Source of the DNA: Vicinamibacteria bacterium
GTDB lineage: Bacteria > Acidobacteriota > Vicinamibacteria > Fen-336
Assembly (NCBI GenBank): GCA_050246895.1
Contig: JBFWVE010000001.1
Span: 826,722 to 890,721, forward strand
DNA: 64,000 bases
Direction: 5' to 3'
In this document: positions 1-64,000 of the stretch, in pieces
How the letters are laid out: each line of letters begins with the position of its first letter
Numbering within the stretch: the stretch's first letter is position 1
Made by a program: the position numbers and the translations under genes
Notes under the pieces: model-generated
Database searches by the model: none
Told to the model about the DNA's origin: nothing
The model's input: the letters and a program-made list of their open reading frames with translations, nothing else

Positions 1-1173
1 GCCGGCGCCTACGCCTCGCAGACCGAGGATCCCTCGGCCATCTTCCACAACGCCGCGGGCATCGCCTTCCTCAAGGGCCGTCAGCTCTACTTCGGGGCCA
101 CGCTGATCCAGCCCGACTCCAGCTTCGAGGGGGAGAACCCGTTCCCCGGCGTGGGGGTGCGCGAGCAGGGCGACGCCGGCGTGACGATCCCGCCCGCGTT
201 CGACTACTCGCAGCAGTGGAGCGAGCGGCTGGTCCTCGGCCTCGGCGTGCACGTCCCCTTCGGCCTGCGGACTCGCTGGCAGAACGCCGACACGACCTTC
301 ACGGGACGCTTCCTGTCGCGGCGCGCCGAGGTTCGCAGCCTCTCGCTGAACCCGACCCTGGCCTACAAGCTCGCCGACCGGCTGGCGATCGGCGGTGGCG
401 TCGACGTGCGCTTCTCCACGGTCGAGCTCGACCGCAACGCCGGCGTGATCAACCCCTTCACCCAGCGCCTGGTCGACGCCGCGCTCGTCGAGCTGAAGAG
501 CGACACCGCCACCAGCTTCGGCTTCAACCTCGGCGTGCTGGCGAAGCCGGCCGAGAACCTCTCCGTCGGCTTCGCCTACCGCCACAAGGTCAAGACGGAT
601 TTCGACGGCAGCGCCGATTTCACGCTGCTGCCGACCGGCAACAGCCAGCTCGACGCGCTCGTGACGCTGCGGCTGCCGAGCGGCCCGACGCCGGTGACGA
701 CACGGATCACCTTCCCCGCGCTCTACAGCGTGGGCGCCAGCTACAGGTGGAACGACTGGACCGTCGCCGTCCAGGCGGACTTCCAGCAGTGGTCGAGCTT
801 CGACACGCTGCCACTCGACTTCCTCGAGCGCCCGGAGCTTTCGAGCACGATCGAGGAACACTACGGCAACTCCCGGATCTACCGCGCGGGCGTCGAGCGC
901 CGGCTGAACGACCGCTTCACGCTGCGCGGCGGCTACTACTACGACAAGAACCCGGCCCCGGCCGAGTCGGTCTCGCCGCTGCTGCCCGACGCCGACCGCC
1001 ACTGCATAGCGCTCGGCGCAACGGTCCACTTCGGCTCCTGGCGCCTCGAGGCCGCCAACTGGCTGCTGCTGTTCAAGGACCGCTCGACCGAGGGCCGCAA
1101 CCGCGACCACTACGACGGCCTCTACCAGACGACCGCGGAGCTGTTCTCGCTGTCGTTCGGTTTCTCCTTCTAG
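1..1173 (+). CDS. FadL/OmpP1/TodX-family outer-membrane hydrophobic-compound transporter; 5' end lies outside the window
   Basis: Frame 1 is open from nt 1 (AGAYASQTEDPSAIFHNAAGIAFLKGRQLYFGATLIQPDSSFEG...) and continues into ORF 151..1173. The beta-strand-rich composition and the C-terminal ...LSFGFSF end in Phe are typical of beta-barrel OMPs. The call is by family resemblance only. Confidence 0.75.
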   Translation, partial: AGAYASQTEDPSAIFHNAAGIAFLKGRQLYFGATLIQPDSSFEGENPFPGVGVREQGDAGVTIPPAFDYSQQWSERLVLGLGVHVPFGLRTRWQNADTTFTGRFLSRRAEVRSLSLNPTLAYKLADRLAIGGGVDVRFSTVELDRNAGVINPFTQRLVDAALVELKSDTATSFGFNLGVLAKPAENLSVGFAYRHKVKTDFDGSADFTLLPTGNSQLDALVTLRLPSGPTPVTTRITFPALYSVGASYRWNDWTVAVQADFQQWSSFDTLPLDFLERPELSSTIEEHYGNSRIYRAGVERRLNDRFTLRGGYYYDKNPAPAESVSPLLPDADRHCIALGATVHFGSWRLEAANWLLLFKDRSTEGRNRDHYDGLYQTTAELFSLSFGFSF

Positions 1174-1193
1174 CGGGACGAGGGGGACAGAAG

Positions 1194-2453
1194 ATGAAGC
1201 GCGTTCTCGCCGTCACCGCCCTGGCGCTCTGCGCACCCCTGGCACGGGCGCAGGCCTTCCAGAACCTCGCGAGCTACGTCGCGCTCGGCGACAGCCTGAC
1301 CGCCGGCGTCGTCTCGAGCAGCCTGGTCGTCACGCACCAGCGGGCGTCCTTCCCGGCCCTGATCGCGCGCAGCGCGGCGCTGCCCGCCTTCGAGCAGCCG
1401 ACCGTCTCGGAGCCCGGCCTCCCCGCCGAGCTCGTGCTGCAGAGCCTGCTGCCCTCGCCGGTGATCGTGCCCAAGTCGGCGACGCCGGGAGCCCCGACCA
1501 ACCTCGCGCTGCCGCGGCCTTACGGCAACCTGGGCGTGCCGGGTGCCACCGCCCAGGACATGCTGACGCGGACGAGCGACGCCGGCGGCAGCCACGACCT
1601 CGTGCTGCGCGGCCTCGGGACCGCCGTGGAGCAGGCGATCGCGCTGCGGCCGAGCGTGATCACGCTCTGGATCGGCAACAACGACGTGCTGGGGGCGGCC
1701 GTGCGCGGGCGCGCGATCGACGGCGTCACGCTGACGCCGGCCGCCGCCTTTCGCTCGAGCTACGAGCAGATCGTGGCGGCGCTCAAGCCGACCGGGGCTT
1801 CGATCGTGGCGGCCAACCTGCCCGACGTCACCACGATCGCCTTCGTGACGGCCATCTCGCGCTTCGCCACCAACCCCGCCACCGGCCAGCCGGTGCTGAT
1901 CGACGGCCAGCCTGTGCCGCTGATCGGCCCGAGCGGTCCCCTTCCCGAAGGTTCGTACGTGCTGCTTTCGGCGTCCAGCCTCCTGGCGCAGGGGATCGGC
2001 GTCCCGGCCTCGCTCGGCGGCAAGGGCACGCCGCTGCCCGACGAGGTCGTGCTCGATCCCAACGAGGTCGCGATCGTCAAGGACCGCGTCGCCGCCGACA
2101 ACCGGGCGATCCGCGACGTCTGCGGAGCCGCCGGCATCCCCGTGTTCGACTTCAACGCCTTCCTGAAGCGGGCGACCAGCGAGGGCCTGAACTACGGCGG
2201 CGTGCGCCTCTCCGGCGCCTTCCTCTCGGGCGGTCTGTTCAGCTACGACGGCGTGCACCCGACCGAGATCGGCTACGCCGCGATCGCCAACGGCTTCATC
2301 GACGTGATCAACGCGAACGGCGGGTCGCTCGAGCGCGTCGACGTCGGCGCGCCGCTCGGGATCCGCTCGGCTGCGGGCGCGGCGCTGCCCGAGCTGTCGT
2401 GGGAGGCCCTGCAGGCGCTGTTGCAGGCCTTCCCGCCGCTCGACCGCCCCTAG
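1194..2453 (+). CDS. Secreted SGNH/GDSL-family lipase or acylhydrolase
   Basis: ATG at 1194 lies inside track ORF 216..2453 and is followed by a signal peptide (MKRVLAVTALALCAPLARAQA). GDSL block I (VALGDSLTAGV) and SGNH block V (YDGVHPTEIGY) are present. The gene sits 20 nt after the FadL-like gene. Confidence 0.8.
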   Translation: MKRVLAVTALALCAPLARAQAFQNLASYVALGDSLTAGVVSSSLVVTHQRASFPALIARSAALPAFEQPTVSEPGLPAELVLQSLLPSPVIVPKSATPGAPTNLALPRPYGNLGVPGATAQDMLTRTSDAGGSHDLVLRGLGTAVEQAIALRPSVITLWIGNNDVLGAAVRGRAIDGVTLTPAAAFRSSYEQIVAALKPTGASIVAANLPDVTTIAFVTAISRFATNPATGQPVLIDGQPVPLIGPSGPLPEGSYVLLSASSLLAQGIGVPASLGGKGTPLPDEVVLDPNEVAIVKDRVAADNRAIRDVCGAAGIPVFDFNAFLKRATSEGLNYGGVRLSGAFLSGGLFSYDGVHPTEIGYAAIANGFIDVINANGGSLERVDVGAPLGIRSAAGAALPELSWEALQALLQAFPPLDRP

Positions 2454-2493
2454 GCGGACGAGCCTTGCCGCTCGCCGCCGCGGGCGAGCGGCC

Positions 2494-2853
2494 TCAGGCG
2501 GGCGTCGCGGCGAAGTGCTCGCGCAGCGACTTCTCGATCTCCGGCGCCGTGATGTCCCAGTTGTCGCGGTCGAAGACCGGCCGTCCGTGCTTGAACAGGA
2601 TCAGCTGCGGCGACTCGTGCGTGATGCCCGTCAGCGCCGCCACGTGGTTGCTGGCCTGCCGCCACTCGACGACGCGGATCATGCCGAGCATCAGGTCCTC
2701 GCGCGGGCCGAGCGTCGCCTCGACGTGAGCGAAGCTCTCCTGGGTCTTGTGGCACACGCCGACCTTGAACAGGGCCGAGTCGGGGTTCGCTTTCAGGAAG
2801 GCGTCGACTTCGTCGGGGGTGGTGAGGAACTGGATGCGGTCCTTGAGCGCCAA
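2494..2853 (-). CDS. YtxJ/DUF2847-family thioredoxin-like protein (bacillithiol-system type)
   Basis: This is the C-terminal 119 aa of track ORF 2494..3354; the rest of that ORF overlaps the MBL gene. A TTG start at 2853 follows a GAAGGAGG RBS. Both ...[15 protein letters not shown]... and ...[30 protein letters not shown]... align with YtxJ (FKHSTTCPIS ... HESPQVLLIKNGKVVWH..ITAD). Confidence 0.65.
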
Positions 2854-2891
2854 GGGCGGAAGGCCTCCTTCTTCGAGAACTGGAGGCGATT

Positions 2892-4283
2892 CTAGCGGGA
2901 AGCGGCGAGCGAGACGCGCTCGCCCTGCTTCGGCACCTGAACGTCGAAGCCGCGCTCGCGCACGAGCTTCTGCTGCAGCGCGAGCGCCGCCTCCTCCTCG
3001 CCGTGGGTGAGGAACACCGTCCTCGGCCGCTGCACGCCCTGGAGCCAGCGCAGGATCTCGCCCGAGTCGGCATGGCCCGAGAGGCCCTTCAGCACGCTGA
3101 TCTCGGCGCGCACGGGCACGTCGCCCTTGTGGATGCGCACCACCTCGCGGCCGTCGAGCAGCGCGCGGCCGAGCGTGCCGACCGCCTGGTAGCCGGTGAT
3201 CAGCAGCATGTTCTCGGCCTTCGGCAGCCGCACGCGCAGGTGGTGCAGGATGCGTCCGCCCGACATCATCCCCGACGAGGAGAGGATCACCGCCGGGCCC
3301 TTCATCTCGTTGAGCGCCTCGGACTCGTGGCGGCTGCGGTGCAGCTGCACCCACTTGCCGTGCAGCAGGCTGCGGCCGAGCATCCAGGAGAGGCCCTGGC
3401 GCTGTGCTTCGGGGAAGCGCGCATGGATGCGGCTCGCCTCGATCGCCATCGGGCTGTCCACGTGGATCGGGAAGGGGCGCATGCGCCCCTGCGTCACCAG
3501 CTGGTCCATCAGGGAGATCATCTGCTGCGTGCGGCCGACCGCGAACGAAGGGATCAGCAGCACGCCGCCGCGATCGAAGGTGCGCCGCAGCGCGTCCTCG
3601 AGCTGCGCCAGCACGTCGAGCTGCGGGTGGTCGCGGTTGCCGTAGGTGCTCTCGACCACCAGGTAGTCGGCCTCCGGCGCCGGCTCCGGGTCCTTCACCA
3701 GCACCGCGTCGTAGCGCCCGAGGTCGCCGCTCAGCACCACCCGCGTCTCGCGCGAGCCGTTCGCCACCCGCAGGTCGACGGACGCCGCGCCCAGCAGGTG
3801 GCCCGCCTCGCGGTAGCTGAAGGAGAACCCGCGCCCCACGCGCACCGTCTCGTGCAGCTCCACGGCCTCGAACAGCGGCAGCGCCCGCTCGACGTCGGCG
3901 GTGTCGAAGAGCGGCAGCGCCGGCGCGTGCTTGGTCAGCCCCTTGCGGTTCAGGTAGCCGGCGTCCTCCTCCTGCAGGTGCGCCGCATCCTTCAACAGCA
4001 CCCCGGCCAGCTCCAGCGTCGGCGGCGTGCAGTAGATCGGCCCGCAGAAGCCCTGCTTCACCAGCCGCGGCACGCGGCCGATGTGGTCGAGGTGCGTGTG
4101 CGTCAGCACCAGCGCGCGCACGGCGCCCGGGTCGAACTCCGGCTCGGCCCAGTTCTTCGTGCGCAGGTGCTTCTCGCCCTGGAACATGCCGCTGTCGACC
4201 AGCAGCTGCTCGCCGTCGTTCTCCAAGAGGTACTGCGAGCCGGTGACGGTGCGCGCGGCGCCCAGGAAGTGCAGCTCACTCAT
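2892..4283 (-). CDS. MBL-fold metallo-hydrolase of the beta-CASP / RNase J-like family
   Basis: The protein is 463 aa and carries the HxHxDH motif ([10 protein letters not shown]). The length and beta-CASP-like C-terminal half fit the RNA-metabolising MBL family. Confidence 0.85.
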
Positions 4284-4293
4284 GGAGGCCGCT

Positions 4294-6993
<2,700 letters not shown>

Positions 6994-7045
6994 TTGGCCT
7001 CGCTTGGACGTCGAGTCATCGGGAGCGGGCGCCCCCGCGCGGATT

Positions 7046-7693
7046 TTAGCGCCTGGCGGAGACGGCCGGGCTGTCGGGGTCGTAGAAGCGCAGCGGACGA
7101 TGCGCCGCGAGCCGGATGCCGATCCGGCGCGAGACCGCGATCCGGCGGGGCGCGCGGCCGTGGCGCAGCGTGAGGCCCGCCCGGGGCTCGAACAGGTGGC
7201 GGCCGCTCCAGCGCGCGTCGAGGCCCAGCGTCCGGCACAGGCGGCCCGGACCGGAGCAGGCCCGGGGCTCGAGGCCCGAGCCCGCGAGCGGCTCCGCCGC
7301 CCGGATCAGCACGCAGCCCGCGACGCCCTCGGCGTCGACCGAGAAGTTGAGGCAGTGGTGCATGCCGTAGACCAGGTAGACGTACAGCGTGCCGGGCGGG
7401 CCGAACAGCGGCGCGTTGCGCGGCGTGCGGCCGCGGTGCGCATGCGCGGCCGGGTCGCCCTCGCCGAGGTAGGCCTCCGTCTCGACGATGCGGAGCGCGA
7501 TCTCGCGTCCGCGCTGCCGTCTGACCAGCACCGCCCCGATGAGCGCGCGGGCCGCGATCTCCGGAGGGGACGCCAGGATGGCGCGCAGCCGCGCCGCGCC
7601 CCGTGCCGCAGCGCCGGCTCCGGCTGCCCGCGCCGGTGCGCCCGCCCCGGCTAGCCGCGCCGCGCGCGTCCCTTGCGCCCGGTCCCCGGCCAC
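7046..7693 (-). CDS. DNA-3-methyladenine glycosylase (Mpg/AAG family)
   Basis: Carries the ...[20 protein letters not shown]... motif. The track start overlaps ubiX by 43 nt, so the true start is probably a downstream GTG or CTG. Confidence 0.8.
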
Positions 7694-8250
7694 TCCGGGA
7701 TCAGCCCCCGCACGATGCCCATGCGGTCGAGCACACGCGCCACCGTGTGGTCGATCACGTCGTCGAGGCTCTTCGGCCGGAAGTAGAAGGCCGGCACCGG
7801 TGGCAGGATGACGCCGCCGATCTCGGCGAGCGCCGTCATCTGGCGCAGGTGCCCGAGGTGCAGCGGCGTCTCGCGCACCAGCGCCAGCAGCACCCGGCCC
7901 TCCTTCAGGCAGACGTCGCCGGCGCGCGCGATCAGCGTGTCGGCGTAGCTGTTGGCCAGCGCCGAGACCGTCTTCATCGAGCAGGGCGCGATCGCCATGC
8001 CGTGGGTGTGGAAGGAGCCGCTGGCGATCGAGGCGCCGACGTCGCGGTCGTCGTGCACCACGCCGGCGAGGTTCTCCACCTGGCGCAGCGTGAAGTCGGT
8101 CTCCTCCACGAGCGTGCGCTTGCCGGCGGCGCTCACCACCAGGTGCGACTCGATCCCCGGCAGCTCGCGCAGCCGCTCGAGCAGGCGGATGCCGTAGATG
8201 GCGCCCGTCGAGCCCGTGATGGCGACGATCACCCGCCGTGGTTCGGCCAT
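7651..8250 (-). CDS. ubiX: Flavin prenyltransferase UbiX
   Basis: MAEPRRVIVAITGSTGAIYGIRLLERL... aligns along its full length with UbiX/Pad1-type proteins. Confidence 0.9.
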   Translation of the reverse strand: MAEPRRVIVAITGSTGAIYGIRLLERLRELPGIESHLVVSAAGKRTLVEETDFTLRQVENLAGVVHDDRDVGASIASGSFHTHGMAIAPCSMKTVSALANSYADTLIARAGDVCLKEGRVLLALVRETPLHLGHLRQMTALAEIGGVILPPVPAFYFRPKSLDDVIDHTVARVLDRMGIVRGLIPEWPGTGRKGRARRG

Positions 8251-8283
8251 GACGCGCTTCAGTCTCGCACGCCCGCTCGCGCG

Positions 8284-10287
8284 CTACGGCGTCGTGACGA
8301 GCGGCAGCTCGACGAAGCTCGCCTGGCCGGGCGCGTGGTAGACGCGCTGCACGGCCTTGCGGTAGTCCTCCGGCTTCGCCCAGAAGATGCTGGGCACGAA
8401 GGCCTGGGGGTTGCGGTCGTAGAGCGGGAACCAGCTCGACTGCACCTGCACCATGATGCGGTGGCCGGGCCCGAAGACGTGGTTCGCCGTGGGCAGCGCG
8501 AAGCGGTACGTCAGCGGCTCGTTGGGGACGAGGGCCTTCGGCGTCTCGAGGCTCTCCCGGTAGCGGCCGCGAAAGACGTCCATCGAGACCGCGAGCTGGT
8601 AGCCGCCCATCCCGCGCTGCGAGGCGACCTCGTCGGGGTAGACGTCGATCAGCTTGACCACCCAGTCGGAGTCGCTGCCGGAGGTGGAGGCGACCAGGTT
8701 GGCGACCGGCTGGCCGCTGATCTTGACCGGCGCCTTCAGCACGTCCGTGACGAACGCGAGCACGTCCGGCCGGCCCGAGGCCTCACGCTGATCGTCGACC
8801 AGCCAGCGCGGCCAGGTGCGCTCGCCCTCGTAGCCGACGGGCATGATCGGGCGGGCGCGATAGGGCACCGGCTTCGCGGGATCGGAGACGTACTCCTCGA
8901 AGGCCGCCCCGCTGGCCGCGGGCGGCTCGAAGCCGAGCCGGAGGCCCGCGCCGAGGTAGAGCGGCGTCGGCTTCGGCGCGCAGCCGCTCTCGCAGCCGCT
9001 CGGCCAGGCGCGCAGGCGCCGCCAGGTGTTGGTGCCGGTCTCGAACGCCGTCACCGGCGCCACGCCGGCCAAGGGCGCGCCCTGCTTCAGGTACTGGTCG
9101 AGGAACGGCCGCAGCACGTCGCGGCGGAAGGCGAGAGCCGTGTCGGCGTCGAAGCGCACAGCGCCGAGCGCGCTGCCGTCCGCGATCATCTGGCCGTGGT
9201 GCCATGGGCCGAGCACCAGGAACACCTTGTCGTTGGCCGTGTCCTTCGGCTCGAGCGCCGCGTAGACCGCGGGCGCGCCGTAGATGTCCTCCTGGTCCCA
9301 CAGGCTGTGCACGAGCATCACGGGCACGCCGAGCGGCCGCTCGCCGAGCAGGCGATCGAGCGCCTGCTCGCGCCAGAAGGCGTCGTAGCTCGGGTGGGCC
9401 GCGACCTTCCGCCAGAAGCCCGTCTGCTCGAGGCCGCGGCGGCGCGCCATCTCGCCCGCCGAGCCCGCGCGCAGGTAGGCGTCGTAGTCGTCGAAGTGAT
9501 CGCTCCACCACTTGATCTCCGACTTGCGATCGGCCACCTGTTCCAGCATGTACGGCAGCATCTGCTGGCGGAAGGCGCCGTTGTGGAACCAGTCGTCGCC
9601 GCGCCAGCCGTCCACCATCGGGTTCATCGGCACCGATACCTTCAGCGCCGGGTGCGGGTCGAAGAGCGCCATCAGCGGCAAAAAGCCGTCGTAGGAGATG
9701 CCCAGGATGCCGACGCGGCCGTTCGACTCGGGGACGTTCTTCACCAGCCAGTCGATCGTGTCCCAGGTGTCCGTCGCGTGGTCCACGCGCGTCGGGTTCA
9801 AGGGCCCACGCAGCGGGCGGTTCATCACGTAGTCGCCTTCGGAGCCGTACTTGCCGCGCACGTCCTGCACCACGCGGATGTAGCCGCCCTCCACGATCAC
9901 GTCGGTCGCGTTGTCGTAGCCCTGCAGCACGGACCCGAGCCGAGGGCTCTGCGCGTGTGTCGTGAGCGCCGTCGCGTCGTAGGGCGTGCGCGTCAGCAGG
10001 ATCGGCGCGCCGTCGGCGCCCCGCGGCACCAGGATGACCGTGTGCAGCTTCACGCCGTCGCGCATCGGAATCATCACGTCGCGCCGGACGTGGTCGAAGG
10101 AGTCGGTCACGGGCGTGAAGCGAGCCGGCGTCTCGCTCGGCAGGCCCTGCTCGCCGGCCGGGTCCGGCGGTGCGGGCGTGGGCTTCTGCTTCGGCGCGGA
10201 CTGCGCTGCCGCCGAGGCGGAGAGGGAGAGCGTCAGCGCCAGAGCGAGCGCAGCGGCGCCTGTCACGAGGCGATCGGGATAGGACAT
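8284..10287 (-). CDS. CocE/NonD-family hydrolase (S15 X-Pro dipeptidyl-peptidase-like), secreted
   Basis: Has a signal peptide and an alpha/beta-hydrolase N-terminal half (GISYDGF nucleophile elbow). Total length is 667 aa with a C-terminal beta-domain. Confidence 0.85.
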   Translation of the reverse strand: MSYPDRLVTGAAALALALTLSLSASAAAQSAPKQKPTPAPPDPAGEQGLPSETPARFTPVTDSFDHVRRDVMIPMRDGVKLHTVILVPRGADGAPILLTRTPYDATALTTHAQSPRLGSVLQGYDNATDVIVEGGYIRVVQDVRGKYGSEGDYVMNRPLRGPLNPTRVDHATDTWDTIDWLVKNVPESNGRVGILGISYDGFLPLMALFDPHPALKVSVPMNPMVDGWRGDDWFHNGAFRQQMLPYMLEQVADRKSEIKWWSDHFDDYDAYLRAGSAGEMARRRGLEQTGFWRKVAAHPSYDAFWREQALDRLLGERPLGVPVMLVHSLWDQEDIYGAPAVYAALEPKDTANDKVFLVLGPWHHGQMIADGSALGAVRFDADTALAFRRDVLRPFLDQYLKQGAPLAGVAPVTAFETGTNTWRRLRAWPSGCESGCAPKPTPLYLGAGLRLGFEPPAASGAAFEEYVSDPAKPVPYRARPIMPVGYEGERTWPRWLVDDQREASGRPDVLAFVTDVLKAPVKISGQPVANLVASTSGSDSDWVVKLIDVYPDEVASQRGMGGYQLAVSMDVFRGRYRESLETPKALVPNEPLTYRFALPTANHVFGPGHRIMVQVQSSWFPLYDRNPQAFVPSIFWAKPEDYRKAVQRVYHAPGQASFVELPLVTTP

Positions 10288-10324
10288 GCGCGAGAGCTTA
10301 CGCCTCGCGGGTGGAGGGAAGTTT

Positions 10325-11548
10325 CTAGCCCGGATCGGTCTTGCCCGCCTCAGCCACGGGATCCGAGGGCGACGCGGGATCTTCGAGATCGTTCATGAAA
10401 TTCACGATCTCCCCGGCAAGGAAGAGCTGATTGCGTTTGCGGCCGGTCACTTCCTGGATGATGCCTGCCTGAACGAGCTTCTGGAGGTTGGAGGACGCGG
10501 CAGCAGGCGTCACCTCGAGGAGTCCTGCAGTTTGGCTGATGCTGATCACGGGACTCTCGAAGAGTCTCTCCACGAGCTTCTGCAGCAAGGCGGACGAACG
10601 GGCGGAACGGAAGCGTCCGAGGTATGCCGAGCGAAGGGCGAGCAGCCCCTGGGCCTGACCACGGGACTCGTTGGCACTGGCGATCACGGCCTCCAAAAAG
10701 AAGTCGACCCAGGCCGTCCACGCGCCTCGCTGACTGACTGCCAGCAGGAGATCCATGTACGCCTGTCGGTGCCTTTCGAAGTACGCGCTGAGGTACACGA
10801 GAGGCTTCTGCAGGCGGTCCGCCGAACAGAGCATGAGAGGTATCAGGAGCCTGCCAATCCGCCCATTCCCATCGCGAAACGGGTGGATGGCCTCGAACTG
10901 GTAGTGGCTCAGCGCCAGCCGAATCAGGAGAGGCAGGCTGTCGTCCGTGTCTTCGTGGAGATAGCTCTCGAAGTCGTTCAGTGCGACATCCATCTGGCTA
11001 GCAGGCGGCGGTACGAACCGCGCATTGGCAATCGGAGCGTTCGGTGGCCCGATGAAGTTCTGGAGAGTCCGGAACTCCCCCGGACGTTCCTGGTTCCCGC
11101 GGACTCCTCTGAGGAGAACACCGTGGATCTCCCTCAGCAGACGGAGAGAAATGGGGAGGGTCCTCATCCGGTCGAGGCCGTAGTTCATCGCTCGGATGTA
11201 GTTGGCGACTTCGCGGCCGTCCTCGGGCCGACTCTGGAGAGCGACTGGCGGGTTGTCGAGAGCCTCGAGAAGGACCAGATCTTGAGGCGTAGTCTCCGTG
11301 CCCTCAATCCTGCTCGAAAGGAGCGCTTCCCTCCGCAGCAGAGGATTCGCAACGAGGTAGGGGTTGATTTCCCGCAACAGCATGCCCGAGAGGGTTCCAA
11401 TGGCGTGCTCGGCGTCGCCGTGCAGTTTCAGCGTCCGAGGCTCCAGGGATAGCCGCCTGGGGATAGCATTCGGAACGAACGCGACTCCACCTTCGGGGAT
11501 CGGAACCAGGGCCCCGGGGCAATCCCGGGCGAAGTCATCAGGGCGCAT
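10325..11548 (-). CDS. Fic-family protein (Fic/Doc AMPylator-type) with N-terminal inhibitory motif and C-terminal wHTH
   Basis: The catalytic motif HPFRDGNGRIGR and the N-terminal inhibitory helix motif SSRIEG ([ST]xxxE[GN]) are both present. The gene is visibly lower in GC than its neighbours. Confidence 0.9.
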   Translation of the reverse strand: MRPDDFARDCPGALVPIPEGGVAFVPNAIPRRLSLEPRTLKLHGDAEHAIGTLSGMLLREINPYLVANPLLRREALLSSRIEGTETTPQDLVLLEALDNPPVALQSRPEDGREVANYIRAMNYGLDRMRTLPISLRLLREIHGVLLRGVRGNQERPGEFRTLQNFIGPPNAPIANARFVPPPASQMDVALNDFESYLHEDTDDSLPLLIRLALSHYQFEAIHPFRDGNGRIGRLLIPLMLCSADRLQKPLVYLSAYFERHRQAYMDLLLAVSQRGAWTAWVDFFLEAVIASANESRGQAQGLLALRSAYLGRFRSARSSALLQKLVERLFESPVISISQTAGLLEVTPAAASSNLQKLVQAGIIQEVTGRKRNQLFLAGEIVNFMNDLEDPASPSDPVAEAGKTDPG

Positions 11549-11576
11549 GTTATAGGTGCGTTCCCTAGCCGCCAGG

Positions 11577-11608
11577 ATATTTTAGCTTATCGCCTAAAGC
11601 TAAACTAG
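11577..11608. promoter_or_regulatory. Inverted repeat TTTAGCTT-N8-AAGCTAAA 30-60 nt upstream of the Fic start; candidate operator or promoter element
   Basis: Seen directly in an AT-richer spacer. The arms are 8 bp. Any function is an inference. Confidence 0.3.
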
Positions 11609-11747
11609 CGACCGGCTTGGTGTTCGTTCCTATGTTTAGAGGTCGGGAGAGCAAGATCTGCTTTTTCAACGGGTTGCGACGCAGATTGCCACGGTCGCAA
11701 CACGCGCCCAGTGCGCGATTGGCTGACAGCATCCGTGCCGATTACTG

Positions 11748-12140
11748 GTGGCATCCGCATGCGGGTCGCGCCGATTGCTTCCTGACCCCGGTCGATACGT
11801 GATCTTCGATCTCGCGATGGCGAAGCCGGTCTACGAGCACGAGCTCGGCCCCGCGGTTCCGGAGCCGGGGCGCGGGAAGAAGTCGGGTTTCATGACGGGG
11901 GTGAAGGGGAAGGCGCTGGTGTCGTGGCACGACGTCCGCCTGAGCGTCAGCGAGACGCATGCGTTCCTGACGAATGCGTCGGGCCAGATCGTGGTCTTGA
12001 AGCGGGACACGGGCGAGTTCGAGCAGGTGGTCGAGATCGACGGCATGCCGCACCCGGGGATGGAGCCGATCATCTACGAAGGGAGGCTGCTGGTGATGGA
12101 CGTCGGCGGCAGCATCTACTGCTTCGAGGGCGGGACGTAA
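11748..12140 (+). pseudogene. C-terminal fragment of a PQQ-like beta-propeller (BamB-like) protein; probable gene remnant
   Basis: The product ends ...GQIVVLKRDTGEFEQVVEIDGMPHPGMEPIIYEGRLLVMDVGGSIYCFEGGT, which resembles the last blades of PQQ-repeat propellers. No N-terminal part is present. It sits between the Fic gene and the tRNA. Confidence 0.35.
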
Positions 12141-12217
12141 GGCAGCGCCCTATCGGGGAAACGCGATCAGGCGTCTTTCTGGCTTCGCAGCATGACCCGA
12201 AGTGCTTGCGGCTGTAG

Positions 12218-12291
12218 TGGCTGGGAGGCAGGGATTCGAACCCCGATTCAATGGTCCAGAGCCATTTGTCCTACCGTTGGACGACCTCCCA
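12218..12291 (-). tRNA. tRNA-Gln (anticodon CUG), 74 nt with encoded CCA
   Basis: Hand-folded from the reverse complement TGGGAGG-TC-GTCC-AACGGTA-GGAC-A-AATGG-CTCTGGA-CCATT-GAAT-CGGGG-TTCGAAT-CCCTG-CCTCCCA-G-CCA. Acceptor, D, anticodon and T stems all pair, and the T-loop is the canonical TTCGAAT. Confidence 0.85.
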
Positions 12292-12400
12292 GCAGGCCGG
12301 ACCTGACGAGCCAACGAGTGTAGACAAGGGGCTGCGGGGCGTCAAACGCGGGCCCGCGCGCCAGGACGGCCGGCCGCGAGGTCGCGTGTAAGCTCCGCGC

Positions 12401-13681
12401 GTGGCGGTCCCTCCCCTGCGCTTGGACGGCGAGCAGCGCTTCACCTGCTCGCAGTGCGGCCGCTGCTGCACGCGGCCGTGGCAGATCGTGGTGACGCCGT
12501 CCGAGACGGAGAGCTACCGCAAGGCAGACGTCGCGCGCTTCTACCGCGAGAGTGTTCTGGGGCCCGAGGGGGCGAAGAAGGACCCCTTCGAGCTGATCTC
12601 CGGCACCAAGGGCTTCCACCGCATCCGCAAGCGCGGCGACGGGGCCTGCGGCTTCCTGTCGCCGGCCGGCCGTTGCCGGCTGCACGAGGAGCTGGGTGGA
12701 ATGCGCAAGCCGCTCACCTGCCGGATGTTCCCGTGGAGCTTCCACCCGGCCGAAGGCGCCGTGGTCGTGGGCACCAGCTTCTGCTGCCCCACCACGATCG
12801 CGAACGAGGGGCAGACGACCGACGAGCAGCGCTCCGAGATCCAGGCGCTGCGCGCCGAGTGGTTCGCGGTCTATCCCGAGAAGCCCAAGGCCGTCCGCCT
12901 CGCCGAGAGGCGCACGATCGACGCGGCGACGCTCGAGACCGTGCGCTCGCTGCTGAAGCAAGTCCTCGACCGGCCAGGGCCCGACGGCCGCCCGAACCTG
13001 CGCGAGAACGTCCTGCGCGTCGCGCGCTTGATCGAGGACTGGACGCGCTACCGCGTGCTGCGCCTGCCGGGCGGGTCGCTCGGCGAGTACATCTCGCTGA
13101 CGGGCGGCCACGCGCTCACGACCGACAAGCCCGTCGCGCCGCGGCCGCCGTCGCGGCTCGCGCGCCTGCTGCTGCGCGGCTTCCTGTTCGTCGTCGCCGC
13201 GACGCGGCTGCAGTTCGAGAACCAGTCGACGAGCGCCTGGCGGCTCGGGCTGCGACTTCGGCTCTTCGGTCTGCTCGCTCACCTGCACGGCCTCGGCCCC
13301 GGCGTCAGCGGCATCGACTTGCGCCTGGCGCGACGCGCGCCCGTGCCCTTCGAGGACGACCCCGAGCTCGCCGCGATCGCGCGTCACTATCTGCGCGCGA
13401 GCATCGAGTCGCTCGGCAGCGGCAAGCGAACGGTCGCGAGCGAGCTGTCGGTGGCGGTCGCTTTCCTGGACGCCGCCTGCGCCCTCGCCGCCATGCGCGC
13501 GGCGCGCGAAGGCCGCGCCGTCGACCGCGCGATCTTCTCGGAAGCGCTGATGGAGGCGGTCGACCTCACGCACGCGGACGACGAAGGCCGCGTGGGCCGC
13601 ATCCTCGGCACGCTGGCCTCGGGCGTCGAGTCGCTCTACGCGTTCGCCGACGGCTGGCCCGCGCGGCTCCCGCGCTCCTGA
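12401..13681 (+). CDS. YkgJ-family cysteine-cluster (CxxCxxCC) protein with C-terminal extension
   Basis: Uses a GTG start. FTCSQCGRCCTRPW plus downstream ACGFL...GRCRLHE are the YkgJ/UPF0153 Fe-S or Zn cluster signature. Confidence 0.75.
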   Translation: MAVPPLRLDGEQRFTCSQCGRCCTRPWQIVVTPSETESYRKADVARFYRESVLGPEGAKKDPFELISGTKGFHRIRKRGDGACGFLSPAGRCRLHEELGGMRKPLTCRMFPWSFHPAEGAVVVGTSFCCPTTIANEGQTTDEQRSEIQALRAEWFAVYPEKPKAVRLAERRTIDAATLETVRSLLKQVLDRPGPDGRPNLRENVLRVARLIEDWTRYRVLRLPGGSLGEYISLTGGHALTTDKPVAPRPPSRLARLLLRGFLFVVAATRLQFENQSTSAWRLGLRLRLFGLLAHLHGLGPGVSGIDLRLARRAPVPFEDDPELAAIARHYLRASIESLGSGKRTVASELSVAVAFLDAACALAAMRAAREGRAVDRAIFSEALMEAVDLTHADDEGRVGRILGTLASGVESLYAFADGWPARLPRS

Positions 13682-13712
13682 AGCGCAGGCGACTAGGGCC
13701 CGCGCGGAGCGC

Positions 13713-13994
13713 CTAGGCGAGCCGCCTCTCGAAATCGAGCGCGCTCTCGAAGCTGGTGAGGCGCCGGAGCAGCGCGTTGTAGCGCGAGTGGGCCGAGTCG
13801 GGGTCCTCCCCGGCCAGGCGTTCGTAGAGCCGGTGCTCGGCGTCAGGGAAGGGCGCCGCGACCCTGACGCCGTGAGCCCTGAGGCGAGGGGCGGCGATGG
13901 AGACGAGCAGGCCCTCCACGGTCTCTTGCGAACGCGCGAGGTCGTCGAGACCCTTCTCTACCAGATCGCCCCCCGGCAACGCCTCGAACGTCAT
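13713..13994 (-). CDS. Hypothetical small protein (93 aa)
   Basis: A clean ORF in a gap between the YkgJ gene and the M14 peptidase gene, with a helical-looking, non-repetitive composition. No recognisable family. Confidence 0.4.
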   Translation of the reverse strand: MTFEALPGGDLVEKGLDDLARSQETVEGLLVSIAAPRLRAHGVRVAAPFPDAEHRLYERLAGEDPDSAHSRYNALLRRLTSFESALDFERRLA

Positions 13995-14022
13995 GATTCA
14001 TTGTATCCAGCCCCACCGCGAG

Positions 14023-16632
14023 CTACATCAGCGCGTTGAAGAGCGCCTTGTAGGTTCCCAGCGACTGGCCGCGGAACTGGGCCCGGAAGCCGATCATCAC
14101 CACGCGCCCCTTGCCGAGCGGTGCCTCCACCAGGGCGGCCTTCTTGGCGATGCGGCTCTCGCCGAGCAGCCAGCCTGAGTGGAGCACGGCCTTCTCGGCG
14201 AAGCGCGCCACGATCTTCGGCGCGGGCAGCCCGGTCGGCGCGAGCGGCGGCATCGGCGGGCCCTCCGGCGGTGGCTCGTCCGCCAGCGCGAACGCCGGTC
14301 CGTGCTCGACGAACACGAAGAGGTCCTTCGGCAGGCCCCAGGCGAGCGGCTGGGCCGGGTCGACGCTCGCGCGCAGGATCGAGCCAGGGCAGAAGAAGTC
14401 GCTCCGCGCTACGCCGGCGAGCGCGTTCGTCACGCCGAGGGGAAACAGCTCCACGGCCAGGTCCGACGCCGAGTCGAGCGTCACCAGCGTGCCGCCCGCC
14501 TCGACGAACGTCTTCAAAGCCAGGGCCCCCTCGAGCCCGAGCCCGCCGGTGTACTCGGGCGGCACCCGGCCCGCAGGCCAGCCTTCGATCAGCGCGCGCT
14601 TCGGGCTGTCCGCCAGCACGATCACGTCGAAGCGTTCGGCCAGTGAGCCTTTGCGCACGTCGGCGTCGCGCAGCGTCGAGTACGCGAACTCCTGCTGCTC
14701 GAGCACGAAGCGCGTCCAGCCTTCGTCCATCGAGGCCACCCACGGCGCGTAGAGGCCGAGCCGCCGCGGCGAAAGCGCGACGGTCGCGACCTCGAGGCCG
14801 CTCACGGCCAGGGCGGGTACGCCGCGCTCGCGCGCGACGGCCTCCGCTGCCTCGCGCGCGCCGGGGCCGCTCAGCACGAAGCTGCCCGCGGCGAAGTCTC
14901 GCCCGCCGGCCCGGAACGCGGCGGTGGCGCGCTCGACGCGGGCGCCGGCCTTCAGCGCCCGGTTCGCGGCCAGGAAACCGTCGTTGGCTCCGGCGTCGAT
15001 CACGAAGCGGTCGCCCGTGCCGCTGAGCTGCGCCGGTGTCACGCTCGGGCCGGTCCACGCTTCGAGCGTGGCCGTGAACGGCTTGTCGGCCCAGGCGCCG
15101 TCGATGCCCATCTGCGCCGGCAGCGTCCAGCCGGCGCTGTCGTAGGGCGGGATCGGCGGGCCGGTGGCGCCGCCACGCCGCCGATCGGGGTAGGTCTGCA
15201 CCTCCAGCAGATCCTTCGCGTGGGCGCGGAAGGCCTGCGCCATCGGCACTACGATCGTGCCCTGCGGGTAGTCCTTGTCGCCCGCCTTGAAGGAAGCGGT
15301 CGCGCGCTGGACCTCGACGCCGCCCGTGCGCAGCGCATCGACCAGCTTCGCGACCGCCCCGGGATCGCGCTGGCCCGGCGGGATCAGGTAGGCGTAGGGC
15401 GCGCCAGCGCGGCCGGCCGCGATGGCGTCTCGGCCCATCTGGTAGATGTCGTAGAGCCACTCGCCGCGCCGCTGCGAGCCGATGTCCAGCACGGCCAGCG
15501 ACGCCGTCAGCATGTACTCGACAGCGTCGCGCAGGCGCCAGCGGCCGCCCTTCCAGGGGCTCGGGTAGAACACCGACGCCTGGTCCGTCGGCGTGCCGTC
15601 GAAGAAGCGCTTCGGCAGGCGCTTCGGGTCGTAGTCGTACGGCGTCGCGTAGTACCAGAGCGCCGTCTCGGTCAGGATGCCGACCATGTTGTGGAAGTAG
15701 GGGGCGGTGCGCATGCCGCCGTTCCACCACATGTCGAAGCGCGAGCGCGAGACGGCGCCCCGCTTGCCCTCGCGGTCGAGCCGCCCGGAGATCGCGTCGC
15801 CCACCGTGTTCACCCCGCGCGTCACCAGCGCCGGGATGTTCGGGTTCAGCGGGTCGTCGTAGGGCGGCACCATGATGCGCGCCGGGAAGGGCGCCGTCTG
15901 GTGGTGGTTGTAGACGATCTGCGGCAGGTAGTCCTCGTAGAGCAGCTTCGCGACGTTGCGCGACTCGGGCATGTTGAACATGTACCAGTCGCGGTTGTTG
16001 TCGTGGCCGACGTACTTCTGGTACAGCTCCACCATCGGCGCGACCTCGTAGGGTGTCCCGAGGTTGCGCTGGTACCAGCGCACGACGCTGTCGAGGCCGT
16101 CCGGGTTCATCACGGGCAGCAGCACCAGCACCACGTCGCGCCGGATCCGCCGCATCTCCTCGCTCTCCTCGGTTGCCACCCGCCACGCCAGCTCCGGCGT
16201 GTGCTGTGCGTGCGCCACCTCCGAGGCGTGCAGCCCGCCGTCGATCCAGACGACGGCCCTGCCCTCGGCCGCCAGCGCCTTCGCCTGCGCGTCGTCGAGG
16301 CCCTTCGCGAGCGCGAGACGGCGGCTGATCTCGAGCAGCCGTGGCAGGCGCCGCAGGTTCTCCTCGGACGAGATCACCGCCACGATCATCTGCCGGCCCT
16401 CGGCGGTGGGGCCGACCTCGCGCACCTGCACGCGGTCGCTGGACGCGTCGAGGGCGCGGAAATAGCGCACGATCGTCGGGTAGTCGGCGAGCTTGTGGTC
16501 GTCGCCGGGCTGGAAGCCGAGGATCTGCTTCGGCTCGGGCACGCGGGCGGCCGGCCGTGCGCCGGCCGGTGCGGCGGAGAAGAGGGCCAGCGCGAGCGCC
16601 GCGGCCAGGCGCGGAGGGATCGAGAGGATCAT
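14023..16632 (-). CDS. Secreted M14-family zinc carboxypeptidase with C-terminal class-I glutamine-amidotransferase-like (ThuA/DJ-1-like) domain
   Basis: Start chosen at the internal Met (MILSIPPRLAAALALALFSAAPAGA signal peptide, GGAGA RBS). The M14 region shows ...IDGGLHASE... and ...HDNNRDW.... The C-terminal part (RFDVIVLADSP...GGLGLEGALALKTFVEAGGTLVTLD) resembles GATase1/ThuA folds. Confidence 0.85.
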   Translation of the reverse strand: MILSIPPRLAAALALALFSAAPAGARPAARVPEPKQILGFQPGDDHKLADYPTIVRYFRALDASSDRVQVREVGPTAEGRQMIVAVISSEENLRRLPRLLEISRRLALAKGLDDAQAKALAAEGRAVVWIDGGLHASEVAHAQHTPELAWRVATEESEEMRRIRRDVVLVLLPVMNPDGLDSVVRWYQRNLGTPYEVAPMVELYQKYVGHDNNRDWYMFNMPESRNVAKLLYEDYLPQIVYNHHQTAPFPARIMVPPYDDPLNPNIPALVTRGVNTVGDAISGRLDREGKRGAVSRSRFDMWWNGGMRTAPYFHNMVGILTETALWYYATPYDYDPKRLPKRFFDGTPTDQASVFYPSPWKGGRWRLRDAVEYMLTASLAVLDIGSQRRGEWLYDIYQMGRDAIAAGRAGAPYAYLIPPGQRDPGAVAKLVDALRTGGVEVQRATASFKAGDKDYPQGTIVVPMAQAFRAHAKDLLEVQTYPDRRRGGATGPPIPPYDSAGWTLPAQMGIDGAWADKPFTATLEAWTGPSVTPAQLSGTGDRFVIDAGANDGFLAANRALKAGARVERATAAFRAGGRDFAAGSFVLSGPGAREAAEAVARERGVPALAVSGLEVATVALSPRRLGLYAPWVASMDEGWTRFVLEQQEFAYSTLRDADVRKGSLAERFDVIVLADSPKRALIEGWPAGRVPPEYTGGLGLEGALALKTFVEAGGTLVTLDSASDLAVELFPLGVTNALAGVARSDFFCPGSILRASVDPAQPLAWGLPKDLFVFVEHGPAFALADEPPPEGPPMPPLAPTGLPAPKIVARFAEKAVLHSGWLLGESRIAKKAALVEAPLGKGRVVMIGFRAQFRGQSLGTYKALFNALM

Positions 16633-16783
16633 CGGCGGGTCTCCGTTCGACGATGCCGGCCCGCTCATCCGGACGGCCGGCACCGATGGCGCAGTCTACG
16701 GGAGGCCGCGGGCCGTCGGCGCGGGCGCCGCCCCGCCGCGGCTCGGACACCCGGCCGCCCTAGAATGCCGGCAGGAGGTTGCG

Positions 16784-17317
16784 ATGCGGAGATTCATCGG
16801 CCTCAGCGTCGTGGTCGGGCTCGCCGCGGTCTTGGCATTCGAGGGACAGGCCGGGGCATCGCTGCCGAAGGAGCTCGCCACGGCGCGCTACGTCGCCCTC
16901 GCTTTCGACGTGGGCGACGCCCTCATCGCGGAATCGGCTCCGGACGACCCGCGCGTCCTGCCCGACGATCGCCAGGCGCTCGCTGCGCTGCGCGAGGAGA
17001 TCGAGCGCTGGGGGCGCTACAAGGTCGTCGCGCGGCCCAGCCAGGCCGAGCTGGTGATCGCTATCCGCCTGGGGCGCCAGTTGAGCTTCGGTGGCGGCAG
17101 CGGCCCGAGCGGCGCTCCCGCACCCTGCGGGCTCGGCAGACCGGGGGGACAGTCGGCGCGCGTGGAGACCTCGTCGGGCGACGACGCCCTGTTCGTCTAC
17201 GGCAGCATGAGCCACGGCACGCCGCTGTGGCGCGGACAGCAGTCGGGCGGCCTGAGCGGCAGCCCGTCGGCCCTGTTCGAGCGCTTCCGGGCGGACGTCG
17301 AGCGGACCGCGCGCTAA
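16784..17317 (+). CDS. Hypothetical secreted protein (177 aa)
   Basis: ATG is preceded by an AGGAGG RBS, and the product starts with a signal peptide (MRRFIGLSVVVGLAAVLAFEGQAGAS). It is in frame within track ORF 16493..17317. Confidence 0.55.
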   Translation: MRRFIGLSVVVGLAAVLAFEGQAGASLPKELATARYVALAFDVGDALIAESAPDDPRVLPDDRQALAALREEIERWGRYKVVARPSQAELVIAIRLGRQLSFGGGSGPSGAPAPCGLGRPGGQSARVETSSGDDALFVYGSMSHGTPLWRGQQSGGLSGSPSALFERFRADVERTAR

Positions 17318-17342
17318 GTCGGCTGACCCGCCCGGGCGGGAC

Positions 17343-18266
17343 CTACGGCTCGAGCGCCGACTGGAAGTTCAGGACGAAGTTGACGAGGCGATAGGCCTCG
17401 ACCACGTCCTTCGCCGTGTAGCGCACCGCGTGCGCGTCGGCGCGGCGCGCGCCCGGGAGCCAGGACAGCACCTCCGCCGGCCGGTAGCTCTTGAAGCGCA
17501 GCTCCAGCTCGACCGGTCCGTCGATCCGGTAGATGGGGATCTCGGCGCGCCGCGCGAGGCCCCGCTTCACCGCCTCCGCGATCGCCTGGCGCGAGGCCTC
17601 GGGCGAGAGCACGCGCGCGGAGTGGAAGCCGTATGCGTGCTTCACGACCGCGCCCTCGATCCCCTTCACCAGCGACTGCACCTCGGCCACGGCCCGGTCG
17701 TCGCCGGTCACGGCGACGACCTTCGCGCCGAAGCGCGAGGCGACCGCCGCGTTGAACGCGCCCTCGGTCACGCTGATGCCGTTCAGCCGCACGTCGGCCA
17801 GCGTGGCGCTGGAGAACGTGTGCGCGCGAACGCCCTCCGGGTTCGTGGTCGAGGCGTGGTAGCCGACGAAGACGACCGCGTCGAAGCCCTCGTCGATCCC
17901 CTGCAGCATGCCGAGCGGACGCGGCGTGCCGCGCACGACCTCGACGTCCGCCGGCAGCTTCTCGAGCAGCAGGTTCTGGAAGTTGCCGTGCGAGTCGGCC
18001 ACCACGATCTTCGTGGCGCCGGCTCCCCGCGCCGCCTCGATGGCGGCGTTCGTCTCGTCGGTCATCCGCTCGCGGAAGCGCTGGTACTCGAAGCCGGAGG
18101 TGCCGAGCTGCTCGCCGGTGACGACGCCGCCGAGGCCCTCCATGTCCACGGAGATGAACACACGCAGCGGCTCGGCCGCCCGGGCTGGGGCCGGAAGCGA
18201 AACCGCGCCGGCGACCGCCAGGCACGCGAACAGGGTGACTCGCAGCGGCGGATGGTCATCGCGCAT
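17343..18266 (-). CDS. M55-family D-aminopeptidase (DppA-like)
   Basis: ATG at 18266 follows an AGGAGG RBS (MRDDHPPLRVTLFACLAVAG...). The product reads ...FISVDMEGLGGVVTGEQ... with DppA-like metal-binding regions. The track ORFs here are in other frames. Confidence 0.8.
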   Translation of the reverse strand: MRDDHPPLRVTLFACLAVAGAVSLPAPARAAEPLRVFISVDMEGLGGVVTGEQLGTSGFEYQRFRERMTDETNAAIEAARGAGATKIVVADSHGNFQNLLLEKLPADVEVVRGTPRPLGMLQGIDEGFDAVVFVGYHASTTNPEGVRAHTFSSATLADVRLNGISVTEGAFNAAVASRFGAKVVAVTGDDRAVAEVQSLVKGIEGAVVKHAYGFHSARVLSPEASRQAIAEAVKRGLARRAEIPIYRIDGPVELELRFKSYRPAEVLSWLPGARRADAHAVRYTAKDVVEAYRLVNFVLNFQSALEP

Positions 18267-18432
18267 GGGATCCTCCTGTGGAAGCGGCTTCGGCCGCGAG
18301 TCTAGGCTTTGGGTCCCAGCCTGACGAGTCCGTGCGGCCGGTTCCGAGCTCCGCCGCCCGTCGCGCAACCGGCACGCGCGCCGACGACCGTTCAGGGCCC
18401 GCCCTGACCGCCACAGCAGATAGCATCGGCGG

Positions 18433-21400
18433 ATGGCCGCGCGCACGCTCGCCCCGTTCCATCCAGCCGTCGCCTGTTGGTTCGCCGAGGCCTTCGCGCA
18501 GCCGACGCGCGCCCAGGCGCTGGGCTGGCCCGAGATCGCCGCCGGCCGCTCGGCGCTGGTGTTCGCGCCCACCGGTTCCGGCAAGACGCTGGCCGCCTTC
18601 CTGTGGGCGATCGACCGGCTGATGTTCCAGCCGGCGCCGCCAATCGCGCGCCGCTGCCGCGTGCTGTACGTCTCGCCGTTGCGGGCGCTCGCGGTCGACG
18701 TCGAGCGCAACCTGCGGGCCCCGCTCGCGGGCATCGCCCGGGTCGCCGAGCGGCGCGGCGACGCGTTCCATCTGCCCGAGATCGGCCTGCGCACCGGGGA
18801 CACCCCGCAGAAGGACCGCGCGCGCATGGCGCGGCATCCGCCCGACGTCCTGATCACGACGCCCGAGTCGCTGTTCCTGATGCTGAGCTCGAACGCACGC
18901 GGCCTGTTCGAATCGGTCGAGGTCGTGATTCTCGACGAGATCCACGTGCTCGTCGGCCAGAAGCGCGGCGCCCACCTGGCGCTGTCGCTCGAGCGCGTCG
19001 CCGAGCTCGCGGGCCGAGAGATCCAGCGCGTCGGGCTCTCCGCCACGCAGCGGCCGCTCGAGACGGTCGCGCGCTACCTCGGCGGCGGTCTGCCGAAGAA
19101 GAAGGCCTGGACGCCGCGGCCGGTCGCGATCGTGGACGCGGGCGCCCGCAAGGCCTTCGAGATCCGGGTCGAGGTGCCCGTCGAGGACATGACGCGGCTC
19201 GGCGAGTCGCTGCTGCCGCTGCCACCGAAGGCGGCGCACGCAGAGGCGGGCTACGTGCGCGAGATCGGGCCCACGAGCCAGCGCGCCGCCCGCCGGCCGA
19301 CGCCGCTCGCGGACGTCCCCGAAGGCCCGGCGAGCGCCGTGCCGCGCCGCTCGATCTGGCCGAACGTCCACGACCGCCTGCTCGAGCTGATCCGCTCCCA
19401 TCGCTCGACGATCGTCTTCACCAACTCGCGCCGGCTGGCCGAGCGCCTGGCCGCCGCGCTCAACGAGCTCGCAGGCGAGGAGCTGGTGCGCGCGCACCAC
19501 GGCTCGATCGCGCGCGAGCAGCGGCTCGAGATCGAGGACGCGCTGAAGGCCGGCCGGCTGCCCGCGATCGTGGCCACCTCCTCGCTGGAGCTGGGCATCG
19601 ACATGGGCGCCGTCGACCTGGTGGTGCAGATCGAGACGCCACCGTCGGTCGCGAGCGGCATGCAGCGCATCGGACGCGCCAGCCACCAGGTCGAGGCCGT
19701 CTCGAAGGGCATCATCTTCCCGAAGTACCGCGGCGACCTGCTCGCCACCGCGGCGATCACGCGGGCGATGCACGAGGGCAAGGTCGAGGAGACGCGGCTG
19801 CCCGAGAACGCGCTCGACGTGCTGGCGCAGCAGCTCGTCTCGATCTGCGCCGTCAAGGAGCGCCGCCTCGACGAGCTCTACGACCTCGTGCGTCGCGCGG
19901 CGCCCTTCGCCACGCTGCCGCGCTCGCTCTTCGAGGGTGTGCTCGACATGCTCTCGGGCCGCTACCCGTCGGACGAGTTCGCCGAGCTACGGCCGCGGCT
20001 CACCTGGGACCGCCTGCGCGGCACCCTTCGCGCGCGAGAGGGCGCGCGGCGGCTGGTGGCCGCCAACGCCGGCACCATCCCGGACAAGGGCCTCTACGGC
20101 GTCTACCTTTCGGACGACGTCGACGCGCCCGCGGGAACGAAGCGGCGGCCCGGCCGCCGCGTGGGCGAGCTCGACGAGGAGATGGTCTTCGAGAGCTTCG
20201 CCGGCGACGTGATCGTGCTCGGCGCCTCGAGCTGGCGCGTCCTCGAGATCACGCGCGACCGCGTGCTGGTGGCGCCCGCGCCGGGCGAGCCCGGCCGGCT
20301 GCCTTTCTGGAAGGCAGACCGGCCGCCGCGCCCGGTCGAGCTGGGCCGCGCGATCGGCAAGCTGACGCGCGAGCTGGCCGCCGCCGATCCCGCGGCCGCG
20401 CACGAGCGGCTGGTCTCGCAGCACGGCCTCGACGAGCGCGCCGCGCAGAACCTGCTCGCGTATCTGAAGGACCAGCTCGAGGCGACGGGCGCCCTGCCCG
20501 ACGACCGCACGCTGCTGCTCGAGCGCACGCGCGACGAGCTCGGCGACTGGCGGCTGGTGCTGCTGTCGCCCTTCGGCGGGCGCGTCCACGCGCCGCTGGC
20601 GCTGGCGATCCAGGCGAAGCTGCGGCGCTCGGGCTCCGTCGAGGCGGAGACCGTCTGGAGCGACGACGGCCTGGTGATCCGGCTGCCCGACGGCGAGCGC
20701 CCGCCCGACGCCGCGGCGCTGTGGCCGGCGCCCGAGGAGGTCGAGGAGCTGGTGATCGGGGAGCTCGGCGGCTCGGCGGTGTTCGCCGCCCACTTCCGCG
20801 AGGCGGCCGGCCGCGCGCTGCTGCTGCCGCGGCGGCGGCCGGGGCAGCGCACGCCGCTGTGGATGCAGCGCAAGCGCGCCCACGACCTGCTGCAGGTGGC
20901 CGCGCGCTACGGCTCCTTCCCGATCCTGCTCGAGACGTTCCGCGAGTGCCTGCAGGACGTCTTCGACCTGCCGGCGCTGGTCGAGCTCGCCCGCCGCGTG
21001 CAGCAGCGCGAGCTGCGCCTGCGCACGGTCGACGCCGCGGCGCCCTCTCCCTTCTCGGCCTCGCTGCTGTTCGGCTACGTCGCCAACTACCTCTACGACG
21101 GCGACGCGCCGCTCGCCGAACGGCGCGCGCAGGCGCTCTCGGTCGACCAGCGCCAGCTGCGCGAGCTGCTGGGCGCCGCCGAGTTGCGCGAGCTGATCGA
21201 CGCGCACGCGCTGGGCGAGCTGGAGCTGGAGCTGCAGGGGCTCCTGCCGGGCCGGCGCGTGAAGAGCCCCGACCGTCTGCACGACCTGCTGCTGCGCATC
21301 GGGGACCTCGCCCCGCACGAGATCGCCGCACGTATCGAGGCCGCCGATCCCGGCGAGGCCGCGGCGCTCGCGAAGCGCTGGACCAAGGAGCTCGTGCGCG

Positions 21401-23052
21401 AGCGGCGCGTGGTGCCGGTGCGGCTCGGCGGCGAGGAGCGCTTCGCCGCCGTCGAGGACGTGGGCCGCCTGCGCGACGCGTTCGGCCTGGCGCCGCCGCC
21501 CGGACTGCCCGCGGCGTTCCTGGAGCCCGCGCCGGCGGCGCTCTCGCAGATGGCCGCCCGCTGGGCGCGCGGCCACGGGCCGTTCGCCGCCGACGAGCTC
21601 GCGCGGCGCTACGGAACCGGCGAGGGCCCGGTGCTGTCGGCGCTGGCGGACCTGTGCGCGCAGGGGCGGCTGCTCGAGGGCGAGTTCCGCCCCGGCGGAC
21701 GCGGCCGCGAGTGGTGCGACCCCGAGGTGCTGCGCTCGCTGCGGCGGCGCTCGCTCGCGCGGCTGCGCAAGCAGGTCGAGCCGGTCGAGCCGGCGGCGCT
21801 CGCGCGGCTGCTGGCCGACTGGCACGGCGTCGAGAGCCTGGCCGTGGCGGCGCCGTCGCCCCGCGCCCCCGCGCTGATCGCGGGCGGACCCGACGCGCTG
21901 CTCGACGTGATCGAGCAGATCCAGGGCGCCGCGGTGCCGGCGTCGGTGCTGGAGACCGACGTGCTGCCCGCGCGCCTCCCCGGCTACCGAGCGCAGGACC
22001 TCGACGCGCTGTGCGCCGCCGGCGAGGTGGTCTGGGTCGGCCTCGAGCCGCTCGGCGAGCGCGACGGCCGCGTCACGCTCTACCTGGCGAGCGACCTGCC
22101 GCTGCTGCACCTCCCCCGGAACGACCCGCCCAAAGGCGCGCTTCACGAGACGTTGCGCGGCGTGCTCGCGAGCCGCGGCGCCAGCTTCTTCCTCGATCTC
22201 CACGCCGCCAGCGGCGGCGGGCTCGCGCAGGGCGTGCTCGACGCGCTATGGGACCTCGTCTGGTCCGGCGAGGTCACGAACGACACGCCTGGCGCGCTGC
22301 GCGCCTTCCTCGCCGCCCGCGCGGCCCGGCGTCCAGGCCGGCGGCGCCCTTCCGCCTTTCGCTCCCGGCGCGAGCTGCCCGCCGCGGGCGTCGGCCGCTT
22401 CAGCCTGCTCGCCCCGCGCCTGGCGCCGGCGCCGAAACCGGCCGAGCGCGCGATGGCGCTCTGCGAGCAGCTGCTCGCCCGCCACGGAATCGTGACGCGC
22501 GACGCCGTCGCGAGCGAGGGCGTCGCGGGCGGCTTCGCCGCCCTCTATCCCGTGTTCGCGACGATGGAGGAGGCCGGCCGCATCCGGCGCGGGTACTTCG
22601 TCGCCGGTCTCGGCGGCTCGCAGTTCGCCGATCCGGGCGCCCTCGAGCGCCTGCGCGCGCTGCGCGACGGCGGGGACGGCGAGCCTCACACCGTCGTGCT
22701 CGCCTCGACCGATCCCGCGAATCCCTACGGAGCGGCGCTCGCCTGGCCCGAGGGCCTGCAGGCGATGCGCGCGGCGCAGACCCACGTCGTGCTCGCCGAG
22801 GGCGCGCTCGCCGCCTATCTCTCGCGAGGCGCCAGCGAGGTGCGGCTGCTGCTGCCGCCCGACGAGCCGCAACGCACGCGGATCGCGCGCACCACGGCGC
22901 ACGCGCTGGCGCGCTGGGCCGTTGGCGGCGGCCGGCCAACACTCGGCTGGAGCGGCGAGCCGCCGCTCTCCCGCGGACCGCTGGCCCCCTTCCTGGCCGA
23001 GGCGGGCTTCAGGCCGTCCGGCCCCGGCGTGCGCCTCGAGTCGAGCGACTGA
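18433..23052 (+). CDS. lhr: Lhr-family large ATP-dependent DNA helicase
   Basis: At 1539 aa, with the Walker A FAPTGSGKT, DEIH, and the rest of the superfamily-2 helicase core, plus a long Lhr-type C-terminal region. The stop is 2 nt before the nei-like start. Confidence 0.9.
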   Translation: MAARTLAPFHPAVACWFAEAFAQPTRAQALGWPEIAAGRSALVFAPTGSGKTLAAFLWAIDRLMFQPAPPIARRCRVLYVSPLRALAVDVERNLRAPLAGIARVAERRGDAFHLPEIGLRTGDTPQKDRARMARHPPDVLITTPESLFLMLSSNARGLFESVEVVILDEIHVLVGQKRGAHLALSLERVAELAGREIQRVGLSATQRPLETVARYLGGGLPKKKAWTPRPVAIVDAGARKAFEIRVEVPVEDMTRLGESLLPLPPKAAHAEAGYVREIGPTSQRAARRPTPLADVPEGPASAVPRRSIWPNVHDRLLELIRSHRSTIVFTNSRRLAERLAAALNELAGEELVRAHHGSIAREQRLEIEDALKAGRLPAIVATSSLELGIDMGAVDLVVQIETPPSVASGMQRIGRASHQVEAVSKGIIFPKYRGDLLATAAITRAMHEGKVEETRLPENALDVLAQQLVSICAVKERRLDELYDLVRRAAPFATLPRSLFEGVLDMLSGRYPSDEFAELRPRLTWDRLRGTLRAREGARRLVAANAGTIPDKGLYGVYLSDDVDAPAGTKRRPGRRVGELDEEMVFESFAGDVIVLGASSWRVLEITRDRVLVAPAPGEPGRLPFWKADRPPRPVELGRAIGKLTRELAAADPAAAHERLVSQHGLDERAAQNLLAYLKDQLEATGALPDDRTLLLERTRDELGDWRLVLLSPFGGRVHAPLALAIQAKLRRSGSVEAETVWSDDGLVIRLPDGERPPDAAALWPAPEEVEELVIGELGGSAVFAAHFREAAGRALLLPRRRPGQRTPLWMQRKRAHDLLQVAARYGSFPILLETFRECLQDVFDLPALVELARRVQQRELRLRTVDAAAPSPFSASLLFGYVANYLYDGDAPLAERRAQALSVDQRQLRELLGAAELRELIDAHALGELELELQGLLPGRRVKSPDRLHDLLLRIGDLAPHEIAARIEAADPGEAAALAKRWTKELVRERRVVPVRLGGEERFAAVEDVGRLRDAFGLAPPPGLPAAFLEPAPAALSQMAARWARGHGPFAADELARRYGTGEGPVLSALADLCAQGRLLEGEFRPGGRGREWCDPEVLRSLRRRSLARLRKQVEPVEPAALARLLADWHGVESLAVAAPSPRAPALIAGGPDALLDVIEQIQGAAVPASVLETDVLPARLPGYRAQDLDALCAAGEVVWVGLEPLGERDGRVTLYLASDLPLLHLPRNDPPKGALHETLRGVLASRGASFFLDLHAASGGGLAQGVLDALWDLVWSGEVTNDTPGALRAFLAARAARRPGRRRPSAFRSRRELPAAGVGRFSLLAPRLAPAPKPAERAMALCEQLLARHGIVTRDAVASEGVAGGFAALYPVFATMEEAGRIRRGYFVAGLGGSQFADPGALERLRALRDGGDGEPHTVVLASTDPANPYGAALAWPEGLQAMRAAQTHVVLAEGALAAYLSRGASEVRLLLPPDEPQRTRIARTTAHALARWAVGGGRPTLGWSGEPPLSRGPLAPFLAEAGFRPSGPGVRLESSD

Positions 23053-23054
23053 CG

Positions 23055-23843
23055 ATGCCCGAGGGCGACACGATCTGGCGGACGGCCCGCGCGCTCGACA
23101 CGGCGCTCGCCGGCCGGCGCGTGAAGCGGCTCGAGACCTCGCGTCCCAACCTGCTCGCTCGCTCGCCGTCGCTGACGGGCCGTCTCGTGCTCGGCGCCGA
23201 GGCGATCGGCAAGCACCTGTTGCTGTCCTTCGAGGGCGGGCTCGCGCTGCATACGCACCTCGGAATGCGCGGCGCCTGGTACGTGCGTCACGCCGCGGGC
23301 GCGGCGCGCCGCCCGGAAGCCGGCTCCGCGCTGCGGCTCGACGCCGAGGACGTGATCGCCATTTGCGCGCGTCCGCTGCTGGCGGAGCTGCTGACCGACG
23401 CGGAGCTTCGGCGCAACCAGGCGCTGCGCCGCCTGGGACCGGACGCGGCGCGCGAGGGCTTCGACCGGCGCGAGGCGCTCGCGCGCCTGCGCGCGCAAGC
23501 CGACCGCGAGATCGGCGTGGCGCTCGTCGACCAGTCGGTGCTGGCGGGCGTCGGCAACGTGTACAAGTCCGAGCTGCTCTTCCGCGCGGGCCTCGACCCG
23601 AGGGCGAGGGTGGGGGATCTCGACGACGGCGCACTCGACGCGCTGCTGGCCGACGCCTCGCGCCTGCTGCGCGCGAACCTGGAGCGCGGCGTGCGCCGCA
23701 CCAGCTCGCGCCTGAGCGGCAGCGCGCTCGCCGTTTACGGCCGCCCCGGCCGTGCCTGCCCTCGCTGCGGCACCACGCTGCGCCGCCTGCGCCAGGGCGC
23801 CGCCCGCCGCTTCACCGACTACTGCCCGTCCTGCCAGCGTTAG
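23055..23843 (+). CDS. Fpg/Nei-family DNA glycosylase/AP lyase (endonuclease VIII-like)
   Basis: Has the N-terminal MPEGDT catalytic Pro2/Glu3, a helix-two-turn-helix, and a C-terminal zinc finger CPRCGTTLRR...YCPSCQ. It sits immediately after lhr. Confidence 0.85.
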   Translation: MPEGDTIWRTARALDTALAGRRVKRLETSRPNLLARSPSLTGRLVLGAEAIGKHLLLSFEGGLALHTHLGMRGAWYVRHAAGAARRPEAGSALRLDAEDVIAICARPLLAELLTDAELRRNQALRRLGPDAAREGFDRREALARLRAQADREIGVALVDQSVLAGVGNVYKSELLFRAGLDPRARVGDLDDGALDALLADASRLLRANLERGVRRTSSRLSGSALAVYGRPGRACPRCGTTLRRLRQGAARRFTDYCPSCQR

Positions 23844-23909
23844 GCAGAGACCCGGGGCCGCCCGGCCCCGCGCGGCAGACGAGCGACGACGCTCCGCGAC
23901 GGCGGCGCG

Positions 23910-24974
23910 TCAGGCCCGCAGCAGCACGGCGCCCCAGTGCAGGCCGCCGCCGATGGCGACCATCAACACGAGCTGCCCGGGCTTGATGCGGCCCTCGCGC
24001 ACGCACTCGTCCCAGAGCAGGGGAATCGTGGCGGCGGTGGTGTTGCCGTACTTCTGGATGTTGCTGTAGACCTTCTCGTCGGGCAGGCCCAGCGACTTCT
24101 GCACGTAGCTGTTGATGCGCAGGTTGGCCTGGTGCATCAGCACCATGTCCACGTCGCCGAGGCTGTAGCCGTTGCGCTTCAGCAGCTCCTGTGACACCTC
24201 GGCCATGTGGATGGTCGCCAGCTTGAAGACCGCGCGCCCCTCGACGATCGGGATGTGGTCGCCGCGGTCGAGCTGCGCCTTGTCCACGTACGGCATGTGC
24301 TTGAAGCCGACGCCCGGCACGTAGAGCCGCTGATACTCGCGCCCGTCCGTGCGCAGGATCGAGTCGATCACGCCGCGCCCGTCGCCCTCCTGCGCCTTCA
24401 CGACCACGGCGCCCGCGCCGTCGCCGAACAGCACGATGCGGTCGCGCAGGGTCGTGTTGAAGGCGTAGTCCTCTGCGGAGACGGGCTCCTCGCGCCGCCC
24501 GTAGATGCGGTCCCAGCTCGCCTGCGAGTACGGCATGAAGCCCGCGTGGATCTCGGCGCCGATCAGCAGCACCGTCTTCGCGAAGCCCGCCCGGATCTGC
24601 GCGTCCACCAGCTGCATGCCGTAGACGAAGCCGACGCACTGCTGGCGGATGTCGAAGCACGGCGCGTTCTGGATCTCGAGCTTGGCCTGGACGATGCCCC
24701 CGATGCCGGGGAAGTAGTGGTCCGGCGTCATCGTGGCGCAGACGACGAGATCGACCTCGTCCTTGGAGACGCCCGCCGCCTCGAGCGCCTTGCGCGCCGC
24801 CGCGGCGCCCAGGTCGGAGGTCGCGGTGCCAGGCGTGATGTAGTACCGCGTCTCGATGCCGCTGCGCTCGCGGATCCACTCGTCGCTCGTGTCCATCACG
24901 CGCGCGAGCATCTCGTTGGTCACGCAGTTGGGCGGGATCTCGCGGCCACTGCCGACGATCACGGAGCGCGGCAT
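23910..24974 (-). CDS. fabH: 3-oxoacyl-ACP synthase III (KAS III)
   Basis: MPRSVIVGSGREIPPNCVTNEMLARVMDTSDEWIRERSGIETR... aligns along its full length with FabH, including the Cys-His-Asn regions. Confidence 0.85.
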   Translation of the reverse strand: MPRSVIVGSGREIPPNCVTNEMLARVMDTSDEWIRERSGIETRYYITPGTATSDLGAAAARKALEAAGVSKDEVDLVVCATMTPDHYFPGIGGIVQAKLEIQNAPCFDIRQQCVGFVYGMQLVDAQIRAGFAKTVLLIGAEIHAGFMPYSQASWDRIYGRREEPVSAEDYAFNTTLRDRIVLFGDGAGAVVVKAQEGDGRGVIDSILRTDGREYQRLYVPGVGFKHMPYVDKAQLDRGDHIPIVEGRAVFKLATIHMAEVSQELLKRNGYSLGDVDMVLMHQANLRINSYVQKSLGLPDEKVYSNIQKYGNTTAATIPLLWDECVREGRIKPGQLVLMVAIGGGLHWGAVLLRA

Positions 24975-25166
24975 CTGCTCCTCCTTCGATGAAGTCCGGG
25001 GTCCCGCGCCCCCGGATCGCCCGGCGTGCCTCGGGTGCGTGCGAGTCCCGGGACCTGAGACTGAGGCCCGGGGATTCTAGACCCCTGGACACCGGGCCGG
25101 GCGCCCCAGCCGGTCCTGCCGGCCGGTCGGGTTGCCGCGGCGTGCGGCGCGGCCTATCGTGGGCCC

Positions 25167-25607
25167 ATGCTCAAAGTCGGCGACGCCGCGCCCGACTTTC
25201 CGATCGGCGAGACGACGCTGCAGCGCATCCTGAAACAGCGCGAGGTGGTGGTCTTCTTCTTCCCCAAGGCGTTCACCCCGGGCTGAACGCGCGAGGCCGG
25301 CGGGTTCCGCCGGAACTATGACGCGCTGCGCCAAGCGGGCGCCGAGGTGGTCGGCGTGTCGGCGGACAGCCAGCAGCGCAACGACGAGTTCGCGCGCTCG
25401 CTGGAGCTGCCGTATCCGCTGGTCGGCGACCCGCAAGGCCGCATCCTGGAGGCCTACAGGGCGAAGTGGCCGGTGATCGGCATGGCCCAGCGCGTGAGCT
25501 ACGTGATCGGCCGCGACGGGCGCGTGCGCGAGGCCTACCGCAGCGAGCTCGACGCCGAGTCGCACGTCGCCCAGGCCTGCTCCGTGCTGTCGACGCCCGG
25601 CAGCTAG
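25167..25607 (+). CDS. Bcp/PrxQ-type peroxiredoxin with in-frame UGA (25284-25286) at the peroxidatic-Cys position; predicted selenoprotein
   Basis: The frame reads MLKVGDAAPDFPIGETTLQRILKQREVVVFFFPKAFTPG-TGA-TREAGGFRRNYDALRQAGAEVVGVSADSQQRNDEFARSLELPYPLVGDPQG.... It is collinear with E. coli Bcp, where ...YFYPKAMTPGCTVQAC... places Cys at the TGA. Track ORF 25347..25607 is the tail of this frame. A SECIS-like hairpin follows the UGA. Confidence 0.6.
25297..25313 (+). promoter_or_regulatory. SECIS-like hairpin (CCGGCGG-GUU-CCGCCGG) starting 10 nt 3' of the UGA in the Bcp-like gene
   Basis: A perfect 7-bp stem with a G-U-U apical triloop, seen directly. Position and shape match bacterial SECIS elements. 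Confidence 0.45.
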
Positions 25608-25644
25608 CCCTCGGCCGGCCGCGCGGTGCTAGCCTTCGTGCCGC

Positions 25645-26340
25645 ATGCCGTCGGTCAGCATCGTGTTCCCGATGTACAACGAGGAGGCCTACATCCACCG
25701 CGCCGTGCGCGCGGCGCGGGCGGCGCTCGCCCCGATCACCGAGGACTGGGAGATCGTGATCGTCGACGACGCCTCGAGCGACCGCACCGGCGCGCTGGCG
25801 GACGAGCTGGCGGCCGCCGAGCCGCGCATCAAGGTGGTCCACAACGCGCGCAACCGCCAGCTCGGCGGCTCGCTGCGGGCGGGTTACGCCGTCGCCACGA
25901 AGGAGCTCGTCGTCTACACGGACGCCGACCTGCCGTTCGACCTGATGGAGCTGCCTCGCGCCGTGCGGCTGCTCGAGTACCAGGAGGCCGACGTGCTGTC
26001 GGCCTTCCGTTTCGACCGCCGCGCGGAAGGCATCCGCCGCACGGCTTACACGCTCGTCTACAACGCGCTGATCCGGACGCTGTTCGGCCTCAGCTTCAAG
26101 GACGTGAACTTCGCCTTCAAGCTCTTCCGGCGCTCGCTGCTCGAGCGCTTCGAGCTGAAGAGCGAAGGCAGCCTGATCGACGTCGAGTTCCTGGTTCGCG
26201 CCCGAAAGGCCGGCGCTCAGATCATCCAGATCGGCGTCGACTACTTCCCGCGCACGCGCGGCGTCTCGACGCTCTCCTCGCCCGCAGTGATCCTGGGGAT
26301 CCTGCGCGAGCTCGCGCAGCTCTGGCGCGAGCTGCGCTAG
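25645..26340 (+). CDS. GT2-family glycosyltransferase (polyprenol-phosphate mannose/glucose synthase-like)
   Basis: ...VFPMYNEEAYIHRAV... and ...EIVIVDDASSDRTG... give the DxD-type GT-A fold. Length is 231 aa. The stop overlaps the convergent gene's stop at a CTAG. Confidence 0.85.
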   Translation: MPSVSIVFPMYNEEAYIHRAVRAARAALAPITEDWEIVIVDDASSDRTGALADELAAAEPRIKVVHNARNRQLGGSLRAGYAVATKELVVYTDADLPFDLMELPRAVRLLEYQEADVLSAFRFDRRAEGIRRTAYTLVYNALIRTLFGLSFKDVNFAFKLFRRSLLERFELKSEGSLIDVEFLVRARKAGAQIIQIGVDYFPRTRGVSTLSSPAVILGILRELAQLWRELR

Positions 26341-26999
26341 GCCTCGGCGGCCTTCTTGACGTGCTCGAGCAGCATCGTCTCGGGGCCGGCGCCCACGAAC
26401 TCCTGCGCCTCGCCGACCACCGTCTTCGGCACGCCCGAGATGCGGTACCTGCGCGCGAGGTCGGGGTAGCCCGTGACCTCGACGCCGTCGGCCGTGACCT
26501 TGTCGCTCTCGATCGCGAACTGGATCGCCAGGCGGACCGCCCGGGGGCAGTGCGGTCAGGTCGGAGTCGAGAAGACCTGGACGTGGACGGGCTTCTCGAG
26601 CGCCGCCAGGGCTTCCTTCGTCGCCGGCTGCAGCTGGCTCTCGCCGGCCGAGACGTCGAGGATGGCGTCGATCAGCGAGCCGAACTCGTAGCCGCTCGGC
26701 ATCCCGTACATGCGGATGCCGAAGTCCTTCTCGGCGCCCAGCACCGCGATCGCGGGGATGCGCGCGATGCCCATCGCCTCGGCCTTGTCCTTGTCGAGCA
26801 CGTAGTTGTACGACTCGGCCGTGAGCTTCGGGTGCAGCGCGCCGAGCTCCTCGACCAGCCGCCGCACCTGCTCCGAGTTCGGATCCGCGAGCGTCTGCGA
26901 GAAGACGGCCAGCCGCACCGGGTTCTTCAGCGACTCGAACTCCGTCTTGAGCTGCGACGCGACGTCGTCTGAGATGAGAGCCATGCTGCGTCCTTTCAC
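26337..26999 (-). CDS. Two-thioredoxin-fold protein (PDO/AhpF-N-terminal-domain-like) with UGA (26556-26558) as first residue of a UxxC redox motif; predicted selenoprotein
   Basis: Track ORF 26556..26999 ends ...HVQVFSTPT at a TGA. The same frame continues PHCPRAVRLAIQFAIESDKVTADGVEVTGYPDLARRYRISGVPKTVVGEAQEFV... (cis-Pro 'GVPKT' of thioredoxin folds) to TAG at 26337. TPT-U-PHC-P is a textbook Sec-x-x-Cys motif. A SECIS-like hairpin follows. Confidence 0.6.
26528..26544 (-). promoter_or_regulatory. SECIS-like hairpin (CCGGGCG-GUC-CGCCUGG) starting 11-12 nt 3' of the UGA in the thioredoxin-like gene
   Basis: A 7-bp stem (one G-U pair) with a G-U-C triloop, the same architecture as the hairpin in the Bcp-like gene. 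Confidence 0.45.
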
Positions 27000-27149
27000 G
27001 AGCAGTATAGCGCCGCGCTTTCGGTCGGGCCGCCCGGCCTCAGCGCGCCCGGCCGAGGATCAGCACGCCTGCAGCGAGCGTCAGCAGCGTGACCGGAACG
27101 CCGACGCGCAGGTACTCGCCGAAGGCGGACGCCGACGGTCAGCACGCCG

Positions 27150-28382
27150 TCAGATCCAGGTGGGGAACCAGGTCCAGGGCCGGACACCGCGGCCGAAGTC
27201 GTGGAAGAACCAGCTCGCGCGGAACGGGATGCCCAGCAGCAGCGGCAGGAAGTAGACGTAGACGGCGAGCGCCAGCGCGAGGTAAGCGCGCGCCCAGCCC
27301 CGCTGCGGGCCGTCCCAGTGGCGGTCGAGCAGGGCGCCCAGGGCGAGGCAGGCGTACGGGATCGCCTCGAACAGGTAGTGCGAATAGTTGAGCGTGCGCG
27401 GCGACAGGCCCCACGGCAGGTACAGGCAGAAGAAGCCGGCGCCGCAGAAGAGCAGCGGCCCGCTGCGCTCGCGCGCGGCCAGGACGAGCGCCCAGATCGC
27501 CGCCGCCAGCGACGACCACCACAGCACCGGGTTGCCGATCGCGATGATGCCGGCGACGACTTCGCCCGTCTGCTTCCAGTAGTACCAGGTGGGCCGGTAG
27601 AGCCACGGCCAGGTGTACCAGTTGCTGAAGTAGGGATGGCTCGCCCGCAGGTTGGCGTGGTAGCCCCAGATCGCCCTGGTGTGCGGCCACAGCTCCCCGA
27701 GCGCGTGGCCCTGCCGCATCCAGGGCAGGTAGCTGGCGACGTAGAGCACGAGCGGCAGCAGGAAGAAGGCCCAGAACAGCAGCGCCAGCTCGCGCGGACG
27801 GAACAGCCGCGCGCGGCGCGTGCCCAGCATCACCAGGCCCAGGAAGCCCCAGGCCCACAGGCTGGTCCAGCGCGTCGACAGCGCGAGGCCGAGCGCCAGC
27901 CCGACCGCGCTCATGTCGAGAGTCCCGAGCCGCTCGCGTGCGGCGGCGCGCACCACCAGCAGCGCCGCCAAAAGCTGGAAGAGCACCGCGAAGATGTTGG
28001 TCATCGCGACGCGGCTCTGGACCAGGTAGACGCCGTCGCAGAGCAGCAGCGCGGAGGCCAGCAGCGCCGCGCGCTCGGTCGCGAGCACGCGGCGCGCCAG
28101 CAGGTAGAAGACGGGGGCGAGCAGGATGCCCGCGAGCGCCGGGGCCAGCCGCCAGCCCCAGGCGTCGTAGCCCAGGAAGTGGACCCCGATCGCGATCAGA
28201 AGCTTGGCGGTCGGCGGGTGCACCCACTCGGTCGGGGCCGTGCCGTTCAGGTACTCGAGCGCGGTCTTCGCGTGGTAGACCTCGTCGAAGATCTCCTCGT
28301 TCGGCAGGCCGAGGCGCGGCAGGCGGAAGGCCGCCGCCACCAGCGCCAAGAGCGAGGCGGTGCGCAGGTCGCGGGAGCTCAG
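27150..28382 (-). CDS. GT39/PMT-family protein O-mannosyltransferase-like (phospholipid-carrier-dependent glycosyltransferase)
   Basis: The first TM segment (RTASLLALVAAAFRL) is followed by the loop-1 DE motif (NEEIFDEVYHAKTALEYL), then multiple TM helices. No ATG, GTG or TTG lies in frame upstream of the first TM segment. A CTG that shares TG with the upstream gene's TGA stop (cTGA) is the best candidate start, so the start coordinate is uncertain. Confidence 0.7.
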   Translation of the reverse strand: MSSRDLRTASLLALVAAAFRLPRLGLPNEEIFDEVYHAKTALEYLNGTAPTEWVHPPTAKLLIAIGVHFLGYDAWGWRLAPALAGILLAPVFYLLARRVLATERAALLASALLLCDGVYLVQSRVAMTNIFAVLFQLLAALLVVRAAARERLGTLDMSAVGLALGLALSTRWTSLWAWGFLGLVMLGTRRARLFRPRELALLFWAFFLLPLVLYVASYLPWMRQGHALGELWPHTRAIWGYHANLRASHPYFSNWYTWPWLYRPTWYYWKQTGEVVAGIIAIGNPVLWWSSLAAAIWALVLAARERSGPLLFCGAGFFCLYLPWGLSPRTLNYSHYLFEAIPYACLALGALLDRHWDGPQRGWARAYLALALAVYVYFLPLLLGIPFRASWFFHDFGRGVRPWTWFPTWI

Positions 28383-28882
28383 GGCGTCGGACCGGGCAGC
28401 GTCTTCGTGCCGATGCGGCGTTCGACCTCCGTGGTGGCGAGCAGCACCCAGGGCGACGAGCCGGAGCGCACGTACAGCTTGATCACCGCGTCCTTGAACT
28501 GAGGATGGGCGAAGAAACTGGCGGGCTCGCCGCTCGAGTAGTAGCGGCCGTCCGATCTCAACACCACCAGCTGGCTCTGCCCCGGGGCGAGCGTCTTGCC
28601 CTTGGGCGTCAGGTCCTCCCACGCCGTGCCCCAGTCGATCTCCTCCTCGCCCTTGCGGCGGAAGGTGGCGGTCGCTTGCACCGTACGCGCCAGCTCGCTC
28701 GAGACGTTCTCGAGGCGGAAACGCAGCGCGGGGGCGATGTACTGCCGCTCGCCGACCGCGGAGTCCACCGTCCAGTAGGCCTCCAGCTCGGTGACCCGCA
28801 GCTCCTTCGCGGGGTCGGGCGTGCGGCAAGACACGCCGAGCAGGAGCGGCAGCAGCGCCGCCGCGCGCAGGGCTCGCTTCAC
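28379..28882 (-). CDS. Hypothetical secreted protein or lipoprotein (167 aa)
   Basis: A GTG start (VKRALRAAALLPLLLGVSC...) overlaps the histidine-kinase TGA stop as GTGA, and a signal peptide with a Cys follows. This is the C-terminal third of track ORF 28379..30178. Confidence 0.55.
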   Translation of the reverse strand: MKRALRAAALLPLLLGVSCRTPDPAKELRVTELEAYWTVDSAVGERQYIAPALRFRLENVSSELARTVQATATFRRKGEEEIDWGTAWEDLTPKGKTLAPGQSQLVVLRSDGRYYSSGEPASFFAHPQFKDAVIKLYVRSGSSPWVLLATTEVERRIGTKTLPGPTP

Positions 28883-30069
28883 GCGCCCGATTCTACGGAG
28901 CTTTCGGCCGCCCGCGTGCGCTCCTCGGGAGTCGCGACGAGCGGCAGCACGATCCGGAAGCAGGCGCCGGGGCCCCCCGGCAGCAGCGCGATCGAGCCGC
29001 CGTGATCCTCGACGAAGCGCCGCGCGACCGCCAGGCCGAGGCCGGTGCCGCCCTTCTTGCCGCGCGTCACGAAGGGGTCGAAGATCTGGTCGCGGATCTC
29101 GGCCGGCACGCCAGGCCCCTCGTCGCGCAGCGTGAGCACGAGCCGCGGGACGCCGCCGGCCTCGAGCGACTCGATCTCGGCGCGCAGGTGCAGCCGGCCC
29201 TTGCCGCCCATCGCGTCGCGGGCGTTCGCCGCGATGTTGCCGAGCGTGCGGTGCAGCTTGTCGACGTCGAGCGAACCCGTCGCCCCGGGGGGCAGGTGCA
29301 GGTCGCGCACGAGCTCGATGCCGGGCGTCTCCTCGGAAATCTCGAACGCCAGCAGGCCCAGCAGCTTCGCCAGGTTCAGCGAGCGGCGCACGATGCGGCC
29401 GCCCCCGCGCGCGAAGTCGAGGGTCTCGGTCGTCATCCGCTGCAGCCTGTCGACCGACTCGGTGATCAGCGCCGCGCGGGCCATCACCTCCTCGCGGGGC
29501 AGCTCGGGGTCGAGCAGCGTCTCGGCATACCCCCGGATCACGGTCATCGGGCCCCGGAAGTCGTGCACCAGCATGCCCGCCATCGTGCCGAGCGCCGTCA
29601 GGCGTTCGGAGGCGATCAGCTCGCGCTGGTAGAGGTGGTTCTCGACCGCCAGCGCACAGCGCTTCGCGAGCGCCGAGAGCTGGCGCACCTCGGACGGGCT
29701 CCACGGCGGCTCGCGGCTGCGGCGGCGCGGCCCGACGGCCAGCATGCCGATCAGGCCGCTGCGGGCGAGCAGGGGCAGCAGCGTGCCCCGGCCCTTGCCC
29801 TCGCCGCTGTCGATCAGCTCGCCCTCCGAGAGCAGGTAGCGCGCCTCGGGAGCGGCGTCGCCCGCAGCTGCGCGAGGGGTCCCGGGGGCGAGCGACTCGA
29901 ACGAATCGAGCTTGCGGTCCCAGAGCAGCAGGGTTGCGCCCAGGGCGCCGACCGCCCGGGGCAGGTCGTGCGTCAAAAGGCGCGTGAGGTCGTCGAGGTC
30001 GGGCGCCTCGAACACGCGGTCGGCGAGGCGGCGCAGGTTCATTGACACCGGAAAGCGACTGGCTATCAT
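28879..30069 (-). CDS. Cytoplasmic sensor histidine kinase with N-terminal GAF-like domain (no cognate response regulator nearby)
   Basis: Carries the H-box ...MLVHDFRGPM..., HATPase_c G1/G2 (GNIAANARDAMGG ... GGTGLGLAVAR), and a GAF-like N-terminal half. Confidence 0.85.
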   Translation of the reverse strand: MIASRFPVSMNLRRLADRVFEAPDLDDLTRLLTHDLPRAVGALGATLLLWDRKLDSFESLAPGTPRAAAGDAAPEARYLLSEGELIDSGEGKGRGTLLPLLARSGLIGMLAVGPRRRSREPPWSPSEVRQLSALAKRCALAVENHLYQRELIASERLTALGTMAGMLVHDFRGPMTVIRGYAETLLDPELPREEVMARAALITESVDRLQRMTTETLDFARGGGRIVRRSLNLAKLLGLLAFEISEETPGIELVRDLHLPPGATGSLDVDKLHRTLGNIAANARDAMGGKGRLHLRAEIESLEAGGVPRLVLTLRDEGPGVPAEIRDQIFDPFVTRGKKGGTGLGLAVARRFVEDHGGSIALLPGGPGACFRIVLPLVATPEERTRAAESSVESGA

Positions 30070-30258
30070 ACGAGCTTACGTCCCGCCGCGGCCACGAACG
30101 GGGGCAGTTGCGGCAGACGCCGGCGCCGGCATGGCGATGCCACGCCGCGCGGGCGTCCGGACGGCTAAAACGAACCAAGGGACCGACGTTCTTCTGACAA
30201 GCGGAGGCGACGCCGCGCCGTCGGGCGCGGCCGGTCTCCCAAGCGAGGCGGACGGACC

Positions 30259-31271
<1,013 letters not shown>

Positions 31272-31275
<4 letters not shown>

Positions 31276-32060
31276 GTGCCCTGCGCAACGTGATGGCCAT
31301 CGTCGAGAAGGAGTGGCGCCACTACTTCGGCAGCCCGATCGCCTGGGTCGCGCTCGCCGTCTGGTCGCTGCTCTTCGGCATCTTCTTCAAGTTCGCCTTC
31401 GACTTCTTCCTGCGCCAGTCGATGATGATGTCGCAACAGGAGATGGGCGGCGGGCCGAAGCTGTCGATGAACGAGTACCTGATCCGCCCGGTGCTGCAGA
31501 ACATGGCGGTGGTCGCGCTCTTCGTCGCCCCGATGCTGACGATGCGCCTGTTCGCCGAGGAGAAGCGCCAGGGCACGATCGAGCTGCTGGCCACCTCGCC
31601 GCTCAGCGACCTGCAGATCGTGATCGGCAAGTTCCTGGCGGCCGTCGGGCTCTACGCGCTGATGATCCTGACGAGCCTGGTCAACCTGTCGGTGCTGTGG
31701 CTCTACGCGACGACGCCGCCCGAGTGGAAGCCGGTCGCCACCGGAGCGCTCGCGCTGCTGCTGCTCGGCTCCTGCTTCCTGGCGGTCGGCACCTTCGTCT
31801 CGACGCTGACGAAGAACCAGATCGTCGCCGGCATCCTGACGTTTTGCGCCCTGCTCGGCTTGTGGACGCTCGGCTGGGCCGAGGATCCCGCGGGCGGCGC
31901 GCTGCAGAAGGTGATCGCCTACCTGGGCGTCACCACCCACATCGAGGACCTAGTGAAGGGCGTCGTCGACCTGAAGGACCTGGTCTTCTACCTGAGCTTC
32001 ATCGGCTGCGGGCTGTTCCTGGCCCAGCAGTCGGTCGAAAGCCAGCGCTGGAGGGCGTGA
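31272..32060 (+). CDS. ABC-2-type transporter permease (GldF-like)
   Basis: The 262-aa polytopic protein (MSALRNVMAIVEKEWRHYFGSPIAWVALAVW...) has a start that overlaps the upstream ATPase stop. Confidence 0.8.
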
Positions 32061-32067
32061 GACGGCC

Positions 32068-33642
32068 ATGAAGTGGTACGACCTGCTGCTCTCGCCCCTC
32101 GGCCTGCTGATCGCCGTCGGCTCCCAGTTCTGGCAGCGCATGGGGAACGTGCTGCCGGGCCAGGAGCGCTACTGGCTGATCGCCGCCGGCGTCCTGCTGC
32201 TGCTGCACCCGATCGTGCGCTACCAGGCGATCGCGAACGCGATCGGCCGCCGCCAGCTCCGCTACGGCGGCAACACGCTGGTGCTGAGCCTGGTGGTGAT
32301 CGGCATCCTGGGCGCCGTCAACTACCTGGTCGTGCGCAACACCAAGCGCATCGACCTCACGCAGAACCAGCGCTACAGCCTCTCCGACCAGACGAAGAAG
32401 GTGCTGGCCGGGCTGAAGGACGACGTCCGCCTCACCTACTTCGAGCGCACGGCCCGCATGCTGGCGGGCCAGGACCGGCTGAAGGAGTACCAGGCCGCCA
32501 CGCCGCGCCTGCAGGTGGAGTTCGTCGACCCGGTCAAGGACCCGATGAAGGCGCAGGCCAAGGACGTGCGCGGTCCCTGGCCGATGCTGGTGATCGAGCG
32601 CGGCGACCGCGTCGAGCGCCTCTCGAACGACTCGGAGCAGGACCTGACGAACGCGCTGATCAAGGTCACGCGCGAGGGCAAGAAGACGGTCTGCTTCGTC
32701 GAGGGACAGGGCGAGCTCGACCCCGACGGCAGCGGCGAGCTCGCCTTCTCGTCCGCCAAGGCGGCGCTCACGCGCAGCCTCTACGAGACGAAGAAGGTCC
32801 TGCTGCTGCGCGAGAAGGCCGTGCCGGCCGACTGCACGGTGCTGCTGCTGGCCGGGCCCCAGAAGGACCTGCTGCCGCCGGCGATCGACGCCGTGCGCGA
32901 CTACGTGAAGGGCGGCGGCAAGGCCTTCGTGATGCTCGAGCCCGAGTTGAAGGGCTCTTTTCCGAACCTGGTCGCGCTGCTGAAGGAGTGGAACCTGGAG
33001 GCGGGCAACGACGTGGTCGTGGACAACTCCGGGATCGGGCAGCTGTTCGGCGCCGGCGCCCTGACGCCGATCGTCGCTCAGTTCCCCTATCACGAGATCA
33101 CCAAGGACTTCCGGGTGATGACCGCTTTCCACGTCGCCCGCAGCATGCAGGCGGGCAGCGCGAGCGTCGCCGGCGTCAGCGCGCAGAACCTGCTCGAGAC
33201 CGCGCCGCAGTCGTGGGCCGAGAGCGACCTGAAGCTCGAGGAGCCGGTCGAGATGAACGAGGGCAAGGACCGTCGCGGCCCGATCGCGCTGGGCGCCGTG
33301 GCGACCCTGCGCGACAGCGCGCCGGCGCCCGAGCCGTCGCCCTCGCCGGCAGCCGACGCCCCGCCCCAGCCGAAGAAGGAGGGCCGGGTGGTCGCGATCG
33401 GCGACGCCGACTTCGCCTCGAACGCGATGCTGGGCTTCCAGGGCAACCAGGACTTCTTCCTGAACGCGGTCGCCTGGCTGGCCGAGGACGCCGACCTGAT
33501 CTCGATCCGGCCGCGCGAGCCGGAGGACCAGCGGCTGTTCCTGACCCAGAACCAGCAGCAGAACGTCAGCCTGCTGTCGCTGGTGGTGCTGCCGGGCCTG
33601 TTCGTGGTGCTCGGCATCGCCGCCTGGTGGCGGCGCCGCTAG
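32068..33642 (+). CDS. GldG-family ABC-transporter auxiliary protein
   Basis: An N-terminal TM anchor precedes a large periplasmic domain with a C-terminal TM segment. Order and architecture are typical of GldG after GldA/GldF-like genes. Confidence 0.8.
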   Translation: MKWYDLLLSPLGLLIAVGSQFWQRMGNVLPGQERYWLIAAGVLLLLHPIVRYQAIANAIGRRQLRYGGNTLVLSLVVIGILGAVNYLVVRNTKRIDLTQNQRYSLSDQTKKVLAGLKDDVRLTYFERTARMLAGQDRLKEYQAATPRLQVEFVDPVKDPMKAQAKDVRGPWPMLVIERGDRVERLSNDSEQDLTNALIKVTREGKKTVCFVEGQGELDPDGSGELAFSSAKAALTRSLYETKKVLLLREKAVPADCTVLLLAGPQKDLLPPAIDAVRDYVKGGGKAFVMLEPELKGSFPNLVALLKEWNLEAGNDVVVDNSGIGQLFGAGALTPIVAQFPYHEITKDFRVMTAFHVARSMQAGSASVAGVSAQNLLETAPQSWAESDLKLEEPVEMNEGKDRRGPIALGAVATLRDSAPAPEPSPSPAADAPPQPKKEGRVVAIGDADFASNAMLGFQGNQDFFLNAVAWLAEDADLISIRPREPEDQRLFLTQNQQQNVSLLSLVVLPGLFVVLGIAAWWRRR

Positions 33643-33643
33643 C

Positions 33644-35011
33644 ATGAAGCGCTCCCCGTTTCTCAAGACCTGGCTGGCGCTCGCCGTCCTCGGCGGGCTC
33701 TTCGCCTACATCTTCCTGGTCGAGAACAAGAAGCCCGCCGGCAGCGGCGACGGCGAGCCGAAGCAGAAGCTGTTCTCGCAGGACGCCGCCCAGGCGAAGC
33801 AGATCCGGCTCGAGCCGCGCGGCGGCGAGACGATCGTCGTCGAGAGGCACGACAAGGCCTGGAGCCTGACGGCGCCGCAGGCGGCCCCGGCCGACGCGGG
33901 CGAGGCGGAGGCGCTGCTCAGCACCATCAGGGGCCTCGAGCTCGACGAGGTGGTGGCCGAGTCCGGGGCCAAGCTCGCCGAGTTCGGCCTCGAGCCTCCG
34001 CAGCGCAGCGTCAGCGTGACGCTCGAGAGTGGCGCGCCGCTCGCGCTGCTGCTCGGCAACAAGACGGCCGACGGCTCGGCGCTCTACGCCAAGACGCCGG
34101 GCAGCCCGCGCGTCTTCACGCTGCCCGCGCACGTCGAGGCGAGCCTCTCGAAGTCGGCCTTCGACCTGCGCGACCGAGATCTGCTGCACGTCAAGCGCGA
34201 CGCCGTCAAGCAGCTCCTCGTCGCCGGCCCCGGCGAGAGCTACGCGCTCGCGCGCGGGGAGGACGGCGAGTGGGCCTTCACCAGGCCGCTCGCGACGCGA
34301 GCCGGCCGCTGGGCGGTGGACGGCCTGCTCGGGACGCTCGAAGGGCTGCGCATGGATCGGATCGCGGCAGAGGCGGCGAGCCCGGCGGAGCTGTCCAAGC
34401 TCGGCTTCGACAAGCCCGCGCGCAGCGTCACGCTGACGCTCGCCGACGGCTCGAGCCGCGAGCTGCAGATCGGCAGCTCGCCCGAGACCGGCCGCTACCA
34501 CGCGCGGGTGCAGGGCTCGTCGCTGGTGGCGGTGATCCCCGGCGCCCTGGTCGACGACCTGGCGAAGGGCATGGGCGAGCTGCGCATGAAGCGGGTGGCC
34601 GACGTCGCCACCTTCGACGTGCAGGGCTTCGACGTCGCGGCCGAGGGCAAGAAGTCGAGCTACGCCAAGTCCACCGAGAAGGACAAGGACGGCTTCGAGA
34701 CCTCGAAGTGGAAGCGCACCGCGCCGGACGCGCGCGAGCTGGACCGCGCCAAGGTCGAGGACGCGCTGTTCAAGCTGGCCGGGCTCGAGGTCCAGGAGTT
34801 CGTGGACGCGCCGGGGCCGGCCTCGGCCTATGGGCTCGACGCGCCCGCGCTCTCGGTGACGATCCGCCTCAGCGGAGGCAAACCGCCGCTGACCCTGGAA
34901 ATCGGCGAGAAGGACGGCTCCGCCTTCTCGCGGCGGCCCGCCGATGCGGCCGTGCTGAAGCTCGACGCCGCCAAGGTCGCCGAGGCGAAGAAGGAGCTGC
35001 TGGGGCTCTAG
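33644..35011 (+). CDS. DUF4340-like periplasmic protein, commonly the fourth gene of gldAFG-type operons
   Basis: A signal anchor (MKRSPFLKTWLALAVLGGLFAYIFLV) precedes repeated ~100-aa segments. The gene follows the gldG-like gene immediately. Confidence 0.7.
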   Translation: MKRSPFLKTWLALAVLGGLFAYIFLVENKKPAGSGDGEPKQKLFSQDAAQAKQIRLEPRGGETIVVERHDKAWSLTAPQAAPADAGEAEALLSTIRGLELDEVVAESGAKLAEFGLEPPQRSVSVTLESGAPLALLLGNKTADGSALYAKTPGSPRVFTLPAHVEASLSKSAFDLRDRDLLHVKRDAVKQLLVAGPGESYALARGEDGEWAFTRPLATRAGRWAVDGLLGTLEGLRMDRIAAEAASPAELSKLGFDKPARSVTLTLADGSSRELQIGSSPETGRYHARVQGSSLVAVIPGALVDDLAKGMGELRMKRVADVATFDVQGFDVAAEGKKSSYAKSTEKDKDGFETSKWKRTAPDARELDRAKVEDALFKLAGLEVQEFVDAPGPASAYGLDAPALSVTIRLSGGKPPLTLEIGEKDGSAFSRRPADAAVLKLDAAKVAEAKKELLGL

Positions 35012-35604
35012 CGTCTCGGGGCCGCGCCGGCCTCGACGACACGCGCGCGCAGGATCACGATCGGCGTCACCGGCACGTCTTCCATCTGGCCGGAGCGCCG
35101 GGTCGGCACCGCCACCATGCGGTCGACCACCTCCATGCCCTCGAGCACCTCGCCGAAGACCGCGTAGCCCGCGCCGCGGATGCCGAAGTCGAGCGCCGCG
35201 TTCTCCCGGACGTTCACGAAGAACTGGGCGGTGGCGCTGTCCGCCGCGTTCGTGCGCGCCATCGCGACGGTCCCGCGCAGGTTGCGCAGGCCGTTGCGGG
35301 CCTCGTTGCGGATCGCGGCCCTGGTCGGCTTCTCGGCCAGCCTGGCGTCGTAGCCGCCGCCTTGCGCCATGAAGCCGGGGATCACGCGGTGGAAGATGGT
35401 GCCGTCGTAGTGGCCCGCGCGCGCGTAGCGCAGGAAGTTCTCGACCGTGATCGGGGCCTTGTCGGGATACAGGCCGATCAGCAGGTTGCCGAGCGAGGTC
35501 TCGAGCAGGACGCGAGGGCCGCTCGTCACGGCCGCGGGCGTGGGCGAGGGGGGCGTCGGCGGCACGGCCTGGGAAAGCCCCAGCAGCAACAGCAGCGCGA
35601 TCAT
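35008..35604 (-). CDS. Cyclophilin-type peptidyl-prolyl cis-trans isomerase, secreted
   Basis: HRVIPGFMAQGGG... and ...FFVN... give the cyclophilin signature, and a signal peptide is present. Confidence 0.9.
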   Translation of the reverse strand: MIALLLLLGLSQAVPPTPPSPTPAAVTSGPRVLLETSLGNLLIGLYPDKAPITVENFLRYARAGHYDGTIFHRVIPGFMAQGGGYDARLAEKPTRAAIRNEARNGLRNLRGTVAMARTNAADSATAQFFVNVRENAALDFGIRGAGYAVFGEVLEGMEVVDRMVAVPTRRSGQMEDVPVTPIVILRARVVEAGAAPRR

Positions 35605-35710
35605 TCGGATCTCCTTGTCTCTGCCTGCGCCCCGGGATTCTAGTCGCGGGCGCCCCGCGCCGCGCCCTGCTTGCTACAATCCCCGCGCGCCCTCTCTGGC
35701 CCGGCGAACG

Positions 35711-37033
35711 ATGGTCCTCTTCAACTACTCGACCAAAGAGCTCACCGCCAAGGTCGTCTACTACGGCCCCGGCCTGTGCGGCAAGACCACCAACCTCCAG
35801 TGGATCCACGAGAAGCTGCCCATCAAGAACAAGGGCAAGATGGTCTCGCTGGCGACCGAGGCCGACCGCACGCTGTTCTTCGACTTCCTGCCGATCGAGC
35901 TCGGCACCATCCGCGGCATGAAGACCCGCATCCAGCTCTACACCGTGCCGGGCCAGGTCTTCTACAACGCGACGCGGCGGATGGTGCTGAAGGGCGCCGA
36001 CTGCGTGGTGTTCGTGGTCGACAGCCAGGAGGCGATGCTCGACGCCAACCTCGACGCGCTCGCCAACCTGCGCGAGAACCTCGAGGCGAACGAGATCGAC
36101 CCCGACCAGATCCCGACGGTGCTCCAGTACAACAAGCGCGACCTGCCGAACGCGGCGCCGGTGGCCGTGCTCGAGCGGAAGCTGAACCCGAAAGGCTGGC
36201 TCCACTTCGAAGCTTCGGCCAAGCAGGGGATCGGGGTCGAGGAGACGCTCAAGGGGGTGACGGGACTGGTGTTCCGGTCGCTCGCCACCAAGTACGGAGG
36301 CGCCGTCGAGGCCCCCAAACCCGCGCCGCCGCCTGCTCCGAAGAAGCCCGCCGCGCGGCCCGTCTTCGCGTCACCGCCGCCGCTCACTCCGCCGCCGGCT
36401 CCGCGGCCCGCGGCCTCGCCGCTCGGCGGCAGCTCGGCCGACGACCTGCTCGACTCGCTGGGCATGCCCGATGCGGCGCCCGCCCCCGCCGCATCCTCGC
36501 CGCTCGACGATCTGAACCTCGGCCCGGCGCCGAGCGACGAGCTGGCGATCGAGGAGCCCGCGCCGCTCGGCGAGCTGGAGCTCGAGGACTCCAACACGGC
36601 GCCCAAGCTGGAGCTGTTGGCGGCGGCCGTGCCGGCCCCGGAACCGCCGGAGATCGGCCTCGAAGAGCTCGACAGCTCCCACGATCTGAACCTCGAGGAG
36701 CTGGCGCCGGAGCCGATGCCCGCGCCGGCCGCCGCGCCGGACCCGCTCGACGCGCTCTCGCCGATGAGCGAGTCCGCGCCGCCGGTCTTCGCCGCCGAGG
36801 AGGATCCGCTCGCAGGGCTCTCGGCTCAGGCGGCGCGGGTGCCGCCGCCCGCCGCAGGCGAGCCCGCGGCCCCCGCCGCGGCCACGGCCCAGGCGGTGCG
36901 GGTCGAGGTCGGGGCCGCTCCGGGCCAGACCGAGTTCACGATCCCGGTCGAGATCTCGCTCGCCGGCGGCACCACCCGCGTGACACTCAACCTCCGCCTG
37001 ACCCTCGACCTGAAACTGCCGCAGCGTCATTGA
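35711..37033 (+). CDS. MglA-family Ras-like small GTPase with ~240-aa acidic Pro/Ala-rich C-terminal extension
   Basis: The first ~195 aa are collinear with Myxococcus MglA (MVLFNYSTKELTAKVVYYGPGLCGKTTNLQWIH...TDRTLFFDFLP...LYTVPGQVFY...QYNKRDLPNA). After them come low-complexity PAPPPAPKKP..., repeated DxLxxL acidic motifs and a ~40-aa beta-rich tail. Confidence 0.85.
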   Translation: MVLFNYSTKELTAKVVYYGPGLCGKTTNLQWIHEKLPIKNKGKMVSLATEADRTLFFDFLPIELGTIRGMKTRIQLYTVPGQVFYNATRRMVLKGADCVVFVVDSQEAMLDANLDALANLRENLEANEIDPDQIPTVLQYNKRDLPNAAPVAVLERKLNPKGWLHFEASAKQGIGVEETLKGVTGLVFRSLATKYGGAVEAPKPAPPPAPKKPAARPVFASPPPLTPPPAPRPAASPLGGSSADDLLDSLGMPDAAPAPAASSPLDDLNLGPAPSDELAIEEPAPLGELELEDSNTAPKLELLAAAVPAPEPPEIGLEELDSSHDLNLEELAPEPMPAPAAAPDPLDALSPMSESAPPVFAAEEDPLAGLSAQAARVPPPAAGEPAAPAAATAQAVRVEVGAAPGQTEFTIPVEISLAGGTTRVTLNLRLTLDLKLPQRH

Positions 37034-37066
37034 GCCAGGGGGCGCTTGCGTCGCGCCCCCTGGAAC
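37034..37066 (+). terminator. Perfect 11-bp-stem hairpin (CCAGGGGGCGC-TTGCGTC-GCGCCCCCTGG) immediately after the mglA-like stop; terminator-like, with no U-tract
   Basis: Seen directly. The right arm (CGTCGCGCCCCCTGGAACCCCC) recurs 80 nt downstream at 37127-37148. Confidence 0.4.
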
Positions 37067-37210
37067 CCCCCGCGCCTGCGCGGGAGTCAATCCCGCTTCG
37101 GCGCGCGGCCGCCGCCGGTGGCCGAGGCGTCGCGCCCCCTGGAACCCCCGCCTAAGCGCCGCTCGCAGACGCAGCGGGTCGCGACGCTCCGTCAGGTCGC
37201 GGCGCGACCC

Positions 37211-37250
37211 GCGAGTGATTCCCCCTCCCCCGTGTGTGGGGCCGGGGGCC
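37211..37250. repeat. G/C-rich palindromic intergenic repeat, copy A (GCGAGTGATTCCCCCTCCCCC...GGGGCCGGGGG)
   Basis: Shares its first 20 nt exactly with the copy at 50611 and has a degenerate inverted right arm. Confidence 0.45.
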
Positions 37251-37262
37251 AATGGGTCTCGG

Positions 37263-38168
37263 CTACTCGGCGGGAGCCGCGAAGATCGCGCTGCGCTGGA
37301 CGTCCTCGTAGCGCACCTTCGCCACCTCGAAGCCCTCGATGTTGGCCAGCAGCTTCTTGAAGGTCTGCTCGAAGGACGGCAGCGTCTTGCGCGCGCGCGT
37401 CAGCGGGGTGGTGCGGGCGAGCACGTAGTTCTTCACGTACGGGTGGCTGATGCCGCGCTTCTTCAGCGCTGCGACGGCTCCCGCCAGCGCCTCGTCCGCC
37501 GCGCGCACCTGCGCCGCGCGCTCCTCGCGCTGCGACAGCGTGTCCGGGAAGCGGCCCTTCAGGAAGGCGTCGACGCGCCTCACGATCGGCGCGAAGGCGC
37601 CGCCGGCGAAGCGCTTGTTCTGCTCGTAGAGCAGGCCCAGCGTCACCAGGTGCGCCGACTCGAACTGGAAGGAGTAGTCGGCCTCGGAGCGCTTCGGCTC
37701 CTGCTCGACGAGGCCGCGGTACATGCGGATCACCTCGAGCGACTTCTCCTTCAGGTTGTGGGCCTTCTCGGTGTTGAGCGCCAGGATCTGGAAGGCCACC
37801 TCCTGCTCGGGGATCAGGATCGCGGGCACCAGCTTCGCCTTCAGCTTGCGCAGCGCGGTCAGCCGGTGATGGCCGTTCGGGGTCCAGTAGGCGCCTGGCC
37901 CGGGCGAGACCGCCACGATCGGATCCACGAAACGGTCGAGCTTCTCGATCGCCTGCTGCAGGCGCTTCGCGTGCGTCGGCGACACGTCGCGCTGATAGGG
38001 CGTCGGCTGCGTGGCCTCGATCGGCAGCAGGCAGAACAGCTGCCAGCGCTCGCCGACGGGCTCGCGGTAGGCCGCGAGCGCGTGGCCGCCGTCCTGCTCC
38101 ACGCGCGCCGCGAGCTCGGCGAGCGCCCGGGGCGGATCGACGTCGGGGTGCGGCTCTAGGCGGGGCAT
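37263..38168 (-). CDS. ParB/Srx-fold (ParB N-terminal domain) protein, stand-alone
   Basis: ...PIVAVSPGPGAYWTPNGHHRLTALRKL... gives the ParB-type GxxR/HR box. The 301-aa protein has no HTH or partition partner nearby. Confidence 0.7.
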   Translation of the reverse strand: MPRLEPHPDVDPPRALAELAARVEQDGGHALAAYREPVGERWQLFCLLPIEATQPTPYQRDVSPTHAKRLQQAIEKLDRFVDPIVAVSPGPGAYWTPNGHHRLTALRKLKAKLVPAILIPEQEVAFQILALNTEKAHNLKEKSLEVIRMYRGLVEQEPKRSEADYSFQFESAHLVTLGLLYEQNKRFAGGAFAPIVRRVDAFLKGRFPDTLSQREERAAQVRAADEALAGAVAALKKRGISHPYVKNYVLARTTPLTRARKTLPSFEQTFKKLLANIEGFEVAKVRYEDVQRSAIFAAPAE

Positions 38169-38320
38169 GGCCCGAGGCTAACGGATCGGACGGCGTCCCG
38201 AGCCTGCGATTTGCAAGCTTTCACAGCGGCCCCACGAACACGTCGAGGCGCTCGACCTACAATGCCGGCGCCGCTCGTCTGCACGAGCCGGGCCCCATCT
38301 TTTTTTCGCCCGGCCGGGAG

Positions 38321-41041
38321 GTGCTCGCCATGATCCGCCGCTTCCGCACCGCCGCGATCCTCTGCGTCCTCGCCGCTCTCCTCACGCCGGCCCCGGCTTT
38401 CGCCCAGATCACGCCGCTCGATCTCGACCGGGGCTCGAGCGGTCTCGGCCTCGCCCTGCGCCAGATCGGCCGCAGCGGCGGCGTCCTCTACATCACCGCC
38501 CATCCCGACGACGAGAACAACGGCGTTCTCGTGCGCCTGACGCGCGGGCTTGGCCTGCGCACCGGCCTGCTCACCGTGACCCGCGGGGACGGGGGACAGA
38601 ACGAGATCGGGCCCGAGCTGTTCCAGGCGATCGGGATCCTGCGCACGGAGGAGCTGGCCGCCGTCCACCGCTACGGCGGCAGCGAGCAGTTCTTCACGAG
38701 TGCCTACGAGTTCGGCTACTCGTTCAGCGTCGAGGAGACCTTCCAGAAGTGGGGCGAGCAGGAGATCCTGGCCGACGTGGTGCGCGTGATCCGGGCCTTC
38801 CGCCCCGACGTGATCCTGACGCTGCCGCTCGAAGCCGAGGGCGGAGGCCAGCACCATCAGGCGACGGCGCGCCTCGGGCGCGACGCCTTCCGCGCCGCCG
38901 CCGACCCGAAGCGTTTCCCCGAGCAGATCAGGCAAGGCCTGCAGCCCTGGCAGGCCCGCAAGGTCTACCAGGGCGGCACCGGCGGCGGCCCGATCAGCCG
39001 CGGTCCCGAGCTGCCGGCGGGCGCCGTCGTGGTGGACACCTCGAGCTACGACCCGCTGCTCGGCATGTCCTGGCATCAGCTCGGCACGCTGGGTCGGCGG
39101 AACCACAGGTGCCAGGGCATGGGCCAGCTCACGGCGAACGCGAGCGAGGGGCGGGGCGTCTACCTGCTGGTCGACAGCGAGCCGGCCGTCGTCGGCGCGG
39201 AGAAGGACATCCTCGACGGCGTCGACACGACGCTCGCGGGCGTCGCTCGCTTCGCGAACGGCCAGGAGTCGAAGGCGACCTTCCTGCTCGCGGGCCTGCA
39301 GGCGATCGAGGGCTTCGCTGACGAGGCCCGCAAGGCGTTCGACCCGCTGGCTCCGCAGGGTGCCGTGGCCCCGCTCGCCAAGGGGCTTGCAGCGGTGCGT
39401 GCTCTCGCTGCCCAGGTGAAGGCGAGCGGGCTCGACGCGCGCGCGCAGTACGAGATCGCGGGTCGTCTCGTCCAGGAGGCGGCCGACTTCGAGAAGGCGC
39501 TCGGCCTCGCCCAGGGCCTCGACCTCATGCTGAGCGTCGACGACGGCGACGCCGTACGCGGGCAGATGCTGAAGCTGACGGCCCGCGTCGCGAACCAGTC
39601 GAGCCAGGCCGTCGCGATCGTGGACGTGCCCGTCGCGGCCCCGGCCGGCTGGATCGTCGAGAAGACCGCGGGCGAGCCCGGGACGCTGGCGGCGGGCGCG
39701 GCCTCGACCTGGACCTACGACGTCGTCGTGGGCCCCGCCGCGCGCTATTCGCAGCCCTATTGGCGGCGCAACCCCACGATCGATCGCTACGACATGGAGA
39801 TCCCTGGAGACCTGACGAAGCCCTGGAGCGCCCCCGACGTGACGGGCGAGGTCCGCTACACGGTCGCAGGCGTCCCTGCCGCGCTGCGCATGCCCGCCAT
39901 CGACCGCTACGAAGGCCGCTGGGTAGGCGGCGAGAAGCAGAAGGTGCTGAACGTGGTGCCTGCGCTCTCCGTGAAGCTGACGCCGGAGATCGCGGTGATC
40001 CCGGTAGAGGCCGCGGCGAAGCGTCGCGAGTTCCGCGTGACGCTCCTGAACAACGCGAAGCAGGCGTCGCAGGCTTTGGTGCGCCTCGAGCTGCCTGCCG
40101 GCTGGTCGGCCGACCCTGCACGCGCCGAGCTGCCGCTGCGCTACGAGGGCGAGGAGGTCACGGCCCGCTTCTTCGTCACGCCGCCTGCCGGGCTCGCCGA
40201 AGGCGAGTTCGCGGTGAAAGCCGTCGCGACCCGCGACGGACAGGACTTCCGCGAGGGCTACCAGGTGATCGCCTACGACCACATCCAGGAGCGCCACCTC
40301 TTCCACGAGGCGAGCTCGCGCGTGAAGGCGATCGACGTGGCGGTGGCGCCCTACGCGCGCGTCGGCTACGTCGGCGGCGCCGGCGACGAGGTGCCGGACG
40401 CGATCCAGCAGCTCGGCATCCCGCTCGACTTCCTGGGCGCGGACGATCTCGCCTACGGCGACCTGTCGAAGTACACGACGATCGTGACCGGCATCCGCGC
40501 CTACCAGACGCGCAGCGACCTCAAGGCCTCGAACACTCGCCTGCTCGACTTCGTACGCGCCGGCGGCCACCTGGTCGTGCAGTACAACAAGTTCGAGTTC
40601 AACGTGTTGTCGATGCCCGCGCAGACGGGCGGTTTCGGCTTCGGGCAGCTGCGCACCGCCGACAGCCCGTTCGCGCCCTATCCGGCGTCGGTGTCGAGCG
40701 ACCGCGTGACGGTCGAAGAGGCGCCGATCAAGCTGCTCGTCTCCGACGCCCGCCAGCTCAACGCGCCGAACACGATCACCTCGAAAGACTTCGACGGATG
40801 GGTCCAGGAGCGCGGCCTCTACTTCCTGAAGGCCAAGGACGATCGCTACGTCGATCTGCTGGCGGCCAGCGACCCCTGGCCGAAGAACCCCGGCGAGAAG
40901 AGGGGCATGCTGACCACGGCACCCGTGGGCAAGGGCAGCTGGACCTACGTCGGCCTCGGCCTGTGGCGGCAGCTCCCGGCCGGCACGACCGGGGCCTATC
41001 GGATCCTGGCCAACCTGCTGAGCCAGCCCCGCGGCCAGTAG
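38321..41041 (+). CDS. Secreted PIG-L/LmbE-family deacetylase with large C-terminal class-I GATase-like (ThuA-like) domain
   Basis: Has a signal peptide, the HPDDE motif (ITAHPDDENNG) and zinc ligands. The C-terminal VGYVGGAGDEVPD...FVRAGGHLVVQY resembles ThuA/GATase1. Confidence 0.8.
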   Translation: MLAMIRRFRTAAILCVLAALLTPAPAFAQITPLDLDRGSSGLGLALRQIGRSGGVLYITAHPDDENNGVLVRLTRGLGLRTGLLTVTRGDGGQNEIGPELFQAIGILRTEELAAVHRYGGSEQFFTSAYEFGYSFSVEETFQKWGEQEILADVVRVIRAFRPDVILTLPLEAEGGGQHHQATARLGRDAFRAAADPKRFPEQIRQGLQPWQARKVYQGGTGGGPISRGPELPAGAVVVDTSSYDPLLGMSWHQLGTLGRRNHRCQGMGQLTANASEGRGVYLLVDSEPAVVGAEKDILDGVDTTLAGVARFANGQESKATFLLAGLQAIEGFADEARKAFDPLAPQGAVAPLAKGLAAVRALAAQVKASGLDARAQYEIAGRLVQEAADFEKALGLAQGLDLMLSVDDGDAVRGQMLKLTARVANQSSQAVAIVDVPVAAPAGWIVEKTAGEPGTLAAGAASTWTYDVVVGPAARYSQPYWRRNPTIDRYDMEIPGDLTKPWSAPDVTGEVRYTVAGVPAALRMPAIDRYEGRWVGGEKQKVLNVVPALSVKLTPEIAVIPVEAAAKRREFRVTLLNNAKQASQALVRLELPAGWSADPARAELPLRYEGEEVTARFFVTPPAGLAEGEFAVKAVATRDGQDFREGYQVIAYDHIQERHLFHEASSRVKAIDVAVAPYARVGYVGGAGDEVPDAIQQLGIPLDFLGADDLAYGDLSKYTTIVTGIRAYQTRSDLKASNTRLLDFVRAGGHLVVQYNKFEFNVLSMPAQTGGFGFGQLRTADSPFAPYPASVSSDRVTVEEAPIKLLVSDARQLNAPNTITSKDFDGWVQERGLYFLKAKDDRYVDLLAASDPWPKNPGEKRGMLTTAPVGKGSWTYVGLGLWRQLPAGTTGAYRILANLLSQPRGQ

Positions 41042-41181
41042 CGGCGAAGGCCGCACAGCCTCCCACGAACGGCGGGTCGCCCAGCGACGGCCCGCCGCTG
41101 CCGTCGATCTTCGCCCGCCCCGAGCGCGCTCCCAACGTTCGCCGCCCCTCAGGCGTCTCCCTTCCAATCCGAGGGAGAGCC

Positions 41182-43632
41182 ATGTCCATCTGGAGCGATA
41201 GCCTGGCCGACCTGCGCCGCGCGGGCCGGGGTCTCCTGCGCACGCCGGCGTTCACCCTGACGGCCATCGCCACGCTGGCACTCGGCATCGGAGCCGACAG
41301 CGCCATGTTCAGCGTGGTGGACGCGGTGCTGCTGCGGCCGCTGCCGTACTCGAAGCCCGAGTCCCGGGTGGTGCTCTGGAGCCGCTGGGAGGGCTTCGAC
41401 AAGACCTGGGTGTCCGAGGCCGAGGTGCTGGACTACGCGAAGCTGCCGAGCGTCGAGCAGGTGGCTGCCTGGTCGGGGGGCCAGGCCAACCTGACGGGCG
41501 ACGGCGAAGCCTCGCGAGTGGGGCGCGCCGCGGTCACGGCGAACGTGTTCGAGACGCTGGGGTCGCCGCTGCTGCTCGGCCGCGGATTCAGCCCCGAGGA
41601 GGATCGCGAGGGCGGCGAGGCCGTCGTCGTGCTGTCGCACGGGCTCTGGCGCCGCGCCTTCGGCGGCGATCCCGGCATCCTCGGCCGCAGCGTGGAGCTG
41701 GACTCGATCCCGCGCCGCGTGGTGGGCGTCGCCGCGCCAGGCTTCCGGCTGCCGACGGACTTCAGCGTCGACGCCGCCGAGCCGAGCGAGCTGTGGACCC
41801 CGCTGCAGATGAACACGGCGAGCCCGCAGCGCGGCAGCCACGGGCTCTACGCCGCCGCCTCGCTGCGGCCGGGCAGGAGCGTCTCCGGGCTGAACGCGGA
41901 GCTGCGCGCGCTGACGGCGCGCCTCACGCGCGAGGGCCTGTACCCGGAGCCGATGCGTTTCACGGCGCTCGCGGTGCCGGTCGCGGAGGAGGTCCAGGGC
42001 GGCGTGCGGCCCGCGCTGCTGCTGCTGACGGGCGCCGTCGCCTGCCTGCTGCTGATCGCCTGCGCCAACGTGGCGAACCTGCTGCTGGCGCGGGCCGAGG
42101 CGCGACAGCGCGAGATCGCCGTCAAGAGCGCGCTCGGCGCCAGCCAGTGGCGCATCGCGCGCCAACTGCTGGCCGAGGGCCTGGTGCTGGCGCTGCCGAG
42201 CGGCGCTCTCGGGCTGGCGCTCGGCCAGGCGGGCGTGCGGCTGCTGCTCGCGAGCGGCGCCTCCGGCGTGCCGCGGGCCAGCGAGGCCGGCCTCGACCTG
42301 CGGGTGCTGGGCGCGACCGCTCTCGTCGCCCTGGCCGCGACCCTGCTCTTCAGCCTGGCGCCCGCCCTGCGCGTGCTGCGGCTGAACCTCAACGACTCGC
42401 TGCGCGACGGCGCTCACGCCTCTGCCGGCGGGCGCCGCCAGCGACTGCGCGGGGCGCTCGTGGTGGGGGAGGTCGCAATCTCGGTGGTGCTGCTGGTCGG
42501 CGCCGGACTGCTGCTGCGCAGCCTGCATGCCTTGCAGTCGCTGGAGCTGGGCTTCGAGCCGCGAGGCGCCCTGACCGCGCGAATCTCGCTGCCGCGGGCC
42601 GACTACCCGGAGGCGGCCTCCCGGGTCGCCTTCTATCGCCGGCTGCTCGAGGCGGTGCGGGCGCTGCCGGGCGTGGAGCACGCGGGCCTCGTGCGCTCGC
42701 TTCCGCTCGGCGCGCAGATCGGCGACTGGGGCCTGGCGATCGAGGGCTATACGCCGCCGCACGGCCATCACGCGAAGGGCGACTGGCAGGTGGCGAGCGA
42801 GGGCGCGCTGCCGGCGCTCGGCGAGCGCGTCGCGCGCGGACGCGACTTCGCCGAATCCGACGGGCCCGACGCCCCGCCGGTGGCCCTCGTCAACGAGACG
42901 CTCGCGCGGAGCTACTGGCCGGGCCAGGACCCGCTCGGGCGCCGGATGCGCATGGGCAGCGACGCGCCGCGGCCGTGGCTGACGGTGGTCGGTGTCGTGG
43001 CCGACGTGAGGCACAACGGCGTGCTGGCGCCGATCAAGGAGAAGTTCTACGTGCCGCAGGCGCAGTTCCACATCTCGACCGGCAACTCCCCGCAAGGCAT
43101 GACGCTCGTCGTGCGCAGCGCCGGCGAGCTGACGGGGCTGGCGGCCCCGATCCGCGCGATCCTGCGAGGGCTCGATCCGAAGGTGCCGCTGGCGGGCGTG
43201 CGGCCGCTGACCGAGGTGGTGGCCGAGGCGCTGCGGACGCAGCGCCTGGCCGGGATGCTGCTCGGCCTCTTCGCGGCGCTGGCCTTGCTGCTCGCGGGCG
43301 TGGGGCTGTACGGGGTGATCGCGTATCTGGTCGGCCTGCGCACGCAGGAGGTGGGCATCCGGATGGCGCTGGGCGCGGACGCCGCGGACGTGCTGCGCCT
43401 CGTTCTCGGCGGCGCGCTGCGCCTGTCGCTCGCGGGCACGGCTCTCGGGCTGCTGGGCGCCCTGGGGCTCGCGCGGTTGCTCGGCAGCCTGCTGCACGAG
43501 GTGAAGCCCCACGATCCCGCGACCTATGCGGCCGTCGCGGCCGCGCTGCTGCTGGTCGCGCTGGGGGCGAGCTACCTGCCGGCGCGCAAGGCGACGCGCA
43601 TCGATCCCCTGCGAGCCCTGCGCACCGAGTAG
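41182..43632 (+). CDS. ADOP-type (double FtsX/MacB-like) ABC permease without adjacent ATPase
   Basis: ATG follows a GAGGGAGAG RBS, in frame within track ORF 39760..43632. The 816-aa protein has two MacB_PCD plus FtsX units (…FSVVDAVLLRPLPY…, C-terminal …IDPLRALRTE). Confidence 0.85.
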   Translation: MSIWSDSLADLRRAGRGLLRTPAFTLTAIATLALGIGADSAMFSVVDAVLLRPLPYSKPESRVVLWSRWEGFDKTWVSEAEVLDYAKLPSVEQVAAWSGGQANLTGDGEASRVGRAAVTANVFETLGSPLLLGRGFSPEEDREGGEAVVVLSHGLWRRAFGGDPGILGRSVELDSIPRRVVGVAAPGFRLPTDFSVDAAEPSELWTPLQMNTASPQRGSHGLYAAASLRPGRSVSGLNAELRALTARLTREGLYPEPMRFTALAVPVAEEVQGGVRPALLLLTGAVACLLLIACANVANLLLARAEARQREIAVKSALGASQWRIARQLLAEGLVLALPSGALGLALGQAGVRLLLASGASGVPRASEAGLDLRVLGATALVALAATLLFSLAPALRVLRLNLNDSLRDGAHASAGGRRQRLRGALVVGEVAISVVLLVGAGLLLRSLHALQSLELGFEPRGALTARISLPRADYPEAASRVAFYRRLLEAVRALPGVEHAGLVRSLPLGAQIGDWGLAIEGYTPPHGHHAKGDWQVASEGALPALGERVARGRDFAESDGPDAPPVALVNETLARSYWPGQDPLGRRMRMGSDAPRPWLTVVGVVADVRHNGVLAPIKEKFYVPQAQFHISTGNSPQGMTLVVRSAGELTGLAAPIRAILRGLDPKVPLAGVRPLTEVVAEALRTQRLAGMLLGLFAALALLLAGVGLYGVIAYLVGLRTQEVGIRMALGADAADVLRLVLGGALRLSLAGTALGLLGALGLARLLGSLLHEVKPHDPATYAAVAAALLLVALGASYLPARKATRIDPLRALRTE

Positions 43633-43638
43633 CGCCCG

Positions 43639-44697
43639 CTATTCGTAGCGGACGAGAGAGACCTTCAGCCGGCGCTCCTGCTGCGCCGAGGGCAGCCACT
43701 GGATCAGGATCGGGCTCTGGTACTTCCCGAGCACCACCGGCCCGCAGCCGTCGGAGAGCAGGAAGCTCACCTGCCGCCGCAGGCGCAGGAAGCGCACGGC
43801 CGGGTAGGAGATCGCGCGCACCAGCAGGCGCTCGAACGACGACTGGCTGATGCCGAGCGCCGCCATCGTCTCGTTGAAGATGTGGATCAGGTCGTAGCTC
43901 ACGTAGTCGAGCGTCTTGTGCGGCACGGCGCGCGGGTCGCGCAGGACGTTGCGAGCCTTCAGGGCCATGAAGTGCAGCGGGTTCCTCAGCACCTCGGGCA
44001 GGTCGTGCCGCATCAGCAGCGTCTCGAACTCGTTGACCGTGAGGCCCGCGTGGCGCTCGCCCGGTGACAACGACAGGTCGAGCCGGCCGCGCCCGATGCC
44101 GAGCTGGCGCGCGCGGTCCGCGATCTCCTCGAGCAGGCCCAGCCGGGAGTCGCGCAGGTTGAGCGAGTCGACGGAGTGGCCCGAGACCGGGAAGCCCCGC
44201 TCGAAGGTCTCGACCACCTGCTCCCGGTTGTAGCCGACGATCGTGGTCTGCCGCTCGCGGCTCCCCTGCGGGCCGACGCCGTCGAGGTCGATCAGGTAGA
44301 CGGGCGAGGGCCCGCGCTGGACGTAGGTCGCGCAGTTGCTGAGCCCCGACGAGATGTAGGCGAGGTGCGAATCGCCGTTGCGCGGCTCGCTCACGCGCTG
44401 CTCGTCCGAGAGGTCCTCGCGCAGCTCGATCCGGTCGTGCCGGTAGTCGGCGCCGGAGGGGAACACGTTCTGGAACGCCCGCATGAAGGGATCGACGCGC
44501 TCGCGGCTGTGGTCGAGGCGGGCGAGCAGCGCCTGGTCCAGGTAGCCGGCGGTCGTGTGATAGGAGCAGTAGGTCGCGCGGCGATACGAGCGGAGGATGT
44601 CCCCGTGGTCCCTTTCGAGCACCCCGGTCACATCGATCGCATCGTAACGTCCGCGCGGCCGGAGGCGGAGGGTGAGCTCCGCAGGCTCGGCCGTCAT
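43639..44697 (-). CDS. YjbQ/UPF0047-like protein with C-terminal extension
   Basis: Start taken at the internal Met (MTAEPAELTLRL...). ...YCSYHTTAGYL... and ...GADYRHD...NGDSHLAYISSGLSNCATYV match YjbQ core motifs. About 170 extra C-terminal residues are of unknown function. Confidence 0.5.
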   Translation of the reverse strand: MTAEPAELTLRLRPRGRYDAIDVTGVLERDHGDILRSYRRATYCSYHTTAGYLDQALLARLDHSRERVDPFMRAFQNVFPSGADYRHDRIELREDLSDEQRVSEPRNGDSHLAYISSGLSNCATYVQRGPSPVYLIDLDGVGPQGSRERQTTIVGYNREQVVETFERGFPVSGHSVDSLNLRDSRLGLLEEIADRARQLGIGRGRLDLSLSPGERHAGLTVNEFETLLMRHDLPEVLRNPLHFMALKARNVLRDPRAVPHKTLDYVSYDLIHIFNETMAALGISQSSFERLLVRAISYPAVRFLRLRRQVSFLLSDGCGPVVLGKYQSPILIQWLPSAQQERRLKVSLVRYE

Positions 44698-44822
44698 TCG
44701 GCCCCTATGGTGGCACGGGGAGGCGCTCGGCTCAAAGTCCAGCACCCAGCACCCCGCTTCGCCCGGGCACGCTTCATGCTGCCGCATTCCGGCAAGCGGT
44801 TCCTCGGAAGCTGCAGGGGGGC

Positions 44823-46553
44823 GTGCCGATGGTCTCCGAGCCGAGAGAGCTGGAAGCCCGCATCGACGAGCTCGCCGGGCAGCTCGCCGACGTGCGCCTG
44901 CGGCTCGTGGCGTTGGAGCGGCAGCGAACGGAGCCCGCGCTCCCGGCGGCGGGCGCGGCTTCGGAGCGGGTGGCGGGAGCGCAGGCGACGCTCGCCTCCG
45001 GGGAGGTTCCGGCCGAACCCGCCACCTGGGTGGCGCTGGCCGGTCGTGGCCTGCTCGTCCTGGGCGGCGCCTACCTGCTGCGCGCGCTGACCGACGAGGG
45101 CCTGGTTCCGCCTGGGCTGGGACTCGCCCTGGGCCTCGGCTACGTGGCCTTCTGGCTCCTCCTCGCCGACCTGCGGAGGGCCCCCGAGCGCGCCGCCGGC
45201 ACCGCCGTGGCCGGCATCGTCGCGCTGCTGGTCGGGTTCCCGCTCGTGCTGGAGAGCGTGGCGCGCTTCCGCATTCTCGGCGAGGCGGGTGGCGCCGCCT
45301 GCGTCCTCGCGCTGTTCTGGGCCGGGCTCGTGGTCGCCCGCCGCCGCGGCCTCGTCGTGCTCGCCTGGCTCGCCACGCTGGGCGCGCTCGGGGCCTCGTT
45401 CGGCCTGCTGATCGGCACGCGCCGGCTGGTGCTGTTCACCGCCCTGATGCTGCTGATCGCGGCCCGGGTCGAGGCGCTCGCGTTCCGCGATCGCTGGCTG
45501 GGCCTGCGCTGGCCCACCGCCGCCGCCGTCGACGCCGCGCTGGCGCTGGCGCTGACGCTCGCGCTGCGCGAGGGCGGGCCACCCGAGAGCTACGCGCCGC
45601 TCTCGCTCGAGGCCGTCGCCGCGCTCGGCCTGCTGCTGCCGCTGCTCTACCTGGGCGGCGCCGCGCTGCGCACGCTGCTGCACGACCGGCCGGTGGCGGC
45701 GTTCGAGGCCGCGCAGACGCCCCTGGCACTGATCCTCGGCCTGGGTGGCGCGTCGCGGGCGCTGGCCGCCGCAGGCGTCAGCGGCGCGTGGGTGGGGGTC
45801 GAGGCGCTGCTGCTCGGTCTGGGCTGTTACGCCGCCGCCTTCGGTGCGATCGAGCGGCGCGCGGGCCAGGGGCTGACCTTCTACGCCTACACCAGCCTGG
45901 GTGTCGTGCTGGCACTCTCCGGCAGCTCCCTGATCCTGCCGCCTCTCGCGCTCGCCGCTCTGTGGTCGCTGCTGGCGGTGGCGGCCGCCTACGCAGGAGT
46001 CCGCTACGGCCGGGCCACGCTGCGCTCTCACGCGGTGGTGTTCCTGGCCGCGGCCGGCGCCGTCTCGGGGCTGCTCGGCGGCGCGGGGCGCGCGCTGACG
46101 GCGTCGAGCGGCGGCGCTCCGCCGCTCGGCGCCGGCGCGCTGTTGGCGCTCGCCGCGATGGCGGCGGCCTACGTCCTGCTCGAGCGTGCCGGTGACGGCG
46201 AGCCCGCGCAACTGATGCCGAGGCTGGCCGCGCTGGCGCTGCTGGGCAGCGGCCTGCTGGGCACGTCGGTGGCGGTGCTCGCCGGCCTGCTCGGCGCGAA
46301 CGCCGACGCCGGCTGGCTGGCGGCCGTCCGCAGCGCGGGCATCGCGGGCGCCGCCGTGGTGCTCGCCGCCGGCGGACGCAGCCCGCGTCGCCCGGAGCTC
46401 GCCTGGCTCAGCTATGCGACGCTCGGCCTGGGAGCGCTGCACCTGCTGGCGGACGACCTGCCGCACGGGCGGCCCGCCACCTTGATGGTGGCGTTCGCGC
46501 TCTACGGAGGCGCTCTGCTCGTCGTCCCGCGCCTGCTGGCAACGCGCCGCTGA
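44823..46553 (+). CDS. Polytopic integral membrane protein with N-terminal coiled-coil (hypothetical)
   Basis: A coiled-coil-like ELEARIDELAGQLADVRLRLVALE precedes at least 12 hydrophobic segments. The product is Ala/Leu/Gly-rich but follows a regular TM periodicity, unlike the antisense ORFs. Confidence 0.6.
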   Translation: MPMVSEPRELEARIDELAGQLADVRLRLVALERQRTEPALPAAGAASERVAGAQATLASGEVPAEPATWVALAGRGLLVLGGAYLLRALTDEGLVPPGLGLALGLGYVAFWLLLADLRRAPERAAGTAVAGIVALLVGFPLVLESVARFRILGEAGGAACVLALFWAGLVVARRRGLVVLAWLATLGALGASFGLLIGTRRLVLFTALMLLIAARVEALAFRDRWLGLRWPTAAAVDAALALALTLALREGGPPESYAPLSLEAVAALGLLLPLLYLGGAALRTLLHDRPVAAFEAAQTPLALILGLGGASRALAAAGVSGAWVGVEALLLGLGCYAAAFGAIERRAGQGLTFYAYTSLGVVLALSGSSLILPPLALAALWSLLAVAAAYAGVRYGRATLRSHAVVFLAAAGAVSGLLGGAGRALTASSGGAPPLGAGALLALAAMAAAYVLLERAGDGEPAQLMPRLAALALLGSGLLGTSVAVLAGLLGANADAGWLAAVRSAGIAGAAVVLAAGGRSPRRPELAWLSYATLGLGALHLLADDLPHGRPATLMVAFALYGGALLVVPRLLATRR

Positions 46554-46614
46554 CGCAGGCGGCGCGCCGATCGCGCGCCTGCTCGGCCCGCGGACGTTCC
46601 CGCTCGCGGGCGGC

Positions 46615-47805
46615 TCAGGCCTGCTGCTGCGTCTGCGCGGCCTCGTGCTGCCACGGCGGCAGCAGCTTCACCAGCAGCCACAGGATGCCGAAGGGCAGCA
46701 GCATCACCAGGATCGCGGGCAGCATTCCCTCGCGCGTGGCGAAGCCCATCTTGTAGGTCGTGTAGCCGAGGAAGCTCTTCGAGAAGAGCTGCCCGCCGAT
46801 CACCACGTTCCAGCGCATCGCGAAGATCCCGATCAGGGTCAGCGCTCCCGCCAGCACGTAGAGCCCGCGGCGGGCGGCGCCCGACAGGTTGACCACCTGC
46901 ACGAAGGCCAGGATCGCGATCGGCAGCACCGCGCCCAGCATGATCTGCAGCACGATCTGCGACGTATAGAGCTTGGTGTGCACCATGAAGTCGAGCGTCT
47001 TGAAGGACTCGTCGGCCTCGTAGATGCGGTGCAGGATGTCGAGCAGCTCCAGCGAGAAGTCGACCACGAACGCGTAGAGCAGGTAGCGCGCGGTGGTGTC
47101 GACGCAGCTCATGTCGATCTGCCGGCCTTTTAGCCAGGTGACCAGCATGTACATCAGCAGCACCAGCGCGATGCCCGAGACGATCGCCGAGAACAGGAAC
47201 ACGATCGGCATCAGCGGCGTCGACCACCAGGGGTTCGCCTTGATCGAGCCGAAGATGAAGCCGACGTAGCCGTGCAGCAGGAAGGCGGAGGGGATGCCGA
47301 TCAGCGTCACGAACCAGCCGACCCTGTCGTCGACGCGCAGGGCCCCCTCGCTGATGTTGTCGGAGCCCAGCGTCAGCGCCTTGTAGAGCAGCCGCCTCGG
47401 CCCGCTCGAGCTGCGCGCGAGCAGCACGATGTCCTTGCGGTAGTCGAGCCAGATCTCCAGCAGCAGCACCGCCATCAGGTACCACAGGTAGACGAAGCCG
47501 AACATCGCCATCGCCGACGAGGTGTGCGGCGTGAGGTACATCTCGAACGAGCGCTCCGGCCTGCCGAGGTGCATCTGCAGCGGCAGCGGCGCGACGATCA
47601 GGAACGACAGCGCCGTCAGCAGCGCCAGCCGGTAGGTGGGCTTGACCGCCTCGACGCGGAAGATCCGCTCCAGCGAGGCCAGGATGAAGGCGCCGGCCAC
47701 CAGCCCCGTGATGAACGGGTAGAGCACGATCAGGACACTCCACTGCAGCTCGATCTCGTTCGGGTACATGAAGCCTTCGACGCCGTGCAGCAGGCTCTCT
47801 TGCAT
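46615..47805 (-). CDS. NrfD/PsrC-family quinol-interacting membrane subunit
   Basis: The 396-aa protein has 8-10 TM helices (…LVIAPLPLQMHLGRPERSFEMYL…) typical of NrfD/PsrC, and sits downstream of the FeS subunit. Confidence 0.9.
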   Translation of the reverse strand: MQESLLHGVEGFMYPNEIELQWSVLIVLYPFITGLVAGAFILASLERIFRVEAVKPTYRLALLTALSFLIVAPLPLQMHLGRPERSFEMYLTPHTSSAMAMFGFVYLWYLMAVLLLEIWLDYRKDIVLLARSSSGPRRLLYKALTLGSDNISEGALRVDDRVGWFVTLIGIPSAFLLHGYVGFIFGSIKANPWWSTPLMPIVFLFSAIVSGIALVLLMYMLVTWLKGRQIDMSCVDTTARYLLYAFVVDFSLELLDILHRIYEADESFKTLDFMVHTKLYTSQIVLQIMLGAVLPIAILAFVQVVNLSGAARRGLYVLAGALTLIGIFAMRWNVVIGGQLFSKSFLGYTTYKMGFATREGMLPAILVMLLPFGILWLLVKLLPPWQHEAAQTQQQA

Positions 47806-47815
47806 GTGGCTCTCC

Positions 47816-48580
47816 CTAACGCACCGAGCCGTCGAGGCCCGCGTAGTAGACCTTGGAGCCCGTCGCCATCTGCGGCTTCAGCACCTGCACCTTGTGCGTG
47901 CGCAGGAACTCGTGGATCGGGTCCGCCGGGTTCTTGAGGTCGGCCAGCACGCGCGCGCCGGTCGGGCAGCTCTCGCAGCAGGCGGTGGTCAGCCCCTTGG
48001 TGATGCGGTGGTAGCAGAGGTTGCACTTGTCGACCGTGTTGGTGCGCGGGTCGATGAAGCGGCACCCGTAGGGGCAGGCCTGCACGCAGTAGCGGCAGCC
48101 GAGGCAGTAGGACTTGTCCACCAGCACGACGCCGTCCGGGGACTCGAAGGTGGCCCCCACCGGACACACCTGCACGCAGGGCGAGTGCGCGCAGTGGTTG
48201 CACAGCTTGGGCACGAAGAAGTTCTTGGAGCCGTCGCCCGGGCGGTACTTCTCGGGGAAGCCGTCGTAGCCGCCGTTCGGCGAGTCCACCTGCGGGTGCT
48301 CGATGTCGCCGCCCGGCACGTGGTAGCGCTCGACCCAGGTCCTGAAGTAGTACGGTTCGCGCGGGACGTCGTTCTCTTCCTTGCAGGCGCGCACGCAGTT
48401 GCCGCAGCCGATGCACTTCTCGACGTCGATCGCCATCGCCCACCAGTGCTCGCTGAGCTTGTAGTTCGGGGCGGCCTCGGGCGTGCCCGCGAGCACGCTG
48501 TCCCAGGCGCTGGCGGCGGCTCCCGTCAGCAGCAGCCAGGTCGTCGACTTCGCGAGGAACTCCCGGCGGTCGGTAGTCAC
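47816..48580 (-). CDS. 4Fe-4S ferredoxin-type subunit (NrfC/PsrB/DmsB-like) with Tat signal
   Basis: A GTG start follows a GGAGGA RBS. The Tat-like …TTDRREFLAKSTTWLLLTGAAASA and four CxxCxxCxxxCP clusters (CIGCGNCVRAC, CNHCAHSPCVQVCP, CLGCRYCVQACP, CNLCYHR…CCESCP) are present. Confidence 0.85.
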   Translation of the reverse strand: MTTDRREFLAKSTTWLLLTGAAASAWDSVLAGTPEAAPNYKLSEHWWAMAIDVEKCIGCGNCVRACKEENDVPREPYYFRTWVERYHVPGGDIEHPQVDSPNGGYDGFPEKYRPGDGSKNFFVPKLCNHCAHSPCVQVCPVGATFESPDGVVLVDKSYCLGCRYCVQACPYGCRFIDPRTNTVDKCNLCYHRITKGLTTACCESCPTGARVLADLKNPADPIHEFLRTHKVQVLKPQMATGSKVYYAGLDGSVR

Positions 48581-49050
48581 TTGCGTTCCTCCGGTGGCGA
48601 GCCGGGCTCGTGCGGCGAGTGGCACTCGATGCACAGACCCGTCTCGGCGTGGTCCTTGGGCACGATCTGCGGGAAGCTCGCGGGCTTGGCGACGTTCGCG
48701 ACGTGGCAGACGAGGCAGGTCGTGCGGCCGTCGGGCCGCGCGGGCTTCTGCTCCGGGTCCGCGGCGTGGGCGGCGAGGGCGCCGTGGCAGGCTTCGCAGG
48801 CGACGCGCGCGTGCTTGCCGGCCGCTCGCTTCGTGCCGACGTCGTCGTGGCAGGCGAGGCAGTCGGCCTGGCCGGCGAACCTGGCCGGGCGGACCTGGTT
48901 GTCCGCGATCGCGCCGGCGCGGAAGTGGCCGTACACGCCGAAGTCCGCCGGCACCAGGAACACCCGGGCCAGCAGGAACAGCGCGATGCCGGCGACGCAC
49001 AGCCCGGCCACGCGCACGAGGTGGTCGGCGTCCCGGAACAGCTCTCTCAT
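48577..49050 (-). CDS. Membrane-anchored tetraheme c-type cytochrome (NrfH/cyt c3-like)
   Basis: An N-terminal TM helix is followed by four CxxCH motifs (CLACH, CEACH, CLVCH, CIECH). The stop overlaps the FeS-subunit start. Confidence 0.8.
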   Translation of the reverse strand: MRELFRDADHLVRVAGLCVAGIALFLLARVFLVPADFGVYGHFRAGAIADNQVRPARFAGQADCLACHDDVGTKRAAGKHARVACEACHGALAAHAADPEQKPARPDGRTTCLVCHVANVAKPASFPQIVPKDHAETGLCIECHSPHEPGSPPEERK

Positions 49051-49288
49051 GCGGTGAGGTCTCCTTCTCTCGCGGGGACGAGAAGCCCTGGTTGCGCGTT
49101 GCTCGCTGGATGACTACGGGCGACTGGGGCGTTAGGTCAGCAAGAGCCGTTCCGGCCGCCTCCGGCCCGGCTACCGGCCTCGCCGCGACAGGAATGCGGG
49201 CGAAAGACGCGCCCTGCGCGCAAAACGCGCGCGCATCGTGCGTTCTGTCTGCTTGGGTCGCCTCGGCCGCTCTCGCGAGCCCCGGCCG

Positions 49289-50485
49289 TCAGTCGTCCTC
49301 GGCCTCGGGGTGTCGGCGCTCGCGCCGGCCGAGCAGGCTCGCCCGGGTCAGGGCATCGGGGCCGAAGCGGCCCGAGACGAGGTCGCGCAGGTGGTCGGCC
49401 GCCGAGGGTGGCTTCGGGAAGAGGTCGAGCTGGGGCGGTTCCTCGAGGCCCGAGGCGGAGACGCCCAGCAGGCGCACGCGCAAGCGGCCGTGGACGCCCT
49501 CGAAGAGCCGCGCGGCGACCGCGAAGATGGCGGCGCCCTCGTCGGTCGGCGCCGGCAGCGTGCTCGCGCGCGTGACGGTGCGGAAGCTCTCGTCCCGGTA
49601 CTTCAGCGTCAGCGTGCGCGCCTTGAGATCGGCCTTGCGCAGGCGCCGCGCGACGCCGTCCGCGAGATCGAGCAGCGTGCGGCGCAGCCGCTCGCGGTCG
49701 GCCGTGTCGCTGTCGTAGGTGTGCTCCTGCCCGATGCTCTTCGCGTCGCGTCCTTCCGCGATCACGGGCCGATCGTCTTCCCCGCGAGCGAGCGCCAGCA
49801 GGTCGAGGCCATGGCTGCCGAGCCGGCGCTCGAGCCGCCCGGGGTCGAGCCGTGCGAGATCGCCGATCGTCTGCACGCCGAGGCGCGCCAACTGCTCCTC
49901 GAGCTTGGGGCCCACGCCCCACAGCCGGCGCACCGGCAGCGGGGCGAGGAAGGCCGCCTCCTCGCCGGCGGGCGCCACCACCAGCCCGTCCGGCTTGCGC
50001 ATGTCGGACGCGATCTTCGCCACCAGCTTGCAGGCGGCGACGCCCACGGAGGCGGTGAGCGCCGTCTGGCCCCGGATGTCCTGCTTGATGCGCGCGGCGA
50101 TCTCGGGGCCGCTGCCGAACGCGCGCGCGCTGCCCGTGACGTCGAGGAAGGCCTCGTCGATCGAGAGCGGCTCGACCACGTCCGTGTAGCGCCGGAACAC
50201 GCCCATCACCTGCTTCGAGACCGCGGCGTACTTGCGCATGTCGACCGGCAGGTAGACGCCCTGCGGGCACAGCTTGAAGGCGCGCGAGACCGGCATCGCG
50301 CTGCCGACGCCGAAGCGCCGGGCCTCGTAGGAGGCGGTCGAGACGACACCGCGCCCGCGCCCGCCCTTCGGGTCCGCGCCGACGATCACGGGCCGGCCGC
50401 GCAGCTCCGGCCGGTCGCGCTGCTCGACGGCCGCGTAGAACGCGTCCATGTCTACGTGCAGGATCGCCCGCGCGCCCATCACCAA
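49289..50485 (-). CDS. dinB: DNA polymerase IV
   Basis: ILHVDMDAFYAAVEQRDRPELRGRPVIVG... and ...SIDEAFLDVT... align along the full length with Y-family DinB. Confidence 0.9.
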   Translation of the reverse strand: MVMGARAILHVDMDAFYAAVEQRDRPELRGRPVIVGADPKGGRGRGVVSTASYEARRFGVGSAMPVSRAFKLCPQGVYLPVDMRKYAAVSKQVMGVFRRYTDVVEPLSIDEAFLDVTGSARAFGSGPEIAARIKQDIRGQTALTASVGVAACKLVAKIASDMRKPDGLVVAPAGEEAAFLAPLPVRRLWGVGPKLEEQLARLGVQTIGDLARLDPGRLERRLGSHGLDLLALARGEDDRPVIAEGRDAKSIGQEHTYDSDTADRERLRRTLLDLADGVARRLRKADLKARTLTLKYRDESFRTVTRASTLPAPTDEGAAIFAVAARLFEGVHGRLRVRLLGVSASGLEEPPQLDLFPKPPSAADHLRDLVSGRFGPDALTRASLLGRRERRHPEAEDD

Positions 50486-50610
50486 ATCCTAGCGGCAACC
50501 CGCTCCAGCCGGGGCCCTACACAACCGGCCAGGCCTGACCACGGTCGCAATGGCCTGGACCCTTGCAGACGCAGCATGACGCCGCGCCCCCCGAAAGGGG
50601 CGCGGGGTCA

Positions 50611-50660
50611 TGCGAGTGATTCCCCCTCCCCCCACGTGGGGAGGGGATAGGGGTGGGGGG
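50611..50660. repeat. G/C-rich palindromic intergenic repeat, copy B and most complete (GCGAGTGATTCCCCCTCCCCCC-ACGT-GGGGAGGGGATAGGGGTGGGGGG)
   Basis: An imperfect inverted repeat, preceded by the hairpin GCCGCGCCCC-CCGAAAGG-GGCGCGGGG at 50581-50607. It lies between the end of the BMC operon and dinB. Confidence 0.45.
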
Positions 50661-50705
50661 TCGATGAAAAGGGTGGGCGCTCGATGGACGACCGAAGGCC
50701 GAGGT

Positions 50706-51016
50706 CTAGTGCCCGAACGTCCGGCACTGGCCCGAGCCCACGCACGGCTTCCCGGGCTCGAGCACGCAGACATGGCCGCCCGCGTTCGGGCCGAGCAGGC
50801 CCAGGCTCGGATGCTCGTGGCCAGCGGCCGGGGCCACGGCGATCGCCACCGCAGTGGCGGCCGCCGGCGCGGCCGTCCGCCCCTCGGCGAGCGCGCGCAC
50901 CGCGCGCTCGAGCGCCGCCACGCGCCTTTCGAGGTCGGAGGCCTCCTGAGGGCCCGGCTCGCGGAGCTTCTGCAGCACCTCGGCCGTCAGCTCGCGGATG
51001 CGGGAATCGTCGAGCG

Positions 51017-51020
<4 letters not shown>
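50706..51020 (-). CDS. Small BMC-locus protein: N-terminal amphipathic helix, coiled-coil, C-terminal Cys/His-rich tail (hypothetical)
   Basis: The ATG overlaps the upstream BMC-P stop as ATGA. The product reads MTLDDSRIRELTAEVLQKLRE...DLERRVAALERAVRAL...HVCVLEPGKPCVGSGQCRTFGH. Confidence 0.5.
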
Positions 51021-51289
<269 letters not shown>

Positions 51290-51293
51290 TGAA

Positions 51294-51557
51294 CTACACG
51301 TTCCAGTGATCGACGATCCCGACGATCGCGGCGTCGGCGGGCACGTCGTCGGGCAGGAAGGGGAAGCAGGCCTCGCGGCCGCGCACGTAGAAGACGTCCT
51401 CGCCGGCGCCGGCGCCGACCGAGTCGACCGCGACCAGGGGCTTGCCCGCGGACGAGCGGTCGGTGCGCAGCGGCTGGATCAGCAGCAGCTTGATCCCGCT
51501 GAGCCCGGGATCCTTGCGGGTGGCGACCACGGTGCCGACGACGCGGGCGAGCAGCAC
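51294..51557 (-). CDS. BMC vertex (pentamer) protein, EutN/CcmL/PduN family, paralog 2
   Basis: MLLARVVGTVVATRKDPGLSGIKLLLIQPL...; 87 aa. Confidence 0.85.
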   Translation of the reverse strand: MLLARVVGTVVATRKDPGLSGIKLLLIQPLRTDRSSAGKPLVAVDSVGAGAGEDVFYVRGREACFPFLPDDVPADAAIVGIVDHWNV

Positions 51558-51561
51558 GGCC

Positions 51562-51831
51562 TCAGTCCTTGACCTCGACGCTGTCGACGACGCCCACCAC
51601 CGCCGCGTCCACGGGGCAGTCCTTGAGGCCGGACGCCATCCGCGCGGAGGAGCCGGTCACGATCAGCACCTTGTCGCTGAGACCCGCATCCACCGTGTCG
51701 ACCGCCACCATGTAGGCCGCTTCGTCCTTGCCCCTCGGGTCGACCTGGCGCACCACCAGCAGCTTCGCCCCCAGCAGGCGCTCGTCCTTGCGGGTGGCGA
51801 CCACGGTGCCGACGACGCGGGCCAGGATCAA
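51562..51831 (-). CDS. BMC vertex (pentamer) protein, EutN/CcmL/PduN family, paralog 1
   Basis: MILARVVGTVVATRKDERLLGAKLLVVRQV...; 89 aa. Confidence 0.85.
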   Translation of the reverse strand: MILARVVGTVVATRKDERLLGAKLLVVRQVDPRGKDEAAYMVAVDTVDAGLSDKVLIVTGSSARMASGLKDCPVDAAVVGVVDSVEVKD

Positions 51832-51835
51832 ACGC

Positions 51836-52120
51836 CTACTTCGCGGCCTTGCCGATCGGCAGCACGTCTTCGAGGTTCGCGTGCGGCCGCGGGATCACGT
51901 GGACCGAAACCAGCTCGCCCACGCGGCGTGCGGCGGCGGCGCCGGCGTCGGTGGCGGCCTTGACGGCCGCGACGTCCCCGCGCACGAGTGCCGTCACGTA
52001 GCCCGAGCCGATCTTCTCGTAGCCGACCAGCGTGACCTTGGCGGCCTTCACCATGGCGTCCGCAGCCTCGATCATGGCCACGAGACCCCGGGTCTCGATC
52101 ATCCCCAGCGCTTCACCCAT
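51836..52120 (-). CDS. BMC hexamer shell protein (BMC-H; PduA/EutM/CcmK family)
   Basis: [56 protein letters not shown]... is the canonical BMC-domain sequence. Confidence 0.9.
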
Positions 52121-52217
52121 GCAGCCTCCCTGCGGCCTTCCCGGTTCTCGTCCCTTCGAAAGACCCTGACTCTACCCCCCGCGGAGGGCCCGTCAAGTCG
52201 GCCCGGAGCGGCCCTCG

Positions 52218-52991
52218 TCAGCGCTGGCCCCCGGAAAAGCGCGCGACCGCCTCGCTCACGATCCGCAGCAGCTCGTCGCGCGACAGCACCACGCGGTCCT
52301 CGCCGCCGACGCTCACGCTGGTGCCGCACGACGGGCAGGGCACGCAGGCGGGCGGCGGGTAGCCCGCGCTCGTCCGCATCGACTCGAGCCGGGCGACGTC
52401 CCCGGCCGGCAGCGGGCGCTCGACCCCCAGGCTGCGCGCCGCGAGGGTCACCCGCGCGAGCTGCTCCAGCGTCTCCATGCGCTCCCAGGCGCGCAGCAGG
52501 CCGTCGCCGACGGCCAGCGCACCGTGGTTCGCCAGCAGCAGCGCGTGGGCGTCGCAGATGGCGTCCCCTACGTTGCGCGCCAGCTCTTCGGTCGACGGCG
52601 TGCCGTAGGGAATCACCGGCACCGGCCCCAGCGTCACCACCGCCTCGGCCGTGATCGGCCGGTCGAGCGGGATGCCCGCGACGGCGAAGGCCGTGGCCGT
52701 CGGCGGGTGCGCGTGCACCACGGCCTTCACGTCGGAGCGCCGCTCGTAGATGGCCGCGTGCATCAGCGTCTCGGTCGAGACGCGCAGCGTGCCCGAGACC
52801 CGCGCGCCGCGCAGGTCGGCGCGCACGATCATGTCGGGGGTCAGGAAGCCCTTGCAGACGCCGGCGGGCGTGATCAGGATGCCCTCGGCGTCGCGCAGCG
52901 AGATGTTGCCCTCGTTGCCGCTGATCAGCCCGCGCGCGTAGAGGCGGCGCCCGACCTCGACGATCGCCTCGCGCGCGGCCCGCTCGTCCAA
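52218..52991 (-). CDS. Class II aldolase/adducin-family protein (fuculose-phosphate-aldolase-like) with ~50-aa C-terminal extension
   Basis: ...GNEGNISLR..., ...AVVHAHPP... and ...LLANHGALAVG... are the class II aldolase motifs. The C-terminal tail PPACVPCPSCGTSV...SRDELLRIVSEAVARF contains an amphipathic helix. Confidence 0.85.
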   Translation of the reverse strand: MDERAAREAIVEVGRRLYARGLISGNEGNISLRDAEGILITPAGVCKGFLTPDMIVRADLRGARVSGTLRVSTETLMHAAIYERRSDVKAVVHAHPPTATAFAVAGIPLDRPITAEAVVTLGPVPVIPYGTPSTEELARNVGDAICDAHALLLANHGALAVGDGLLRAWERMETLEQLARVTLAARSLGVERPLPAGDVARLESMRTSAGYPPPACVPCPSCGTSVSVGGEDRVVLSRDELLRIVSEAVARFSGGQR

Positions 52992-53000
52992 GCGCCGCTC

Positions 53001-53309
53001 CTAGGACACGGCCCGCACGGGCGCGGCCGCGGCGAGCGCGCGATCGCGGCAGGCGGGGGAGCAGAAGTACTCGCGCTCGCCCGAGACCTCGGCGGCCAGC
53101 GCCCGCTCCTTCGGCAGGAACGTGTTGCACACGCGGTCCCGCACCAGCTCGCCGCCCACGGCGGGAGCGGCCGGCGCGGGCGGCGCCTCGCGCGGACGGG
53201 GCGCGGGGGCCCGCACGGCGCGCACGACCGCAGCGAGAAGGCGGAAGAGAAAGCGCACCGCGACCAGCACGAAGACGACGCGCACGATTCCCGCGAGCAG
53301 CCCTGGCAC
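53001..53309 (-). CDS. Membrane-anchored YHS/TRASH-like domain protein, first gene of the BMC operon
   Basis: An N-terminal TM helix (LLAGIVRVVFVLVAVRFLF) is followed by ...DRVCNTFLPKERALAAEVSGEREYFCSPACRD... (YHS-like C...YFCSxxC). The gene ends 9 nt upstream of the aldolase start. Confidence 0.55.
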   Translation of the reverse strand: MPGLLAGIVRVVFVLVAVRFLFRLLAAVVRAVRAPAPRPREAPPAPAAPAVGGELVRDRVCNTFLPKERALAAEVSGEREYFCSPACRDRALAAAAPVRAVS

Positions 53310-53420
53310 CGGATGCCCAGTCTACGCGCGCGGCCGGCCCGCCCGCGAGGGCGGCCGAGGACGCAGCGAACCCGCCCCCGAAGGCCCACTCGGCGCTAGG
53401 ATTCGGGCAGGGAGGGGGCC

Positions 53421-53885
53421 ATGATCCGGCTTCGGAAGATCCTGTTGCCGACGGACTTCTCGGATGGTGCCCTGCACGCGCTCCAGTACGGCACCTCCTT
53501 CGCGCTCGAGTACCAGGCCGAGCTGGTGCTGCTGCACGTCGTCGAGACGGTGGCGGCGCCCTACGCGAGCGACCTGTTCCCGGTGCCGATGGCCGAGGTG
53601 TTCGAGGAGATGACCGGCTATGCGCGGACCGAGCTCGACAAGCTGGCCGCCGCCGCGCGCGAGAAGGGCGTCGAGCAGGTCCGCACCCTGGTGGCCCAGG
53701 GCAAGCCCTCGCACGAGATCATGCGCGTGGCGCGCGAGGAGACGATCGACCTGATCGTGCTGGGCACCCACGGCAAGGGCGTGCTCGACCAGGCCCTGTT
53801 CGGCTCGACGACGGAGCGCGTGGTGCGCAAGTCGCCCTGCCCGGTGCTCACGGTGCGCCAGCCCGAGCACGAGTTCGTCGAATAG
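53421..53885 (+). CDS. Universal stress protein (UspA family)
   Basis: MIRLRKILLPTDFSDGALHALQYG...LVLLHVVE...IVLGTHGKGVLDQALFGSTTERVVRKSPCPVLTV is the canonical UspA sequence. Confidence 0.85.
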   Translation: MIRLRKILLPTDFSDGALHALQYGTSFALEYQAELVLLHVVETVAAPYASDLFPVPMAEVFEEMTGYARTELDKLAAAAREKGVEQVRTLVAQGKPSHEIMRVAREETIDLIVLGTHGKGVLDQALFGSTTERVVRKSPCPVLTVRQPEHEFVE

Positions 53886-53897
53886 GGGAGGATTCGG

Positions 53898-54938
53898 CTA
53901 CGACCAGTTGACGCCTGACCAGCGAAGCAGCACGGTGCCGACGGTGAAGCCGGCGCCGACGCTGGCGAGCAGCACCAGGTCGCCCTTCGCCAGGCGCTTC
54001 TCGTCGAGGGCGGTCGCCAGCGCCAGCGGGATGGTGGCCGCCGTGGTGTTGCCGTAGCGGTCGATGTTCCTGATCACGCGCTCCTCGGGCAGCTTCAGCC
54101 GGTCCTTGGCGGCGTCGATGATGCGCAGGTTCGCCTGGTGCGCCACGAACAGGTCGAGCTGCTCCGACGGCACGCCGTTCTTCTCGAGCAGTGCCTTCGA
54201 GCTGTCGGCCATCTTGCGCACCGCATACTTGAAGACGTGGCCGCCCTCCTGGCGCACGAAGTGCATGCGCTGGTCGACCGTCTCGTGCGAGGCCGGCTTC
54301 GCGCTGCCGCCGGCGGGCATGTGCAGGTAGCAGCCGCCCGAACCGTCCACCTCGTGCGCGTAGTCGAGGATGCCGGTGTCGTCCTGCGAGGGCTCGAGCA
54401 GCACGGCCCCGGCGCCGTCGCCGAACAGCACGCAGGTCGCGCGATCCTGGAAGTCGAGGATCGAGGTCATCACGTCGGCGCCGATCACCAGCACCTTCCC
54501 GTGCGCCCCGCTCTCGACGAACTGGGCGCCCACGGTGAGCGCGTAGGTGAAGCCCGAGCAGGCCGCCGAGACGTCGAAACCCCAGGCCCGGCGGGCGCCC
54601 AGCTTGTCCTGCACCAGGCACGCGGTGGCGGGGAAGACCATGTCCGGCGTGACGGTGCCGACCACGATCAGGTCGATCTCCTCCGGCCCCACGCCGCGCC
54701 GCTCCAGGCACTCCCGCGCCGCCCGCAGCGCGAGCTCGCTGGTGGGCGTGCCGGGCTCGGCGTAGCGGCGCTCGCGGATGCCGGTGCGCGTGCGGATCCA
54801 TTCGTCCGTGGTGTCGACGATCTTCTCGAGATCGGCGTTGGTGACGACCCGCTCGGGCAGATAGCGTCCGAGGGACGTGATGGCCGCTCGCTTGCGCGTC
54901 ATGCTCCTCTTCTCTTTCCGGGAAACCGGGCCCTGCAA
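53898..54938 (-). CDS. 3-oxoacyl-ACP synthase III (KAS III), second paralog
   Basis: ...[43 protein letters not shown]... is FabH-like throughout. The alternative start Met at 54902 ([12 protein letters not shown]) is more typical than the track start. Confidence 0.8.
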
Positions 54939-55030
54939 CGGGCCCCAGGCGCCCCGTGACGGGCGCTTCGTGACGGGAAGTATTAGACCCGAAGCCGCGC
55001 CGCCGGAGCAAGTTAGCTAGACTCCGGCCC

Positions 55031-56008
55031 GTGGACACGGCCGCCGCTCGCCGCGCGCTCGAGGCGCTGCCGCGCGTGGCGCTCTGGCCCGGGCCGTCGC
55101 CCGTCGAGGAGCTCGTGCGCCTGCGCGCCGCGGTCGGCGCCCGGCCCCGGCTCCTGGTCGAGCGCGACGACGCGCTGGCCTTCGGCTTCGGCGGCAACAA
55201 GGTGCGCAAGCTCGCGCTGGTGGCGGCGCAGGCCCTGGCGGCGAGCGCCGACACGCTGGTGACCACCGGCGGCGTGCAGTCGAATCACTGCCGCGCGACC
55301 GCCGCCGCGGCGACGCGGCTGGGCCTCGGCTGCCACCTGGTGCTGAACGGCGCGCCGCCCGAGCGCCTCGCGGCCAACCTGCTGCTCGACCGCCTGCTGG
55401 GCGCCGAGTTGGAGTACGTCGCGACGCGCGAGGAGCGCGCGCCGGCGCTGCGGGCCGCCTGCGAGCGGCTGCGCTCGCTGGGACGGCGCCCTTTCGAGAT
55501 CCCGCTGGGCGCTTCGACGGCCGTGGGCGCCGCCGCCTTCGCGCTCGCATTCGGCGAGCTGGTCGAACAGGCGGGCGCGCCCGACGTCATCGTGCATGCC
55601 ACCTCGTCGGGAGGCACGCAGGCGGGGCTGCTGGCGGGCTGCGTGCTGTGGGACGCGCCGACGCGCGTGATCGGCGTCAGCGCCGACGACTCCGCGCCGG
55701 CGATCGCCGCACAGGTCAGCTCGGTCCTGCGCGAGCTGGCGGCTGTCCTCGGGGTCGACGGCGAGGAGCTGCTCTCCCGGCCGATCCTGGTCGAGGACGG
55801 CTTCGTAGGCCCGGGCTACGGCGTCGCCAGCGAGGCGTCGATCGAGGCCCAGGCCCTCTTCGCGCGCAGCGAGGCGCTCTTCGTCGACCACACCTACACC
55901 GCCAAGGCAGCCGCGGGCCTCGTCGCGCTGCTGCGCTCGGGGCGGCTCGACGACGCCGAGCGCGTCGTCTTCTGGCACACCGGAGGCCAGATCAGCCTGT
56001 TCGCGTAG
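55031..56008 (+). CDS. PLP-dependent ACC deaminase / D-cysteine desulfhydrase-family protein
   Basis: ...FGFGGNKVRKLALVAAQALAASADTLVTTGGVQSNHCRATAAAA... has the Lys-PLP site and is 325 aa. Confidence 0.85.
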   Translation: MDTAAARRALEALPRVALWPGPSPVEELVRLRAAVGARPRLLVERDDALAFGFGGNKVRKLALVAAQALAASADTLVTTGGVQSNHCRATAAAATRLGLGCHLVLNGAPPERLAANLLLDRLLGAELEYVATREERAPALRAACERLRSLGRRPFEIPLGASTAVGAAAFALAFGELVEQAGAPDVIVHATSSGGTQAGLLAGCVLWDAPTRVIGVSADDSAPAIAAQVSSVLRELAAVLGVDGEELLSRPILVEDGFVGPGYGVASEASIEAQALFARSEALFVDHTYTAKAAAGLVALLRSGRLDDAERVVFWHTGGQISLFA

Positions 56009-56029
56009 CGTCGGGAGATAATCTGCCCG

Positions 56030-56452
56030 ATGTCACACGCCCACGCCGACGTGCTGCGCTTCATCGAGGAGGTCCCCTACAACCGGCTGCTGGGGATCCG
56101 TGGCGAGTCCGTCGGCCAGGGCCGCGCGGTGCTGAGCCTGGAGGTCGGCTCGCAGCACGTCGGCGACGCGCGCCGGCCGGCCCTTCACGGCGGCGCCATC
56201 TCTTCGCTGATCGACACCGCCGGCGGGGCCGCCGCCTGGTCGGCGCTCGGCCCCGGCGAGAGCGTGTCGACGGTGGACCTGATGGTCGACTACCTGGAGC
56301 CGGGCCGGCTCTCGGGCGTGCTGCGCGCCGAAGCGGAGCTCGTGCGCAAGGGCAACCGCGTCTGCCACGTGCGCGTGCGGGTGACGCAGGACGGCACGCT
56401 GCTCGCCGAGGGCCGCGGCGTCTACAACATCCACCGGCGCCACGCCGGCTGA
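56030..56452 (+). CDS. PaaI-family hotdog-fold thioesterase
   Basis: ...LGIRGESVGQGRAVLSLEVGSQHVGDARRPALHGGAISSLIDTAGGAAAW... matches the PaaI/4HBT signature. Confidence 0.8.
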   Translation: MSHAHADVLRFIEEVPYNRLLGIRGESVGQGRAVLSLEVGSQHVGDARRPALHGGAISSLIDTAGGAAAWSALGPGESVSTVDLMVDYLEPGRLSGVLRAEAELVRKGNRVCHVRVRVTQDGTLLAEGRGVYNIHRRHAG

Positions 56453-56466
56453 GCGGAGGCGAGAAG

Positions 56467-57471
56467 CTGCGCGTCCTGATCGTCGGTGGCAACCGCTACA
56501 TGGGCTACGGCCTGACCTGGCGCCTGCTCGCGCGCGGGGACGAGGTCACCCATTTCCACCGCGGCACGCACCCCGATCCCTTCGGCGAGCGGGTCACCCG
56601 TCTCGTCGGCGACCGCCGCGGCGGCGACTTCGCACGGCTGCTCGCCGGACGCAGCTTCGACGCGGCCGTGGACTTCGCGGCCTTCGAGGCGGGCGACGTC
56701 GAGTCCGCGCTCGCCGTTCTCGAGGGACGCGTCGGGCACTACGTCCTGATCAGCACGGGCCAGGTCTACCTGGTGCGCGAGGGCTGCCCCTGGCCCGCCT
56801 CCGAGATGGACTACGAGGGCGCTCTGATGCCCCGCCCCGCCGATCCGCGCGACGGCTCGGAGTGGGACTACGGCATGGGCAAGCGCGGCTGCGAGGACGC
56901 CCTCGCTCGTGCGTTCGCCGCGAGCCGCTTCCCGGCGACACGGCTGCGCATCCCGATGGTGGACGGCGAGCGAGACCACCTGCGGCGCTTCGAGGCCTAC
57001 CTGTGGCGCATCCTCGACGGCGGGCCGGTGCTGGTCCCCGAAGGCGATCTGCGGCCCGTGCGCCACGTCTACGCGGGCGCCGTGGTGCGTGCGATCGCCG
57101 ATCTGCTGGGCCGCGCCGACAGCCACGGCCAGGCCTACAACCTCTCGCAGGACGAGATGCCGCCGCTGCCGGAGCTCGTCGGCGTGATGGCCGGAGCGCT
57201 GGGTGCCCGCCCACGCGTCGTGCCGGTGCCGGCAGCGCGCCTGGCCGAAGCGGGCCTCGACCTGCGTTCGGTCTCGCCGTTCTCGAGCCGCTGGATGTCG
57301 TGCCTCGAGCCTGCCCGCGCCAAGAGAGAGCTGGGCTTCCGCCACGAGCCGCTCCAGGAATACGTCGGCCGCATCGTCGCGTCGTTCCTGGCCCACCCGC
57401 CCGCGGACCAGCCGCCAGCCTACGTCGCCAGCCGCCCCGTCGAACTGGCGTTGGCCGCGCGGCTCTCCTGA
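56467..57471 (+). CDS. NAD-dependent epimerase/dehydratase-family (extended SDR) protein
   Basis: No ATG, GTG or TTG lies before the Rossmann motif; the best candidate is a CTG at 56467, 7 nt after a GGAGG that directly follows the PaaI stop (m/LRVLIVGGNRYMGYGL...). The C-terminal part of track ORF 55648..57471 carries the YxxxK region. Confidence 0.7.
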   Translation: MRVLIVGGNRYMGYGLTWRLLARGDEVTHFHRGTHPDPFGERVTRLVGDRRGGDFARLLAGRSFDAAVDFAAFEAGDVESALAVLEGRVGHYVLISTGQVYLVREGCPWPASEMDYEGALMPRPADPRDGSEWDYGMGKRGCEDALARAFAASRFPATRLRIPMVDGERDHLRRFEAYLWRILDGGPVLVPEGDLRPVRHVYAGAVVRAIADLLGRADSHGQAYNLSQDEMPPLPELVGVMAGALGARPRVVPVPAARLAEAGLDLRSVSPFSSRWMSCLEPARAKRELGFRHEPLQEYVGRIVASFLAHPPADQPPAYVASRPVELALAARLS

Positions 57472-57484
57472 CGACCTGCGTCAT

Positions 57485-57511
57485 CGCCCTCCACCCTATC
57501 CCCTCCCCCCC
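57485..57511. repeat. G/C-rich palindromic intergenic repeat, copy C (reverse orientation, right arm only: rc GGGGGGGAGGGGATAGGGTGGAGGGC)
   Basis: Matches GGGGAGGGGATAGGGGTGG of copy B. It lies 14 nt after the epimerase stop, between convergent genes. Confidence 0.4.
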
Positions 57512-57575
57512 ATCGCGACCCGCTGCGTCTGCGAGCGGCGATTCGTTTCGGGCTAAGCCACCGACCGGGGGGCAT

Positions 57576-58235
57576 TCACTCGAGCCGCAGGCCCACGAAG
57601 AGGAACCGGCCCTTCGCTTCCTCCGGCTTCACCTCGACCACGGCTGCGGTGCGGCCGCTGGCGCCGTCCTTCAGCTCGAGCTGGAAGGCGTAGCCCTCCG
57701 CCGTGGCCCAGTCGAGCACGTAGAGCCCGCCGCTGCGGTCGATCGGAACGTCGAGACGCGACTCCGTCTGCGCCAGCTCGAGGTCGCCCAGCGCCACGAC
57801 TCCCTCCTGCTCGACGCGCCGGAGCCGCAGGAACACGGTGTCGTGGCGGCGCGCGGCCAGCACCTCGAGCTTCGGCGCGAACACGACGCTGCGGGCCGCC
57901 GCCACGGCATCGGAAGAGGCGGGCGGGGCGACCACGAAGGCCGCGGCGGGACCGGGGCCCGTGCGCGACTCGAGCAGCGCGCGGACGTCGCGAAGCTCGC
58001 GAACGAGCGCAGAACGCTCCTCGCGCGACTCGGCCTGCGCGTTCTCCAGCGAGCCGAGGCGCGCCTCGAGCCTGCCGATCGCGCGCAGCGCACGCTCACC
58101 GGCATCGTCCTGCTGCGCCTCCTGGGCCACGGCGCGCGTTGCGCCAGCCCCCGTGAGGACCAGCGCGACGCCGAGCATCAGGGCGCCGGCGAGGGGCGGG
58201 CGCTCGGTGCGTCGAGGCAGAGCTGAAGCGAGCAT
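57576..58235 (-). CDS. Hypothetical secreted coiled-coil protein
   Basis: The internal Met start gives a signal peptide (MLASALPRRTERPPLAGALMLGVALVLTGAGATRAVAQ), followed by a coiled-coil-like segment and a beta-rich C-terminus. Confidence 0.5.
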   Translation of the reverse strand: MLASALPRRTERPPLAGALMLGVALVLTGAGATRAVAQEAQQDDAGERALRAIGRLEARLGSLENAQAESREERSALVRELRDVRALLESRTGPGPAAAFVVAPPASSDAVAAARSVVFAPKLEVLAARRHDTVFLRLRRVEQEGVVALGDLELAQTESRLDVPIDRSGGLYVLDWATAEGYAFQLELKDGASGRTAAVVEVKPEEAKGRFLFVGLRLE

Positions 58236-58303
58236 GGAAACCTCCGCGCCTATTCTCTGCCCTGGCGCCCTGCCCGCCGGGGAGCCGGCGATCGCGCCGG
58301 CGG

Positions 58304-60070
58304 TCACGGCACGTCGAAGGTCGTCGTGGCCGCAGCCAGGCGTCCGCCGCTGTGGCGGACGACCACGGTGAGGTGATAGCCGCCCTTCTTGCGCGGCGCG
58401 AGCACCGACGCAGCAATCTCGAGGTCGTCCCGGGCGAGCAGTTCCGCGTGCCGCCCCGGTGAGAGCTTCATCGCGACCGACCGGGCGAAGAAGTAGCGCT
58501 TGCCGACCGGCCTGCCGCCGGCGTCACGCAGCAGCGCCTGCAGCTCGACCTCGCCGAAGCGCTGGCCGTCGACCTCGCGAAAGACGAGGGCCTTCGTCGG
58601 CAGCAGCGCGACCACCTTGACCTCGCCGGCCTCCACTCGAGCCTCCACCGCGAGCCCGTCCTCCGCGAAGAGCCCGGGGAACAGCGCCGCCTGGTCGATC
58701 GAGCGCTCGGCCCGCTGCACGTCGCTCAGCCACTCGTACCCCTTGCGGTAGCGCAGCGAAAGCCCGGGACGCGCGACCTTCAGCTCGATCCGGTAGAAGC
58801 GGCCCGCCTTGCGCCCCGGCGGAGGCGCATAGGCGAGCAGGTAGTAGCCCCGGCTGTCCGTCATGGCCGCCTGCATGCCGCGCCGGAGGTCGTTGCTGTT
58901 GACGGACGCCACGGCCCCAGTCTGATCGGCCAGCGTGCGCAGGATCTCCTGCGGCTCGCGCAGGGCGCGGCCCTGCACCGATTGGAGGACGCCCTGGCTC
59001 ACCATCCGCGTCGTCACCGCGGAGGTGGCCGAAGGAACCGCCTCGGCGCCGGGACCGCCCAGGCCGCGCGCATCCACCGTGTACACCGACACCTGGGCTC
59101 GGTTGGCCTCGTCGAGCACGGCTCGCAGCAGCCGGGTCGAGTCGACCTGCGTGCCGCTCAGCGACGTATAGGTCTGGGACATCCCCAGGCCTGCCCGGCC
59201 TCCCCCGCAAGCCCCGTCCACGATCTCAGTGACGGTGGCGGCCGGCCGCATCGAATACCCAGCCGAGTAGAAGGCCACCTGCTTGCGGCCCGCCAGCGGC
59301 GCCAGATAGCGGGCGAGCGCGGCCAGCCCCTCCATCGCGACGGTCGTTCCCTGCTTCGCGTTCGCCAGGTAGACCCTGGCGAGCGACAGCGCGTTGCTCG
59401 GGCCCCCGCTGGTGCCGTCGCAGCTCCGGTTGACGTCCTCCACGAAGCTCGCGAAGGTCGCCTCGGAGTTGCCCGCAGACGGCTTCAGCGCCTCGACGGC
59501 GGCCACGAAGGCCGCGAGGTCGTCGGTGAACGGCTGGCGGATCTGCACGCCGCGGTCGAGGGCCACCAGCATCAGGCGCGTGCCGGGATCGACCTGCTCG
59601 CGGGCCATCGAGACGATGGCCTGGCGAGCCAGCACCAGGGCATCGGCCGGCGTCGTGTAGAGGTCGACGACCACCACCAGCGCGGGCGGCGCGCCCCCAG
59701 CCGTTCCCGGGGCCTCGGGCGAAGGCCGGTGGCCGGAAGGCTCGGGCGGCGCGGGCGAGACGACGCCCGGCATGACCGCCGGCGCTCCCTCGCGCGCTGC
59801 GACGAAGCGCACGAACTCGAGCCGCTGCGGCTTTCCCTCCTCGAAGACCTGGATCTCGTCGGCCCGCAGGTCCGTCACCGGGCGGCCGTCGCGGCCGCTG
59901 GCGATCAGGTCGATCAGCACCAGATCCACGCTCGCGCCGAAGGCGGGCCTCTGCTGAGGCGTCGCGCGCGAGGTCACGAGGGCCGCGGCCAGGCCCGCGA
60001 ATGCGACCACCACAAGGCCCAGGCCGCGGCGCGGCAAGGGCGCGCGGGCTTCCGTTGGAAGGCGCCGCAT
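58304..60070 (-). CDS. Secreted VWA-domain protein (VWFA-related acidobacterial-type), paralog 1
   Basis: Start taken at the Met 147 residues into the track ORF (MRRLPTEARAP... signal anchor). The ...LVVVVDLYTTP... VWA fold, ...VSVYTVDARGLGG... and a conserved C-terminal beta-domain are present. Confidence 0.8.
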   Translation of the reverse strand: MRRLPTEARAPLPRRGLGLVVVAFAGLAAALVTSRATPQQRPAFGASVDLVLIDLIASGRDGRPVTDLRADEIQVFEEGKPQRLEFVRFVAAREGAPAVMPGVVSPAPPEPSGHRPSPEAPGTAGGAPPALVVVVDLYTTPADALVLARQAIVSMAREQVDPGTRLMLVALDRGVQIRQPFTDDLAAFVAAVEALKPSAGNSEATFASFVEDVNRSCDGTSGGPSNALSLARVYLANAKQGTTVAMEGLAALARYLAPLAGRKQVAFYSAGYSMRPAATVTEIVDGACGGGRAGLGMSQTYTSLSGTQVDSTRLLRAVLDEANRAQVSVYTVDARGLGGPGAEAVPSATSAVTTRMVSQGVLQSVQGRALREPQEILRTLADQTGAVASVNSNDLRRGMQAAMTDSRGYYLLAYAPPPGRKAGRFYRIELKVARPGLSLRYRKGYEWLSDVQRAERSIDQAALFPGLFAEDGLAVEARVEAGEVKVVALLPTKALVFREVDGQRFGEVELQALLRDAGGRPVGKRYFFARSVAMKLSPGRHAELLARDDLEIAASVLAPRKKGGYHLTVVVRHSGGRLAAATTTFDVP

Positions 60071-60081
60071 GGTCTCCCTCG

Positions 60082-61806
60082 TCAGGGCACTTCGAAATCT
60101 ACCGTCGCGGTGGCGAGCTTGCCCCCGCTGTGACGGGCGACGACCGAGATCTGGTAGCGGCCCTTCTTGGGCGCCGGAACCTGGTTGGCGATCTCGACGC
60201 TCTCGCGCGTGCGCAGGTCCGCGTAGCGGTCTCCGGGCAGCTTCATCGCGATCGACTTGGAGAAGAGATACCGCTCGCCCACCGTCTTGCCCTGCTCGTC
60301 GCGCAGCAGCGCCTGGACCGCGATTTCGTTGAGGTACTGCCCGCCCTCGGCGTGGAAGGCGAGGATGTTCGTCGGCAGCATCACGGCCACGTTGAGCTTG
60401 CCGGCCTCGAGCCAGGGATCGATCCCCAGGCCCTCGGCGGCGTAGAGATCCGGGAAGCGCAGCGCGGCGGCGAGCGCGCGCTCGGAGCGCTTCTGCTCGC
60501 TCACCCATTCGTAGCCGCGGCGGTACCGCAGGTTGAGCCCCGGCCGCGAGACTTTCAGCTCGATCGGGTAGAAGCGCCCCTCCTTGCGCCCGCCGGGCGG
60601 CGCATAGCCGATCAGGTAGTAGCCGCTCGCGTCCCTGGCGGCGGCCTGCATGCCGCGCGTCATGTCGTTCGTGTTGATCGAGGCCGTGCCGCCCGTGCCG
60701 TCCGCGATCGAGTAGAGGATCTCCTGGGGCTCGCGCACGGCGCGCTGCTGGATCTGCTGGGCGTTGCCGAGGCGGATCAGGCGGCTCGGGACGCGCTGGG
60801 ACCCGGGCACCGCGTCGCCGACCAGGCCGCGCGCGTCGACCGTGTACACGGACACCTGCGAGCGATTCGCCTCGTCGATCAGCGCGCGCAGCAGGCCCGT
60901 GGAATCGAGCTGCGCCCCGACCCGCAGGGCCGTGTGCGCCTCGGAGGGACCGGCCTGCATCGCCGAGCGGCCGGAGCCCTGCGCGGAGCCGCTGCCGCAG
61001 AGCGCCTCCACGACCGAGGCCGCGATCGACTGCGGCTGCATCGGATAGCCCGACGAGTAGTAGACGACGTGCTTGCGGCCGGGGATCGGGGCCAGGTAGC
61101 GGGCCAGCGCGCCGATGCCCTCTGTCGTGGTGGTCATCCCGAGCCGGACGTCCTCGACGAAGGCGCGGGCGACGCCCGCCGCGTTCTTGTCGGCGCCCGC
61201 CGTGCCGTCGCAGATCCGCTCGACCTGGTCCACCAGGTCCGACAGGGCCGATTCCTCGCTGGTGATCGTGGGCTTGAGGGCCTCCACCGCGGCGAGGAAG
61301 CGGCCGACGTCGTCCGTGAACGGCAGGCGCACCTGCAGGCCGCGGTCGAGGCTGACGAGCATCAGCCGGGTGCCGGGCTCCAACCGGTCGCGCGCCATCG
61401 ACGCGAGGGCTTCGCGGGTGGGGACGAGCAGCTCGAGGGGCATCGTCGCCAGGTCGACGACCACCACCAGGCTCAGCGGCGAGGTGCTCACGGCCGGAGC
61501 GGCCGCCGCGGGCGTCGCCGCCTGGGCAGCCGGCGCGGTGGGGGTGGCGGACGGCGCATCGCTCTGGACGCCGGTCTCGACGAAGCGGACCAGCTCGAGG
61601 CGCTGCGGCTTGCCGTCCTCGAGCACCGTGATCTCGCCGGGGCGCAGGTCGGTCACCCGCCGCCCGTTCGAATCCGTCGCGATCAGGTCGATCAGCACCA
61701 GTTCGGCGCTGGCGCCGAACACCGGCGGCTTCTGGGGCGTCGCGGGCGGCGGAGCCAGCGTCAGGGCGAGCGCGGCGACCAGACCCGCGAGAGCAACGGA
61801 ACGCAT
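60082..61806 (-). CDS. Secreted VWA-domain protein (VWFA-related acidobacterial-type), paralog 2
   Basis: Start at the MGMRSVALAGLVAALALTLA signal peptide, with a GGAGG 8 nt upstream. The product is collinear with the upstream paralog (...LVVVVDLATMP..., ...VSVYTVDARGLVG..., ...YRRGYEWV...). Confidence 0.8.
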   Translation of the reverse strand: MRSVALAGLVAALALTLAPPPATPQKPPVFGASAELVLIDLIATDSNGRRVTDLRPGEITVLEDGKPQRLELVRFVETGVQSDAPSATPTAPAAQAATPAAAAPAVSTSPLSLVVVVDLATMPLELLVPTREALASMARDRLEPGTRLMLVSLDRGLQVRLPFTDDVGRFLAAVEALKPTITSEESALSDLVDQVERICDGTAGADKNAAGVARAFVEDVRLGMTTTTEGIGALARYLAPIPGRKHVVYYSSGYPMQPQSIAASVVEALCGSGSAQGSGRSAMQAGPSEAHTALRVGAQLDSTGLLRALIDEANRSQVSVYTVDARGLVGDAVPGSQRVPSRLIRLGNAQQIQQRAVREPQEILYSIADGTGGTASINTNDMTRGMQAAARDASGYYLIGYAPPGGRKEGRFYPIELKVSRPGLNLRYRRGYEWVSEQKRSERALAAALRFPDLYAAEGLGIDPWLEAGKLNVAVMLPTNILAFHAEGGQYLNEIAVQALLRDEQGKTVGERYLFSKSIAMKLPGDRYADLRTRESVEIANQVPAPKKGRYQISVVARHSGGKLATATVDFEVP

Positions 61807-61982
61807 GCCCATCACCTCCACGATAGACGTCGGCGCGAGCGCGCCATCCCCCGATTGTGCGCCTTGAACGCCACCCCGGCCAGCCTGCAGCAGCTTAGTC
61901 GCCCCGCGTGGCTCGCTGGTTCGGATGGCTTGATGGTCACGGTGCACTCGCGGCGTGCCGCGGCCGGCATCGGAGCGGAACG

Positions 61983-62016
61983 AAAAAAGGGGCGCCCCCG
62001 CCAACGGGAGCGCCCC
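61983..62016 (-). terminator. Rho-independent terminator of the outer-membrane receptor gene (GGGGCGCUCCCGUUGGCGGGGGCGCCCC + UUUUUU on the minus-strand RNA)
   Basis: Seen directly: a 7-bp GC stem followed by an A6 run on the plus strand (U6 in the transcript), about 50 nt after the stop at 62063. Confidence 0.7.
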
Positions 62017-62062
62017 AGAGCGACCGTGAGGCTCGCGGGCTACGCGAGCCGTCGCGGCCGGA

Positions 62063-64000
62063 CTACCAGATGAACTTCGCGCTCAACGTGATGATGCGGC
62101 GGCCCCAGTTGACGGTGTTCTGGCCGAAGCTCGCGCTCGACATATTGGCCATATTGGCGTTCATGGAGTACTGGTCCTGGTTGAAGGCGTTGAAGGCGTC
62201 CGCGCGCACGATGAGCTGACGTTCGCCCATCACGTAGAAGCGCTTCATGATGCTGAGGTCGGTGTTCCAGAAGCTCGCGGTGCGCTCGGTGTTGCGGCCG
62301 GCGCTGCCGTTGCCGAGGCCGTTGGCGAGCGGCAGGCCGTTGGTGCCGAGCGGCGCCGTGTAGCAGCCGTTGTTGGTGAAGTTCTTGTGGTCGTCGTCCC
62401 AGGTGACGCCGCAGGAGCCGTTCTGGTTCGGCCGGTCGGCGGCGTTCGTGCTGTTGCCGTTCGAGTCGACGCCGGTTCGGATCGTGAAGGGGCGGCCCGA
62501 CTGGAATGCGGTGATGCCCGAAAGCTGCCAGCCGCCCAGGACCTGCTTCAGGATGCCCGACTTCGGCCCGGGGACCTCGTAGAGGTAGTTCACCACGAAG
62601 CGGTGCGGCACGTCGAACTGCGAGACGCTCCACTCCGCGTCCACGTCGAAGTGGTCCTGCGGCTGCTGCGACGAGCCGTCGGTGCCGGTCTCGCCGAGCG
62701 AGGCGTCGTTGTTGCTCTCGAACTTGCTGTAGGTGTACGACGCGCCGAACTGCAGGCCGTGCGACATCCGCTTGTTGGCCGAGAAGTAGACGCCGTTGTA
62801 CTCGCTGCGGGCCTCGACGTCGTTGCCGCCCGGGCCGACCGTGGCCGGGATCAGGATGCGGGGGCCGAACTGCGGAAAGACGCGCCGCTGCTGCACGCTC
62901 GGGATGGCGTTCGCGTTCTGCGTCGCGGCCACGAGAGCTGCCTGCGCCGCCGTCAGCACCGAGGGGTTGGCGTAGATCTGGTTGATGCCGTTGCCGGTCT
63001 TGCTGCCGGTGTACCCGGCCTCGAGCACGAAGTCGCCCACGTCACGCCCGATCGAGAAGCTCCAGAACTTGGAATCGGGGTTCTGGGTGTCCTGCGCCGA
63101 GTTGATCCACTGGTTGAGCGGGTTGAACACCGGGCTGCCGCCTGCCTGCAGCAGGTTCGGGTAGACGTCGACGACGTTGTTGATCACGGCCGTGTTGACG
63201 CGCGGGTAGTTCGAGGCGTTGACCGTCAGCAGGTTGTAGAACAGCACGTCGTAGCCCATGCCGAAGCCGCCCCGGAAGACGGTCTTGCCGTCGCCGAGCA
63301 GCTTGTTCGTCGAGCGAGGCGACCAGTTGAAGCCGATGCGCGGCGCCCAGTTGTTGGTGTCCTTCTCCACCGGGCCCGGCACCAGGGCGGCAAGGCTGTC
63401 GGCGTCCGTCGCGCCGAACATGCCGAGCGGCACGTCCGAGATCTCGTAGCGAAGGCCGAGGTTCAGCGTCAGGTCGGGGGTGACGCGGAAGTTGTCCTGG
63501 ACGTAGAAGGCGTTCTGCCACTGATTGGCCTTCCAGCTCGAGGTCTGCAGGGCCTGCGTCAGGCTGAAGGCCGTGCTGTTCATGTAGTCCTGCAGGTTGT
63601 TGAAGAGGTACGCCCCCTTCGAGTTGAAGTCCGAGTTGTTGACGACCTTGTTGTAACGGATGTCGGCGCCGAACTTCAGCGTGTGGCGGCCCTTGGTCCA
63701 GGTCGTCGTGTTGTTGAACTGGTAGGAATCCGTGATCCGGCTCTGCGGGAAGTTCGCGGAGCCGCCGATCTGGAACAGCCCGGTGATCGTGGTGGTCGGG
63801 GTGACCGGATCGTTCTCGGGGAAGTCCAGGTCGCGCTGCACCCAGGAGAAGCGGAACTCGTTCACCACGCTCGAGCCGAAGATGTGGGTGTGGCTCGCCG
63901 CCAGGTTGGTGTCCTTGAGGTCCTGGCTGCCGCAGAACACCTCGCCGAAGTTGCAGTAGCTGATCGCGTTCTCGTCCTTGCGCTTGTTGTAGTAGTAGCG
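62063..64000 (-). CDS. TonB-dependent-receptor-like / acidobacterial-type large outer-membrane beta-barrel protein (N-terminus beyond window end)
   Basis: The Asn/Ser/Thr/Gly-rich beta-strand pattern ends ...RIITLSAKFIW with an aromatic OMP terminus. The reading frame probably extends past 64000 on the minus strand. Its lower GC reflects the amino-acid composition. Confidence 0.8.
   Translation of the reverse strand, partial: RYYYNKRKDENAISYCNFGEVFCGSQDLKDTNLAASHTHIFGSSVVNEFRFSWVQRDLDFPENDPVTPTTTITGLFQIGGSANFPQSRITDSYQFNNTTTWTKGRHTLKFGADIRYNKVVNNSDFNSKGAYLFNNLQDYMNSTAFSLTQALQTSSWKANQWQNAFYVQDNFRVTPDLTLNLGLRYEISDVPLGMFGATDADSLAALVPGPVEKDTNNWAPRIGFNWSPRSTNKLLGDGKTVFRGGFGMGYDVLFYNLLTVNASNYPRVNTAVINNVVDVYPNLLQAGGSPVFNPLNQWINSAQDTQNPDSKFWSFSIGRDVGDFVLEAGYTGSKTGNGINQIYANPSVLTAAQAALVAATQNANAIPSVQQRRVFPQFGPRILIPATVGPGGNDVEARSEYNGVYFSANKRMSHGLQFGASYTYSKFESNNDASLGETGTDGSSQQPQDHFDVDAEWSVSQFDVPHRFVVNYLYEVPGPKSGILKQVLGGWQLSGITAFQSGRPFTIRTGVDSNGNSTNAADRPNQNGSCGVTWDDDHKNFTNNGCYTAPLGTNGLPLANGLGNGSAGRNTERTASFWNTDLSIMKRFYVMGERQLIVRADAFNAFNQDQYSMNANMANMSSASFGQNTVNWGRRIITLSAKFIW

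Follow-up and report, generated by a model that had tools for sequence, protein, structure and literature searches.

A Bcp/PrxQ-like peroxiredoxin gene from Vicinamibacteria with a predicted selenocysteine at the peroxidatic position

A peroxiredoxin frame with UGA at the catalytic position

The locus described here raises the question of whether an in-frame TGA, placed exactly where a peroxiredoxin of the Bcp/PrxQ type carries its catalytic cysteine, terminates a gene or is read as selenocysteine (Sec) within it. An earlier note on this DNA had pointed to a Bcp/PrxQ frame that opens at ATG 25167 of the window (the whole 64 kb stretch that was analysed) with the TGA precisely on the catalytic Cys, and this description is confirmed both in the sequence and in the alignment. 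The frame, on the plus strand, begins at ATG 25167 with MLKVGDAAPDFPIGETTLQRILKQREVVVFFFPKAFTPG, reaches the TGA at 25284-25286, and stays open to TAG 25605-25607. The TGA is the sole interruption of a 146-codon peroxiredoxin frame, and the complete coding sequence at 25167-25607, as delineated by the frame and a Pfam match, is predicted to specify a Bcp/PrxQ-like protein of 146 residues with Sec at residue 40. The continuation of the frame had been noted before, with 107 codons beyond the TGA; its extent stands, but there are 106 sense codons between the TGA and the TAG, and the figure of 107 includes the stop. The list of open reading frames holds, as had been remarked, the tail of the gene alone (25347-25607).

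The sequence fits the AhpC-TSA family of Pfam (PF00578) with 100 bits against a cutoff of 26 and an E-value of 1.2e-28 when Cys is put at the stop, and the match spans model positions 1-123 of 124. The N-terminus, MLKxGDxAPDF, agrees with the starts of full-length homologues. The active site of the window protein reads PKAFTPG-U-T and comprises P33, T37, U40, and R109; in an alignment of 110 full-length homologues, P33, C40, and R109 are invariant, and T37 is nearly so. The UGA at 25284-25286 on the plus strand, the predicted Sec40 and peroxidatic residue, aligns with this invariant Cys. The identity of the UGA and Cys columns, for which an alignment with Cys-containing homologues had been proposed, is thereby borne out, since 110/110 full-length homologues have Cys in that column and 16 distinct sequences have TGA there. 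The C-terminal piece that could start at GTG 25347 (86 residues) is devoid of the entire active-site motif. Collectively, the region 25167-25607 very probably encodes a real peroxide-detoxifying enzyme with a catalytic selenocysteine derived from a recoded UGA.

Conservation of the UGA and of a downstream hairpin

Relatives were sought by a protein search in which the query was the window peroxiredoxin with Cys substituted at the stop, and the contigs of short matches were then inspected. Hundreds of full-length Cys homologues were obtained, the best of which is 66% identical. Further matches of 83-90 residues, 65-99% identical, cover the C-terminal part only, and each of these is the tail of a gene that has TGA at the peroxidatic column and a conserved N-terminal part before it (FFFPKAFTPG-stop-TREA). 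In one match the catalytic residue is given as Trp, which is its source's translation of a TGA. Altogether, TGA is kept at this column by 16 distinct sequences, which range from 99% to approximately 31% identity and have intact frames on either side; none of them contains a further stop or a frameshift. Frame decay after the TGA in relatives, which had been named beforehand as a sign against a selenoprotein, was not seen, both halves being open in 16/16. The TGA forms are drawn from four data sources (Logan, ENA, JGI, and NCBI assemblies) and belong to Vicinamibacteria-like and Thermoanaerobaculia genomes and metagenomes.

When GTDB species genomes were scanned with the C-terminal part, TGA was found in four Acidobacteria/Vicinamibacteria MAGs and also in four Thermoanaerobaculia genomes, three of which have records titled as chromosomes; the proteins of these four share only 31-33% identity with that of the window. 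In the same scan, other Acidobacteria, Myxococcota, and one archaeon had TGC or TGT in this column. Orthology is supported by shared synteny, which includes an Lhr helicase gene, with a divergent FabH-like gene lying upstream and a GT2 gene downstream. The two halves of the TGA forms differ by many synonymous changes, and dN/dS values are below 1 both before and after the UGA but are not decisive, being inflated by extreme codon bias (95% GC3, compressed synonymous divergence). The upstream value for one relative, L007, is additionally affected by a length difference, and another, L006, was left out upstream of residue 17, where its N-terminus looks chimeric on a short contig. As judged from these comparisons, chance falls far short of explaining why TGA coincides with the catalytic Cys column and is retained there in relatives.

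A hairpin of the SECIS type, CCGGCGG-GUU-CCGCCGG, was identified at 25297-25313 on the plus strand by folding and by comparison with the bacterial SECIS model; its 7-bp stem has a folding energy of -12.7 kcal/mol. The perfect GC stem of 7 bp with a GUU triloop, reported earlier to begin 10 nt after the UGA, is present as described, and the GUU loop begins 17 nt past the UGA. The model specifies a loop of 3-9 nt, a stem of 4-16 bp, and a G within the first two loop positions (PMC13188914), together with a distance of 16-37 nt from the UGA and an energy of -7.5 kcal/mol or lower (PMC13188914, Fig. 2 legend). With its 3-nt loop, 7 bp, 17-nt distance, and -12.7 kcal/mol, the hairpin lies within all of these limits. 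By itself, it is weak evidence, as GC-rich DNA makes such fits cheap. The DNA is 72% GC, with 67-77% throughout the window; of the window's 1001 TGA trinucleotides, 17.8% precede a hairpin compatible with the bacterial SECIS model, and approximately 3.5% have one as stable as -12.7 kcal/mol or more. In addition, the fold of 25284-25340 gives z = -1.0 relative to dinucleotide shuffles, and no Rfam SECIS family was matched in the whole window at the gathering threshold or in 25150-27050 at E <= 10. These hairpin statistics are too weak alone, and the case therefore rests on comparative data.

Across the relatives, a hairpin conforming to the SECIS model is found in 16/16 TGA forms at a fixed distance. 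The mean hairpin energy is -11.4 kcal/mol in the 16 Sec forms versus -2.2 kcal/mol in 11 Cys forms (Mann-Whitney p = 9e-6, uncorrected for phylogeny), and the hairpin of the 11 Cys forms is either weak or not compliant with the model. The 12 TGA forms of the Vicinamibacteria type all keep the hairpin in one position; in the four from Thermoanaerobaculia, another hairpin of 8-9 bp is found, whose GGC loop lies 23 nt past the UGA. Among 11 Vicinamibacteria-type relatives, the stem pairing is kept in 94.8% of cells, and double changes from GC to AU occur at two stem pairs, one in L007 and one in L009, the 3' change being synonymous in each. This covariation is thin, comprising two pairs in a single sequence each and being equalled by 21/500 shuffles. 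Third-codon positions are nearly invariant within the stem and variable just outside it.

The Cys form L017 has no hairpin even though its peptide is identical through A-G-G-F-R, and it retains the 5' arm of the stem; another Cys form, L012, with a closely similar peptide (A-A-E-F-R-R), is likewise without a hairpin. In a neighbour-joining tree, which is rough and carries no support values, the Sec forms are scattered among the Cys forms at several points. The same hairpin is present in L014, L015, L016, L018, and L032, Sec forms that are only 57-63% identical to the window protein, and this identity of the hairpin over such a distance suggests a Sec-encoding ancestor with repeated replacement of Sec by Cys. 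The peroxiredoxin clade is, on this comparative evidence, a predicted Sec-encoding clade in many Vicinamibacteria-like bacteria, with distant putative Sec relatives in Thermoanaerobaculia.

Decoding of the UGA and the proposed role of Cys138

The window was also scanned for TGA codons that have coding-like composition on both flanks. Exactly two genes were obtained, the peroxiredoxin gene and a minus-strand gene located approximately 1 kb away, and the other in-frame UGA candidates, whether from the window or from regions flanking related loci, were only obvious gene-junction artefacts. The second gene, at 26337-26984 on the minus strand, encodes a predicted homologue of protein disulfide oxidoreductase (PDO) and of the AhpF N-terminal domain with 215 residues and a single active site, U143-P-H-C146, in the context VQVFSTPT-U-PHCPRAV. 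Its score with the NCBIfam model TIGR02187 (PDO_seleno_TRX) is 238.5 bits, above the curated cutoff of 185, and it aligns over its full length with the PDO of P. furiosus (1a8l, 4.5e-40), where the UGA sits on the first Cys of the C-terminal CPYC. The N-terminal CxxC is missing, as in the AhpF N-terminal domain. The protein shares with the TIGR02187 selenoprotein family the two thioredoxin-fold units and a UxxC at the CxxC of the C-terminal unit, and differs from it in nothing essential, so that it appears to be a regular member. Its UGA (26556-26558, minus strand), the predicted Sec143, is kept in relatives: the orthologue from a Vicinamibacteria MAG, L015, is 73% identical and has TGA at the equivalent column, and in a metagenome scan TGA is found in 21/22 close relatives and TGC in one.

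The PDO-like gene has its own SECIS-type hairpin according to the model, CCGGGCG-GUC-CGCCUGG, at 26528-26544 on the minus strand (-10.5 kcal/mol), with a loop that begins 18 nt past the UGA; it is retained in 15/15 distinct TGA forms, but L035, a close form with TGC, has lost it. The two hairpins of the window are thus alike, each having 7 bp, a G-U-N triloop, and a loop 17-18 nt past the UGA. Two independent genes with UGA on a redox Cys and the same hairpin design constitute the best available indirect evidence for Sec decoding in this genome. Selenoprotein genes of differing redox families are known to cluster. The two genes are adjacent in only two lineages, that of the window and L001 and that of L015 and L042, and the adjacency is absent at the other loci with 7-20 kb of context; an obligate operon of the two genes as a general rule was accordingly rejected.

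Among 41 coding-like open reading frames of the window, stop codons are distributed as 22 TAG, 18 TGA, and 1 TAA, and UGA is not considered to be reassigned genome-wide because 18/41 frames end in it. The 64 kb window holds none of selA, selB, selD, and the gene for tRNA-Sec: ARAGORN found only a tRNA-Gln in the window, Pfam scans of approximately 50 window ORFs gave no SelA, SelB, or SelD domain, and tRNA scans of 14 related loci gave no tRNA-Sec. The use of Sec in Acidobacteria has been described for Solibacter (PMC1794560) and Occallatibacter (PMC12013277), and [NiFeSe] hydrogenases are reported for Acidobacteriota (PMC13582414), a finding that applies to the phylum and not to the source genome.

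Two readings that dispense with Sec have to be weighed against this background. If the TGA were a real stop, arising from a pseudogene or from a sequencing or assembly error, the locus would yield a dead peptide of 39 residues, with or without an 86-residue fragment from GTG 25347, and the gene callers of several pipelines do output exactly such fragments, while in the NCBI record the flanking genes have no protein between them. However, the same TGA recurs in 16 distinct sequences obtained by different assemblers from different samples, both halves are open and conserved with many synonymous differences, and the C-terminal fragment alone has no active-site motif; nor would a point error also create a conserved and compensated hairpin. 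This reading appears effectively refuted by the comparative data, and we give it next to no likelihood. It is also conceivable that the UGA is read as Cys or another standard amino acid, either by a Cys-charged tRNA(Sec), by a selC*-type tRNA(Cys)UCA acting through SelB, or by near-cognate suppression. Some anaerobic bacteria are known to have opal-suppressing tRNA(Cys)UCA species that resemble tRNA(Sec), and Acidobacteria contain irregular tRNAs of a suppressor-like kind (PMC5389517); moreover, nothing within the window identifies the decoding tRNA. The selC* genes, however, come from Firmicutes, Thermodesulfobacteria, Nitrospirae, and Proteobacteria, not from Acidobacteria (PMC5389517), the upholding of the UGA and its SECIS element across two acidobacterial classes amid TGC relatives would make little sense if Cys were inserted, and the neighbouring gene belongs to a family that is already curated as a selenoprotein family. 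Insertion of Cys or another standard residue is consequently regarded as very improbable.

Within the selenoprotein reading, the remaining question is how the oxidised Sec would be resolved. Cys138, encoded at 25578-25580 on the plus strand within the motif H-V-x-x-A-C of the C-terminal helix, is the only Cys of the window peroxiredoxin, and the +5 position is Gly (U40-T-R-E-A-G45). The earlier note was right that the resolving Cys at +5 is absent (TREAG), but its conclusion that the enzyme is a one-Sec peroxidase is probably wrong in view of the conservation of Cys138 and its mutual exclusion with alternative positions. At least one Cys besides the catalytic Cys is present in 110/110 full-length homologues, and the positions of the additional Cys are mutually exclusive, with C138 in 77/110, the alpha-3 region in 24/110, and +5, +8, or others in the remainder. 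Every Sec form has Cys138, even the distant ones from Thermoanaerobaculia. In the AlphaFold model of P0001, a 66%-identical Cys homologue, the equivalent of Cys138 lies within helix 130-143. A resolving residue in the C-terminal helix is known as the Prx5-type arrangement rather than as that of Bcp. The possibility that a genuine Sec-peroxiredoxin works as a one-Sec enzyme, with an external thiol or thioredoxin reducing the selenenic acid and Cys138 being structural or irrelevant, draws on the replacement of the canonical +5 resolving Cys of Bcp by Gly and on the existence of 1-Cys Bcp/PrxQ enzymes. Against it, the second Cys of 110/110 homologues at mutually exclusive positions is the pattern of a relocated resolving Cys, and Cys138 persists in all Sec forms, those of Thermoanaerobaculia included; we consider the one-Sec mode to be unlikely. 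Most likely, Cys138 is the resolving residue and forms a U40-C138 selenenylsulfide, which we infer because the other Cys positions are mutually exclusive in homologues and C138 is found in all Sec forms.

In the mechanism proposed for a Sec-peroxiredoxin with Cys138 as its resolving residue, SelB carrying Sec-tRNA(Sec) would recode the UGA at 25284, being recruited by the 17-nt hairpin in the manner of the bacterial SECIS model. Within the site formed by P33, T37, and R109, the U40 selenolate would reduce peroxide and become a selenenic acid, as expected from the chemistry of the family. Cys138 would then resolve the selenenic acid to a selenenylsulfide, which is consistent with the distribution of Cys in homologues. 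As a more speculative last step, the selenenylsulfide could be reduced by a thioredoxin-fold protein, for which the adjacent single-site Sec-containing homologue of PDO and the AhpF N-terminal domain is a candidate. The whole proposal, that is, one intact Bcp/PrxQ-like gene with a peroxidatic Sec together with this recoding and catalytic scheme, is likely to be correct in our estimation.

The neighbouring Sec-PDO is put forward as a reductant because the recycling of Bcp1, Bcp3, and Bcp4 in Sulfolobus employs PDO and thioredoxin reductase (PMC7465337). By this analogy, the Sec-peroxiredoxin and the Sec-PDO might constitute a dedicated relay of two selenoproteins for peroxide reduction in soil Vicinamibacteria, in which the U40-C138 selenenylsulfide is reduced by the U-P-H-C protein. 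We regard such a relay as a rather doubtful prospect; if true, it would amount to a selenium-based counterpart of the Bcp/PDO/thioredoxin-reductase system found in Sulfolobus.

Family placement and public annotation

Sec-peroxiredoxins with TxxU have been a recognised family of bacterial selenoproteins since 2001-2006 (PMC13188914, PMC1794560), which bears out the earlier remark that bacterial examples were already known. The window gene shares with this family (PF00578, TxxU) the AhpC/TSA domain, Sec in PxxxTxxU, a SECIS hairpin within the coding sequence, and abundant Cys homologues. The listed members, however, are mainly from Deltaproteobacteria, Clostridia, and Actinobacteria (PMC1794560, PMC13188914), whereas the window gene comes from Vicinamibacteria (Acidobacteriota) and falls in a Bcp/PrxQ-like branch without a dedicated NCBIfam model. 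No description of a Sec-PrxQ/Bcp clade or of an example from Vicinamibacteria was found in the literature searched. The gene product is very probably a genuine selenoprotein of the Sec-peroxiredoxin kind already known.

The best PDB sequence matches are 3drn (7e-24), 5enu, 5epf, and 2a4v. The AlphaFold model of P0001 (pLDDT 97.3) gives 5epf (M. tuberculosis BcpB) and 3drn (S. solfataricus Bcp1) as its best Foldseek matches with TM values of 0.90-0.91. The scores with NCBIfam models are all below their cutoffs, namely 70.1 bits against 140 for Bcp (PRK09437), 68.2 against 260 for PrxQ (NF053650), and 33 against 270 for PrxU (NF040737, peroxi_PrxU). Because the nearest sequence and fold matches are Bcp proteins and yet the NCBIfam scores fall short, the window protein is assigned to a divergent Bcp/PrxQ-like branch and is not an equivalog of E. 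coli Bcp. Compared to Bcp/PrxQ proteins (3drn, 5epf, PRK09437), it has the same size and the same PxxxTxxC...R active site, but it has the predicted Sec in place of Cys, no Cys at +5, and a conserved Cys in the C-terminal helix. PrxU of Eubacterium acidaminophilum, a characterised thioredoxin-dependent peroxiredoxin, likewise has Sec at the peroxidatic position; the window protein, with 146 residues against the 233 positions of the PrxU model, belongs to a different peroxiredoxin subfamily and is not its equivalog.

The earlier view that standard ORF callers overlook this selenoprotein is supported by the conservation, the hairpin, the neighbouring gene, and the absence of a public protein. 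The consequence appears to reach further, as gene callers break up or omit an entire clade of peroxiredoxins, and likewise of PDO-like proteins, among Acidobacteriota that are Vicinamibacteria-like or related to these. Recognition of both genes would correct the antioxidant inventory of such bacteria, and the added Sec/Cys pairs could serve the study of selenium retention. In addition, the common compact hairpin (7 bp, G-U-N loop, 17-18 nt past the UGA) offers a lineage-specific pattern for finding selenoproteins, and testable mechanistic variants are suggested by the relocation of the resolving Cys and by the presence of the Sec-PDO nearby. The main value lies in the correction of annotation, and current understanding is not overturned. 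In the public record, the FabH-like protein and the GT2 protein that flank the peroxiredoxin have the consecutive accessions MGE0452811.1 and MGE0452810.1, from which it follows that no protein was deposited for the peroxiredoxin; the entry for the PDO-like gene, MGE0452809.1, is a 'hypothetical protein' of 142 residues, truncated at the UGA.

Database records and relatives of the probable selenocysteine peroxiredoxin

The products flanking the Bcp/PrxQ-like peroxiredoxin gene (25167-25607, plus strand) in the NCBI record, MGE0452811.1 and MGE0452810.1, are numbered consecutively, which shows that the gene lacks a protein entry in the deposited annotation. It lies divergently to a FabH-like (KAS III) paralogue (23910-24974, minus strand), and this arrangement is retained at several related loci; another FabH-like paralogue is located at 53898-54938 (minus strand).

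For the orthologue at L032 278-721 (JGI Ga0619460_04871298), the selenocysteine (Sec) UGA was rendered by the source as Trp (TPGWT) in the protein P0009. The underlying DNA carries TGA followed by the same hairpin as in the window gene, and the Trp is an annotation artefact that conceals a selenoprotein. A distant Sec-form of the peroxiredoxin, 31-33% identical, is found in Thermoanaerobaculia genomes (L028-L031, around position 9998). Its hairpin differs, being GGAUACCA-GGC-UGGUAUCU with a UGA-to-loop distance of 23 nt. The C-terminal Cys of this form is conserved. At another related locus, L006 75-272 (NCBI JBFOMQ010178316.1), response-regulator-like sequence (MRTVLIVDDS...) replaces the orthologue N-terminus upstream of residue 17; this short contig is probably chimeric.

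A neighbouring PDO-like gene

A homologue of protein disulfide oxidoreductase (PDO) and the AhpF N-terminal domain, encoded at 26337-26984 on the minus strand, is predicted to be a second selenoprotein in the window. Its frame contains a TGA at 26556-26558, within a U-P-H-C site, and a SECIS-type hairpin is present at 26528-26544 (minus strand). The gene has been deposited publicly in truncated form, as the 142-aa hypothetical protein MGE0452809.1.

Other genes of the window

An NrfD-type membrane subunit (46615-47805, minus strand) and, close to it, a small multihaem cytochrome c (48577-49050, minus strand) may be parts of a quinol-linked respiratory complex. Six large coding-like ORFs, within 43639-46553 and 56500-62004, gave no Pfam match at E <= 1e-5: 44823-46553 and 56500-57471 on the plus strand, and 43639-44787, 57576-58307, 58304-60508, and 60082-62004 on the minus strand. 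A bacterial microcompartment shell cluster was also observed at 51017-52991 (minus strand), in which three tandem EutN/CcmL vertex genes (51017-51289, 51294-51557, and 51562-51831) and one BMC-domain gene (51836-52120) are adjoined by a class II aldolase (52218-52991), all on the minus strand, a layout reminiscent of the Planctomycete/Verrucomicrobia-type sugar-degrading compartment.

Follow-up and report, generated by a model that had tools for sequence, protein, structure and literature searches.

Two predicted selenoprotein genes of known families, a BCP-type peroxiredoxin and a PDO homologue, are neighbours in a Vicinamibacteria genome

Peroxiredoxins with selenocysteine (Sec) in a TxxU motif (COG1225/BCP-type; PF00578) have reportedly been catalogued as a family by Zhang, Gladyshev and co-workers, and PrxU of Eubacterium acidaminophilum is an experimentally verified Sec-peroxiredoxin. 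COG1225 peroxiredoxins were listed with 43 Sargasso sequences (PMC1088965). Both PF00578 peroxiredoxins with TxxU, for which the published motif is PxxxTxxU, and TIGR02187 proteins with UxxC are found in a selenoprotein catalogue (PMC13188914). The same work constrains the bacterial SECIS (bSECIS) as follows (PMC13188914): a 4-16 bp stem carries a loop of 3-9 nt, position 1 or 2 of the loop is a G, after which G or U is usual, the UGA-to-loop spacing is 16-37 nt, and the MFE is -7.5 kcal/mol or lower. In Sulfolobus solfataricus, TrxR/PDO regenerates the peroxiredoxins Bcp1, Bcp3 and Bcp4 (PMC7465337). The TrxR-PDO-Bcp system of this archaeon and the AhpF-AhpC system of Salmonella and E. coli have components homologous to the pair described here, a double-thioredoxin protein (PDO or AhpF-NTD-like) and a Bcp-type peroxiredoxin, and transfer goes through the C-terminal redox site of the PDO. 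However, in our locus the catalytic residues are both predicted to be Sec, there is no reductase nearby and the two genes are not conserved neighbours.

We have analyzed a stretch of 64,000 nucleotides (the window) of a bacterium of the Vicinamibacteria (Acidobacteriota). The features of interest are the following:

25167..25607, plus strand: gene of a Sec-containing BCP/PrxQ-type peroxiredoxin (Prx), 146 codons, translation continuing past one TGA
25284..25286, plus strand: UGA (Sec) codon at the peroxidatic Cys position of Prx, context FPKAFTPG-U-TREAGG
25297..25313, plus strand: Prx SECIS hairpin, CCGGCGG-GUU-CCGCCGG, 10 nt after the UGA, UGA-to-apical-loop distance 17 nt
25645..26340, plus strand: gene of a GT2 polyprenyl-phosphate glycosyltransferase-like protein (ArnC/DPM1-like), PF00535 at 3e-30
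26337..26984, minus strand: gene of a Sec-containing PDO/AhpF-N-terminal-domain homologue (PDO), 215 codons, active site U-P-H-C
26528..26544, minus strand: PDO SECIS-like hairpin, CCGGGCG-GUC-CGCCUGG, 11 nt after the UGA, UGA-to-apical-loop distance 18 nt
26556..26558, minus strand: UGA (Sec) codon at the first Cys of the PDO CxxC, context VFSTPT-U-PHCPRAV
27004..27009, minus strand: TATACT, resembling a -10 box and located some 20 nt before the start of PDO, common to the window, L007 and L009
27055..27135, minus strand: 3' remnant of an ArsB/CitMHS-family permease gene, 27 codons, found by tblastn with the L007 permease
27150..28382, minus strand: gene of a PMT-family (GT-C) polyprenyl-phosphate-sugar-dependent glycosyltransferase, matching PF02366, PF16192 and PF13231
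2494-2853, minus strand: gene of a YtxJ-like protein, a BrxC-family monothiol bacilliredoxin

The original prediction for this DNA had placed two in-frame UGAs at the catalytic Cys of two redox enzymes some 1.3 kb apart, each followed by a nearly identical 7-bp hairpin with a GUN triloop. The positions (1,272 nt apart) and the hairpins (spacers of 10 and 11 nt) are as it described them. It had also seen the pair as flanking two glycosyltransferase genes, and here the map has to be redrawn, since only the GT2 gene lies between the two, the PMT gene being located beyond PDO.

The Prx product scored 100 bits against PF00578 in a profile search (cut-off 26; residues 4-122). Its active site, P33-KAF-T37-PG-U40, follows the PxxxTxxU pattern (P-x3-T-x2-U). 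The best match in the PDB was 3DRN, the Bcp1 of S. solfataricus (SsBcp1), at 7e-24, and next came 5ENU, 5EPF and 2A4V, the top matches being all Bcp/PrxQ proteins. Scores were below the NCBIfam equivalog cut-offs for PRK09437 (70 bits vs 140) and PrxQ (68 vs 260), and reached merely 33 bits for NF040737 (cut-off 270). With the described Sec-peroxiredoxins it shares the AhpC/TSA fold, the PxxxTxxU motif, the peroxidatic UGA and a SECIS within the ORF just downstream; it differs in coming from the Vicinamibacteria, in being BCP-like rather than PrxU-like and in having Gly instead of Cys at position +5. A resolving Cys at +5 was found neither in the window (U-T-R-E-A-G) nor anywhere in the clade, and Prx is therefore of the 1-Cys(Sec) BCP type. 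Some members of a second clade of the family do have Cys at +5. The C-terminal Cys, C139, is kept in many relatives, not in all. The pattern FTPG-TGA-TREA matched 97 metagenomic stretches, of which about 92 are true Prx homologues with the TGA at the same codon, and the Cys homologues read FTPGCT at this site, with a TGC codon.

The PDO product is above the equivalog cut-off of TIGR02187, 'PDO_seleno_TRX' (238.5 bits vs 185; residues 6-212 of 215), and its closest solved structure is PfPDO, 1A8L, to whose residues 1-223 the residues 1-211 of our protein align at 4.5e-40. To judge from this alignment the chain consists of two thioredoxin-fold units. The C-terminal UxxC is present, TPTUPHCP standing where 1A8L and the Cys homologues have TPTCPYCP, with Sec as the first residue of the motif as in the known family. 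In contrast to the classical PDOs, the first unit has no N-terminal CxxC (window SQTLADPNSEQV, vs CQYC in PfPDO and L003), a feature in which it resembles the N-terminal domain of AhpF, and U-P-H-C is the sole redox centre. The protein represents a new lineage of the family, from soil Vicinamibacteria, and the gene that constantly accompanies it in genomes is that of a PMT-family glycosyltransferase and not of a thioredoxin reductase. More than 30 homologues with 75-100% identity end at exactly 142 aa, i.e., at the UGA. The Cys forms L003, L004 and L016 have TGC at this codon, and the frame downstream of the TGA is kept in 10 distinct Sec-PDO DNA sequences.

Both hairpins satisfy the bSECIS constraints, with loops of 3 nt (GUU and GUC), stems of 7 bp, spacings of 17 and 18 nt and folding energies of -12.7 (Prx) and -10.5 kcal/mol (PDO). 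As in the consensus they have a small loop starting with G-U on a 7-bp upper stem; they depart from it in the very compact triloop and in having neither a bulged U nor a conserved lower stem. A scan of both strands of the 64-kb window for hairpins built alike, with a GUN triloop on a 7-bp stem holding no more than one G-U pair, found only eight, including these two. The original prediction had considered a chance pair of Cys-to-stop mutations followed by such hairpins very unlikely, and this count, together with the coding signal around the two TGAs (below), points to more than chance. An Rfam search gave no family match.

In its 42-nt context the Prx hairpin had a fold z of -2.85. Across 48 distinct sequences the stem was paired in 93.5% of the cells, against 31-57% when the partner columns were slid, and at two stem pairs there were compensatory double changes from G-C to A-U. 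The synonymous sites of stem and loop did not vary in any of 60 sequences; third-position entropy was 0 at Ala+4, Gly+5 and Gly+6, within the hairpin, against 1.2-1.6 bits at the four-fold sites beyond its ends. The loop G was unchanged in 60/60 Prx and 10/10 PDO sequences. The folding and covariation analysis proposed originally for both hairpins came out in favor of the Prx stem. The PDO stem is invariant across 10 distinct Sec forms (98.6% of cells paired), and so it showed no covariation among them, which is uninformative there. Besides, the UGA itself takes part in a rival local fold, which is almost as well kept, with 93% of pairing, and is the MFE structure of the isolated 42-mer. The Cys forms encode the same peptide after this UGA, PRAVRL, by other codons. 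A second clade of the Prx family has a different, longer hairpin.

Taken together with the coding signal, these patterns indicate that both genes almost certainly read their internal UGA as Sec, as was originally proposed. No other in-frame TGA of the whole window has a coding signal, i.e., high GC3 with low GC2, both before and after it, and the same TGA, downstream frame and hairpin are kept in dozens of relatives, while Cys homologues align a Cys there. The hairpin in each mRNA, 7-bp, GC-rich and with a G-U-N triloop, would act as a bacterial SECIS. By the established bacterial mechanism, SelB with Sec-tRNA(Sec) would bind the loop and bring Sec to the UGA, and the alikeness of the two hairpins would come from both having to fit the same SelB. 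We infer the Sec-decoding trait of the host only from the conserved UGA and hairpin; as stated in the original prediction, no selA, selB, selD or selC (tRNA-Sec) was found in the 64-kb window. Our best explanation, which we hold with considerable confidence, is that the two selenoprotein genes are independent of each other, come from families already known and became neighbours by a local accident of gene order.

The gene order in relatives is what speaks for such an accident. Two conserved blocks can be told apart, one with Prx (FabH|Prx-GT2) and the other with PDO (HK-lipoprotein-PMT-(permease)-PDO). The GT2 gene, which gave NCBIfam matches under the cut-offs to ArnC and dolichyl-P hexose transferase, starts 37 nt after Prx and is probably co-transcribed with it; of the 37 relatives with enough flank, 19 have it downstream of Prx at a distance of no more than 900 nt. 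Wherever a Vicinamibacteria-like locus has flank, PMT is the gene directly upstream of PDO, except in one Cys locus (seen without DNA), where an FHA/trypsin gene takes its place. Between PMT and PDO the permease is intact in L007 and L010-L014. In the window a fragment of it is left over, with 81% identity over 27 aa to the L007 permease (tblastn, E = 2.9e-7), and this remnant points to a deletion at this spot. The lineage of the window would have lost the genes that separate the two blocks in relatives. Direct adjacency of PDO and Prx-GT2 is limited to the window and L009, which has a PDO 92% identical to ours.

A different view, put forward originally, sees in the pair a compact peroxidase module that depends on selenium. 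The Sec-PDO would serve the Sec-Prx as its dedicated reductant, and this would be why the two genes have stayed together. We consider this view unlikely. The precedent of Sulfolobus, where TrxR/PDO regenerates Bcp1/3/4 (PMC7465337), argues for it, as does the fact that the nearest solved structures are PfPDO and SsBcp1. Besides, Prx has no resolving Cys at +5 and therefore needs an external reductant, and PDO retains only the C-terminal redox site, the one that reduces AhpC in AhpF and acts as thiol-transferase in SsPDO. The Sec/Cys status also agrees in 5/5 contigs with both genes (Sec/Sec in the window, L009, L074 and L083; Cys/Cys in L016+L116), but this would be expected simply from a genome having the Sec trait or not. 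Against the module stand the restricted adjacency and the locus of L007, where a Sec-PDO 96% identical to ours has no Prx nearby. The same holds for adjacency in seven further Sec-PDO lineages (among them L001, L002, L010, L119, L123 and L124). In 24 metagenomic Sec-Prx loci the downstream flank reached 2 kb or more; PDO lay within 2 kb in none of them, and at 4.7 and 8.3 kb in two. In the all-Cys relative (L016/L116) the genes are separated by 9.2 kb and six genes. Outside the window and L009 the genes were separated or unlinked, Cys versions included, and the lack of synteny that the original prediction had named as refuting it is thus largely what the relatives show. In the window itself Prx and PDO are convergent and therefore not an operon, and the conserved TATACT box, uncalled by a generic sigma-70 scan, suggests that PDO has a promoter of its own. 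No thioredoxin reductase was found in the 64-kb window. The conserved adjacency or co-transcription of reductant and peroxiredoxin to be expected of a dedicated module of the AhpF-AhpC or TrxR-PDO-Bcp kind is thus not seen here. A loose functional link between Prx and PDO is possible, given that several relatives (L074, L083, L016/L116) have both genes in one chromosomal region of some 10 kb.

The two proteins may still meet biochemically if the genes are neighbours by accident, as we prefer. Prx would reduce peroxides through a selenenic acid intermediate, and PDO would work as a thioredoxin-reductase-dependent disulfide/selenenylsulfide reductase. That PDO reduces Prx is plausible because the PDO of Sulfolobus regenerates Bcp peroxiredoxins, and it may be one of the reductants of Prx, a role to which gene order lends no specific support. 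A stronger version appears improbable to us, namely that in the cell the Sec-PDO, driven by TrxR, is the physiological reductant in an all-selenium peroxide relay with Prx, a 1-Sec BCP without its former resolving Cys, and that envelope glycosylation and redox are linked. In such a relay Prx-SeOH and PDO-Se- would form a transient Se-Se intermediate, then resolved by the PDO Cys. Prx-GT2 and PMT-PDO may each be co-transcribed, each with half of a polyprenyl-phosphate-sugar glycosylation pathway; if true, this co-transcription would connect the glycosylation of the envelope with redox control in the Vicinamibacteria.

Much less probable is a recoding of the UGAs as Cys or another amino acid, either by an allo-tRNA of the acidobacterial kind or by an opal suppressor resembling tRNA(Sec), such as selC* tRNA-Cys. 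Such tRNAs have been reported, selC* tRNA(Cys) in deltaproteobacteria as a possible opal suppressor and allo-tRNAs in Acidobacteria as possible nonsense suppressors (PMC5389517). However, selC* is unreported in Acidobacteria (PMC5389517), in both proteins the UGA takes the place of a catalytic Cys, Sec forms of both families are documented, the hairpins agree with the SelB-type bSECIS model, and ordinary Cys codons are available and in use in close relatives. The last alternative, that translation truly ends at one TGA or at both, the genes being pseudogenes or split through an assembly error or a mutation from Cys to stop, agrees with gene callers breaking up both genes in all metagenomic contigs and with the public PDO product, a 142-aa 'hypothetical protein' of a Vicinamibacteria MAG (MGE0452809.1) identical to the window fragment that stops at the TGA, but is effectively already refuted by the same TGA in dozens of independent contigs at 32-99% protein identity with intact downstream frames, by a GC3 that remains at 0.93-1.0 past each TGA and by the selection on the hairpin and its synonymous sites.

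Both selenoprotein genes of the window have been missed by public annotation. The YtxJ-like protein had been noted originally as a third thiol-redox protein, and so it is, with the correction that its gene is on the minus strand and that it belongs to the monothiol bacilliredoxins of the BrxC family.

Only two in-frame TGA codons with coding signal on both sides were detected across the window, and no further selenoprotein candidates of this kind were found in it. They are located in Prx, a BCP/PrxQ-type peroxiredoxin gene (UGA at the peroxidatic Cys, 25284-25286), and in PDO, a homologue of protein disulfide oxidoreductases and of the AhpF N-terminal domain (UGA at 26556-26558). The GC content of the surrounding window is 72%, and the features of the locus are the following.

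Features of the locus
25167-25607, plus strand: Prx, 146 residues with one TGA read through; MLKVGD...FFFPKAFTPG-U-TREAGGFRR...AQACSVLSTPGS
25645-26340, plus strand: GT2 glycosyltransferase, between Prx and PDO
26337-26984, minus strand: PDO, 215 residues with one TGA read through; ...VHVQVFSTPT-U-PHCPRAVRLAIQFAIESDK...
27150-28382, minus strand: PMT-family GT-C glycosyltransferase, beyond PDO
Also beyond PDO: a small lipoprotein gene and a GAF-histidine kinase

The two UGAs and the hairpin that follows each of them were as the original prediction described, with three small corrections. The selenoprotein genes had been said to flank two glycosyltransferases; GT2 is indeed between them, but PMT lies beyond PDO. 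The spacers between UGA and hairpin, given as 10-12 nt, are 10 nt (Prx) and 11 nt (PDO). Finally, the Cys-using YtxJ-like protein at 2494-2853 is a Cys-based monothiol bacilliredoxin of the BrxC/YtxJ family (PF11009, 1.4e-21), encoded on the minus strand, which had not been specified. GT2 and PDO converge on a palindromic CTAG at 26337-26340, where both end, giving a 4-nt overlap of their stop codons; no intrinsic terminator was detected at these ends. A one-operon reading was rejected on this convergence and stop-codon overlap; Prx too is convergent with PDO. The generic scan of 24.9-28.5 kb found no promoters or terminators, so the operon structure rests on the gaps between genes together with a TATACT box conserved ahead of PDO.

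Both proteins could be assigned to known families. Prx scored 100 bits against PF00578 and its best solved relatives were all BCP/PrxQ, with Bcp1 of S. solfataricus at the top (3DRN, 7e-24). The active site is PxxxTxxU; the +5 position, which holds the resolving Cys in atypical 2-Cys BCPs, is Gly here. PDO was above the cut-off of the NCBIfam equivalog TIGR02187 'PDO_seleno_TRX' (238.5 bits versus 185) and aligned end to end with the PDO of P. furiosus (1A8L, 4.5e-40). Unlike classical PDOs, it has no N-terminal CxxC and retains the C-terminal site alone, and is in this respect like the AhpF N-terminal domain. Standard catalogues of prokaryotic selenoproteins list both families, PF00578 TxxU and TIGR02187 UxxC in one (PMC13188914) and Prx COG1225 in another (PMC1088965). 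Selenoproteins were known from Acidobacteria before, and we found no paper linking Vicinamibacteria with these ones. What we describe is new members of known families, in a lineage new for them and misannotated in public records, and not a new kind of system.

The conservation of the two codons was examined in relatives and metagenomes. A protein search with PDO retrieved more than 30 homologues ending at residue 142 (75-100% identity), together with full-length Cys forms of up to 77% identity. At the DNA level, TGA followed by a conserved downstream frame was present in ten distinct lineages (L001, L002, L007, L009, L010, L074, L083, L119, L123 and L124, loci of relatives or metagenomic contigs carrying homologues), and L003, L004 and L016 have TGC at this position. 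For Prx, scanning metagenomes for the exact pattern FTPG-TGA-TREA gave 97 stretches, about 92 of them genuine homologues with 32-66% identity; the close Cys homologues have FTPGCT. A fringe rival, which we consider unlikely, is that a suppressor resembling tRNA(Sec) decodes the UGAs as Cys, a role proposed for selC* tRNAs and acidobacterial allo-tRNAs (PMC5389517). The pseudogene reading is excluded by the conservation of the TGAs and of the frames downstream of them. The predicted reading of both UGAs as selenocysteine is strongly supported. ARAGORN found no tRNA-Sec in the window, and a Pfam survey of most window ORFs found no sel genes or thioredoxin reductase.

NCBI entry MGE0452809.1 ('hypothetical protein AB7O37_03540', from a Vicinamibacteria bacterium MAG) is identical to the 142-residue N-terminal fragment of PDO, indicating that the public annotation ends this gene at the UGA (26556-26984, minus strand). 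In all the metagenomic contigs examined, both selenoprotein genes had been split by gene callers, and the same misannotation is found in roughly a hundred metagenomic contigs of soil Acidobacteriota. The practical value is thus a corrected annotation for PDO, a 142-aa hypothetical protein in the public record, and for Prx, which is missing from it entirely. On this reading, at least two cytoplasmic thiol-redox enzymes of the abundant soil Vicinamibacteria contain selenocysteine.

Hairpins of the design found after the two UGAs are scarce, with only eight on both strands of the window, two of which are the Prx and PDO elements. Published constraints for bSECIS elements are an apical loop of 3-9 nt, an upper stem of 4-16 bp, a G in the first two loop positions, 16-37 nt from UGA to loop and an MFE <= -7.5 kcal/mol (PMC13188914). 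Both hairpins satisfy them.

Properties of the two hairpins
Apical loop: Prx 3 nt, GUU; PDO 3 nt, GUC
Upper stem: Prx 7 bp; PDO 7 bp
UGA to loop: Prx 17 nt; PDO 18 nt
MFE: Prx -12.7 kcal/mol; PDO -10.5 kcal/mol

The Rfam scan of the window matched no SECIS family and is uninformative on this point, because no Rfam family matched these elements. Over 48 distinct sequences of the Prx stem, 93.5% of cells were paired, versus 31-57% when the partner columns were slid. Double changes from G-C to A-U were found at two pairs, in five sequences and in one. In three sequences (L025, L055 and L115, alignment A1 column 25) an Arg-to-Cys change (CGC to TGC) falls in the 3' arm and the pair stays G-U; here pairing in the RNA seems to be accommodated at a cost to the protein. 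Inside the hairpin, the third codon bases of Ala+4 and Gly+5 and that of Gly+6, which is the loop G, were invariant in 60 of 60 sequences, while four-fold sites just outside it, at equally invariant residues, showed an entropy of 1.2-1.6 bits. This difference is direct evidence of selection on the RNA, and makes Prx a clear case of synonymous sites frozen by a SECIS.

The PDO stem was invariant in ten distinct sequences, the third loop base alone varying (C, U or G), and the Cys forms of PDO encode the PRA(V/T)RL peptide with other codons and have no such hairpin. Since the stem is invariant, the covariation test is silent on this hairpin versus a competing fold that includes the UGA; the latter is 93% paired and is the MFE structure of the isolated 42-mer. 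The assignment of the PDO hairpin as the SECIS therefore rests on its position, its GU loop, the frozen synonymous sites and its likeness to the Prx element. The compact consensus, UGA-N10-11 followed by a 7-bp stem with a GUY loop, could serve for mining the rest of the selenoproteome of the clade.

Sec-BCP peroxiredoxins also formed a second clade, which shares about 40% identity with the window Prx and has the motif UTREA[KRC][GR]FRD (L020, L028, L043, L047, L050-L052, L056, L065, L070, L084, L091-L098, L101, L107 and L108). Its SECIS differs from those of the window, with a UUCCGCG/CGCGGAA stem located about 17 nt further from the UGA and a 7-nt loop. Cys at +5 is retained in part of the clade, and at these loci no FabH, GT2 or PDO was found nearby.

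The original prediction also took the two genes as a compact selenium-dependent thiol-peroxidase module, and their synteny in relatives does not support this. In every case, whether the Sec or the Cys form, PDO closes a block that runs histidine kinase, lipoprotein, PMT, in some cases an ArsB/CitMHS permease, and PDO. Prx is divergent from FabH in 30 of the 49 loci with flanking sequence and is followed by GT2 in 19 of 37. Apart from the window, the two blocks are direct neighbours in L009 alone (PDO 92% identical). In L007 (PDO 96% identical) a different gene follows PDO, and L001 and L002 have FabH near PDO and no Prx. The distance from Prx to PDO is 4.7 kb in L074 and 8.3 kb in L083, and in an all-Cys relative (L016 and L116, on one contig) the genes are 9.2 kb and six genes apart. 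Where a Sec-Prx locus extended 2 kb or more downstream (24 loci), PDO was never found within 2 kb. A scan of genome contigs with the PDO protein gave only 6 loci, too few for co-occurrence statistics at the genome level. The gene order in relatives thus says no to a module of Prx and PDO.

The gap between PMT and PDO contains a remnant of the permease gene (27055-27135, minus strand), 27 codons of its 3' end, FGEYLRVGVPVTLLTLAAGVLILGRAR*, with 81% identity (E = 2.9e-7). The permease is intact at the same position in L007 and L010-L014, which indicates a recent deletion at this spot in this lineage. The window has two FabH (KAS III) paralogues, at 53898-55016 and 23910-24974, both on the minus strand; the latter is the conserved divergent neighbour of Prx.

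By homology, PDO is a plausible reductant of Prx, which is devoid of the internal resolving Cys at +5. S. solfataricus uses its TrxR/PDO couple to regenerate Bcp1, Bcp3 and Bcp4, with the transfer activity at the C-terminal PDO site (PMC7465337). Gene order adds nothing specific to this idea. The pairs Prx-GT2 (25167-26340) and PMT-PDO (26337-28382) are conserved in Sec and Cys forms (L016, L116, L021-L114). GT2 is of the type that synthesises polyprenyl-phosphate sugars and PMT is a GT-C that depends on them; the two look like a donor-synthase/transferase pair. Such a pairing may keep the two blocks in one neighbourhood, and a link of the redox proteins to envelope glycosylation is possible, both effects being inseparable from shared ancestry.

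Elsewhere in the window, genes for an NrfD-family membrane subunit and a multihaem cytochrome c (c7/c3-like) are found together (46615-49113, minus strand), adjoining a region (44.7-46.6 kb) with long ORFs on both strands and no Pfam match. A bacterial microcompartment shell cluster (51294-53000, minus strand), with one BMC-domain protein, two EutN/CcmL vertex proteins and a class II aldolase, adjoins a universal stress protein gene.

Follow-up and report, generated by a model that had tools for sequence, protein, structure and literature searches.

Homologs of protein disulfide oxidoreductase (PDO) and of the AhpF N-terminal domain appear in two reviews as a UxxC selenoprotein family "predicted with high confidence", with ABB15282.1 of Carboxydothermus hydrogenoformans as the reference member and with selenocysteine (Sec)-containing members listed for both C. 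hydrogenoformans and Symbiobacterium thermophilum. As far as the literature indicates, the Sec members of this family (TIGR02187) are predictions. Selenoproteins are also on record in Acidobacteria.

The PDOs of archaea and thermophiles (Pyrococcus furiosus, 1A8L; Aquifex, 2AYT; A. pernix, 2HLS; S. solfataricus, SsPDO) consist of two thioredoxin folds, each with an all-Cys CxxC motif. The C-terminal active site carries the reductase and thiol-transferase activity, and PDOs have been called exclusive to thermophiles (PMC7465337). In S. solfataricus, electrons pass from NADPH through thioredoxin reductase and PDO to Bcp, and Bcp peroxiredoxins are reduced via the C-terminal site of PDO (PMC7465337). 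The N-terminal domain of AhpF from Salmonella and E. coli (1HYU, 1ZYN and 4O5Q) comprises two fused thioredoxin folds with one CxxC, in the second, and passes electrons to a peroxiredoxin. The SECIS of E. coli fdhF has a 17-nt upper stem-loop (nt 15–31) that lies 11 nt from the UGA and contains G23 and U24 in its loop, and a requirement for a bulged U (U17) has been described for E. coli SelB (PMC8659212).

The window analysed here, a 64-kb stretch of DNA, is from a metagenome-assembled genome (MAG) of a soil Vicinamibacteria (Acidobacteriota), a host unlike the thermophilic anaerobes that harbour the known Sec members. On its minus strand is a gene for a predicted protein that resembles those members in length (approximately 215–220 aa), in its two thioredoxin folds and in having Sec as the first residue of a C-terminal UxxC motif. 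The protein shares the layout of archaeal and thermophile PDOs but has D-P-N-S in the N-terminal unit and U-P-H-C in the C-terminal unit where these have CxxC in both. As in the N-terminal domain of AhpF, the single redox motif is in the second fold; unlike AhpF, the protein lacks a fused FAD/NADH thioredoxin-reductase-like module. The window PDO and its relatives are from mesophile-type metagenomes, in contrast with the description of PDOs as confined to thermophiles. An earlier note on this DNA, made from the sequence alone, had assigned the protein to a classic class of bacterial selenoproteins, which was right but understated, the exact family being already catalogued as a selenoprotein family.

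Results

The candidate PDO selenoprotein gene extends over 215 codons of the minus strand (26337–26984), from an ATG at 26984–26982 to a TAG at 26339–26337. On translation, the frame reads ...KPVHVQVFSTPT, a TGA at 26558–26556, PHCPRAVRLAIQF...KKAAEA and the TAG, and the TGA, which is codon 143, is the only in-frame stop codon inside the gene. Alignment with Cys homologs places this codon at the first position of U-P-H-C (26547–26558, minus strand), the cysteine of which is the only one in the protein. The sequence upstream of the TGA (26559–26984, minus strand, residues 1–142) encodes an N-terminal thioredoxin fold that has no redox motif, followed by the first strand (beta-1, HVQVFSTPT) of the C-terminal unit, while the 72 codons past the TGA (26340–26555, minus strand) encode the rest of the catalytic thioredoxin-fold unit, as indicated by a match to Pfam Thioredoxin_3, by GC3 and by the substitution pattern. 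GC3 was 1.00 over these 72 codons versus 0.93 upstream, in a region of 72% G+C.

The coordinates given in the earlier note were all correct, although the GTG at 26999 with which its open reading frame began is less likely to be the start than the ATG at 26984, because all homologs begin MALISDD. The public NCBI entry (hypothetical protein AB7O37_03540 [Vicinamibacteria bacterium]) has 142 aa and is 100% identical to residues 1–142. Many genes of the window end in TGA and this codon is therefore not reassigned genome-wide. A plus-strand open reading frame that overlaps the PDO gene (25626–26972) was dismissed as an artefact that high G+C produces on the antisense strand, the coding signal and homology both being on the minus strand. 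Other in-frame TGAs of the window with high GC3 on either side, i.e., all but those of the PDO gene and of a Bcp gene described below, were also rejected; the translations around them were rich in Arg, Ala and Pro and appeared to be off-frame.

Profile and structure-homolog comparisons were performed with U replaced by C, the former as proposed in the earlier note. The reconstructed protein scored 238.5 bits on NCBIfam TIGR02187.2 (PDO_seleno_TRX), for which the cutoff is 185; the match was a single stretch that ran across the TGA and aligned residues 6–212 with positions 2–209 of the 209-position model. Pfam Thioredoxin_3 matched residues 134–207 (5e-13). Full-length matches were noted to PDO crystal structures 1A8L, 1J08, 2AYT and 2HLS (E=4.5e-40 to 1.7e-28), that to P. 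furiosus PDO 1A8L (E=4.5e-40) covering residues 1–211, whereas matches to AhpF N-terminal domains, 1ZYN and 1HYU among them, were weaker (E=5e-7 to 6e-6). These results agree with the claim of a PDO or AhpF-N-terminal-domain architecture and indicate a predicted protein in which two thioredoxin-fold units follow one another within a single chain of approximately 220 aa.

In the alignment with 1A8L, the N-terminal CQYC of the P. furiosus enzyme fell on D-P-N-S, and U-P-H-C fell on C-P-Y-C of 1A8L and on C-P-[YH]-C of 53 Cys orthologs. The C/UxxC motif is thereby predicted to occupy the N-terminus of helix alpha-1 in the C-terminal unit. The proposed redox inactivity of the N-terminal unit is borne out by the replacement of CQYC with D-P-N-S and by the lack of any Cys outside U-P-H-C. 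The segment G-V-P-K-T (26421–26435, minus strand), previously suggested as the cis-Pro loop, is still presumed to be so from the alignment of VPK with AVPK of 1A8L. Truncated products of this family are named "alkyl hydroperoxide reductase subunit AhpF" by JGI, a misleading name since the match to TIGR03140 (4.8e-21) scored only 74.9 bits, far below the AhpF cutoff of 502.9; the score for TIGR03143 was 106 bits against a cutoff of 688. The protein, with 215 aa and without the FAD/NAD(P)H module of approximately 520 aa, is not AhpF but may function like the N-terminal domain of AhpF.

The claim that the UGA occupies the first CxxC position was confirmed by the homologs, which have the motif TPT-C-P[YH]-C-P in exactly that column; Cys was present at the TGA column in all aligned homologs of 220 aa, and all seven aligned homologs of 142 aa stopped at ...STPT. 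Of the 120 best clusters of related proteins, about 30 were 142–157 aa in length, and the aligned ones (7/7) terminate at the UGA. Among orthologs from GTDB species genomes, a set that did not include the source MAG and in which the best match was 73% identical, the codon was TGA in 26 of 79 and TGC or TGT in the other 53. Further TGA loci included six from metagenome contigs, a scan of which yielded 10 loci, and three designated L097–L099; altogether, 36 recovered loci carried the TGA. Sec forms were distributed over Vicinamibacteria, Chloroflexota/Anaerolineae, Ignavibacteria, Bryobacteraceae, Zixibacteria and Methylomirabilota, and in a neighbour-joining tree they were intermixed with Cys forms, the hairpin described below tracking the Sec state.

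This distribution bears on the possibility that the TGA arose in one MAG only, through a mistake in sequencing or assembly or through a recent mutation of a TGC or TGT Cys codon that inactivated the gene. A single base change would suffice for either and the source is a metagenome-assembled genome, but the same TGA was present in the 36 recovered loci, which are from different samples and phyla, as well as in protein clusters 92–99% identical to the window protein, and codon choices specific to the hairpin always accompany it. Sequencing error, which the earlier note had named as a possible source of the TGA, is excluded by these loci, and an origin by error or recent mutation is effectively refuted.

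In every Sec ortholog that was not cut by a contig end, the frame past the TGA was open for 71–99 codons, and substitutions relative to Sec orthologs were mostly at the third codon position (e.g., 13/5/30), a pattern that points to protein-level selection on the frame past the UGA. The earlier note had also considered that orthologs might end at the same point with no conserved frame downstream; the downstream frame proved to be conserved. Were the UGA a true stop, only the 142-residue N-terminal thioredoxin-like domain would be made and the 72 codons past it would be decaying or untranslated. Products of 142 aa are indeed what gene callers, NCBI and JGI provide, TGA otherwise serves this genome as an ordinary stop, and no Sec machinery was detected in the 64-kb window. 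Termination at this codon, however, would cut the catalytic fold between beta-1 and the active-site helix with loss of the only redox centre, and is opposed by an open frame in all Sec orthologs over several phyla, by the third-position bias and GC3 of 1.00 in this frame, and by synonymous codons for hairpin formation that are fixed only in the presence of TGA. A true stop is thus very improbable, and the UGA at 26558–26556 is, on comparative grounds, almost certainly read as selenocysteine.

A SECIS-type hairpin of 17 nt was identified at 26528–26544 (minus strand), corresponding to nt 15–31 with the U of UGA as nt 1, from its fold and from the difference in stem occurrence between Sec forms and Cys forms. 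The 5' arm, CCGGGCG (26544–26538), and the 3' arm, CGCCUGG (26534–26528), form seven uninterrupted base pairs, including one G-U pair, around a GUC loop (26537–26535), and the stem begins 11 nt past the A of UGA. In length, in position (nt 15–31, 11 nt from the UGA) and in the G-U of its apical loop, this hairpin resembles the SECIS of E. coli fdhF. It differs in that the 5' arm has no bulged U corresponding to U17, in that the loop is a GUC triloop, or a GGUCC pentaloop, as opposed to GGUC, and in that no lower stem is evident. The requirement for a bulged U need not hold for other SelB proteins.

Stems were counted without a fixed register (at least 6 bp, G21-U22 in the loop and a start 12–14 nt from the U of UGA, with U as 0), and this count and the Sec/Cys contrast were used because distant lineages shift the register of the stem by 1–2 nt. 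Stems of this kind were present in 28 of 30 distinct Sec forms but in only 5 of the 57 Cys forms (Mann-Whitney p=7e-11). When synonymous codons for the same peptide were resampled, stems of at least 6 bp appeared in 9.6% of trials and stems of at least 7 bp in 3.2%, so that the rate among Cys forms (5/57) was equal to the expectation from codon usage (9.6%). Codons CCC, CGG, CGC and CUG of the peptide P-R-A-V-R-L were fixed in Sec forms (21/21) and varied in the seven Cys forms that encode this peptide. In the window at large, CCC (32%) and CGG (25%) are minority codons. Distant lineages had different stem sequences in the same place (CCAGUC/GACUGG, GCGAGC/GCUCGC, CGGCAC/GUGCUG and CCGGCCGC/GCGGCUGG). 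Exceptions were noted on both sides, as two Sec forms (L019 and L029) lacked an uninterrupted 6-bp stem and two Cys forms (L093 and L096), which resemble recent changes from Sec to Cys, retained the stem.

Other comparisons of the hairpin were negative. Folding of single sequences gave hairpins no better than those of shuffled sequences (z-scores of -0.28 to -0.71); in DNA of 72% G+C the hairpin is not significant alone, and its significance is derived only from the comparison of orthologs. In a fixed-register analysis of column covariation, 83% of cells were paired, one pair was changed on both sides and shuffles were not exceeded, and RNAalifold returned no consensus structure. Conservation of the GU in the loop is confounded with coding, because the same two bases open a conserved Val codon. 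The minimum free energy structure of a 61-nt stretch favoured another pairing that included the UGA, but this pairing is not supported by the comparative data, since other lineages do not retain its stem and its CCCC loop is without G. The hairpin predicted in the earlier note is present at 26544–26528, and its support comes from how Sec forms differ from Cys forms, while classical column covariation in orthologs, the check that had been suggested, is weak.

Pfam scans of approximately 40 open reading frames in the 64-kb window detected no selA, selB or selD, and a scan of the whole window at Rfam gathering thresholds detected tRNA-Gln only, with no match to a SECIS or tRNA-Sec model. ARAGORN found no tRNA-Sec in the window or in 96 related loci. 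The residue inserted at a UGA cannot be told from sequence alone, and a suppressor tRNA, i.e., a selC* tRNA(Cys) or an Acidobacteria allo-tRNA, might insert Cys, or some other residue that is not Sec, at this codon. Allo-tRNAs of Acidobacteria have been described as possible nonsense suppressors and selC* tRNA(Cys) as a possible opal suppressor by Mukai et al. (PMC5389517), who reported selC* in Firmicutes, Thermodesulfobacteria, Nitrospirae and Proteobacteria but not in Acidobacteria. No such tRNA was present in the window, the site is the catalytic Cys position of a catalogued UxxC selenoprotein family, and the maintained hairpin has the geometry of a SECIS bound by SelB. Suppression by such a tRNA is considered improbable.

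A second candidate selenoprotein gene, for a peroxiredoxin of the Bcp/PrxQ type (25167–25607, plus strand; Pfam AhpC-TSA, 1.2e-28), is 1.3 kb from the PDO gene. An in-frame TGA at 25284–25286 is at the peroxidatic Cys position (FPKAFTPG-U-T), and a near-identical hairpin (25297–25313) with a 7-bp stem and a GUU loop is at the same distance from the TGA as that of the PDO gene. Both the TGA and the hairpin of the Bcp gene are conserved in L097, a 92% relative. Together with the selenoproteins on record in Acidobacteria, this second UGA and hairpin lend indirect support to a putative Sec machinery in the genome. Adjacency of the two genes was noted only in the window and in L097, Bcp being absent beside PDO in L004 and L010, and assignment of Bcp as a partner of the PDO is therefore weak.

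The gene upstream of the PDO gene (27150–28829, minus strand) is for a glycosyltransferase of the PMT family (GT-C; Pfam PMT, PMT_2 and PMT_4TMC), a stretch that probably corresponds to two genes in relatives. This position is conserved: in 16 related loci, with Sec and Cys forms alike, a PMT homolog lay immediately upstream of PDO.

Discussion

The gene structure, the membership of the protein in the TIGR02187 family, the pairing of Sec with Cys homologs, the selection on the frame past the UGA and the constraint on the hairpin in Sec forms are observed at this locus and in its relatives. In all likelihood, 26984–26337 is one gene for a cytoplasmic PDO of 215 residues and two thioredoxin folds, in which the UGA is recoded to Sec and Sec143-Pro-His-Cys146 is the sole redox centre. 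We infer that recoding would follow the standard bacterial route, with the hairpin 11 nt downstream presenting its apical G-U and recruiting SelB-GTP-Sec-tRNA(Sec) to the ribosome, where Sec insertion would compete with RF2. By analogy with its family, the enzyme would cycle between a selenolate/thiol and a selenenylsulfide, with NADPH-dependent thioredoxin reductase as the probable reductant, and its electrons would go to a peroxiredoxin or to protein disulfides.

A candidate acceptor is the Sec-containing Bcp encoded 1.3 kb away, as suggested by the transfer of electrons from PDO to Bcp in S. solfataricus and from the AhpF N-terminal domain to AhpC. Tentatively, and with considerable doubt, the two selenoproteins may form a dedicated selenium-to-selenium relay for peroxide reduction in an aerobic soil acidobacterium, in which the U-P-H-C PDO would reduce Sec-Bcp and in which the PDO would have switched repeatedly between Sec and Cys within Vicinamibacteria, possibly tracking the supply of selenium in soil. 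A less likely alternative to this relay is that the conserved pairing of PMT and PDO genes ties the oxidoreductase to a protein-glycosylation or envelope pathway as opposed to peroxide defence.

Sec-containing PDOs have been a known family since the 2000s, and their presence in a newly sampled soil lineage, for which databases hold only the truncated protein, is an ordinary finding that leaves general knowledge of selenoprotein biology unchanged. Its main value is the correction of annotation, as the full-length UxxC reading restores the only catalytic centre of the protein. Unlike the picture for members from thermophilic anaerobes, the Sec form is widespread across the class Vicinamibacteria, where it is mixed with Cys forms, and this abundant class of soil bacteria commonly uses predicted selenocysteine in thiol-redox enzymes. 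Sec members of the PDO family are spread over at least five phyla, and the mixture of Sec and Cys forms, with constraint on the hairpin in the former only, provides a natural experiment on the gain and loss of a SECIS within coding sequence.

Reading frame, family and fold of the PDO product

The PDO gene extends on the minus strand from ATG 26984 to TAG 26339-26337, and its translation reads ...KPVHVQVFSTPT, then an in-frame TGA (26558-26556), then PHCPRAVRLAIQF...KKAAEA. A GTG at 26999, upstream of this ATG, is an alternative in-frame start; the N-terminus MALISDD, present in all PDO homologs, matches ATG 26984. Third-position G+C rose from 0.93 upstream of the TGA to 1.00 over the 72 downstream codons (window G+C, 72%), and both halves of the frame therefore look coding. 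A plus-strand ORF over the same DNA (25626-26972) was rejected as the antisense artefact usual at high G+C.

Profile and structure searches were performed with the 215-aa product in which U was replaced by C. A single match to NCBIfam TIGR02187.2 ('PDO_seleno_TRX', protein disulfide oxidoreductase, equivalog) covered residues 6-212, spanning the TGA, at 238.5 bits (cutoff 185), and Pfam Thioredoxin_3 matched residues 134-207; AhpF models gave only partial-domain matches far under cutoff. Pyrococcus furiosus PDO (1A8L) aligned with residues 1-211 (E=4.5e-40), further solved structures matched were 1J08, 2AYT and 2HLS, and the AhpF N-terminal domains 1ZYN and 1HYU were weaker matches. In agreement with the earlier note, which had proposed from sequence alone two thioredoxin folds of PDO or AhpF-N-terminal type with a redox-inactive N-terminal half, the N-terminal site is CQYC in 1A8L as opposed to D-P-N-S in the window protein. 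The C-terminal site is CPYC in the former and U-P-H-C in the latter, and the loop AVPK of 1A8L corresponds to GVPK. Since no other Cys is present, U143-x-x-C146 is the sole redox centre, and by homology the C-terminal site would be the one with reductase activity. Strand beta-1 (HVQVFSTPT) precedes the TGA and the active-site helix follows it, so that a product stopping at this codon would be without the catalytic half of this fold.

Distribution of Sec and Cys forms

Homologs from the protein search fell into two classes, many proteins of 215-250 aa (53-77% identical) and about 30 of 142-157 aa (75-100% identical). TPT-C-P[YH]-C-P occupied the window's TGA column in every full-length homolog aligned, placing the TGA at the first CxxC position as had been predicted, and the short homologs ended at ...STPT (7 of 7 examined). 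Among GTDB species genomes, 79 orthologous loci were compared: 26 carried TGA at this site (Sec forms) and 53 carried TGC or TGT (Cys forms). The closest match to the window gene among the GTDB genomes searched was 73% identical. Additional TGA loci came from metagenome contigs (6) and from look-ups of short, truncated proteins (3). Hosts of TGA forms included Vicinamibacteria, other Acidobacteriota, Anaerolineae/Chloroflexota, Ignavibacteria, Zixibacteria and Methylomirabilota. Because the TGA recurs in so many recovered loci, the sequencing or assembly error that might have created it has a negligible probability.

Downstream of the TGA, all Sec orthologs whose contig did not end within the gene kept an open frame for 71-99 codons. 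Substitutions relative to the window at codon positions 1/2/3 were 13/5/30 in ortholog L001 and 7/7/28 in L004, a third-position excess downstream of the TGA that points to selection on the encoded protein. The possibility that no conserved frame lay downstream was thus contradicted.

SECIS-type hairpin

A 7-bp stem (CCGGGCG/CGCCUGG) with loop GUC was found on the minus strand at 26544-26528, exactly where the earlier note had placed it. With U of the UGA as 0, positions 14-20 pair with 24-30 around G21-U22-C23. In the E. coli SECIS, a 17-nt upper stem-loop covers nt 15-31 at a distance of 11 nt from the UGA, and its apical loop presents G23 and U24 (PMC8659212). Counted from 1, the window hairpin likewise spans nt 15-31 and carries G22 and U23 in its loop, a geometry in keeping with that description; the bulged U of the E. 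coli element is absent.

Single-sequence fold z-scores of the hairpin (-0.3 to -0.7) were unremarkable alone, and when P-R-A-V-R-L was back-translated with window codon usage, 9.6% of trials yielded a stem of 6 bp or longer. Uninterrupted stems of this length, starting at +12 to +14 and with G21-U22 within a 3-7-nt loop, were present in 28 of 30 distinct Sec-form sequences as opposed to 5 of 57 Cys-form sequences (p=7e-11), the latter rate being the null expectation. All 21 Sec forms encoding P-R-A-V-R-L used CCC, CGG, CGC and CUG, although CCC and CGG are minority codons in the window (32% and 25%), and synonymous sites flanking the hairpin codons varied freely. The 7 Cys forms with this peptide used CCG, CCC or CCU; CGC, CGU, CGA, AGA or CGG; and CUC, CUG, UUG or CUU.

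Stems of other sequence occurred at the equivalent place in Ignavibacteria (CCAGUC/GACUGG) and in further distant lineages (GCGAGC/GCUCGC, CGGCAC/GUGCUG and CCGGCCGC/GCGGCUGG). In fixed register, 83% of cells were paired with double-sided change in only one pair, and RNAalifold found no consensus structure. Strict column-wise covariation, a check suggested earlier, was weak because stems of distant lineages shift register by 1-2 nt; the contrast between Sec and Cys stems upheld the element. In a neighbour-joining tree, Sec and Cys forms were interleaved within the Vicinamibacteria clade and the hairpin tracked the Sec state; this contrast is therefore not a single phylogenetic split.

SECIS-like stems were retained in two Cys forms, L093:1501-2163 (ccgggcg-GCG-cgccugg), which lies beside Sec forms in the tree, and L096:1501-2160 (ccgggc-CGUCC-gccugg). 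Both look like recent Sec-to-Cys conversions in which the hairpin has not yet decayed. At the two synonymous sites flanking the loop GU in Sec forms encoding P-R-A-V-R-L (window 26535-26538 and 20 Sec orthologs), GCG-GUC occurred 11 times and GCC-GUG 10 times, never mixed; all four combinations occurred in 7 Cys forms. This perfect co-variation may reflect a SelB loop-conformation requirement or merely two clades.

Probable recoding of UGA and the neighbouring Bcp gene

The most likely mechanism is recoding of the UGA by SelB/tRNA-Sec that binds the hairpin. True termination is very improbable against the full-length Cys homologs, the TGA in many loci, the open downstream frame under selection, the Sec-specific hairpin and its synonymous-codon constraint. 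A non-Sec tRNA might instead suppress the UGA, for example one of the allo-tRNAs or the selC* tRNA(Cys) described by Mukai et al. (PMC5389517); this is compatible with the sequence data but made unlikely by the SECIS-like hairpin, the family and the site of the UGA. Nor is the codon reassigned, since many ordinary genes of the window have TGA as their stop. No selA, selB, selD or tRNA-Sec gene was found within the 64-kb window, and no tRNA-Sec in any of the loci retrieved; selenoproteins have been reported in Acidobacteria (PMC1794560).

A Bcp/PrxQ-type peroxiredoxin gene (plus strand, 25167-25607; Pfam AhpC-TSA, 1.2e-28) lies 1.3 kb from the PDO gene and is presumably the first selenoprotein of the earlier note. 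Its in-frame TGA (25284-25286) is at the peroxidatic Cys position (FPKAFTPG-U-T), and a plus-strand hairpin at 25297-25313 (7-bp stem, GUU loop, +13 to +29), which begins 10 nt past the codon, has almost the same geometry as that of PDO. One genome thus holds two independent UGA/hairpin genes, and the same state recurs in many relatives; with the selenoproteins reported in Acidobacteria, this lends indirect support to the Sec reading. In the 92%-identical relative L097, both TGA genes, hairpins and gene order are kept.

The enzyme would cycle between selenolate/thiol and selenenylsulfide. The AhpF N-terminal domain serves AhpC in a role equivalent to that of a PDO toward Bcp. Bcp peroxiredoxins of Sulfolobus solfataricus are regenerated by its PDO, which draws electrons from NADPH-thioredoxin reductase (PMC7465337). 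Adjacency of Bcp and PDO is not conserved outside close relatives. By analogy with both systems, the neighbouring Sec-Bcp is a plausible electron acceptor of PDO.

In an Anaerolineae MAG, a TGA (L012:5448) was noted in a small glutaredoxin-like gene with the motif VYTTPT-[C/U]-[PG]-Y-C. Such genes lie approximately 0.4-1 kb downstream of Cys-form PDO in Anaerolineae MAGs, with Cys counterparts at L011:4789 and L016:5022, and appear to form another UxxC Sec/Cys pair.

Genomic surroundings

A PMT-family glycosyltransferase gene lies directly upstream of PDO in 16 related loci, Sec and Cys forms alike; loci noted for the pair were L001-L005, L008, L081-L086 and L092-L098. In the window this is a 559-aa ORF on the same minus strand (27150-28829; GT-C, protein-O-mannosyltransferase-like, membrane), which is probably two genes. 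Its Pfam PMT match begins only at residue 204, and the matching stretch of L097 and L098 holds a 166-167-aa protein without Pfam match and a 396-423-aa PMT protein. A GT2 polyprenyl-phosphate-sugar-synthase-like gene (plus, 25645-26340) converges on PDO.

The minus-strand cluster 41149-49050 includes a multihaem cytochrome c (48577-49050) and an NrfD-type membrane subunit (46615-47805). Pfam at 1e-5 gave no match for its long high-GC3 ORFs 41149-43512, 43639-44787 and 44694-46466, whose chosen frames may be wrong, and no family for four consecutive long minus-strand ORFs (244, 243, 734 and 640 aa; 56750-62004) adjoining a TonB-dependent-receptor-like outer-membrane barrel (62063-63940).

Relation to known selenoproteins

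The selenoprotein reading of the earlier note was right, as indicated by the family match across the TGA, the Sec/Cys pair and the Sec-specific hairpin, and the family itself is already catalogued. A 2006 comparative study recorded the family in Carboxydothermus hydrogenoformans and Symbiobacterium thermophilum (PMC1794560), and 'seleno' is part of the TIGR02187.2 model name. A literature search found no paper discussing selenoproteins in Vicinamibacteria. PDOs have been reviewed as exclusive to thermophiles (PMC7465337); judging from organism titles of L001-L099, TIGR02187-type genes are common in soil, sediment and wastewater MAGs, including Vicinamibacteria, Anaerolineae, Methylomirabilota and Zixibacteria.

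Truncated calls of 142-157 aa made up about 30 of the 120 best protein clusters (in the range P0084-P0120) and were named 'alkyl hydroperoxide reductase subunit AhpF' by JGI and 'hypothetical protein' by NCBI; P0084, 100% identical to the window protein, carries the title 'MAG: hypothetical protein AB7O37_03540 [Vicinamibacteria bacterium]'. Such calls are a systematic mis-annotation of this selenoprotein in public data. The window PDO gene, which public databases mis-annotate as truncated, is a further member of a catalogued family, in Vicinamibacteria, and a sound but ordinary finding.

Follow-up and report, generated by a model that had tools for sequence, protein, structure and literature searches.

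How is a Ras-like polarity switch placed and regulated in a cell when no MglB is encoded beside it and its G domain runs on into a long C-terminal extension? This question is raised by a gene in a stretch of 64,000 nucleotides from a Vicinamibacteria bacterium (contig JBFWVE010000001.1), which we call the window. MglA is the model for bacterial polarity set by a Ras-like switch, and almost all of what is known comes from MglA, MglB and RomR of Myxococcus. Acidobacteriota are among the most abundant phyla in soil, and their cell biology is poorly understood. A first-pass annotation of the window, made from the letters alone, suggested that the gene encodes an undescribed MglA variant with a built-in module for partner recruitment or localisation. 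Such a module is plausible, and it is the reading that we favour. The protein of 440 residues consists of an MglA G domain, an acidic linker predicted to be disordered and a beta-rich tail, and it is most likely a self-anchoring or self-associating switch.

The longest mechanical open reading frame opens at a GTG at position 35447. We ruled out this codon as the start because the N-terminus of the long-MglA family (MVLFNYSTKELT) is invariant, and its MVLFNY points to the ATG at 35711. From that ATG to the stop codon, GC3 (the GC content at third codon positions) is 0.85-0.98 in every 40-codon block. Over 100 database proteins of 380-525 aa share the architecture of the window protein, whose best matches lie in the class Vicinamibacteria (Acidobacteriota). 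The first-pass annotation had allowed that the extension might be a frameshift artefact, absent from orthologues. High GC3 throughout and more than 100 homologues of the same layout rule out both a frameshift and a chance open reading frame; thus, the extension is translated and conserved. Its length had been put at about 240 residues, and we counted 243.

Table 1. Features of the long MglA gene and its divergent neighbour, in window coordinates
Feature	Position	Strand	Basis
Complete gene, long orphan MglA-like protein, 440 aa	35711..37033	+	ATG start, stop codon 37031-37033; translation
MglA-type G domain, residues 1-197	35711..36301	+	phmmer against PDB, Foldseek, invariance in 94 sequences
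Acidic Pro/Ala-rich linker, residues 198-391	36302..36883	+	Composition, AF2, identity
Acidic-leucine island DDLLDSLGM, residues 244-252, consensus D-x-L-L-D-S-L-x-L	36440..36466	+	Column conservation
Second, weaker acidic-leucine island EPPEIGLEELDSSHDLNLEEL, residues 311-331, consensus EPELxLExI...EEL	36641..36703	+	Column conservation
Conserved C-terminal beta tail, residues 392-440	36884..37030	+	Tail profile, identity
Strand 0, V396-x-V398-x-V400	36896..36910	+	Hydrophobic periodicity
Hairpin strand A, residues 405-416 (GQTEFTIPVEIS), invariant P412	36923..36958	+	AF2 tail-only model, strand E21-32 of fragment
Hairpin strand B, residues 423-434 (RVTLNLRLTLDL), then basic residues	36977..37012	+	AF2 tail-only model, strand E39-50
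Cyclophilin PPIase, divergent, directly upstream	35008-35604	-	Neighbour overlooked in first-pass annotation

The proposed assignment to the MglA family, catalytic hallmarks included, held up well. Residues 3-197 align without a gap to residues 3-196 of M. xanthus MglA (PDB 5YMX; phmmer against PDB, E 6.5e-68). Foldseek matched the predicted model to 6H5B/6IZW with a TM score of 0.85, an rmsd of 2.7 Å and 57 % identity, and the Pfam Ras score of 27.7 bits is above the cut-off of 21.6. Compared with MglA of M. xanthus and Thermus thermophilus (Group 1; 5YMX, 6IZW, 6H5B, 3T12), the G domain is collinear over this range at ~57-60 % identity, and the P-loop (GPGLCGKTT, 19-27), the Arg finger (R53), T78, Q82 and NKRD (141-144) are the same. 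A mark of the MglA family is that TxxG replaces DxxG in the G3/PM3 motif, at Thr78 (PMC3000849); here T78 sits in LYTVPGQ and is invariant in 94 sequences. The intrinsic arginine finger R53 and the catalytic Q82 are features of Group 1 MglA (PMC4316618). Both align with R53 and Q82 of M. xanthus and are invariant in the family, and the catalytic residues as a set are invariant in the 94 family members. The long beta2-beta3 hairpin of the MglA fold is present as well (AF2 strands 57-67 and 70-80). The window protein therefore has the P-loop, NKxD, T78, R53, Q82 and fold by which the MglA family of small Ras-like GTPases is recognised. Mean family identity to it in this domain is 86 %. The G domain is catalytically complete, with every MglA residue for GTP binding and hydrolysis kept. 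One string quoted in the first-pass annotation was wrong: switch I reads ADRTLFFDF here (in TEADRTLFFDF), TDRTLFFDF being the M. xanthus form. The other quoted strings, YYGPGLCGKTT, PAPPPAPKKP, DDLLDSLGM, LDDLNLG, LEELDSSHDLNLEEL and TEFTIPVEISLAGGTTRVTLNLRLTLDLKL, are all in the protein.

The window protein parts from canonical MglA in its length, its gene neighbour and its place in the tree. Canonical MglA has one domain only, of ~195 aa, and is encoded directly downstream of mglB. In contrast, the window protein has the extra C-terminal residues, no MglB within 64 kb and a position in a separate clade; with 440 aa (against ~190-200) and no adjacent mglB, it falls outside the canonical MglA/MglB module. 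The absence of a nearby MglB had been remarked on before. We found no match to an MglB HMM anywhere in the 64-kb window, even at E < 10, and Pfam scans of the genes called there detected no Robl_LC7 domain. At ~29 short MglA loci mglB lies immediately upstream, and no tailed locus has mglB within 10 kb. A neighbour-joining tree of G domains places the MglB-coupled short MglAs apart from the orphan long forms. At least five acidobacterial lineages have tailed forms, and in Thermoanaerobaculia both short and tailed forms were recovered, on different MAGs. As the tailed clade stands apart and both forms occur in the Thermoanaerobaculia MAGs, the two look like paralogues, not replacements. Judged from sequence, the window protein appears to be an orphan (MglB-uncoupled) MglA; it belongs to a widespread, uncharacterised family from soil Acidobacteriota whose genes have no mglB beside them. 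Tailed and canonical MglA have almost the same switch regions, which would still allow an MglB encoded at a distance to act on the window protein. Coupled and tailed G domains differ by a few clade-specific substitutions, located in the N-terminal strand (positions 4, 9 and 13), in the beta2-beta3 loop (M70 for F70) and in helix alpha5, which is followed by a clade-specific KYG junction.

Long orphan MglA proteins have been known since 2010. Fremgen et al. (2010) defined a Group II, 'MglA2', for MglA homologues that exceed ~200 aa, have additional sequence at the C-terminus and lack an MglB partner encoded upstream. The group ranged from 225 to 327 aa and included proteins of Fibrobacter (313 aa), M. 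xanthus (281 aa) and Geobacter (225 and 291 aa). The window protein has each of these features, and its 440 aa exceed the published size range; it is also much nearer MglA than M. xanthus MglA2 (44 % identity). Fremgen et al. (2010) formed the group by size only and left the C-terminal extension unanalysed. All that we found in the literature on extended or orphan MglA was this size-based note and a 2015 classification. Thus, the earlier description of the protein as an undescribed MglA variant is half right. Long orphans had been noted and one orphan paralogue, SofG, has been studied, but the linker-plus-hairpin module is undescribed in the literature that we found and has no Pfam, NCBIfam or PDB entry.

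The linker contains 23 % Pro and 23 % Ala, with a net charge of -25 and a pI of 4.05. It is predicted to be disordered: AF2 assigned it no secondary structure, and its block-mean pLDDT is 41-67, mostly 45-53 past residue 230. It is hypervariable in sequence and length, with a mean identity of 27 % to the window protein; the whole extension is 183-328 aa long in the family, and only ~100 aa in Holophagae. Within the linker lie two acidic-leucine islands. DDLLDSLGM has a mean identity of 56 %, against 27 % for the linker, and L246 and L247 are invariant in a 35-sequence alignment. Motifs akin to it are found in other classes, with variation between classes. The second island is conserved at 34 % mean identity.

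The tail has a mean identity of 49 %, and its hairpin part 55 %. A C-terminal beta segment had been predicted at the outset, and it proved to be a conserved beta element that AF2 models as a hairpin. Modelled in isolation, the tail forms one long amphipathic hairpin of 12+12 residues (pLDDT 72-79, also the range of strand A; pTM 0.39; moderate confidence), one face of which is made wholly of Val, Ile, Leu and Phe. Hydrophobic residues fill positions 409, 411, 413, 415 and 417 and positions 424, 426, 428, 430, 432 and 434 in 100 % of sequences, and the intervening positions of the latter stretch are 84-100 % polar; the beta-moment z is 3.5 for strand A and 3.6 for strand B. Strand 0 has 94-99 % strongly hydrophobic positions with polar residues in between, and the AF2 monomer shows no strand at this place. 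Along the tail, hydrophobic residues recur at every second position with 94-100 % conservation, and the glycines of the turn are kept. Five lineages give a beta-moment z of 2.6-3.6, with no significant helical moment. When AF2 modelled the full-length protein, the tail (pLDDT 70-75) formed no strands, and the extension showed no evident docking or ordered contact, although the model is a weak test of docking.

This tail is specific to the family. A tail profile run against 1.84 billion representative proteins matched 113 representatives, 34 of them at E <= 1e-10, and almost all matches were C-termini of MglA-long proteins or their fragments. The idea that the tail is a module common to other protein families is unsupported by this exhaustive search. 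Giant repeat proteins match the profile weakly per repeat, through a generic strand-turn-strand pattern. No Pfam or NCBIfam domain was found in the extension, in either the window protein or tailed homologues from other classes. A sequence-profile search of PDB gave E >= 2 at best, and a Foldseek search with the hairpin gave E > 3.

We propose that this orphan, MglB-uncoupled MglA is a self-localising nucleotide switch, in which the tail attaches the switch and the linker serves as a flexible tether. The proposal is tentative, but it could well be right. A hairpin with a hydrophobic face cannot stay exposed in water, so it would act as an attachment module. It may bury this face on another copy of itself, forming a small sandwich or sheet, on a scaffold or partner protein, or on a membrane surface. 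In each case the tail would hold the switch in place, and we think that it probably anchors or clusters it. The acidic Pro/Ala-rich linker would be the long flexible tether, and the acidic-leucine islands may be short docking motifs for effectors or for the protein's own G domain. With no GAP encoded alongside, GTP turnover would depend on intrinsic hydrolysis or on regulators from elsewhere in the genome. In layout the protein would parallel both RomR and eukaryotic Ras, Rho and Rab proteins, the latter with their hypervariable region and C-terminal anchor behind the G domain.

Eukaryotic Ras, Rho and Rab proteins continue past the G domain with a linker that is flexible and variable, and a short element at the C-terminus serves for targeting. 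The window linker differs from this hypervariable region in being acidic and about ten times longer. Furthermore, these proteins end in a lipidated CAAX box or a polybasic stretch, whereas the window protein ends in a peptide hairpin, and the parallel is an analogy only. SofG resembles the window protein in being an orphan GTPase of the MglA family that extends past its G domain, but its extension is N-terminal. The window protein has no N-terminal extension and starts with MVLFNY like MglA, and Pfam scans found no bactofilin gene in the window. SofG, the studied orphan MglA paralogue of M. xanthus (PMC4316618), works with the bactofilin BacP and is positioned in the cell through its binding to a polymeric landmark (PMC4085708, PMC4316618). 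RomR is built from a receiver domain, an unstructured Pro-rich linker and RomR-C, and the linker and RomR-C are its pole-targeting determinants (PMC3441718). The window protein is like RomR in having a folded domain, an unconserved Pro-rich linker of lineage-specific composition and a small conserved C-terminal module. However, RomR-C is a Glu-rich, alpha-helical module in which one Trp is invariant, whereas the window tail is a basic-ended beta hairpin, and the two have no sequence relationship.

Other orphan long forms end differently, in a TM-like hydrophobic helix (locus L044), in basic-aromatic or MinD-like ends, in helical ends or in GYF-REC-PATAN domains. Some of these ends may be membrane anchors, which they resemble; an amphipathic-helix test of the MinD-like and KKWFRF ends was not significant against shuffles. 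The variety of C-terminal modules fits a swappable C-terminal position for targeting or output.

It is possible that the extension is instead a built-in regulator, one element of which folds back on the G domain. DDLLDSL might tune nucleotide exchange in cis, or the hairpin might pair with the beta2 edge as an auto-inhibiting pseudo-effector. In the former case, DDLLDSL would imitate the acidic helix at the C-terminus of MglB (…EITDEDIDSLFSE) or RomR's Glu-rich end, and would sit in the pocket that alpha5, beta2 and the beta2-beta3 loop enclose. There is precedent for this: the C-terminal helix of MglB binds the alpha5/beta2-beta3 pocket and promotes exchange, and the acidic RomR helix can replace it (PMC6785124). 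The motifs share the pattern D-D-x-hydrophobic-D-polar-L, the pocket residues L64, I67 and K181 are kept, and the clade-specific substitutions of the G domain cluster around the allosteric pocket. Moreover, the orphan forms have no neighbouring MglB to provide the helix. Nevertheless, we consider such regulation rather unlikely. K185, the partner of MglB D154, is not conserved in the family (G185 in the window protein), and AF2 shows no helix or confident placement for residues 244-252 (pLDDT ~41-52). As a motif, DDLLDSL is short, belongs to a common acidic-amphipathic type and differs between classes, and its helical moment (z 1.7, p 0.06) is no more than marginal. Regulation in cis also leaves unexplained that, within the extension, conservation is highest in the tail. 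A more elaborate scheme would join this pocket to an anchor. Orphan long MglA would then be the prokaryotic counterpart of anchored small GTPases: a hairpin, not a lipid, would hold the switch on a membrane or a self-made sheet, a DDLLDSL helix would fill the MglB-Ct/RomR pocket in cis, and exchange would be coupled to anchor release in an Arf-like manner, without MglB or RomR. Taken as a whole, this scheme is quite doubtful.

The composition and layout of the extension also recall PopZ, which has a Pro-rich acidic linker and a C-terminal oligomerisation region (PMC4085708). The protein might thus form a PopZ-like hub or condensate, a matrix that concentrates clients at one site in the cell and whose assembly is gated by the G domain; the several conserved acidic-leucine islands and an amphipathic tail suited to self-association agree with this. 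The oligomerisation domain of PopZ is helical, however, not beta, and the linker varies widely in length and sequence, down to the Holophagae forms. We regard a hub as unlikely. Conversely, the protein may be an ordinary MglA served by an MglB encoded elsewhere, with the extension as a fast-drifting spacer that matters at most for stability or turnover. The near identity of its switch regions and catalytic residues with those of coupled MglA and the hypervariable linker are what one would expect. To this neutral reading we give little chance, since in many lineages conservation of the tail and of the DDLLDSL island stands far higher than that of the linker at large. In addition, the tailed clade is distinct from the MglB-coupled forms and paralogue-like in Thermoanaerobaculia, and the GC3 values signal normal coding constraint. 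Lastly, the protein might belong to a gliding or secretion apparatus, with the beta tail as a T9SS-type sorting signal, since genes for an ABC ATPase, an ABC-2 permease, a GldG-like ABC_transp_aux protein and a DUF4340 protein lie 0.7-5.5 kb upstream in the window and at locus L081. This is extremely improbable. The operon is missing beside the gene at loci L001, L002 and L080 and in all other classes, and a putatively exported PPIase on the opposite strand stands between the operon and the MglA-long gene. The N-terminus is that of MglA, with no signal peptide. T9SS C-terminal domains are sandwiches of ~70-100 aa; the window tail, unlike these, is a hairpin of ~45 aa with no Pfam or NCBIfam match. 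Pfam scans also found no pil, glt or frz genes in the 64-kb window.

The gldA/F/G-like and DUF4340 genes upstream and the weakly ParB/Srx-like gene downstream are where the first-pass annotation had put them. It overlooked the divergent cyclophilin, which is the only consistently adjacent gene, and this only within Vicinamibacteria-type loci. A functional link to the cyclophilin is unlikely, as its N-terminus, judged by eye, resembles a signal peptide. No neighbour is conserved across classes. The class-specific neighbours are housekeeping genes (GltX/GlnS, FHA-RDD, Der/EngA and amidohydrolases, identified by eye from sequence). Synteny with the gldA/F/G-like operon and with the ParB/Srx-like gene is not conserved, and we therefore rejected a functional link to either; placement beside them carries no functional weight, and the genomic context as a whole gives no functional clue.

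A large, conserved sister clade without adjacent MglB, with its own tether and a family-specific hairpin, suggests that there is a second, self-contained way to place or regulate the MglA switch. Should the tail prove to anchor the protein to a membrane or scaffold, it would represent a kind of targeting element that is new among prokaryotic small GTPases, and spatial organisation in Acidobacteriota could be approached through it. The question is open to experiment, because cultured Geothrix strains have the short-linker version of the protein (loci L019 and L023).

The window protein belongs to a widespread acidobacterial subfamily of orphan MglA proteins, in which a family-specific amphipathic beta-hairpin tail is carried on a long, acidic, Pro-rich tether. 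All the catalytic and structural criteria that we tried place it in the MglA family, as the first-pass annotation had proposed. Residues 3-197 align without gaps to MglA of M. xanthus (PDB 5YMX, E 6.5e-68) and of T. thermophilus (E 2.4e-62). Published criteria for MglA include R53, the intrinsic arginine finger, and the family-specific TxxG motif with T78 (PMC3000849, PMC4316618). The window protein has both, together with the P-loop GPGLCGKTT, Q82 and NKRD, and all of these are invariant among 94 family members. We modelled the protein with AF2 from the family alignment; the G domain is folded in this model, and Foldseek matches it to MglA structures (TM 0.85, 57 % identity). The catalytic core is of the MglA type and intact.

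The gene translates into 440 residues and contains every sequence string quoted in the first-pass annotation apart from the switch-I string TDRTLFFDF, which reads ADRTLFFDF. We place the start at ATG 35711 because the family N-terminus, MVLFNYSTKELT, is invariant in the family alignments. An alternative start at GTG 35447 (+), which gives the longest mechanical ORF (35447-37033, 528 aa) and an overlap with the PPIase gene region, is ruled out by the homologues. The G+C content of the window is about 70 %. As GC3 is 0.85-0.98 in each 40-codon block of the ORF, extension included, with the same pattern in neighbouring genes, the extension is translated sequence and not a high-GC open frame. More than 100 proteins of 380-525 aa were retrieved in a protein search; their G domains are 80-93 % identical to that of the window protein, and all have a long C-terminal region. 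Together with the GC3 values, this shows that the extension is genuine and no artefact.

Features of the window protein (residues) and of its gene neighbourhood (window nucleotides, strand)
Feature	Position	Mean identity to window protein	Remarks
G domain	1-197	86 % (minimum 79 %)	
Linker	198-391	27 %	Pro/Ala-rich, acidic; family extension length 183-328 aa
DDLLDSLxL island	244-252	56 %	conserved, inside linker
EPELxLExI…EEL island	311-331	34 %	weaker, inside linker
Tail	392-440		
Hairpin	405-434	55 %	tail core
PPIase gene	35008-35604 (-)		cyclophilin type
MglA-like GTPase gene	35711-37033 (+)		440 aa
ParB/Srx-like gene	37263-38168 (-)		301 aa
PIG-L deacetylase gene	38321-41041 (+)		906 aa

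The linker of the window protein is 23 % Pro and 23 % Ala, with a net charge of -25 and a pI of 4.05; the tail has a net charge of +1. The tether between the G domain and the tail is predicted to be disordered in the full-length AF2 model (block-mean pLDDT 41-67, mostly 45-53 past residue 230). The tail shows a near-perfect two-residue periodicity in 94 sequences. Positions 396/398/400, 409/411/413/415/417 and 424/426/428/430/432/434 are 94-100 % Val/Ile/Leu/Phe-type and the positions between them are mostly polar. P412 does not vary, and the turns are marked by G405 and G420. We compared five tails (those of the window protein, Holophagae, Thermoanaerobaculia, Fischerbacteria and Latescibacterota) with shuffled controls. 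The beta-type hydrophobic moment of their strands exceeded the controls (z 2.6-3.6, p <= 0.008), and their helical moment did not. When the tail was modelled alone from a 43-sequence alignment, AF2 gave a single long hairpin (405-416 and 423-434, pLDDT 72-79). The beta-segment predicted at first pass is supported. In the full-length model the tail reached pLDDT 70-75 but had no strands and no evident docking.

Neither Pfam nor NCBIfam has a model that covers the tail, be it in the window lineage or in other lineages, and searches with the tail profile against PDB sequences (E >= 2 only) and with the hairpin in Foldseek (E > 3 only) returned nothing closer. Among 1.84 billion representative proteins the tail profile matched 113 at E <= 1e-3, 34 of them at E <= 1e-10. 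Except for ten very large proteins and three short oddities, each of these is either a C-terminal gene fragment or a full-length MglA fusion. The fragments have the same Pro-rich linker, an ELLDSLEL-type island and the tail match at the extreme C-terminus. The amphipathic beta hairpin is conserved and unique to the family of the window protein. The ten very large proteins have several matched stretches each, at just 7-20 bits per repeat and through the generic strand-turn-strand pattern 'DVSVPATLTLPAGQTSVDLPI'. By eye these look like Ig-like or Calx-beta-type sandwich repeats, and we read them as motif similarity rather than homology. The short matches P0192, P0140 and P0175 have a tail-like C-terminus on an unrelated N-terminus (zinc-ribbon-like MRFVCDSCRAQYMISDD… in P0192, signal-peptide-like in the other two). 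Chimeric gene calls could explain them, or they may represent rare alternative architectures.

In a scan of one genome per species, the Vicinamibacteria MAGs L001-L003 gave the best matches, and long MglA-like genes occurred in many further lineages. Tailed forms were found in Holophagae (about 294 aa, among them the cultured Geothrix alkalitolerans and G. campi), Thermoanaerobaculia (about 380-410 aa), Polarisedimenticolia, Acanthopleuribacteraceae and, on long branches, Latescibacterota and Fischerbacteria. They share a hairpin core of the form x-V/I-x-V-P-V/I-x-hydrophobic, followed by a loop and an alternating hydrophobic strand with a basic end. In about 29 loci with a short MglA (about 194-230 aa), mglB lies immediately upstream. 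An MglB HMM built from the ORFs upstream of short mglA genes, which we recognised as MglB orthologues, found no match within 10 kb of any tailed locus. Likewise, no MglB or Roadblock gene is present anywhere in the 64-kb window; the first-pass annotation had noted none nearby. By adjacency and size, the window protein is outside the canonical coupled MglA/MglB module. In a neighbour-joining tree of G domains (no support values), the orphan long forms make up a large clade that is separate from the MglB-coupled short forms. Since both clades hold Thermoanaerobaculia and other Acidobacteriota, the two look like old paralogues, with the short and long forms coming from different MAGs.

We found no description of a linker-plus-hairpin module in the literature searched. 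SofG has an N-terminal extension, whereas the window protein does not. Among orphan paralogues with extra sequence, only SofG has been characterised (PMC4316618, PMC4085708). Fremgen et al. had a size-based group, Group II MglA2, into which the window protein fits; they did not analyse the extension.

The C-terminal module differs within the orphan clade, which contains beta tails, helical ends and others. Nitrospirota orphan forms (L031, L033, L035, L036 and L068 are among the loci with differing ends) have basic-aromatic …KKWFRF-type ends. The orphan long MglA of L043 ends in …RKKGLLSRMFGGGG, which we take to resemble the membrane-targeting sequence of E. coli MinD, and that of L044 ends in a hydrophobic TM-like helix. 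The helical hydrophobic moments of these alternative short ends were not significant against shuffles. In the Vicinamibacteria MAG L004 (5376-8378) and in L006 (9554-11929), and also in L020, a second kind of orphan fusion occurs, in which the MglA G domain is followed by a long linker, GYF_2, a response-regulator receiver and DUF4388/PATAN. The neighbour-joining tree shows these fusions as the sister group of the tailed forms from Vicinamibacteria. Eukaryotic GYF domains bind Pro-rich peptides; by analogy, the GYF_2 domain might recognise the tailed paralogue by its Pro-rich tether.

The best-supported reading, which we favour tentatively, is that the window protein is a self-anchoring or self-associating switch, because a hairpin face that exposes ten aliphatic or aromatic side chains would have to be buried. 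It could be buried against a second copy of the hairpin, a partner or scaffold, or the membrane interface. The tail would then set the location or valency of the switch, the linker would give it reach, and the acidic-leucine islands would be docking motifs. The varied C-terminal modules of sister lineages fit this reading, as does the design of RomR, in which both a Pro-rich linker and a small conserved C-terminal module determine pole targeting (PMC3441718). No adjacent GAP gene is present at the GTPase gene. The first-pass annotation had suggested a built-in partner-recruitment or localisation module, and its interpretation is partly supported: the conserved extension, the tail and the missing adjacent MglB all stand, and the localising role is what we infer.

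The main rival, which we consider unlikely, is that the extension regulates the G domain in cis. The C-terminal helix of MglB promotes exchange and binds an allosteric pocket of alpha5, beta2 and the beta2-beta3 loop, and an acidic helix of RomR is able to replace it (PMC6785124). The DDLLDSL island has a pattern similar to the MglB helix, which is …EITDEDIDSLFSE in all MglBs that we collected. Clade-specific substitutions in the G domain are few (F4, K9, A13, M70 and, in alpha5, E177/E178/G182), and they surround the pocket. However, the motif is short and just marginally amphipathic, AF2 did not place it, and K185 is not kept in the window protein.

The 64-kb window contains housekeeping and envelope genes, and no second MglA, pil, frz, glt, romR or bactofilin gene. 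The PPIase gene (PpiA-like, E 3.5e-65) divergently adjoins the GTPase gene and is the only consistent neighbour in Vicinamibacteria-type loci (all of L001-L003, L080 and L081). It was absent from the first-pass list. As its N-terminus looks by eye like a signal peptide, the PPIase is probably exported and unrelated in function to the GTPase. A gldA/F/G-like ABC and DUF4340 operon near the GTPase gene is common only to the window and its close relative L081. The ParB/Srx-like protein gave weak fold signals (ParB 4UMK, E 9e-4; the serine kinase SerK, E 3e-3; NCBIfam SerK/SbnI) and no Pfam match. Its gene is no constant neighbour of the GTPase gene. L080 and L081 have close homologues, at a distance of 5-7 kb from the GTPase gene. 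No neighbours conserved across classes were found. In the Holophagae loci L007, L009, L019, L022 and L023, a conserved divergent ORF lies upstream of the tailed MglA gene; by eye it resembles a fusion of an FHA domain with an RDD-type membrane region, and it is followed by a glutamyl-tRNA synthetase-like gene. Downstream of the window GTPase gene, the PIG-L deacetylase has NPCBM_assoc domains, and is kept about 0.2-6 kb downstream in several Vicinamibacteria-type loci (L001/L002/L003/L081).
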